Positions 1 through 24,398 of a DNA stretch of 24,398 nt are shown here, piece by piece. The stretch comes from a virus (lineage: Duplodnaviria; Caudoviricetes), in the IMG/VR virus record IMGVR_UViG_3300045192_000015, positions 1 through 24,398 of that record, one strand, 5' to 3'. The notes beneath the pieces are model-generated. The model did no database searches. It was given only the letters and a program-made list of their open reading frames with translations, and had not been told where the DNA came from. Every line of letters begins with the position of its first letter. Within the stretch, counting starts at the first letter, position 1. Position numbers and translations under genes: made by a program.

Positions 1-2
1 GA

Positions 3-257
3 AGCGACGGCGGTCCGTATGACTGCAAAGCGCTCATTCCGGAGGTCGTCAAACTATCGACCGACAACCCAAACCCGCTAACAAACGTTAAGCTATTAGA
101 TATCTCTGCCCCGAAAACCATTATCGCGGGAACGTCCAAGACAATCAAATGCGAAGGACGTGGATTTTTAAGTGACGGCACCGAACAAGATATTCGATAC
201 CGTATAATACAGAAGAACGATAAGCCTTGGCTTTTCTTCGAGCCTGTTGACCCCTAA
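3..257 (+). CDS. 3' part of an antisense cargo (moron) gene; hypothetical protein, 5' end outside the window
   Basis: Frame +3 is open from base 3 to TAA at 255-257 (SDGGPYDCKALIPEVVKLS...KCEGRGFLSDGTEQDIRYRIIQKNDKPWLFFEPVDP*). Its stop overlaps the convergent gpX stop. Missing from the ORF track because no start is in view. Confidence 0.7.
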   Translation, partial: SDGGPYDCKALIPEVVKLSTDNPNPLTNVKLLDISAPKTIIAGTSKTIKCEGRGFLSDGTEQDIRYRIIQKNDKPWLFFEPVDP

Positions 258-466
258 TCCCAAAGCGAAATGATTGACGGTGTTGCGTCTGCCCTCGTTA
301 ATTCGGGCAGACGTATCACCGTTCCGAGCGGCAATCTGTGGGGCAAATCTGCAAGTCCTGGATTGGCTTCAAGAACTTGCTCAACGTAGCCGCTTTCGTC
401 GCCGTACTCCTTCCGACAGATCATATCGAGCATTTCGCCTTGGATGGTAGTGTAAGCACGACTCAT
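254..466 (-). CDS. P2 gpX-like tail protein (LysM-like)
   Basis: YTTIQGEMLDMICRKEYG...VEQVLEANPGLA...LPLGTVIRLP...SLWD matches the Phage_tail_X pattern; follows gpU. Confidence 0.93.
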   Translation of the reverse strand: MSRAYTTIQGEMLDMICRKEYGDESGYVEQVLEANPGLADLPHRLPLGTVIRLPELTRADATPSIISLWD

Positions 467-470
467 AACA

Positions 471-896
471 TCACCCGAACAATGTTTGGACGATTGAAAC
501 CGGCGAGAAGTTCCCGCCGGAATATCGTTTCAATTGTATACGAAAGACGTCCTTTCGGGGCATGCCGTTGGCGTCGTGGTATGATTGATCTTCGCTCACA
601 CCTTCAACGACATGCATTCCGTAGACGTTCCCAGTCAGCGTAATAAGCGGCAAAACCGTTCCCGTAATTGCGGCCTGTCGCAACTGTTCGAGCGTGGTTA
701 GTCCACCGAACTCATGCGGGAAAAGAACACCTTCAATAGTGGTCGTGTCACTATCGCCGCCGGTCCACTGTAGGCGGTTCAAGCCGCCCACAGTCTGAAT
801 GTCAGCCCATTTTGTCGACAGCTCGCGCCTGACGCCCGTATATCCAAATTCCAACGATTGGAACATAAACGGGCCGAGACACATTGGAGTTGACAT
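471..896 (-). CDS. P2 gpU-like tail protein (tube initiator)
   Basis: MCLGPFMF...LQWTG...TIEGVLFP...G.VYGMHVVEGVSE...F.IQLKRY pattern; lies between tape measure and gpX. Confidence 0.9.
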   Translation of the reverse strand: MSTPMCLGPFMFQSLEFGYTGVRRELSTKWADIQTVGGLNRLQWTGGDSDTTTIEGVLFPHEFGGLTTLEQLRQAAITGTVLPLITLTGNVYGMHVVEGVSEDQSYHDANGMPRKDVFRIQLKRYSGGNFSPVSIVQTLFG

Positions 897-3247
897 TACA
901 TTCCTCCATCAGAATATGCGCCATTCGATGCCGCTTGCAATTTGGCTGATATAGCGTTTGCGACTGCCGCGCCAATCTCAGCCGGTAAAGCGTTTGTTAT
1001 TGCATGTACGACGACCTGAATATTTGAAGGTGCAGGCGGATTGGTCACTCGAACATCTTGCGTACCACTCGGCACTGTTTGCACAGCTGAAGCGACAGTT
1101 ACTGGCGGACTCCCGACGATGTTGACGTTCTCTGGTCCCGAACTTGCAGGTGATCGGTATTTGCTGACATCTATAGCCATAGCTTCTTTGAACGACGGGC
1201 GCTTGCCGTCTTGTTCGCCAAACCAGAAAGTCGGATCCCATAGAGCTGCGATGCCTCTATTGTGAGTTGCGTTGAAATCTGCCGCTTTCTTCTTTTGCTC
1301 GTCGGTGTGCACACGATCATTTAGAGCATTAAGCCCTGATTGAATTGCATACTCGCCAATCTTCTCGGCAACCAACGCAACCGCGCCGCCGCGAGCGAAG
1401 GATTTCCATCCACCCCCAACGGCAGTGCTCGTCACACCCGAACCCGGCTTGCCCCCTCCCGGAGGCGCTCCACTTGGAGCACCTGCTTTGGGGGTGCCGC
1501 TGCCTAGGCCTGCCACTTTCGCGATTGGACCGGCAACAGCCAACAGGCCCGCCCCAATCATAACCCAGTCAACAGTTGAGAGCTTCATCAAATTATCGGC
1601 AAACGCACCGATGCTATCAGCACCTTTTACAGCATTGATTAATTCCGCAGCCGCAAAGGCAACTGTAGTGATCCTGCCAATCGGTGAAAGCATGAGAGCG
1701 ACCGCTCCCGCAGCAATGCCCATAAGCCCGCGTCCAACCAGACCGATTGCGAGAGCGCTACCTACGGTCATGCTTCCGGACATTCTGTCAAATGCAGATC
1801 CAAGACTAGTCATAGCCCCGGATATATCACCCGCTCCGATATCGCTAACAAAGGACTTAATATCCGAGCCAATTTTTCGAGCGTGGTTTGAAAGCTTTGC
1901 AAGGTCCACCATGCGCTGATCAAATGCGCTGGTATCGCCTTCAAATGCCTTGCCGAACAGAATGTCGCCAAGATCGTTGACCATCTCACGGACGCCGCCA
2001 GTTCCGCCATAACCCAAGCCGCTCACAAGCCCAGTGAGCGACATTTGAATTTTGTCGATCACTCCCACACGCTTGTCGAGAGTGTCGACCACATCACCGA
2101 CGCCGAGTGAAAACTCTTTCAGGGTTGGTAACCATGTGTCACCGTACTTGATACCGCGCGCACTCAGCTTATTTCCGAGAAGTTCAAGGACGTTGGCCGC
2201 AGTGTCTGCCCGGATCATGTACTCCTGAAATGCTGATCCTGCGTAATCAGCCTCCCGACCCACAAGCCCCAGCTGTCGCCGCAGCTCTTTCGTATCGCTG
2301 ATGACAGGCATCAAGGCGCGAGCTTCTTCGCCGAAGAGAGCAAACGCATTAGTTGCCCGTTCCCATTCCGGGAGCTTTCCTATTGCGTCCAGCACCTTGA
2401 GAGTGGTCTTTACGGCATTTTTCTGCATGTCCTTGGCCGCTGCCTTAGGCGACATGCCTATCCGTGCCCAAGCCGCGCGAGCCGCCTTAGCGGTATTGTC
2501 GCCCTTAGTGAGCGCCTTGCCCATATTACGAAATGATGTGGCAGCGACTTCGGTTTCCGCACCCATGGCGACCATAGCGCCACCGAACGCAAGCGTTTCT
2601 GTTGCCGAAAAGCCAAACATTTTACCGGTTGCCGCAACGCGCTTTGAGAAGTCGACGAGATCCGGAGCCTTCGCGGCGGTATTGTTGCCTAAGTGGTTGA
2701 TGGCATCAGCATAAAGCCCAACCCCATCAACCGACAAATTGAGCTGCGTTTTAATTTTGGCGAGAGCGTCGGACGTATCTTTCTCGCTTGTTTCCCAAGC
2801 TACCGATACTTTCGCCACCTGTTCAGTGAATTTCCCCAGTTCTTCGTATGGAATATTCGACTGTCCGGCAGCTGCCATAATATCTGAAAGGCCCTTGACC
2901 GAAGTCGGGATCACTTTCGACATTTCGACAATTTCATTTCTCAGAACAGCGATCTGCGCCGGAGTGCCATCAACAACTTTGCGGACGTCGGCGAATGCCT
3001 CTTCGAATTTGATCGCGGCACCGACCGTGCCCCCTATTCCTTCGCGCAGACCGACATAACCAGCACCGATTGCAACGAGGTTGCGAACCGATCCAGCAGC
3101 TGAAAAGCCGCCCGGCCCCCGCAAGAGGGCCGAACTGGCGCGAGAAGCACGGGAATGTAGACGATCAAGATCCGCTCCGATAACACGCGCTGGGCCTGAG
3201 ATCTTATTAACGAGCGAAACTATCAGTTTTGAAACAAGCGTACCCAT
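896..3247 (-). CDS. Tail tape measure protein (TP901-type core), about 783 aa
   Basis: AAIKFEEAFADVRKVVD, DAINHLGNN, LFGEEA motifs; Ala/Gly-rich with hydrophobic segments. The ATG at 3247 overlaps the upstream TGA (TGATG). Confidence 0.93.
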   Translation of the reverse strand: MGTLVSKLIVSLVNKISGPARVIGADLDRLHSRASRASSALLRGPGGFSAAGSVRNLVAIGAGYVGLREGIGGTVGAAIKFEEAFADVRKVVDGTPAQIAVLRNEIVEMSKVIPTSVKGLSDIMAAAGQSNIPYEELGKFTEQVAKVSVAWETSEKDTSDALAKIKTQLNLSVDGVGLYADAINHLGNNTAAKAPDLVDFSKRVAATGKMFGFSATETLAFGGAMVAMGAETEVAATSFRNMGKALTKGDNTAKAARAAWARIGMSPKAAAKDMQKNAVKTTLKVLDAIGKLPEWERATNAFALFGEEARALMPVISDTKELRRQLGLVGREADYAGSAFQEYMIRADTAANVLELLGNKLSARGIKYGDTWLPTLKEFSLGVGDVVDTLDKRVGVIDKIQMSLTGLVSGLGYGGTGGVREMVNDLGDILFGKAFEGDTSAFDQRMVDLAKLSNHARKIGSDIKSFVSDIGAGDISGAMTSLGSAFDRMSGSMTVGSALAIGLVGRGLMGIAAGAVALMLSPIGRITTVAFAAAELINAVKGADSIGAFADNLMKLSTVDWVMIGAGLLAVAGPIAKVAGLGSGTPKAGAPSGAPPGGGKPGSGVTSTAVGGGWKSFARGGAVALVAEKIGEYAIQSGLNALNDRVHTDEQKKKAADFNATHNRGIAALWDPTFWFGEQDGKRPSFKEAMAIDVSKYRSPASSGPENVNIVGSPPVTVASAVQTVPSGTQDVRVTNPPAPSNIQVVVHAITNALPAEIGAAVANAISAKLQAASNGAYSDGGM

Positions 3248-3420
3248 CACGCACCCGGTTTTTTTGGTTTTTGAGGCTTGGATAGTTCAACGACCTCGTC
3301 GTGCCACCGGACGGCTTCTTCTGGTGGCATTTCAAGGAACGTCGACAAGGGTGTGAAAAGTGACTGACTAAGCCAGATGGCTAGTCGTCGCCATCCGAAC
3401 TTTCCGTGTTCAAGAAAGGG
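3247..3420 (-). CDS. gpE'/GT-like extension of the tail assembly chaperone, reached by -1 frameshift
   Basis: WRRLAIWLSQSLFTPLSTFLEMPPEEAVRWHDE resembles P2 E'. It is in the -1 frame of the chaperone after the slippery heptamer CCCTTTC. Confidence 0.8.
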   Translation of the reverse strand, partial: PFLEHGKFGWRRLAIWLSQSLFTPLSTFLEMPPEEAVRWHDEVVELSKPQKPKKPGA

Positions 3421-3659
3421 CGCATTGCTTCGGCACACTTCCTGTAATCAGTCAGAGACAGGGCGTGCACTTCTGGAACGGTCGCACCGGAGAGCTGCGC
3501 GATCATTACAGCTGTATAACCGTTATCGCCCGTACCCTTTGCAGCTGTTTCGACCCGAACCAGATCGCCTAGGACCGGCTCACGAAACGACAGTTTGTCT
3601 GTTTCCTTTCCTGCAAGGGTGTAGGACTTGGAAAGCTGGAGTGTGGTTTCATTGCTCAT
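3381..3659 (-). CDS. Tail assembly chaperone (P2 gpE / Mu gp41-like)
   Basis: LSFREPVLGDL...MIAQLSG...LSLTDY pattern; lies between tube and tape measure. Confidence 0.88.
   Translation of the reverse strand: MSNETTLQLSKSYTLAGKETDKLSFREPVLGDLVRVETAAKGTGDNGYTAVMIAQLSGATVPEVHALSLTDYRKCAEAMRPFLNTESSDGDD
3414..3420 (-). other. -1 programmed ribosomal frameshift site C CCT TTC
   Basis: XXXYYYZ heptamer in the correct phase (CGC CCT TTC TTG becomes CCC TTT CTT GAA). A GATGGC/GCCATC inverted repeat lies downstream at 3376-3395. Confidence 0.8.
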
Positions 3660-3673
3660 GAGTTATCGGGACC

Positions 3674-4180
3674 TTAGACCAAAAGTGCGTTGCGGATGGG
3701 TTGGGTGACGGAAGAGCCGCCGACCGAAACATCGAAAGGCGACATTTCCAGAATGGTGCGACCTTCGACTTCGAGGCGATAATAGCGAACGGTGATTCCG
3801 TAGTCGTTCTCGGCCATATCGCCGGGCTTCCAAGAACCGTGATCGTTCTTCATGAGACGCCCACGAATATAGCCCGTGGCGTTAACGACCGTGCCGTCTT
3901 CATGCGCAAGCGCACCCGTGATCATAAATTCACGCTCTTGCCCGACGGCTAGGCCAAACAACTGAATGACCTGCGGATCGAAGCCGCTCATCTTGAAGCC
4001 GCTTTCAAGCTTCTCGTAGCCCAAAGGCACGTCAATCGGCATGATCATGCCCGCATTGCGCAATTCTTCGAGCTTTTCGGTTGGCACAGGCAGCGTGACT
4101 TCGCTCGCCTGTCCGATGAGTGAAACGCGGTTTGCAAAGATCGTGCAATTCCGCAGGATATAACGAGGCATGTCAGACAT
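3674..4180 (-). CDS. Major tail tube protein (P2 FII-like)
   Basis: PRYILRNCTIF...EELRNAGM...G.WKPG...YYRLEVEG pattern; follows the sheath. Confidence 0.93.
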   Translation of the reverse strand: MSDMPRYILRNCTIFANRVSLIGQASEVTLPVPTEKLEELRNAGMIMPIDVPLGYEKLESGFKMSGFDPQVIQLFGLAVGQEREFMITGALAHEDGTVVNATGYIRGRLMKNDHGSWKPGDMAENDYGITVRYYRLEVEGRTILEMSPFDVSVGGSSVTQPIRNALLV

Positions 4181-4234
4181 GGCCTAACCTCTTAATCGTT
4201 GAAACTTTAATGATGGAGCGAATGAGGAACAGCG

Positions 4235-5668
4235 TTAGCCGTATGTGCCGTCGCCGATTTCCTGTGCAACCTGATTGAGCAGCAGTTCGTAGCTGACGAC
4301 ATTTCGATGTGAAGTGATCTGAATATCGGTCATCGGTGCAGGAGGCTCAAACTTCACGCCAAGCTTGACGATGCCCTGTGCCATATCGTTGTCGGTATTG
4401 GTTTCGAGCAACCAGACGTCATGCCCCGGCAGGATCGCACCTTCAAGTTCCATGGTACGAAGGAAAGCACGACCGCTTTCGACAAGGAACTTGAGGTTAG
4501 CCCGTGTGAAAGGCTTATCGACAAATTCCAGATATGCCTTTTCAAGCGCTTCATTGATCGCGTCAGCGGTGCGGCGAACTGGAATGAACTGCCACAATAG
4601 GTCTGACGCGCACGTCCAAACGCCCCACAAACGGAAACCCGTACCATCAATATTGACGATAGTGTTGATACGGTTTTCGTTGAGATAGTTAGACTGATCG
4701 CCGTATTCAATCGGGCGGTTAACCCCGACGATGCCACTAACCGGAACGTTGGAACCAGCCCAATGGAAACCTTGCTCAAGGTCCATTTTAGCTTGCTGCC
4801 CGACGAAAATCGAGGAAGACGGTGTCGGTACGTTCGCAGCGAGATCAGTGTCAAACTTTAGAACCTTCGGATCACAAACTACGACGCGTGCCGAATTGAT
4901 CAGGCTGCGGTACTGGACTGCGGCTTGATCGGTCGTATCGGGACCGTCAACATAGGCCAGCGCCTTTAGAGAGTCTGCAACTGTCGCCAGCTCCGCCACA
5001 ACAGGATTGATAACAGATCCGATGTTTCCGGTTGCCGCAGCGCCCTTGGCACCCTCGCCGCCTGTGATTGTCACAGTCACTGGCATACTGTAGCCATAGC
5101 CAGCCTTGCGAACGATAACAGATCTAATTGCGCCCTCATTGACGACAGCTTCCGCGACTGCCCCGGTGCCGGTCCCGCCAGAAATTGTTACCGTCGTCGT
5201 TGCCTGTGCATAACCATTTCCGCCAGCAGTAACATTCACCGATGCAATGCCGTCTGCCGGCGACGTCTGTGTGAAGCCGGGAGCGATTAGCAGCTTCGGC
5301 TTATAAAGGCCGTCCGATACCGCACGACGAAAAGCGTGAACACCGGAGAATGCCGCGCGATTACCGACAAGGTTTGCCCAAGTCTCAGTGGTAGTTTCAC
5401 CCTCTTCGACCCGAACAACAACAATAGGACAAGCGACCTGCGCTTGAACAAGGTCAATCGCACGCTTCAACGTGCCATCATAACCCATGCTGATTGCATC
5501 TTGCGGACGCAGGATCTGCGCCGGTTTATTCAACGGGAAAAGAAGTGGATCGACGCTCTTTGCAGTGCCAATGATACCAACTACCGCAGTACGTCCGATC
5601 CGAACAAGTATCGGGGTTTCTGCACTCTCAAAAACACGTGTGCCGTGGTGAAATGGAACGGTTGCCAT
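4235..5668 (-). CDS. Contractile tail sheath protein (P2 FI-like), 477 aa, with an internal insertion
   Basis: Starts MATVPFHHG after an AAGGAG SD; PKLLIAPGFT, NYLNENRINT, GFRLWG, RRTAD, FEPPAP motifs. Confidence 0.95.
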   Translation of the reverse strand: MATVPFHHGTRVFESAETPILVRIGRTAVVGIIGTAKSVDPLLFPLNKPAQILRPQDAISMGYDGTLKRAIDLVQAQVACPIVVVRVEEGETTTETWANLVGNRAAFSGVHAFRRAVSDGLYKPKLLIAPGFTQTSPADGIASVNVTAGGNGYAQATTTVTISGGTGTGAVAEAVVNEGAIRSVIVRKAGYGYSMPVTVTITGGEGAKGAAATGNIGSVINPVVAELATVADSLKALAYVDGPDTTDQAAVQYRSLINSARVVVCDPKVLKFDTDLAANVPTPSSSIFVGQQAKMDLEQGFHWAGSNVPVSGIVGVNRPIEYGDQSNYLNENRINTIVNIDGTGFRLWGVWTCASDLLWQFIPVRRTADAINEALEKAYLEFVDKPFTRANLKFLVESGRAFLRTMELEGAILPGHDVWLLETNTDNDMAQGIVKLGVKFEPPAPMTDIQITSHRNVVSYELLLNQVAQEIGDGTYG

Positions 5669-5696
5669 TGCGTCTTGCTCCTTTGCTATGGCGCGT

Positions 5697-5733
5697 AAAA
5701 ACACCAAAGTCCGGCTCCATAAGCCGGGCTTGG
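5697..5733 (-). terminator. Probable intrinsic terminator between fibre chaperone and sheath
   Basis: Minus strand CCAAGCCCGGCT-TATGG-AGCCGGACTTTGG followed by TGTTTTT. Confidence 0.65.
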
Positions 5734-5760
5734 ATGCAAAAACTAAGTTGTGAGATTTGG

Positions 5761-6261
5761 TTAGAGCTTCGAAGCCTCTCGCCAGAATTCGTCTTTTTGT
5801 TCGACCGTCCATCCGAGCGCGAGGCGAACGGTATCGCTTAACGGGTGCAGGCGATTGAAGTTCTGCGCACCGATAATGAACATTTGCGCTTCAAACTGAT
5901 CGTCTTCGGTCGGTAGCTGGTCGATAATCGCTTGCAGAGGCGCGGGGATAGCGCCGCTTTGGAGTGCCGCCAATGCTTCCTGACGGCTGATGATCCCAAG
6001 CACCGCGAGATACTGGAAGAACTGGCGGCGGCTGATTTCGTCGGGTACGGGTTCCGGCTGCGGCTCTGGGTCCTTGTATGGAAGGATAGGCCCATACCTA
6101 CCGGCCATAGCATCATCCCATAGTTTGCGGCCTTCCCCGGTATCGTAACCTTCGTGAATGGTCACAGGGATTGTGCCAATGTCCGAGGTGAGTACGGTCG
6201 CATCAAGTAACGAGTGATCTGCGCGAGACCATTTAAGGCCTACCACATCTAGTATGTTCAT
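5761..6261 (-). CDS. Probable tail fibre assembly/chaperone protein, 166 aa
   Basis: ATG overlaps the fibre stop (TAATG). N-half WSRADH...EGRKLW...AGRYGPI is Tfa-like; a PEPQPEP linker precedes the VPDEISRRQF domain common next to fibres. Confidence 0.7.
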   Translation of the reverse strand: MNILDVVGLKWSRADHSLLDATVLTSDIGTIPVTIHEGYDTGEGRKLWDDAMAGRYGPILPYKDPEPQPEPVPDEISRRQFFQYLAVLGIISRQEALAALQSGAIPAPLQAIIDQLPTEDDQFEAQMFIIGAQNFNRLHPLSDTVRLALGWTVEQKDEFWREASKL

Positions 6262-7691
6262 TAGGCGATCCTTTTCCACACTGTTGCGTAGTTGCCGGAA
6301 CCGACGCCGCAACTCACCCAAGAACCACCGGGGGAACCACCCTGAACGTTGCTACTGTTGGACCACTGAAGTAGCGATCCAGCAAGCACACTGCCCGGTG
6401 GAAATGAGGCCAGTTGGTTAGCTCGCATCATGGCGAAACCACCAACAGGCACGGTTTCCGACAAGAGGTAATCTCTTGTCCGCCAATATGCTCTGTCTTC
6501 AGTATAGACTTTGGCTTGGTATAAGCGGTCATCCGCAAACTCTCGAGCTCGTAGTTCAATTCGAGCATGGATTGCGGTGTAAGCATCGGCAGCTCCCCAG
6601 TTCTGCCAGATTGTGCCGACGATATTGCCATTAGTTTGAAATTGGGCGCCCGCCGCAAAAAGTACGCCGTCAGCTATGAAATTACCGTTCTTGCCGTCAA
6701 ACGTCCAAGTCTTCTGTGCTTGGCCATCGTTATGCATGTGAATGAGCTGGTAACTCGTCGCCTGCGCATTAGTACCGAGATTGATAACCCCCTGTGTCCA
6801 TACTCCGCCCCATGCACTGGTATTGTAAGTTGCGTTTAAAACCGGAGAATAGGTGTTGCCAATAGTGGTCGTCTGAGCCTTGAACGGAACGCGACGTTTA
6901 GGAACGCTCGCATACGACCCTCCAGCACTGTCAGCCCAAAAGCTCGCAAGCCAATCTTCACTTGGCGTGGCGGCTATTCCGCCGAGAGAGCCTGTGAGAA
7001 TGTCGCCAGCTTTCTTGATAAACACAGCGGACAGTGCTGCCTTTATGTTCGCCCATGTCGCTTTGAACATGGTGGTGCCGCCACCGGCAGCAACACCAGT
7101 GAAGAAGTCGCCGTCGTCAGGTGTAGACTTGGCGTTAGCGCCAGCGATTGCAGCGCCAACGGTAGCTGTTGTGGTCAGCGCGGGGAGTTGCGCTGTAGGC
7201 ACCTTGCCTCCGCTGTCGAGGGAGGCGACGCCACCGGCGGCACCTCTATCCACGGTTCCAAGTGCGTCAATGTTTGAGCGTCCTTGCGCTCGTTGCGCAA
7301 GGTTAAAGTTCGTTGCAGCGTCGACACGCACACGAACACCCAACGCGTCGCCGACGGTTTTGGCAAAGTTAGGATCGTTCCCTAGAGCGTCCGCCAGTTC
7401 CTTTAACGTGTCGAGGGCCGTGTCGGCTCCGCTTAGGAGATCATCGACCGCCTTTTTGATCGCTTGCGCAACCTCTTGAGCGGTCATACCATCGGTGATG
7501 CCATAACCGCCGAGCGTGGTCGGCCTATTCTCCAAATCAGCAAACTTGTGCGTGTGATTGCTGTAGGAAGTTTCGAACGACCTGATTTTGGCATCAATTG
7601 CAACCAGAGAGGTCGCTATTTTAGTGACCTCATTAATCTGGATGCCTTTAGGTGACGGCAAAGGCCAATCGTAATTTGCCGTATTAGCCAT
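6261..7691 (-). CDS. Tail fibre protein
   Basis: HTH...RPTTLGGYGITD fibre repeat, ALDTLKELADALGNDPNFA (gpH-like), GGVASLDSGGKVP, Gly-rich variable C-terminus. Confidence 0.92.
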   Translation of the reverse strand: MANTANYDWPLPSPKGIQINEVTKIATSLVAIDAKIRSFETSYSNHTHKFADLENRPTTLGGYGITDGMTAQEVAQAIKKAVDDLLSGADTALDTLKELADALGNDPNFAKTVGDALGVRVRVDAATNFNLAQRAQGRSNIDALGTVDRGAAGGVASLDSGGKVPTAQLPALTTTATVGAAIAGANAKSTPDDGDFFTGVAAGGGTTMFKATWANIKAALSAVFIKKAGDILTGSLGGIAATPSEDWLASFWADSAGGSYASVPKRRVPFKAQTTTIGNTYSPVLNATYNTSAWGGVWTQGVINLGTNAQATSYQLIHMHNDGQAQKTWTFDGKNGNFIADGVLFAAGAQFQTNGNIVGTIWQNWGAADAYTAIHARIELRAREFADDRLYQAKVYTEDRAYWRTRDYLLSETVPVGGFAMMRANQLASFPPGSVLAGSLLQWSNSSNVQGGSPGGSWVSCGVGSGNYATVWKRIA

Positions 7692-7694
7692 CTA

Positions 7695-10600
7695 TCACAC
7701 CTTTGAAAGTAGCATGCGAACGGCCGAGATTTCCGGCCGCGCAGCTGGCGTGCCGGTAATCGTTATCAGCGTTCGCGCATCGAGGTTAGCCGCCGGATAG
7801 GCGGAGCGGATAAAAGTTTGCTCAACTAGGCCGTCGCCGAGTTGGGTGGCGCTCGAAACCGCAACGTTCGGGTAATCACCCGGCATTCCGATTTGAACCG
7901 CTGCTGACGATCCGGCAGGCAAGCGCGCATCCAGTGTGACCAGAACGCGGTTGGTATCTGCGGCGTCGATGGCTCGCGTCGCATAGTTCGCAGTCGTCTG
8001 TATCTCGCCCTCGATAATCTGGATATCGGGGAACAAGAACGGCGTAACGCGTTCTGTGCCACGCAAGATCGCCTCGACTTGAATATCCTCATTCTGGATA
8101 TACTCGTCGAACCGGATCGTTTGCGATGGTGCCGACGTGATCGTTTCACCGCTCGCGCGACGAAGCCTGATCGACACGTCGACCGAAGGGTCTGGATATT
8201 CGACACCGGCGCGAATGATGACGTCCGACATTTTATTCGCTTTGAAAGTGCCGATAGGGATAACCCGCTCAACAGGATCAAACCGACAGCCGATCATTTC
8301 AAACCAAAGGTCCGCTTCGTTGTGAACCGTCCATGTCGAAGCGTTCGACGAGGACAGCAGCACACCAACGGTAAACGGCTGCTCGGAAATAACCGCCTGG
8401 GTATCGATATCGATATTGCCAATCTCGGCAATGAACAAGGAGTGTTCGCCATCGTCTGTCAGAGCGACGAATGCAAATTCCCGACCACCTTGCAGGAAAA
8501 CCGGGAAATTGAAACGTGACGTAAAGACTTCGCCTTCCACCAAGTCAGTGCCGGGGACAAACGCTTCGGCCAGAACCGTTTGCGTTGGCATTCCGATTTC
8601 GACCGTCCGCAGCTGTACCGCAATCGAATTGCTTCGAGAGCCGATCTTTGCGCACATCAGTCGGATGCCCGATAAGCACCACGATTGAGCCAGCGTGAAC
8701 GTCTGTGCAAGCGGATCGTGACCGGTTCCACCTCCACCCCCTCGACCTTCACGGTTTGCAACAGGTGTCGCATTGTTCGCAGCAACATTCGTTACGTTGG
8801 TGACGTTCGTCACATTGTTGATAACGGTGTTGTTGACCACCGGCTGCGGCATCGTTTCGGTTGTCGTTTCAAGCGACGACGTCAGACGATATTCCTCGAC
8901 CGTGATCGAGCCACGTCCGACATAGGTGCAACCCGCTTCGGTTCCGGCAGAACCTTGGAAGTAGATCGACTTCGATCCCGCCGGAATATTCGCCGGAGTG
9001 GTGAAGTGCCCTGTTATGACGCCATCTTCATCCGCAGGGCCAGACACCGTCGGGGTGACTTCAACACCATCGAACTCAACAACCAACAAGTTTTCATTCT
9101 CGATGAAGCCTTCCAGACGGAAATTGACGTCCCGCTGCCGGATAAATTCAGCATTGACTACGCGCTCGCTGACTTTCTCGACCCGTTGTTCAAGTGAGAT
9201 ACCGCTGATGAACTCACCTTCACCGGCTTCAAAAGCCTGCGTTTCAGGTGAAGTCCAAACGGTTTGTTTGTCGGTCCATACGTCTGTCGACGGTTCAACG
9301 CTTGCCCGGCCAGGCATCGGCGTAAACGTCTGATATGGATTGATCTTCATTGCCTTGCTTCGCCTTGGCTGGCGAATGACGGCAACTTCCGAAAATTCCA
9401 GATGACGAATACCGACAAAGGCCGGGAACTCATGCAGGCGGGCATAGATCGGCAGTGTCATCTTGCCACCGAATACCGCTGCCGTCTGCGCAATGCCCTG
9501 ATCGCGCATCGCATCATTGCGAAGCGGATCAACGAAAAGGCCACGTTTCGCGCCAACTTCACGAGCGGACACGTCATTCTTAAGACGTTCCTGCGCGACG
9601 AGGTCGTAAACATCGAGGAGCATTGTGCGTATGTCCTGAATTTCGTCATACGGCACGTTGCGAACGCCGGTGTTTTCGACGAATGGCTTTTGCCCCCAAT
9701 CGTTCGATACACGGGCAAGCTCGATCATGCTGTCCGATATAATCGGCGGGCGCGGGCGCGACACGGCAGACGTGCCCGTCACGTAGACCATTGTGCCGGT
9801 CGTATCCATGCAAACGGCATCAATGCGCGGGAGCTTGTAAGCGTAGTCGATCAGAACATTGGTATCCTTGGCGGCTCCGGTCACTTTGACGGTGTCGCGC
9901 GTGACCTCGTCGGGCTGGATATTTTCGTTGTACCGATACTTGACGGTATAGGTCGTACCGGGAGCGGGTTCCGCTCCGGAGGGCGACCAGTCGATTTGCC
10001 CCTGAGAAAGCAACCAGCTTGAAGGCGACTTGTAGACGTTATCACCCTGCTTGATTTCGAGGATCGCAGTCACCGAAGGGTGAGCGAGCGGATCAACAGC
10101 GCCGGAGAACGGCCCGTGCAGAACGCTTTCGGTGATTTCCTTTTCAACGGTGACACGCCGGACCTTATCGATTGGCGCTTTCGATACCTTGAAGGTCTGT
10201 GTTCCGCGGGTCGCCCCGGTAAACGGGTGCGGCTCCGCATCAACATTGCGCAGGTCCGGCTTTTCATCGACCTCGAAAGGCAAGGACTGGCGGCGGCTGA
10301 TCCGCCGACCGTTGACATAGGCCGTTCCTTCGGAAACCGAAAAACCCTGTTTCCCGTTTGCCTTCGGTCCGAGTGCCGTAATCAGAAATCCATCAAAGAC
10401 GAATGAGCCATTGCTCTCGCGCGAATAGCCTTCAATCGCTTTGTAGATTTCCGAGAAATCAACATTCGTCGACGTAGTGAGAATAACCCCGTCGCGCACC
10501 TGATAGACGGAAACGAGCGGCTTGGGATCGCCGTCCTGTGAGTGTCCCCACAGCACTGTGATCTCGACCCGGCTTGGCCCTTCTTCCATGTAAGCTTCTG

Positions 10601-11015
10601 TGCCGGGGATAGAGCCTTTCAAATCGACGTCGACAACGTCAGTTATCAGGAGTTCCGTGCTCCGGATGCCGATTGTCAGGTCGCCTTTGTTTGGAAGAAC
10701 AAAGGTTGCATCCGGAACGTCGTGGACAATGCCTTCCATATAGATCGGGCAGGCTGGCAAGCGCACCCGGATATGGTCGTCGTCTACGCTCTCGACGACG
10801 GGGTCTTGACCGTCCATTACGCGACCATCTTGCAGGATGTAATCAAAGCCCCTGCGCATATGGTCGATGTTCATCGACTGCATTTCGTTCAAATCAGCGG
10901 ATTGAAGATAGATACCCTTCTTATCTCTGCCGGTGTCCTGAAATGCTATCGCGTGACGGCGGAGCGAACGATCGAACCTGTCGCCGTAACCGGCGCGTTT
11001 AATGATGCTACTCAT
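7695..11015 (-). CDS. Large VrlC/DUF4815-like virion (baseplate/fibre-network) protein, about 1106 aa
   Basis: Starts MSSIIKR after a GGAGA SD; LQSADLNEMQ, VSEGTAYVNG, GLFVDPL, INPY and DPLAQTF motifs typical of this family; lies between baseplate and fibre genes. Confidence 0.8.
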   Translation of the reverse strand: MSSIIKRAGYGDRFDRSLRRHAIAFQDTGRDKKGIYLQSADLNEMQSMNIDHMRRGFDYILQDGRVMDGQDPVVESVDDDHIRVRLPACPIYMEGIVHDVPDATFVLPNKGDLTIGIRSTELLITDVVDVDLKGSIPGTEAYMEEGPSRVEITVLWGHSQDGDPKPLVSVYQVRDGVILTTSTNVDFSEIYKAIEGYSRESNGSFVFDGFLITALGPKANGKQGFSVSEGTAYVNGRRISRRQSLPFEVDEKPDLRNVDAEPHPFTGATRGTQTFKVSKAPIDKVRRVTVEKEITESVLHGPFSGAVDPLAHPSVTAILEIKQGDNVYKSPSSWLLSQGQIDWSPSGAEPAPGTTYTVKYRYNENIQPDEVTRDTVKVTGAAKDTNVLIDYAYKLPRIDAVCMDTTGTMVYVTGTSAVSRPRPPIISDSMIELARVSNDWGQKPFVENTGVRNVPYDEIQDIRTMLLDVYDLVAQERLKNDVSAREVGAKRGLFVDPLRNDAMRDQGIAQTAAVFGGKMTLPIYARLHEFPAFVGIRHLEFSEVAVIRQPRRSKAMKINPYQTFTPMPGRASVEPSTDVWTDKQTVWTSPETQAFEAGEGEFISGISLEQRVEKVSERVVNAEFIRQRDVNFRLEGFIENENLLVVEFDGVEVTPTVSGPADEDGVITGHFTTPANIPAGSKSIYFQGSAGTEAGCTYVGRGSITVEEYRLTSSLETTTETMPQPVVNNTVINNVTNVTNVTNVAANNATPVANREGRGGGGGTGHDPLAQTFTLAQSWCLSGIRLMCAKIGSRSNSIAVQLRTVEIGMPTQTVLAEAFVPGTDLVEGEVFTSRFNFPVFLQGGREFAFVALTDDGEHSLFIAEIGNIDIDTQAVISEQPFTVGVLLSSSNASTWTVHNEADLWFEMIGCRFDPVERVIPIGTFKANKMSDVIIRAGVEYPDPSVDVSIRLRRASGETITSAPSQTIRFDEYIQNEDIQVEAILRGTERVTPFLFPDIQIIEGEIQTTANYATRAIDAADTNRVLVTLDARLPAGSSAAVQIGMPGDYPNVAVSSATQLGDGLVEQTFIRSAYPAANLDARTLITITGTPAARPEISAVRMLLSKV

Positions 11016-11107
11016 GAAATGAGTTCTCCAAGATGGATAATTTTGCTTGCCAACCCAACCCTTTAAGCAGACGGTTGAATTCAATCAGTCTGGTGGGGGC
11101 TTTTCGA

Positions 11108-11344
11108 ATGTACGGACAGGAATTACTCGTCGCGGAGTTGATCGCGCTTCGCAGTTCGATTGCATCACTTGCGAGAGAAGTTCTCGCCAATCAGGGGTCA
11201 GACGCTTTCTTTATGGCGCAGCAGCGAGCGGAAAATTTTGCGGCCAACTCCAAGAATTCTCACGGCCTCTATCACCCAAAAATTCGGGAGCAGGCCACGA
11301 AGATTGTTGGCGATATTTTCAATCAGGCGGACAACGACTTATAA
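11108..11344 (+). CDS. Small antisense hypothetical protein (moron), 78 aa
   Basis: ATG at 11108 preceded by GGTGGGGG. It fills the only large gap in the tail module and reads as a helical protein (MYGQELLVAELIALRSSIASLAREV...). Confidence 0.65.
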   Translation: MYGQELLVAELIALRSSIASLAREVLANQGSDAFFMAQQRAENFAANSKNSHGLYHPKIREQATKIVGDIFNQADNDL

Positions 11345-11352
11345 ACACCAGT

Positions 11353-11871
11353 TCACATTGTCATGATGAAAGTGAACGTCTGTCCGATGGAGCCGTCGCG
11401 AACGATTGGCGAAAACCGATCAACTTCGATCATTCTTCCAATATCGACCACGTCGGCGACAGGGATGAACATTTTCCCGCCGGGGACACCTTCGGCCAGC
11501 TTGGTTCCGACATAGATGCCGGTTTCCCGAAGCGTGTTGTTGTTGGCGTCGTCCAGATCAAGCTGAAAGCGGAGGAACACAAAGCCGGTTGGATCGGTGC
11601 TCTGCGAATATTTCGCGCCATCCGCCATGACAATGTCGCCGTCCGGGTTTGGCACCACGAAATACTTGTCTCGCGTCCGCGTGACACCGACCGGGCTTTC
11701 GAGTTTGGAAAGTACCGACCATGCGGCATCTTGGGCGGCTTGTTCTTCTGGCGTCGAAGGTCGGGGCTGGTCGTCCCATGCTGGCAGACCTTCACCGACC
11801 GCGAGAAAGAGCGTCATATCGTAAAGCGCTTTCGCCAATGCGACGCGCCCGTCTTGGGTAAAGACAGCCAT
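11353..11871 (-). CDS. Baseplate/tail-collar protein (resembles a stand-alone fibre N-terminal domain)
   Basis: AVFTQDGRVALA...LAVGEG...W...TLRETGIY pattern; follows gpI with a 1-bp overlap. Confidence 0.65.
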   Translation of the reverse strand: MAVFTQDGRVALAKALYDMTLFLAVGEGLPAWDDQPRPSTPEEQAAQDAAWSVLSKLESPVGVTRTRDKYFVVPNPDGDIVMADGAKYSQSTDPTGFVFLRFQLDLDDANNNTLRETGIYVGTKLAEGVPGGKMFIPVADVVDIGRMIEVDRFSPIVRDGSIGQTFTFIMTM

Positions 11872-12680
11872 TATTCTGATCCTGTTTGGACACGCGGCAC
11901 CGGAGCGCCGAAGGATTGATGAACAAACGGCGCATTCTGAAATGCGACCGTTGCGGGATTGCGATAATCGACGCGAACCGCAGCCAGTGACGCGAAGCGC
12001 GCTGAGAGCTGATTGATCGGAATGCCTGCCCGAACGGTTCGAACCGTTTCGACATTCTGAATAGCGTTGACTTCGACACGTCCGCCGGTGGGTACAACGA
12101 CTTGTTTGCGATGATTGACGCGAATTGAAACAACAGGCCCGCCGGATTCCTTACGGGTCCCGGACCAAGTGTTGAGGCCCGCGTCACCGTTGAGCCGATG
12201 CTCATTAAGGCGAAACGCTCGCACGTCCCAACCGGCGGTCATTCTTGCGAATTCAGAGCGGAGCGGCTTAGAAGACATGACCAAGCGGGTCATGGGCCGG
12301 AGGAATTGAGTGTTCCGCGGTTCAAACGGCAGGTGAATTTGAAACCACCACCATTTGCGAGCAGTGGCCGGAAATTCCTCAATGTCCCCGTCGTGATTGA
12401 TCCAACGTAAGGATTTGTGGATCGCCGCAGGCGTACCAATTATGCGCTGCCATTGAATGCCCTCGAGAATGACGTCGCGAAGGTTTGGAAGGTACTCGGC
12501 AACTTCGGAGAGGCCGTATTCAGAAACCAGATAGGGAACAACCCTGTCTATCGGGTGAAATTTAAACCCGCGCAATTCGACAATGCCGGGTGACAATTCC
12601 GGGGTCCGGTCAAGGGCCTCCGAAAGCGTTTTTTCCAGCACCGTCGCATTACTTGGAAGCAATGCGGTTCGGTCTGCCAT
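11871..12680 (-). CDS. Baseplate wedge protein, P2 gpI-like
   Basis: LLPSNATVLEK...VPYLVSEYG...GTPAAI...KPLRS pattern; follows gpJ. Confidence 0.85.
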   Translation of the reverse strand: MADRTALLPSNATVLEKTLSEALDRTPELSPGIVELRGFKFHPIDRVVPYLVSEYGLSEVAEYLPNLRDVILEGIQWQRIIGTPAAIHKSLRWINHDGDIEEFPATARKWWWFQIHLPFEPRNTQFLRPMTRLVMSSKPLRSEFARMTAGWDVRAFRLNEHRLNGDAGLNTWSGTRKESGGPVVSIRVNHRKQVVVPTGGRVEVNAIQNVETVRTVRAGIPINQLSARFASLAAVRVDYRNPATVAFQNAPFVHQSFGAPVPRVQTGSE

Positions 12681-13552
12681 TAGTAATCGCGCCCCATATA
12701 GTTGAGTTTGATTGCCCCAATAGCGATTGCAGTTCCCGGAGAGGCAACGACTGGATCTGTTGGCGAAACCATCTCAACTCGTTGAACGCCCGCGAAATGA
12801 AGCTTTGCTTCAATCCATGAAGGAACGAGATCAAAACCGATTGCGGTATCGGAATCCCATGATTTCCGGAGCGCTGCTTCCAGAGGCGATAGATCTATTA
12901 AAGGCGCAGAAGGAAGGAGCCAGACATTTGCCTCGATATCTGTTGTTGTCGTGACTGCGGCCTCGACGATTATTGTGTCGTTGAGGGTGCGAACGCGGTC
13001 GCTTGTGACAATGTCAGTTACCGCACCAAGCATAGCATTGTCGGGAATCCCACCATTTTCGCGGGAGAGAATAGCAATATGGATGATCGGCCAGAAATCC
13101 TCCCGGAAAGCCTTGGCGCTGCGAATGCGCACATCAGCCCGCCGCGCCGCCGCCTCATACCAGTAAGCGCCGCCGCCGGGCGATCTCCCTTTGATTTCAA
13201 GAACGATGCGATCCCTAAAAGGTTCGTCGCCCTCACCTTCGAGGCGATCAACATCATAAAAAGCGGCCAAATGATCCAGGTCAGCACCACCAGCGAAAGC
13301 CAATAGATTAGCCAGAGCGGCATCATTGATGCGCGCGCGGACAAGCATTTCCCGATATGCTTCGGCTTCTTCCGTAATCTGGATGGGATCGGTTTCCAGA
13401 AGCTCGACGTCATAGTCCGGTAATTCTGGGTGCTTTTCCCGTATTATCCGCCAAAGCTCCTTAAGCAGCGCTATGCGCTGAGAAAGGATCACTTCATAGT
13501 CAAGAGTTTCGATGACGTCCGGCTTCGGATAAGTCGTAAGATCGAACGCCAT
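12680..13552 (-). CDS. Baseplate J-like protein
   Basis: PDVIETLDYE, AYREMLVRARIN, A.GADLDHLAA, EGDEPFRDRI, VRTLND motifs. Confidence 0.95.
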   Translation of the reverse strand: MAFDLTTYPKPDVIETLDYEVILSQRIALLKELWRIIREKHPELPDYDVELLETDPIQITEEAEAYREMLVRARINDAALANLLAFAGGADLDHLAAFYDVDRLEGEGDEPFRDRIVLEIKGRSPGGGAYWYEAAARRADVRIRSAKAFREDFWPIIHIAILSRENGGIPDNAMLGAVTDIVTSDRVRTLNDTIIVEAAVTTTTDIEANVWLLPSAPLIDLSPLEAALRKSWDSDTAIGFDLVPSWIEAKLHFAGVQRVEMVSPTDPVVASPGTAIAIGAIKLNYMGRDY

Positions 13553-13554
13553 AG

Positions 13555-13929
13555 TTATTGCCTTTCAAAGAAAACCCGCGTTTGAGCATCTTCCGGTCTG
13601 GAAAAGTCGCCCAAATGTCCCCGCGGATAATAGATGCCGAAGATTTGCAGCGAGAGCTTGCCGGTTTCATCAGCTCTGCTGATCTTGCAACCGGTCACAG
13701 CGAAACGCGGTTCCCACTGTGCTATCGCCATCACGACAGCCGAGTAAACCGCGAGGATGACACGGTCGGTTAGGGGACGGTCGATCAAGTTCAGGACTTC
13801 CGAACCAAACTCCCGGCGCATCACGCGGGAGCCGATAGCCGTAGTCAATATGACTTCAATCGACTGCCGGACGTGTTCGAAGTTCGACAATGGCCGCCCG
13901 TCCACACGATTGACGCCGCTTGAAGACAT
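13555..13929 (-). CDS. Baseplate gpW/gp25-family protein
   Basis: HVRQSIEVILTTAIGSRVMRREFGS...LIDRP...WEPR signature. Confidence 0.95.
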   Translation of the reverse strand: MSSSGVNRVDGRPLSNFEHVRQSIEVILTTAIGSRVMRREFGSEVLNLIDRPLTDRVILAVYSAVVMAIAQWEPRFAVTGCKISRADETGKLSLQIFGIYYPRGHLGDFSRPEDAQTRVFFERQ

Positions 13930-13934
13930 TGGCG

Positions 13935-14120
13935 TCAGCCCTTAGCTTTTTGGAGTTCTTTGTCGTTCGGCTTCTCGACTGGTTTAGGCAAGTCCAGTTG
14001 ATGCCCATAAGGGGGAAGAAACGGTCGCGCTGTAGTTTCAGGCATATCGACCTGTTTCGACGAAGCGTCACGCCAAGTGCCGCCGTAAAACCCGCTTTCT
14101 TTAACAATAACTTCCATCAC
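13935..14120 (-). CDS. Small hypothetical protein in the baseplate module (about 60 aa)
   Basis: Strong AAAGGAAA SD; exactly fills the gap between PAAR and gp25. Confidence 0.65.
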   Translation of the reverse strand: MMEVIVKESGFYGGTWRDASSKQVDMPETTARPFLPPYGHQLDLPKPVEKPNDKELQKAKG

Positions 14121-14132
14121 GGTTTTCCTTTT

Positions 14133-14390
14133 TTAATCGCACGCCCATCGAGACGCGCCAGAAATCAACGTTGCGCCGCAGGCCGTTGCATCGCCATGAC
14201 GAGCAATTGGCTCGCCTTCACATATGAATTTACCAGAGCCGCCAACAATCGGGTTTGATCCGTGTATCGGGCACGCATAGGTATCGCCGCGACGAGCAAT
14301 CAAAGCTCCTTCGCATTCCCATTTTGCTGCCGATGTTGTGATTGAACCGCCGTGCGACCCGGCATCGCCTAACCGGGCTATAAGTGGCAT
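14133..14390 (-). CDS. PAAR-domain spike tip protein
   Basis: Three repeats (IARLGD, IARRGD, PIARHGD) with His/Cys metal ligands (SHGG, CPIHG, CGA). Confidence 0.93.
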   Translation of the reverse strand: MPLIARLGDAGSHGGSITTSAAKWECEGALIARRGDTYACPIHGSNPIVGGSGKFICEGEPIARHGDATACGATLISGASRWACD

Positions 14391-14827
14391 TATCCTAGCG
14401 TTCCGCTGGACGCTCTAAAAGCGATGTTCGGCGCATCAATTGTCACCGTATCGTCGCCTATGAATAACCGGGCACTGCCCTTTACGATAACAGCCTCCGG
14501 GCCGTTGTGAGGTCGCGGATTTGCGTTGGAATGAGTGGAAAAGTCGATAATACCGTCGGTAAGGTCGCCGCTTTCTGAAACAACGTCGACCTGCTGTCCG
14601 ACGGTAGGAGGAATATGCGAGGATATCCCGCCAGCGGCGATTTCCTTCCAAGGCACCCACGGAGAAAGAAAAGGCCGATCCCCATCGTTCTCTATCAGAA
14701 CACGCGCAAGACCTTTATCTAGATCAAGCTTCTCTACGGTGCCTGTTCGCTTGCGATTTGCAGTGCGACGTTCAAGTTCGAACACCCGCCTTTGCATTTC
14801 CACGAACTCATCAATGAAATCAGCCAT
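14390..14827 (-). CDS. Baseplate central spike gpV-like protein (short, 145 aa)
   Basis: RTGTV...ARV...SPWVPW...AGG...PPTVGQQV..SESGD OB-fold signature. Confidence 0.9.
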   Translation of the reverse strand: MADFIDEFVEMQRRVFELERRTANRKRTGTVEKLDLDKGLARVLIENDGDRPFLSPWVPWKEIAAGGISSHIPPTVGQQVDVVSESGDLTDGIIDFSTHSNANPRPHNGPEAVIVKGSARLFIGDDTVTIDAPNIAFRASSGTLG

Positions 14828-15605
14828 GTGTTTCGACCGCTTCTACTTTCGCGATGGAAGGCTCGCCAGTTTCCGCAGATAGCGGCGGCGTGATAAAAAG
14901 CGCCCTCGCCTCATCAAGCGTCAGACCAAACCGTCGTCGCTGTTTTGCTGATTTGAGTTGCACGACGTCCAAGCCAAGAAGATCGCGCATGCTTGTCAAA
15001 TAAGGATGCTTGATCGCTGCCATCTGATCGAGCAGCTTTTGCCATAGCGACGTGGGCGCAATTGGTGCGCCATAGACTGGATCTGGCAGAATGTCGCAGA
15101 GAATGCATTGTTGATGGGCAGCCATCCGCGTTCCCGTTTCAGCATCAGCGGTTCGCCTACGATCCACCTTTGCAATATTGGTGACAAGCCCACGCCAGAT
15201 CTCAGCCCACTCATTGTCGGGATCCATCAGCGCTGCAACAGTCTCGCGGTCGACAACGTCGAGAAACAATTCAAAAGCGGAATCGGTAGCAGGAATACCA
15301 AACCCGATGATCGTGCTTTCGCCGGTCTCCTGATTGGTTTCCGTCATCGAGGCGGCAATGCCTGTTTCAATCAACAATTCAGTCAAACCATTGACCCAAA
15401 GCCTGCGACCAGTGCCGAGATCGTCCGCCTTAGCGCTGTCGGTATAGACTGAAATAAAAGGCTTTTCCTGATTGGTACGCAGACTTTCATCTGCGGCAAC
15501 ATCGAGCGAGCCAATCTCACTATCAAGTACATTGCCTTCAACAGATGTATTACCGCGCAAAGCTTCAATCGTAGCGATGCGCAATGCGATACGGCCAATA
15601 GACAT
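14820..15605 (-). CDS. Hypothetical neck/tail-completion protein
   Basis: Position between head-tail joining gene and gpV; translationally coupled on both sides; KPFISVYTD strand resembles tail terminators. Function from synteny only. Confidence 0.5.
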   Translation of the reverse strand: MSIGRIALRIATIEALRGNTSVEGNVLDSEIGSLDVAADESLRTNQEKPFISVYTDSAKADDLGTGRRLWVNGLTELLIETGIAASMTETNQETGESTIIGFGIPATDSAFELFLDVVDRETVAALMDPDNEWAEIWRGLVTNIAKVDRRRTADAETGTRMAAHQQCILCDILPDPVYGAPIAPTSLWQKLLDQMAAIKHPYLTSMRDLLGLDVVQLKSAKQRRRFGLTLDEARALFITPPLSAETGEPSIAKVEAVETHG

Positions 15606-15976
15606 CAGGAATGCCCCAACTTCAAAACAATGAGATTGCTATAGCGATCAGAAACCGCAGCCACTTCAAACCACGGCTTGCCGTCCCGATCATTGGCCCG
15701 CACTTTGTCGCCAGCTTGCGGCATCGGGCCATTATAGGTCGAGCGATCAAGGAATAATTCAGCTTCGCCTAATGAAAGGCGAGAGCGATATGTGCCGGTA
15801 GGTCCGGGAGCGTGAGAATCATCACCGCCGACATGAAGTACGGCGGTGGGGACTTCAATCATGGGCCGCGCTGGATCAGCCACCTGCCCTTTCATAAAAG
15901 ACAGACGAACTGACTCGCCATAGCTAAGGCCGATCTTCTGATCGACCATAGCTTCAAGTTTTCGCCAGTTCACCAT
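15605..15976 (-). CDS. Head-tail joining (head closure, gpFII-like) protein
   Basis: Size, position after capsid and DUF2190, and the P..GD.V...WFEV..V beta-barrel pattern. Confidence 0.7.
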   Translation of the reverse strand: MVNWRKLEAMVDQKIGLSYGESVRLSFMKGQVADPARPMIEVPTAVLHVGGDDSHAPGPTGTYRSRLSLGEAELFLDRSTYNGPMPQAGDKVRANDRDGKPWFEVAAVSDRYSNLIVLKLGHS

Positions 15977-15982
15977 GAGCGG

Positions 15983-16306
15983 TTACACCGACAAGCGAAC
16001 CGCGCCGGATCCGGAAGGATTGGCAACCGCTTCAGTTGCGTGACCGATGAAGGTATTGCCCGATGCAGCTGTCGTCAGAACCTTATCTGCGGCAATGTAA
16101 TAGACTTTGGCACCAACGGTCCAAGCCTGCGCTTGTTCTTTGGGCAATTCAAAGACGCCTTCGGTCGCAATTTCGACCGGATCGCCTTCTGCAGCTGAAA
16201 ACTCTGCAACGCCAAACAGACTACCAATGACAACAAGGTCGCCGGATTTCACATCGGCAGGAGCTGGCACAGTAACCGTCTTGCCGGGCTGGATATAGTT
16301 TTTCAT
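15983..16306 (-). CDS. DUF2190-like capsid cement/decoration protein
   Basis: MKNYIQPGKTVTVPAP..VKSGDLVVIG.LFGVA...EGVFELPK...G.KVY signature. Confidence 0.9.
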   Translation of the reverse strand: MKNYIQPGKTVTVPAPADVKSGDLVVIGSLFGVAEFSAAEGDPVEIATEGVFELPKEQAQAWTVGAKVYYIAADKVLTTAASGNTFIGHATEAVANPSGSGAVRLSV

Positions 16307-16342
16307 GGGAATAACCCTTTTGAATATCGAAACGGGAGGAAT

Positions 16343-16363
16343 GGCGGATCAATCAGATCCGCC
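16343..16363 (-). terminator. Hairpin 3' of the capsid gene (mRNA stabiliser or weak terminator)
   Basis: Perfect 8-bp inverted repeat GGCGGATC-N5-GATCCGCC; poor U-tract. Confidence 0.5.
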
Positions 16364-16372
16364 GATGTTCGT

Positions 16373-18007
16373 TTAAGCCCCGGCGTTCTTGTATCCGAAG
16401 CGATAATCGGTAGCGCCACAACCGAAGTCATGTTCAACCGACATGCTGAAACCCTGTCGACCGAAAGGCTCATCCATGCGAACGCGCGGCGCTTCGTAGC
16501 CTTCCAGATAGCCCCAGCGGTAATTTGAACCGGATGCAGGATCTGCAAGCAGATGCCAGGCATTGCCTTCGATCTGATTGGTTTCGATCAATTCAAACTT
16601 GCCGGAGAAAATGTTGACGGTCGCAATGGTTGCAGGCGTGATCGACGCAAGGAACTTTTCAGCTTCGGTGAGCTTGTCCGGACCAACCAGCATGATGCGA
16701 GCAGCGTTCGAAAGCAGTGGATTACCATCAATGCTCTTTTGCTTGCTCATCGCCTTACGACCTTCGCCAACGGCGTCGACTGTGATGGCAGACGCGGTTC
16801 CGGCAAGGTTCTTGTGTTCGGCATGAAAGACCGTCTTGCCATCGGCAAGATTGCCGTTGAAGGCACCCGCATAGAAGGTAACTTCCTCGAACAAAGCCAC
16901 CGACGCACCATAACTTGTCAGCAGTTCCGAGATTGCGCCGAGATCATCGTTGATAAGCATCTGACGGCTGATATTGAGCGCAATCGCATAGCTGAATGCC
17001 TGGACCTGCTCTTTGCCTTCACCGAACGAGCCATACTTGATCTCGCCGTTCTCCAGTACCTTTTTCAGAAGCGGGAAATCGCCGACCTTGACGGTGGTGT
17101 CTGGACGGAAGTCACGAAAATTACGCTTACGCGCAAATCGCTTGAATGTCGGCTGGGCCAATGCGTAACGCTGTTCAAGTGTGCGATTAACAGCGCCTTC
17201 GAAGATTACAGGGAAGTCCGATGTTGAATGCGATGCACGGGTGAACACATCGTCGATATCGCGAGCATTCATCATGCGACGACCGCGATAGTTCACACTT
17301 TCAGCCGCGATATCTACAAGGCCCATACCCATGAACTGGCGAGCGGCAGCTGACGGACCAGCATCCGGTGTCGGCGCGCCAAGGCCATAGGCCAACGCTT
17401 CGATCTGCGCAGAACGACGGGTATCGCCTTCATCGCGGATCACATTGACGCGGCTGTCAGTCGGGGCATTCCGCTCATTATTGACCATGTGATCAAGCAG
17501 CAAACTGCGGAAAGCATCGACAGTCGTACCGGAGCGGACATGTTCACGGCCAAAGTCAGCAAAACCAGAACGTAAGGCCAGTTCTTCAATCGCGTTAGAA
17601 CGTTCACGTTCAGCGCGCACCGCTGCATCTGCGACAGCTTGCGGATCAGTGTTAACAGGGGGCGCATTTCGCTGTTCGTTTTCCAGTCGGGCAATATCGG
17701 CTCGCACCTGATCGGCTTCTGCCAGAATATCCGCATGTGCCTTTTCGATTGCGCGAACAGCCGCTTCGTCCAGATCGTCTGTGATTTCAGCACGCTTGGC
17801 TTCGGCCCGCGTGGTGATATCCGTGAGTTTGGCGCGCAGACCCAACAGAGCGATGTTAGCGCCAATGACATGCATACCGCTTGGTTGTGTGAGCATGCCA
17901 TGATCGAAAGATGCTGCATGCGATGGATCAGCTGCGAAGAACGCAAAAGCCAGACCGACGCAGAAGATTGCGGCGACGGTCGCGAAAATGTGAGCACCCT
18001 TTTTCAT
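16373..18007 (-). CDS. Major capsid protein precursor with N-terminal scaffold-like region and hydrophobic leader
   Basis: HSTSDFP, DFRP, ENGEIKYG, ISRQMLINDDLGA, YGYLEG-like (WGYLEG), HDFG motifs; coiled-coil AERER region; GAAGGAAG SD. Confidence 0.93.
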   Translation of the reverse strand: MKKGAHIFATVAAIFCVGLAFAFFAADPSHAASFDHGMLTQPSGMHVIGANIALLGLRAKLTDITTRAEAKRAEITDDLDEAAVRAIEKAHADILAEADQVRADIARLENEQRNAPPVNTDPQAVADAAVRAERERSNAIEELALRSGFADFGREHVRSGTTVDAFRSLLLDHMVNNERNAPTDSRVNVIRDEGDTRRSAQIEALAYGLGAPTPDAGPSAAARQFMGMGLVDIAAESVNYRGRRMMNARDIDDVFTRASHSTSDFPVIFEGAVNRTLEQRYALAQPTFKRFARKRNFRDFRPDTTVKVGDFPLLKKVLENGEIKYGSFGEGKEQVQAFSYAIALNISRQMLINDDLGAISELLTSYGASVALFEEVTFYAGAFNGNLADGKTVFHAEHKNLAGTASAITVDAVGEGRKAMSKQKSIDGNPLLSNAARIMLVGPDKLTEAEKFLASITPATIATVNIFSGKFELIETNQIEGNAWHLLADPASGSNYRWGYLEGYEAPRVRMDEPFGRQGFSMSVEHDFGCGATDYRFGYKNAGA

Positions 18008-18051
18008 GGTGTGCGCTTCCTTCTAAGTACCGGGCAAAACAAGCGCCGTCG

Positions 18052-18075
18052 GCCTGCAACCCCGGAGTTGCAGGC
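18052..18075 (-). promoter_or_regulatory. GC-rich hairpin in the protease-capsid intergenic region
   Basis: GCCTGCAAC-N6-GTTGCAGGC, 9-bp perfect stem, extendable; TTGTTTT follows a few nt later on the minus strand. Confidence 0.55.
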
Positions 18076-18101
18076 GGCAAACTGATAAATTGTCGTGATT
18101 G

Positions 18102-18755
18102 TCAGCCGATGCGGCGAACGGCTTCCGCCATTCTCATACGTGCAGCAGCTGCGGCAGTCGAAAAGCCTGCGCCCAAGTATGACAGTGGGAATGTGCCAGC
18201 CTGCGAGCGGACCTGCGCATCAGGATCTGCGGGGATTGTCACAAAGGAAATTTCGTTCGGCGTCCAGCGCTCGACAATAACCTTTTCGACCTCACCCTTT
18301 TTAGTAGCTTCCTCGACGCGGATCTTGTCGATGGAGTATCCAACCGACACATTCTTGATGATGCCGTCAGAGACGAGGCCAAACATTCGATCTGCCCGCT
18401 CATCAATTCCCGCTTTGGGAAAGCGAATACTCGCTTTACCTTCACCGCTATCAATCCACGCGCGTTCAACCACGGCGACCTGCGAAAACGTTGACCATGC
18501 GGAATGACTGTCGAGAACGGGAGCGCCCGCATTCATACGCGTGAGATCAATCGCTTTGTCGCTGACAACGAGAACCTCATCGAATGGAACGACCGTATCC
18601 CAGCCAACATAGCGACGGCGCCGTACGGTTGCGCCAGCTGTCCAGACGAGTTCAACCGTCCGTGTTTCGGCATTAATGCCGGAGGGAAGTAAGCGAACCT
18701 CCTGCATCTGCATTGGCAGACTATCCGGCATCTTGCGCAGATTAAGTTTCGTCAT
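18102..18755 (-). CDS. HK97-type prohead maturation protease
   Basis: GAPVLDSH (His), NVSVGY (Ser), W.P.EISFVTIPAD motifs. Start placed at MTKL after AAGGA. Confidence 0.92.
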   Translation of the reverse strand: MTKLNLRKMPDSLPMQMQEVRLLPSGINAETRTVELVWTAGATVRRRRYVGWDTVVPFDEVLVVSDKAIDLTRMNAGAPVLDSHSAWSTFSQVAVVERAWIDSGEGKASIRFPKAGIDERADRMFGLVSDGIIKNVSVGYSIDKIRVEEATKKGEVEKVIVERWTPNEISFVTIPADPDAQVRSQAGTFPLSYLGAGFSTAAAAARMRMAEAVRRIG

Positions 18756-20274
18756 CGTTTTCATCCTTGTCGGGAGGATCATCAGAATCGCTGTTTTGTT
18801 GCGTTTGTCCGGCCTGCGAGATGCGGCGCGGATCGCTGTCAAAGATCAAACCCTTGTCATCCAGCTTTTTGTTGAAAGCCTCAATCTCGTCGATCACGTC
18901 TTCTGGATTTTCACCCGTCTCAGCAATTGCGGATGGAAGGGACCGGAAACCTGCGCGGACTTCCAGAACTCTCGCTTTCACATCCTTCAGCGGATCCGCT
19001 GAATAGAAGCGAGGCGGCGACCACTCGGCTTCCACGGTCGGCGTCTGGATCTTGCCAGCCAGATATGCGGCCTCGCAAAACCAGTCCCACAGAGGCTGCA
19101 ACAGCATTGGAATGATCACCTGCCATTGCAGCATTGAAATCATCCGGCGAAAGCCTTCCAGCCCGATCTTGCTCGACGAGTAGTTAACCTTGTCGAGCCT
19201 GCCGGTCATAAGAGCGAACGGAACCCGCCAACCCGCAGCCACCGTATGCAACATCGAAGTCTTGTAAGGGTCGTAGCTGTCAGTGACAGCAGGCTGCGAG
19301 AACTTAATATCACGGCCACCGACAGCATTGAGGAACATGCCCGGTTCAACCTTTTCGACCCTCTGCCCACGAGCGTTGTAGAGGCCCGGTTGAAGTGCTT
19401 TTCCATCCTCACCGGTCATTGGCATACCGATATTGTCGTCAATATCGCCACCCGTCATGACACCGACGAGACAAGCTTCCAGCCTCTTTCGAACTAATTC
19501 GGCCTGCTCATATTCAGCCAGATCAAACGTGTCTGACATTGCAGGCGTACCCCATGGCACACCCCTCACCTGCGTGCGCTGCTTTTCGAAAACATGCGCA
19601 ATGTCAGCCGCAGGCACCGGCTTGGAAACAATGGTCGACTGCGGATCAAAGAAGCTGTTTCCGGGGTGCGAACCAAACATCCAATAGGCGCGTTTGCGTC
19701 CGATGGCATCAAACTCAATGCCTTGAATGGTTTTGCCGCCGCCAGACAATACACCCTCTTTCGTGGTGTCTATCAGATCTGATTCCAGCACCTGCAATTG
19801 CAGCGGAACCGGCAATCCATCCTCAAGTCTGCGGCGACGACGGCGCACGATACCGTCACCGCTTTCAAACATTTCCCGAACTGCAAGGGCCACGATCCCA
19901 TTAAAGTCGAGATCACCATCCGCATCACAGTGCTTGCTCCATTCAAGAAACAGCTTATTCAGTTCTTTATTCTTGGATCTGGGAATGATCCCATCACCAA
20001 TCGCATGACTGACAAGCTCGGATATCGCTTTTGCAGCGTAGGGATTGTTGCGGACAAGATCGCGCATGCGATCCCGAAGGACGCGACCCGCCCGCGTAAT
20101 CTCAGCATCAGCGGACGTGGACTTCGCCCGCCTACCCGATTTTAGCCGGCCGGTTTCCGCACCACTGTAGCTGCGCTGCGCAATCTCCATTGCGGCCCGC
20201 TGCTGCACCCGACGTAAGCCAGCCTGCGGCGAGACATAGCCAATGGCCTTATCCAGAATATTGGTGATGCTCAT
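18742..20274 (-). CDS. Portal protein, lambda gpB family
   Basis: LRDRMRDLVRNNPYA, GIEFD..G...AYW, QVRGVPW, VNYSS, DPLKD motifs; TGATG coupling to gpW. Confidence 0.96.
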   Translation of the reverse strand: MSITNILDKAIGYVSPQAGLRRVQQRAAMEIAQRSYSGAETGRLKSGRRAKSTSADAEITRAGRVLRDRMRDLVRNNPYAAKAISELVSHAIGDGIIPRSKNKELNKLFLEWSKHCDADGDLDFNGIVALAVREMFESGDGIVRRRRRRLEDGLPVPLQLQVLESDLIDTTKEGVLSGGGKTIQGIEFDAIGRKRAYWMFGSHPGNSFFDPQSTIVSKPVPAADIAHVFEKQRTQVRGVPWGTPAMSDTFDLAEYEQAELVRKRLEACLVGVMTGGDIDDNIGMPMTGEDGKALQPGLYNARGQRVEKVEPGMFLNAVGGRDIKFSQPAVTDSYDPYKTSMLHTVAAGWRVPFALMTGRLDKVNYSSSKIGLEGFRRMISMLQWQVIIPMLLQPLWDWFCEAAYLAGKIQTPTVEAEWSPPRFYSADPLKDVKARVLEVRAGFRSLPSAIAETGENPEDVIDEIEAFNKKLDDKGLIFDSDPRRISQAGQTQQNSDSDDPPDKDENDDET

Positions 20275-20468
20275 CAATCTAACGCCGCCAGTATGATACG
20301 AGACCGGCCTTGTCTGCGGGATCTGAGATCCGCAAGCGCCTCTCGCATATCTTTGAGGGAATGATATTCCACCTCGCGGCGCGTGCCGCCCGAATGGAAA
20401 ATGACTTTCTTTGCGCCTGTTGCTATCGCATCTTCGAGCGCTGCAATTTGATCATCTAACGTCGCCAT
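20274..20468 (-). CDS. gpW-like head-tail adaptor
   Basis: IAALEDAIATGAKKV...VEY.SL..MR.AL; lies between TerL and portal. Confidence 0.88.
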   Translation of the reverse strand: MATLDDQIAALEDAIATGAKKVIFHSGGTRREVEYHSLKDMREALADLRSRRQGRSRIILAALD

Positions 20469-20470
20469 GG

Positions 20471-22288
20471 CTATAACCACTCCGAAGGTGCGATTTCTGG
20501 TATGTTTGAAACCCGTTTGGTTTCAGGCGGCGTGGAAAGTTCGCCCTCGCGATGCGCCCAGTTGGCGTTGACCATCTGTCGGGCTGCAAAGGCGTAGACT
20601 GTGCAGTCAAGCGCTTCGTGTCGCCGCCCAGGCACCGGAACGAATTGCCGTATCGTCTGTCCGCGTGAATACTTGACAACCAATTGCTCACCCACGAGTT
20701 GCTCAAACCAAACATCCGGCAGAGCTTTCGAAAAACGCATGGAGCTGGTACGTGCCAAGCGACCGAAGATATGGCTTTTGATACCGTCAACACCGACAAT
20801 GAAAAGCTTACCGCCCTTTACGGTCGACTTGGATTTCTCAATCCATGGCCTGTTACCGCCGACACCCTTGATTGCGAACACGCGCCTGCGGAACCGTGGG
20901 AATGCGTAACGATAGACGGTTTCCATCGTCTCGCCGTCCGAGCTGTCGATGCAGGTTGCTTCAACCTTGATCTTGCCGCCAAGCGGATGATCCCACTGCG
21001 TACCAAGCGCGACATCCAATTCCGACCATGTTGTATGATCGTCGTAACGGCCCCAAATCACTTCGTGGCCGAGAGCATAAGGAATGCCCTCTTTGTCCCA
21101 ACCAATAAAGGTGACTTCCAGACGATCATCCTGAACGTCAACGCCTGCGGTGATGATCAGAACTTGGATAGGTATCCCAGTGGTGCCCGTTTCGCTCTCA
21201 TCCTCTGGCGCTTCCGCAACAAGACTGAAATCTTCGGCACGGCTTGCAAGCTCAATATCATCCAGCTCGTCGGTGTTTTCCTTCCAGCCTTGCGCGAGGA
21301 TCGTGTTGATGAAGGTCTGTAGCTTCGAAGGATCATTCTTCGCGCTCACAAACTCCTTAGCCAGCCGCCCCCATGATGCATTTGGCAGAAGCGAAATCAG
21401 GGCATTCATCCGAAACCCGGCATGGTCTTTGACTTCGGGCTTAAGTGCTCGCCACCGGCCATTCGTGACCATACCCGGCTTATGCCGTTCGTCGATTACG
21501 GAACCGCATTCCCGGCAGACATAATAAGTCTTTTCGGGTTCACCTTCCGGCCAGTGAATGTCAGACCATTGTATCTCGTGGAAGTGCCCGCATTCAGGGC
21601 AAGGTACCTCGTAAATGCGCTGATCCGAATCCTTGTAGGCTTGCAGCACGTGGCTGGTTTCTTCATAGACCGGCGTCGACCCCATAACGATCTTACGATC
21701 AGCAAATGAGAGTGTTCGACGTTCGGCGAGAAGAATGGGCGAACCTTCCTTCGTTGCCGTCATGCCGTCCGCTTCATCGATAAACAGAATGCGAACATTG
21801 TGACGGCGAAGGTTACGGGGTGCCTTAGCTGCGATGACTTTGAGAAAACCACCCGGAAAGCGACGGGACAACAGTGTGTTGCGCCCGCCTTCATCAACAT
21901 CACCAGTCAGCAGACCTTGCAGATCCGGTGACGCATCAAAGATCGGCTCAACGTCCGAAACCATATAGTCGCGGCAGTCAGCCTCTGTTGGCAACAGGGA
22001 CAGGATTGGCGATGGATCGTTCGAACAGAAACTTGCCATGGCACTGGTGAGCAGCGTGGTGAAACCGACGCGAACAGGCTTTACCAGTGTCACCCTTTCA
22101 ATTGCGGTATCACCGATGGTGTCTGCAATCTCTCGCTGCGGAGGCCATAGACGCACCCGACCCGTAAGCGATGAAACACCTTCAGGAAGGTAAACCGTTT
22201 TCTCGATCCAGTCCGACAGCTTCAGTTTCGGCGGAGGTGTTAGCCCCTCCCAAACTGCCCGCCGTAATATCGTCAGCGCTACCGTCAT
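20471..22288 (-). CDS. terL: Terminase large subunit, lambda gpA family
   Basis: KPVRVGFT Walker A variant, ILFIDEAD Walker B, GSTP, CPEC/CREC, GVDVQDDR nuclease, EALDCTVYA. Confidence 0.97.
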   Translation of the reverse strand: MTVALTILRRAVWEGLTPPPKLKLSDWIEKTVYLPEGVSSLTGRVRLWPPQREIADTIGDTAIERVTLVKPVRVGFTTLLTSAMASFCSNDPSPILSLLPTEADCRDYMVSDVEPIFDASPDLQGLLTGDVDEGGRNTLLSRRFPGGFLKVIAAKAPRNLRRHNVRILFIDEADGMTATKEGSPILLAERRTLSFADRKIVMGSTPVYEETSHVLQAYKDSDQRIYEVPCPECGHFHEIQWSDIHWPEGEPEKTYYVCRECGSVIDERHKPGMVTNGRWRALKPEVKDHAGFRMNALISLLPNASWGRLAKEFVSAKNDPSKLQTFINTILAQGWKENTDELDDIELASRAEDFSLVAEAPEDESETGTTGIPIQVLIITAGVDVQDDRLEVTFIGWDKEGIPYALGHEVIWGRYDDHTTWSELDVALGTQWDHPLGGKIKVEATCIDSSDGETMETVYRYAFPRFRRRVFAIKGVGGNRPWIEKSKSTVKGGKLFIVGVDGIKSHIFGRLARTSSMRFSKALPDVWFEQLVGEQLVVKYSRGQTIRQFVPVPGRRHEALDCTVYAFAARQMVNANWAHREGELSTPPETKRVSNIPEIAPSEWL

Positions 22289-22937
22289 CGTCCTTTTCAC
22301 CAAGCTCCGCTAACGCTGCTCGAATTTCTGTATCGATCAGGTCGACATCGTAAGTTGTGAGGTGCGGCAACATCTGTCGGCATCGAGAAGGAACCGACAT
22401 GACCATGTTTCGAATACGCCGTGCGATGGACACCCATTCGTGCCGCACTTCTGCGACCGTGATCAGTTCCTTGCGCATCGCGGCATTTTTCATTGCAGCC
22501 TGATCGGCTTGCTCACGTGCAAGGCGGGCACGTTCCGTTGCCAGCACGTCGACATTTTCACCGCCGCGCCCTGCTGCCATTGTTCGAATATGCTCGCAGT
22601 AACCTTGGACCGACTTTCTAAAGTCGAAGCGATTCCGCCCTGTCTTCACAATGATTCCACGTTCGGCATAATCAGAGATTGCCCGCTTCGACACTCCGAT
22701 CACATCAGCGAGGTCCAGCGCTGTGACGCTACCGTCGTCGACCGGCATTTCATCCTCTTGCGGCTGCTGAACTTCCGTAAACAGCTGCGCTTCGGGTTGG
22801 TCGACATGCTTTTTGTGTGTTTTCGCTGCGAAACTGGGGCTTACGCCGAATTTCTCCGCCGCCTGCCTAACTGTGTTGCCCTCATTGATGAAGTCAATCA
22901 CTTGCTGCCGCAGCTCGTCCGAATAGCCTTTAGCCAT
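22182..22937 (-). CDS. terS: Terminase small subunit (Nu1-like) with an extra N-terminal HTH
   Basis: Nu1-like winged HTH (DLADVIGVSKRAI...RFD...VQGYC), coiled coil ERARLAREQAD...KNA, position between cos and terL. Alternative start at 22748. Confidence 0.85.
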   Translation of the reverse strand: MAKGYSDELRQQVIDFINEGNTVRQAAEKFGVSPSFAAKTHKKHVDQPEAQLFTEVQQPQEDEMPVDDGSVTALDLADVIGVSKRAISDYAERGIIVKTGRNRFDFRKSVQGYCEHIRTMAAGRGGENVDVLATERARLAREQADQAAMKNAAMRKELITVAEVRHEWVSIARRIRNMVMSVPSRCRQMLPHLTTYDVDLIDTEIRAALAELGEKDDDGSADDITAGSLGGANTSAETEAVGLDRENGLPS

Positions 22938-22993
22938 CTGATTCCGATTCCATCCAAATGGCGGGGGAATCCCCCTATGATATTTCACACAGG

Positions 22994-23048
22994 GCGAAAT
23001 CCCGCAGTCGCGCTCACCCGCTCCGGTCACAGACCGGGGAAAGGACCC
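22994..23048 (-). other. Lambda-like cos site (cosQ, I2, cosN)
   Basis: Minus strand GGGTCCT-TTCC...(36 nt after cosQ)...GCGGGATTTCGC, versus lambda GGGTCCT-TTCC...(36 nt)...GCGGGTTTTCGC (lambda sequence from memory); directly upstream of terS. Confidence 0.85.
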
Positions 23049-23118
23049 AATGGAGGGGGTGGGGTCAGGGGTCGAAGGGTTGACCGGGTCGGTCGGGTGC
23101 CCTGCCCTGATCGGCAGC

Positions 23119-23688
23119 CTATGGCAGCAACTTCTTGATCGCTGCGTCGACACGCTCTTGAAGCAATGGCGCTGCCATACGTTCGAATGCAGCCTTGGTT
23201 GATCCCTTGGTCATTTCCACTGGGATAAACACATCCGACCGGGTGTAGCTAATACGACTGCCTGACTTGTTAAGCCGGTGAAAGACGTGTCCGTAAAACT
23301 TTGGCACATCCTGTCGGTTCGGAAACTTGCCACCCTTCATAAACGACCCCGCAAAAACCTTGCGCTGTCCGAATGGCTTGGCCGAGACACCCTTGCGGGT
23401 TTCCTTCGGCGACAGGTATTTCAGGCGAATGTTACCGCCTCGCGTGACCATATCGTAAGAAAGCTTGCCGGGTCTTGCGACACCGGGATCGCCAATTGCT
23501 TTGACGATTGTCTTACGCTGCAAGCCGGTCTGTTTCGTCAGCGCACGAATAACTTGCGTCTTCGCCCTGTTGCCAACCTGATTGACGATACGTGGCAGCA
23601 CTTTAGGAAAGCGTGTGTTCAGCTGGTTAAGCCTGCTACCAAACAGTGACAGGTGCTTGTCAGCCCAGTGCGCCGTTATCGTTGCCAT
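23119..23688 (-). CDS. Probable gpZ-like minor tail/neck protein
   Basis: Very basic; RIVNQVGNRAKTQV.R.LTKQTGLQRKTI and FAGSF patterns resemble the lambda gpZ family; AGAGG SD. Confidence 0.6.
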   Translation of the reverse strand: MATITAHWADKHLSLFGSRLNQLNTRFPKVLPRIVNQVGNRAKTQVIRALTKQTGLQRKTIVKAIGDPGVARPGKLSYDMVTRGGNIRLKYLSPKETRKGVSAKPFGQRKVFAGSFMKGGKFPNRQDVPKFYGHVFHRLNKSGSRISYTRSDVFIPVEMTKGSTKAAFERMAAPLLQERVDAAIKKLLP

Positions 23689-23702
23689 GAGCAGCCTCTA
23701 TA

Positions 23703-23732
23703 GAAAATGGAAAGAGCGCCTCAGGGGCGCTC
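23703..23732 (-). terminator. Intrinsic terminator in front of the late operon
   Basis: GAGCGCC-CCTGA-GGCGCTC followed by TTTCCATTTTC, ending about 15 nt before the first late ATG. Confidence 0.75.
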
Positions 23733-23754
23733 AATGGTATCGGTGATTGGTAGA

Positions 23755-23911
23755 CATAGCTTACGCACTGGCCCTGAATCGGTGTCTCAAGTTTGAGACT
23801 GTCAGGGCGGGGTCCGACCGGCGTACCAACCTCAGAACTTTCGTTCCCGCTGTCTAGGCGTTCTCAGAGGCTCACTACAGGATCATCGGATTATCCGTGA
23901 GCAGAATACGC
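23755..23911 (-). ncRNA. Putative structured cis-regulatory leader RNA
   Basis: Nested stems found by eye: 23911-23905 with 23827-23821; GCTCAC/GTGAGC; CCTC/GAGG with a GAAC-GAAA-GTTC tetraloop; GCCCTGA/TCAGGGC enclosing GTCTCA/TGAGAC. Confidence 0.55.
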
Positions 23912-24398
23912 TCACAAAGGTTCGAGGATTGCAAGAGGCATAATTGCTGGCGTCGATCTTCCAAAGAAATCGATATCAACCACCGCGTTACCCTTTCCAT
24001 CGTGACCGCCTGAAACAATCTCTCCATTGCGCCCGGCAAATATCCCATCACGAATATGAACTTTCATACCTCGCTTGAATACAGCTTGGGGCACCTCATG
24101 ATCAAAATGACCGCTCTCTGCTTTCTCGTTGAAAGACAATACCTTATCGGCTGAAACGAGGTGAGGATTTTCATAACCTCCAAGTATGCCAGCGACATAC
24201 TCAAAGCTCAATAATGCAGCCATGGTGTCATTTGAAATGATGCAGCGGGCGAAGATGTAACCAATGAAAATCGGTTCTTTTCTAGGTGGGATAACACGAT
24301 GACGCTTGCGTATTTCCTTGCCCAATTTCATGGGGACAAGTGTTTCGATATCAGCATCCAATAGAGCGTTACCCACAGCGATTTCACGGCCAGTCATC
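23912..24398 (-). CDS. NusG/RfaH-family transcription antitermination factor paralogue (5' end probably outside the window)
   Basis: NGN domain (TGRE, VP, PIFIGYIF, V.GILG) and KOW domain (G.KVHIRDGIFAGRNGEI, IDFFGRSTP). Confidence 0.9.
   Translation of the reverse strand, partial: MTGREIAVGNALLDADIETLVPMKLGKEIRKRHRVIPPRKEPIFIGYIFARCIISNDTMAALLSFEYVAGILGGYENPHLVSADKVLSFNEKAESGHFDHEVPQAVFKRGMKVHIRDGIFAGRNGEIVSGGHDGKGNAVVDIDFFGRSTPAIMPLAILEPL

What the first reader, a model, noticed from the sequence alone, without database searches (positions are those of the whole stretch)
23689..24398. Candidate phage late-gene switch: NusG paralogue, structured leader and terminator in place of lambda Q
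Seen: a NusG-family gene is followed by a 223-nt non-coding leader that ends in an intrinsic terminator just before a roughly 23-kb co-oriented morphogenesis operon. Known: RfaH, LoaP, UpxY and ActX are NusG paralogues that antiterminate long operons through cis elements, whereas lambdoid phages use Q and P2 uses Ogr. Inference: this phage controls late expression with a dedicated NusG paralogue loaded in this leader, a mechanism I know of little characterisation for in phages.
Basis: partly seen in the sequence, partly recalled or inferred. Interest (0 to 1): 0.85.

Follow-up and report, generated by a model that had tools for sequence, protein, structure and literature searches.

The report
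Phage NusG-paralogue late-gene switch
Temperate phages of Rhizobiales bacteria carry their own copy of the transcription factor NusG where phage lambda has Q, followed by a conserved folded RNA, a fixed short sequence word and a terminator, so they likely switch on virion genes by loading this factor at the word to read through the terminator, an untested kind of phage late control.

Summary
Observation confirmed. The NusG-family gene (cut by the contig end; 217 aa in full, with a 50-residue helical N-terminal extension), the 223-nt gap, the terminator (23732-23704) and the minus-strand virion operon are all there. Relatives add three things. (1) The leader is a covarying RNA family with no Rfam match. 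It is tied to the paralogue: 160 of 168 motif-picked loci have the gene just upstream, and 47 of 49 protein-picked loci have the RNA. (2) A promoter-like TTG in the gene's last codons is kept in 60 of 60 leaders. (3) A near-invariant word, GCG(T)AAGC-TATG, sits about 15-22 nt before the terminator, has the GCG..AGC stem of RfaH ops and UpxY opsX, and persists where the upstream RNA fold is wholly replaced. The terminator has no competing fold, and no Q-family gene was found in five related phages. Most likely an ops-like loading site for a phage antiterminator that replaces Q (about 0.7); nothing is tested. The protein falls below the cut-offs for RfaH, LoaP and UpxY. Ten literature searches found no description. 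This scan has noted similar layouts on other DNA.

The parts
23912..24398 (-). 3' 161 codons of a phage NusG paralogue; full length 217 aa: long N-terminal helix (17-41), NGN domain (51-150), beta-barrel KOW (168-216). The first 56 codons lie beyond the contig end.
   Evidence: Pfam and PHROG; full-length copies P0002 and L007; AlphaFold pLDDT 92; Foldseek top hits NusG, RfaH
23929..23934 (-). Predicted -35 element TTGCAA within the last codons of the gene
   Evidence: TTG kept in 60 of 60 leaders through Leu CTT 41, Ile ATT 12, Val GTT 7, against 196 of 728 such codons elsewhere in the same genes
23905..23910 (-). Weak -10 candidate CGTATT (18-nt spacer); start predicted near A23898
   Evidence: Poor consensus here; by eye 9 of the 60 relatives have TA exactly 17 nt after the TTG hexamer. 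Inferred.
23813..23890 (-). P1 helix (23890-23885 with 23818-23813) closing a variable branched domain, preceded by a conserved GG-A-Y-G-A segment
   Evidence: 5 of 5 counted P1 pairs show compensatory change on an unfitted MAFFT alignment; RNAalifold finds it unaided
23771..23808 (-). P2 hairpin: outer stem 23808-23802 with 23777-23771, asymmetric internal loop, inner stem 23799-23795 with 23788-23784
   Evidence: Inner stem 5 of 5 pairs compensatory; outer stem 1 of 7, but its 3' side was fixed by the search pattern
23755..23770 (-). Near-invariant word CAGTGCGTAAGCTATG; core GCGTAAGC (23766-23759) and final TG (23756-23755); predicted ops-like pause and loading site
   Evidence: In 46 protein-picked leaders G5, C6, A10, G11, C12, T15, G16 never vary; kept beside unrelated upstream folds; one exact copy in the window
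23704..23732 (-). Intrinsic terminator (stem 23732-23714, then TTTCCATTTT)
   Evidence: a terminator within 80 nt of the word in 46 of 60 leaders after removing one false call, against 1 of 108 coding-sequence controls
23695..23699 (-). Ribosome-binding site AGAGG of the first late gene
   Evidence: Read from the sequence
23119..23688 (-). First late gene, neck/tail-completion protein
   Evidence: phrog_27, E 2e-16
22938..23118 (-). 181-nt gap before terminase small subunit; likely packaging (cos) site
   Evidence: Gap; the PPF1 record ends about 90 nt after the same gene and begins with the same 12 letters with which it ends. Inferred.
254..22937 (-). Rest of the virion operon: terminase, portal, protease, capsid, baseplate, tail fibre, sheath, tube, tape measure
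   Evidence: gaps between genes mostly under 150 nt, largest 268

Best explanation
This is the boundary between the replication and virion genes of a temperate Rhizobiales phage, where a phage-encoded NusG paralogue, a conserved folded leader, a fixed short word and a terminator likely form an antitermination switch that would do the job of lambda Q. Inferred steps: (1) RNA polymerase starts at a promoter overlapping the paralogue's last codons, or arrives from the early operon. (2) Without the paralogue it stops at 23732-23704, releasing an RNA of about 190 nt. (3) It pauses at the TG of the word, where the GCG..AGC core would form a small hairpin in the non-template DNA, as ops does. (4) The paralogue, made last in the early operon, loads there in place of host NusG and carries polymerase through the terminator and the operon of 23 kb or more, also shielding it from Rho. 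The P1/P2 fold would be an accessory: a pause enhancer, a second handle (perhaps for the N-terminal helix), or a stabiliser of the short RNA.
For: Position: last gene of the replication arm, before HNH, neck or terminase genes, in five isolated phages. Of 60 downstream ORFs scanned (of 96 picked), 40 are terminase small subunit, HNH, neck or minor tail. Coupling: motif-only searches gave 109 of 113 viral and 51 of 55 genome loci with the paralogue just upstream; 47 of 49 protein-picked loci carry the RNA strongly, 0 of 5 host nusG loci. Structure: 92.6% of cells paired against 81.6% shuffled; 142 two-sided changes against 45.6; 0 of 500 shuffles as high. Word: kept with distant paralogues (E about 1e-24) whose upstream RNA does not match the model. 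A 14-letter word search alone gave 55 of 120 loci with a paralogue upstream and none on the other strand or downstream. PMC11685472 gives the ops hairpin as GCGGTAGC and opsX as YGCGNAGCR, sharing GCG..AGC stems; 10.1101/264887 gives a C3:G8 pair and TG at 11-12. Terminator pair probability above 0.9 in 46 of 46, with no competing pairing. No Q family over cut-off in 5 of 5 records; no Q, Ogr or Mor family among 65 ORFs. All 5 hosts checked keep their own nusG.
Against: No functional data; the RNA runs are contigs and cannot show starts or ends. 14 of 60 leaders lack a scored terminator within reach, 9 of them with nothing terminator-like by eye; phage vB_MseS-P1 also lacks one. RfaH is described as inefficient at intrinsic terminators (PMC7819879), so an ops-like loader need not be a hairpin antiterminator. 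The -10 element in this window is poor, and the simple promoter scan does not call it. The word is one base longer than ops between core and TG, and its DNA hairpin is marginal (0 to -0.7 kcal/mol). P2 ends 16 nt before the predicted pause, outside the -12 to -9 range of opsX pause hairpins. Adjacent elements are inherited together, so linkage alone does not prove that one acts on the other. A diverged late activator could be missed by Pfam.
Confidence: 0.7

Rival explanations
1. LoaP-like loading: the paralogue is the late antiterminator, but it binds the nascent RNA (the word as a small GC-loop-GC hairpin, or P1/P2) rather than non-template DNA.
For: RNAalifold pairs the word as a short hairpin; strong covariation upstream; LoaP binds a leader hairpin and reads through a leader terminator (PMC12691694); the LoaP-RNA structure 8f5g is among the fold hits.
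Against: The word never covaries, and its RNA pairing probability is about 0.5; the upstream fold is replaceable; the invariant final TG fits a pause signal rather than a hairpin.
Confidence: 0.12
2. The folded leader itself antiterminates, like the put RNA of HK022 (recalled), and the paralogue has a separate or only supporting role.
For: Two adjacent covarying stems followed by a pause-like word.
Against: The RNA was never found strongly without the paralogue. A protein-free antiterminator in front of its own terminator gives no timing switch. The fold differs between clades while word and protein type persist.
Confidence: 0.07
3. The paralogue is an anti-Rho or processivity factor, or a competitor of host NusG. 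The terminator simply ends the early operon or a stand-alone small RNA, and late genes are switched on by an unrecognised activator.
For: At least 9 of 60 leaders have no terminator; promoter, fold and terminator together define a possible small RNA; RfaH acts mostly by excluding NusG and Rho (PMC7593976 section 11).
Against: Only 15 nt, including the ribosome-binding site, lie between the U-tract and the first gene. No sigma-70-like site on the minus strand in 3000-22999 (0 of 6 hits), though this scan is weak for alphaproteobacterial promoters. No known activator family among 65 ORFs.
Confidence: 0.09
4. Translation attenuation: the ATG in the word starts a leader peptide that controls the terminator.
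For: An ATG is present in nearly all copies and lies 15-22 nt before the hairpin.
Against: Peptide lengths run from 1 to 159 residues with no shared sequence, and one copy has TTG; no competing fold exists to switch to.
Confidence: 0.02

Closest known systems
RfaH with the ops element (enterobacteria)
   Same: NusG paralogue with NGN and KOW domains; a short invariant leader word with a GCG..AGC core ending in TG (ops hairpin GCGGTAGC per PMC11685472; TG at 11-12 per 10.1101/264887); long target operon.
   Different: Far below the RfaH cut-off (26 against 144.5 bits); profile much closer to NusG than to RfaH; different loop letters and one extra base before TG; 50-residue N-terminal extension; gene directly upstream of its target; strong terminator and covarying RNA in the leader; predicted beta KOW.
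UpxY with opsX (Bacteroides capsule operons)
   Same: Locus-specific paralogue; leader site with GCG-N-AGC core (the short variant here reads TGCGAAGC) and an upstream hairpin; early termination in the leader.
   Different: Below cut-off (50.8 against 100 bits); the gene lies before the leader, not after it; the upstream hairpin ends at -16, not -12 to -9; no UpxZ-like neighbour seen in the annotated phages.
LoaP with the dfn/mln leader hairpin (Bacillus)
   Same: Paralogue next to its target; leader with hairpin, pause and intrinsic terminator that is read through (PMC12691694).
   Different: Below cut-off (32 against 125 bits); no conserved UNCG loop in alignment A3; phage late operon rather than antibiotic clusters.
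Lambda Q, pR', qut, tR' (and the like-acting AlpA and Caulobacter GafZ)
   Same: Same genome slot and logic: last early gene, then promoter, about 200-nt leader, terminator and late operon (lambda layout recalled; AlpA and GafZ from PMC11150451).
   Different: The protein is NusG-family, not Q. The conserved element lies about 130 nt into the transcript, not between the promoter boxes.
PHROG 6386 and GenBank 'transcription antitermination protein NusG' in phi3LM21, PPF1, Rivra, vB_MseS-P1, Nsp-JY10
   Same: Same protein family, already labelled by homology.
   Different: The label carries no test. The phi3LM21 paper's main text has no occurrence of antitermination, terminator or promoter; the leader is unannotated and has no Rfam match.

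Membership tests
NusG/Spt5 family | NGN domain followed by KOW domain | tested here: met
   Pfam, AlphaFold, Foldseek, PDB sequence profile E 1e-39 to NusG
Housekeeping NusG | Equivalog score and conserved motifs; single copy in the host's core locus | tested here: not met
   44.8 against 135.7 bits; 33 host-conserved columns lost; separate clade from 7 host NusG, support 100; hosts keep their own copy
RfaH/ops | RfaH family score | tested here: not met
   26 against 144.5 bits
RfaH/ops | Exact ops core GCGGTAGC, one base, then TG | tested here: not met
   The word is GCGTAAGC, two bases, then TG; same stem, different loop and spacing
RfaH/ops | Autoinhibitory alpha-helical KOW that switches fold | tested here: inconclusive
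   The model shows a beta barrel, but one prediction cannot exclude fold switching
RfaH/ops | Pause at the TG and recruitment through a non-template DNA hairpin | not testable with these tools
   Inferred from invariant GC..GC and TG only
LoaP | LoaP family score and conserved UNCG leader hairpin | tested here: not met
   32.4 against 125 bits; no conserved UNCG loop in A3
LoaP | Intrinsic terminator in the target's leader | tested here: met
   (46 of 60)
UpxY/opsX | UpxY family score | tested here: not met
   50.8 against 100 bits; best of 7 family members 78.8
UpxY/opsX | Pause hairpin ending at -12 to -9 | tested here: not met
   P2 ends 16 nt before the predicted pause (range); the pause position is itself predicted
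Lambda Q-type late control | Regulator gene, promoter, leader and terminator in front of the late operon | tested here: met
   the promoter is predicted only
Lambda Q-type late control | Q-family protein | tested here: not met
   0 of 5 records over cut-off for PF06530; none among 65 ORFs
put-type RNA antiterminator | Read-through without any phage protein | not testable with these tools
   No Rfam match; put features are recalled
Riboswitch or attenuator | Fold that competes with the terminator | tested here: not met
   Terminator probability above 0.9 in 46 of 46; 5' arm against upstream leader median z 0.17

The most novel reading that the evidence does not exclude
A widespread, undescribed class of phage late switch. 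Alphaproteobacterial temperate phages captured host nusG and turned it into a Q substitute that reads both an ops-like DNA word and, through a new N-terminal helix, an exchangeable folded RNA. The same GCG..AGC-TG loading word is kept or re-evolved in RfaH, UpxY and at least three phage leader types, so it is a general docking code for specialised NusG proteins.
Probability: 0.45. Interest if true: 0.85.

Novelty: new variant of a known kind. Interest (0 to 1): 0.72.

Why it matters
How temperate phages of rhizobia and their relatives time virion and lysis genes is essentially unassigned. This names a candidate regulator, its site and its terminator in five isolated phages, four of them with rhizobial hosts. 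It would add a phage branch to the specialised NusG proteins, of which only RfaH, LoaP and UpxY have a mapped loading site in the papers I read. It also gives a compact test of whether a shared GCG..AGC-TG word is a general loading signal and how such a factor crosses an intrinsic terminator, which RfaH does poorly. It adds an RNA family with no Rfam match, and possibly a portable antitermination part for alphaproteobacteria.

Tried and rejected
Rfam: no real match in the window end (4 weak hits, all far below gathering scores) and 0 in 11 related loci. RNA evidence: 18 RNA runs hold the stretch, but the 4 laid are contigs, one of 34 kb, so DNA carry-over is likely and nothing on starts, ends or levels follows. 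One search repeated and added nothing. A protein-profile search of 401 genomes was swamped by housekeeping nusG. The RNA model over 151 class-level genomes gave the seed and one chance hit in coding DNA; over 41 family-level genomes it gave the seed, one new paralogue-linked copy and one 28-bit hit with no paralogue. Only 20 or 75 candidates per genome were scored, so these are not prevalence figures. Deep alignments could not seed locus searches, so most distant family members have no DNA context here. Loop-to-protein matching: the loop letters change 22 times on a 97-protein tree, so no one-to-one code is evident. Second loading sites: none convincing in the window or in two whole phages. 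Leader peptide and riboswitch readings were rejected. Sigma-54 was rejected by eye (no GG at -24). L294 has the word and a promoter-like site, but its 34%-complete record has no paralogue: unresolved, may be chance. No complex prediction with RNA polymerase was obtained. No tree with RfaH, LoaP or UpxY sequences was built. Rows dropped: L163 was left out because its gene end was miscalled; L132's terminator call was discarded as false.

Full report
1. Observation. The window is a single 24,398-base virus record. All 25 long ORFs I took between 23688 and 254 are on the minus strand and form a virion operon. The last ORF, 24398-23912, matches Pfam NusG and PHROG 6386. It is cut by the contig end. 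Near-identical copies show a 217-aa protein overlapping the end of a helix-turn-helix replication-type gene. The 223-nt gap folds better than shuffles (z -2.69) and ends in a 7-pair hairpin with the tail TTTCCATTTT. Only 15 nt, including AGAGG, separate that tail from the first gene.

2. The protein. Named close homologues are from Ochrobactrum-group species and one Mesorhizobium. A profile search found 191 clusters at E up to 1e-10; most of the 150 listed are 200-240 aa. AlphaFold on 134 sequences gives pLDDT 92: a long helix (17-41), an NGN domain and a beta-barrel KOW. Foldseek and a PDB profile search return NusG first, then the LoaP-RNA entry and RfaH. All 7 family members tested fall below the curated cut-offs for NusG, RfaH, LoaP and UpxY. 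The N-terminal extension has a median of 51 residues in 97 phage proteins against 4 in 34 host NusG; W51, G102 and Y103 are kept. That these lie in the polymerase-binding face is recalled, not tested. The 97 phage proteins group apart from 7 host NusG (support 100, quick tree, with long-branch warnings). All 5 host genomes checked have both a phage copy and their own nusG.

3. Genome position. In phi3LM21, PPF1, Rivra, vB_MseS-P1 and Nsp-JY10 the gene is the last of the replication arm, before HNH, neck or terminase genes. phi3LM21 and Rivra have integrase, repressor and CII-like genes in a lambda-like order. I scanned 60 of 96 longest-downstream ORFs: 15 terminase small subunit, 11 HNH, 11 neck, 3 minor tail, 14 one unnamed family (phrog_12540), 6 other or none. 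PF06530 (Q) passed its cut-off in 0 of 5 records, and 65 small or regulatory ORFs from three phages gave no Q, Ogr or Mor family. A diverged activator could still be missed.

4. The leader is a conserved RNA family. Sixty-one non-redundant leaders were aligned by MAFFT without a structure. For 21 named pairs, 92.6% of cells pair against 81.6% in shuffles, two-sided changes number 142 against 45.6, and slid controls fall to 21-49%. P1 and the inner P2 stem each have 5 of 5 pairs with compensatory change, and neither was fixed by the search pattern. The count of pairs with a two-sided change (11 against 9.3; 79 of 500 shuffles as high) is not by itself distinctive, and related sequences inflate these measures. 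RNAalifold on 20 leaders of the window's class recovered P1, P2, the word hairpin and the terminator unaided. Rfam has no match.

5. Coupling. A 23-letter pattern with no protein information found 113 viral loci. Of these, 109 have the paralogue just upstream; the other 4 had 53-300 nt of upstream DNA, and three show the gene's end by eye. In GTDB genomes 51 of 55 hits have it; 48 of the 51 are named as Rhizobiales members or genera, one only as Alphaproteobacteria, one only as Proteobacteria and one as a filed Shinella MAG, also rhizobial. The other 4 are non-rhizobial, lack the hairpin and score 15-23 bits, consistent with chance. Conversely, the model scored 46-142 bits in 47 of 49 protein-picked loci, 17.7 in one, nothing in one, and nothing in 5 host nusG loci. 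Many of these loci are close to the training set.

6. Promoter-like site. A TTG lies 20-26 nt before the end of the stop codon in 60 of 60 leaders, formed by CTT, ATT or GTT codons, against 196 of 728 comparable codons elsewhere in the same genes. By eye, 9 relatives show TA at a 17-nt spacing, and in the L288 type a TTGACT lies wholly outside the gene. In this window the -10 candidate is poor, so the promoter is an inference.

7. The word. In 49 distinct protein-picked leaders, 46 have the four-base-loop word, 2 a three-base loop and 1 none; seven positions (GC, AGC, TG) never vary in the 46. A search for the short form found 12 loci, 11 with a paralogue upstream. Five of these have a distant paralogue (E about 1e-24, weaker than host NusG scores on the same profile, so their kinship is unsure) and an upstream fold that the model does not match, yet they keep the word and a terminator. 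A 14-letter search, which stopped after a third of the collection, gave 55 of 120 loci with a paralogue upstream and none on the other strand or downstream; the other 65 are unexplained and presumably chance. PMC11685472 states that ops hairpins read GCGGTAGC and opsX hairpins YGCGNAGCR, with shared GCG..AGC stems. 10.1101/264887 shows that ops needs a C3:G8 pair and a TG at 11-12. The word here is GCGTAAGC or GCGAAGC, then TA, then TG.

8. The terminator. My rule called one within 80 nt of the word in 47 of 60 leaders (46 after removing a false call; median offset 15 nt), against 1 of 108 coding windows and 16 of 60 on the reverse strand. Five more have a hairpin with a weak tail; nine have none by eye. 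In 46 of 46 full leaders the hairpin forms with probability above 0.9, and its 5' arm pairs with the upstream leader no better than with shuffles (median z 0.17; 4 below -2). Read-through therefore most likely needs a factor rather than a refolding switch.

9. Mechanism. Shown: anatomy, linkage, covariation, invariance of the word, and absence of a Q family or a competing fold. Inferred: promoter activity, termination, a pause at the TG, loading of the paralogue, and read-through. I put ops-like loading with Q-like function at 0.7, RNA loading at 0.12, a general anti-Rho role with separate late control at 0.09, a put-like RNA at 0.07 and peptide attenuation at 0.02. Against the main reading: terminator-less members, RfaH's weakness at hairpin terminators (PMC7819879), the weak -10 element, and no expression data.

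10. Literature. Ten searches found no paper describing this system; three returned nothing. What I saw: PMC7593976 outline, sections 9 and 11 and passages (it notes rfaH-like genes on prophages but lists no phage late operon among targets in those sections); passages of PMC7819879, 10.1101/264887 (60), PMC11685472, PMC12691694, PMC11150451 and PMC8631192; a term search with no hits in PMC5537653. I read no supplements. The data sets of PMC7593976 and published RNA-motif catalogues (recalled, not searched by name) could list these proteins or this RNA, and subscription papers such as the PPF1 description are outside the library. Lambda Q layout and HK022 put are recalled. Earlier scan notes describe similar layouts in other genomes. 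My ops-like reading was stated before I saw them, and sequence and place look-ups found no shared stretch.

11. Verdict. Real and conserved. It works, most likely, like RfaH/ops placed in the lambda Q slot, but it is not a member of RfaH, LoaP, UpxY or Q by the tests run. New variant of a known kind; interest 0.72.

Noticed in passing
window 18842-18102 and 18007-16373 (-): Head protease and capsid are two ORFs 94 nt apart, while both match consecutive parts of one fused family (phrog_4523).
   Followed up: partly
window 23118-22938 (-): Gap of 181 nt between the neck gene and terminase small subunit, likely the packaging site; the PPF1 record ends and begins with the same 12 letters at the matching place. 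The late transcript would cross it.
   Followed up: partly
window 22937-22182 (-): Terminase small subunit probably starts at 22937 (251 aa) and has an extra N-terminal helix-turn-helix.
   Followed up: partly
window 23752-23783: Two RNA libraries hold a second, otherwise unlike contig sharing just these 32 letters (word plus P2 3' strand), probably another phage with the same element.
   Followed up: no
L288, L289, L293, L295, L298; L311, L353: Two further leader types with distant paralogues: different folds, same word. In the first type a TTGACT lies outside the gene and a terminator follows the word at once.
   Followed up: partly
L291 (same record as L025): A close relative of the window's protein carries the P2-and-word module of the distant L287 type, suggesting that leader halves are exchanged.
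   Followed up: no
L095, L199, L227, L239: A subclade whose variable domain has facing CTGATG and TTGATG segments, which recall a kink-turn (recalled, untested).
   Followed up: no
L401 206-282: A tRNA-Met gene follows the word directly instead of a terminator.
   Followed up: partly
L294 1030-1220: Promoter-like site, leader and exact word with no paralogue in a 34%-complete record: a possible site acted on in trans, or chance.
   Followed up: partly
L011 (PP395642.1): A phage filed as infecting Nostoc has a module nearly the same as leaders from Rhizobiales-type prophages, which casts doubt on its host label.
   Followed up: no
window 14390-14133, 11871-7695 (-): PAAR gene, BW3TFN gene and a 1129-aa DUF4815 protein in a P2-like contractile tail joined to a lambda-type head.
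   Followed up: no
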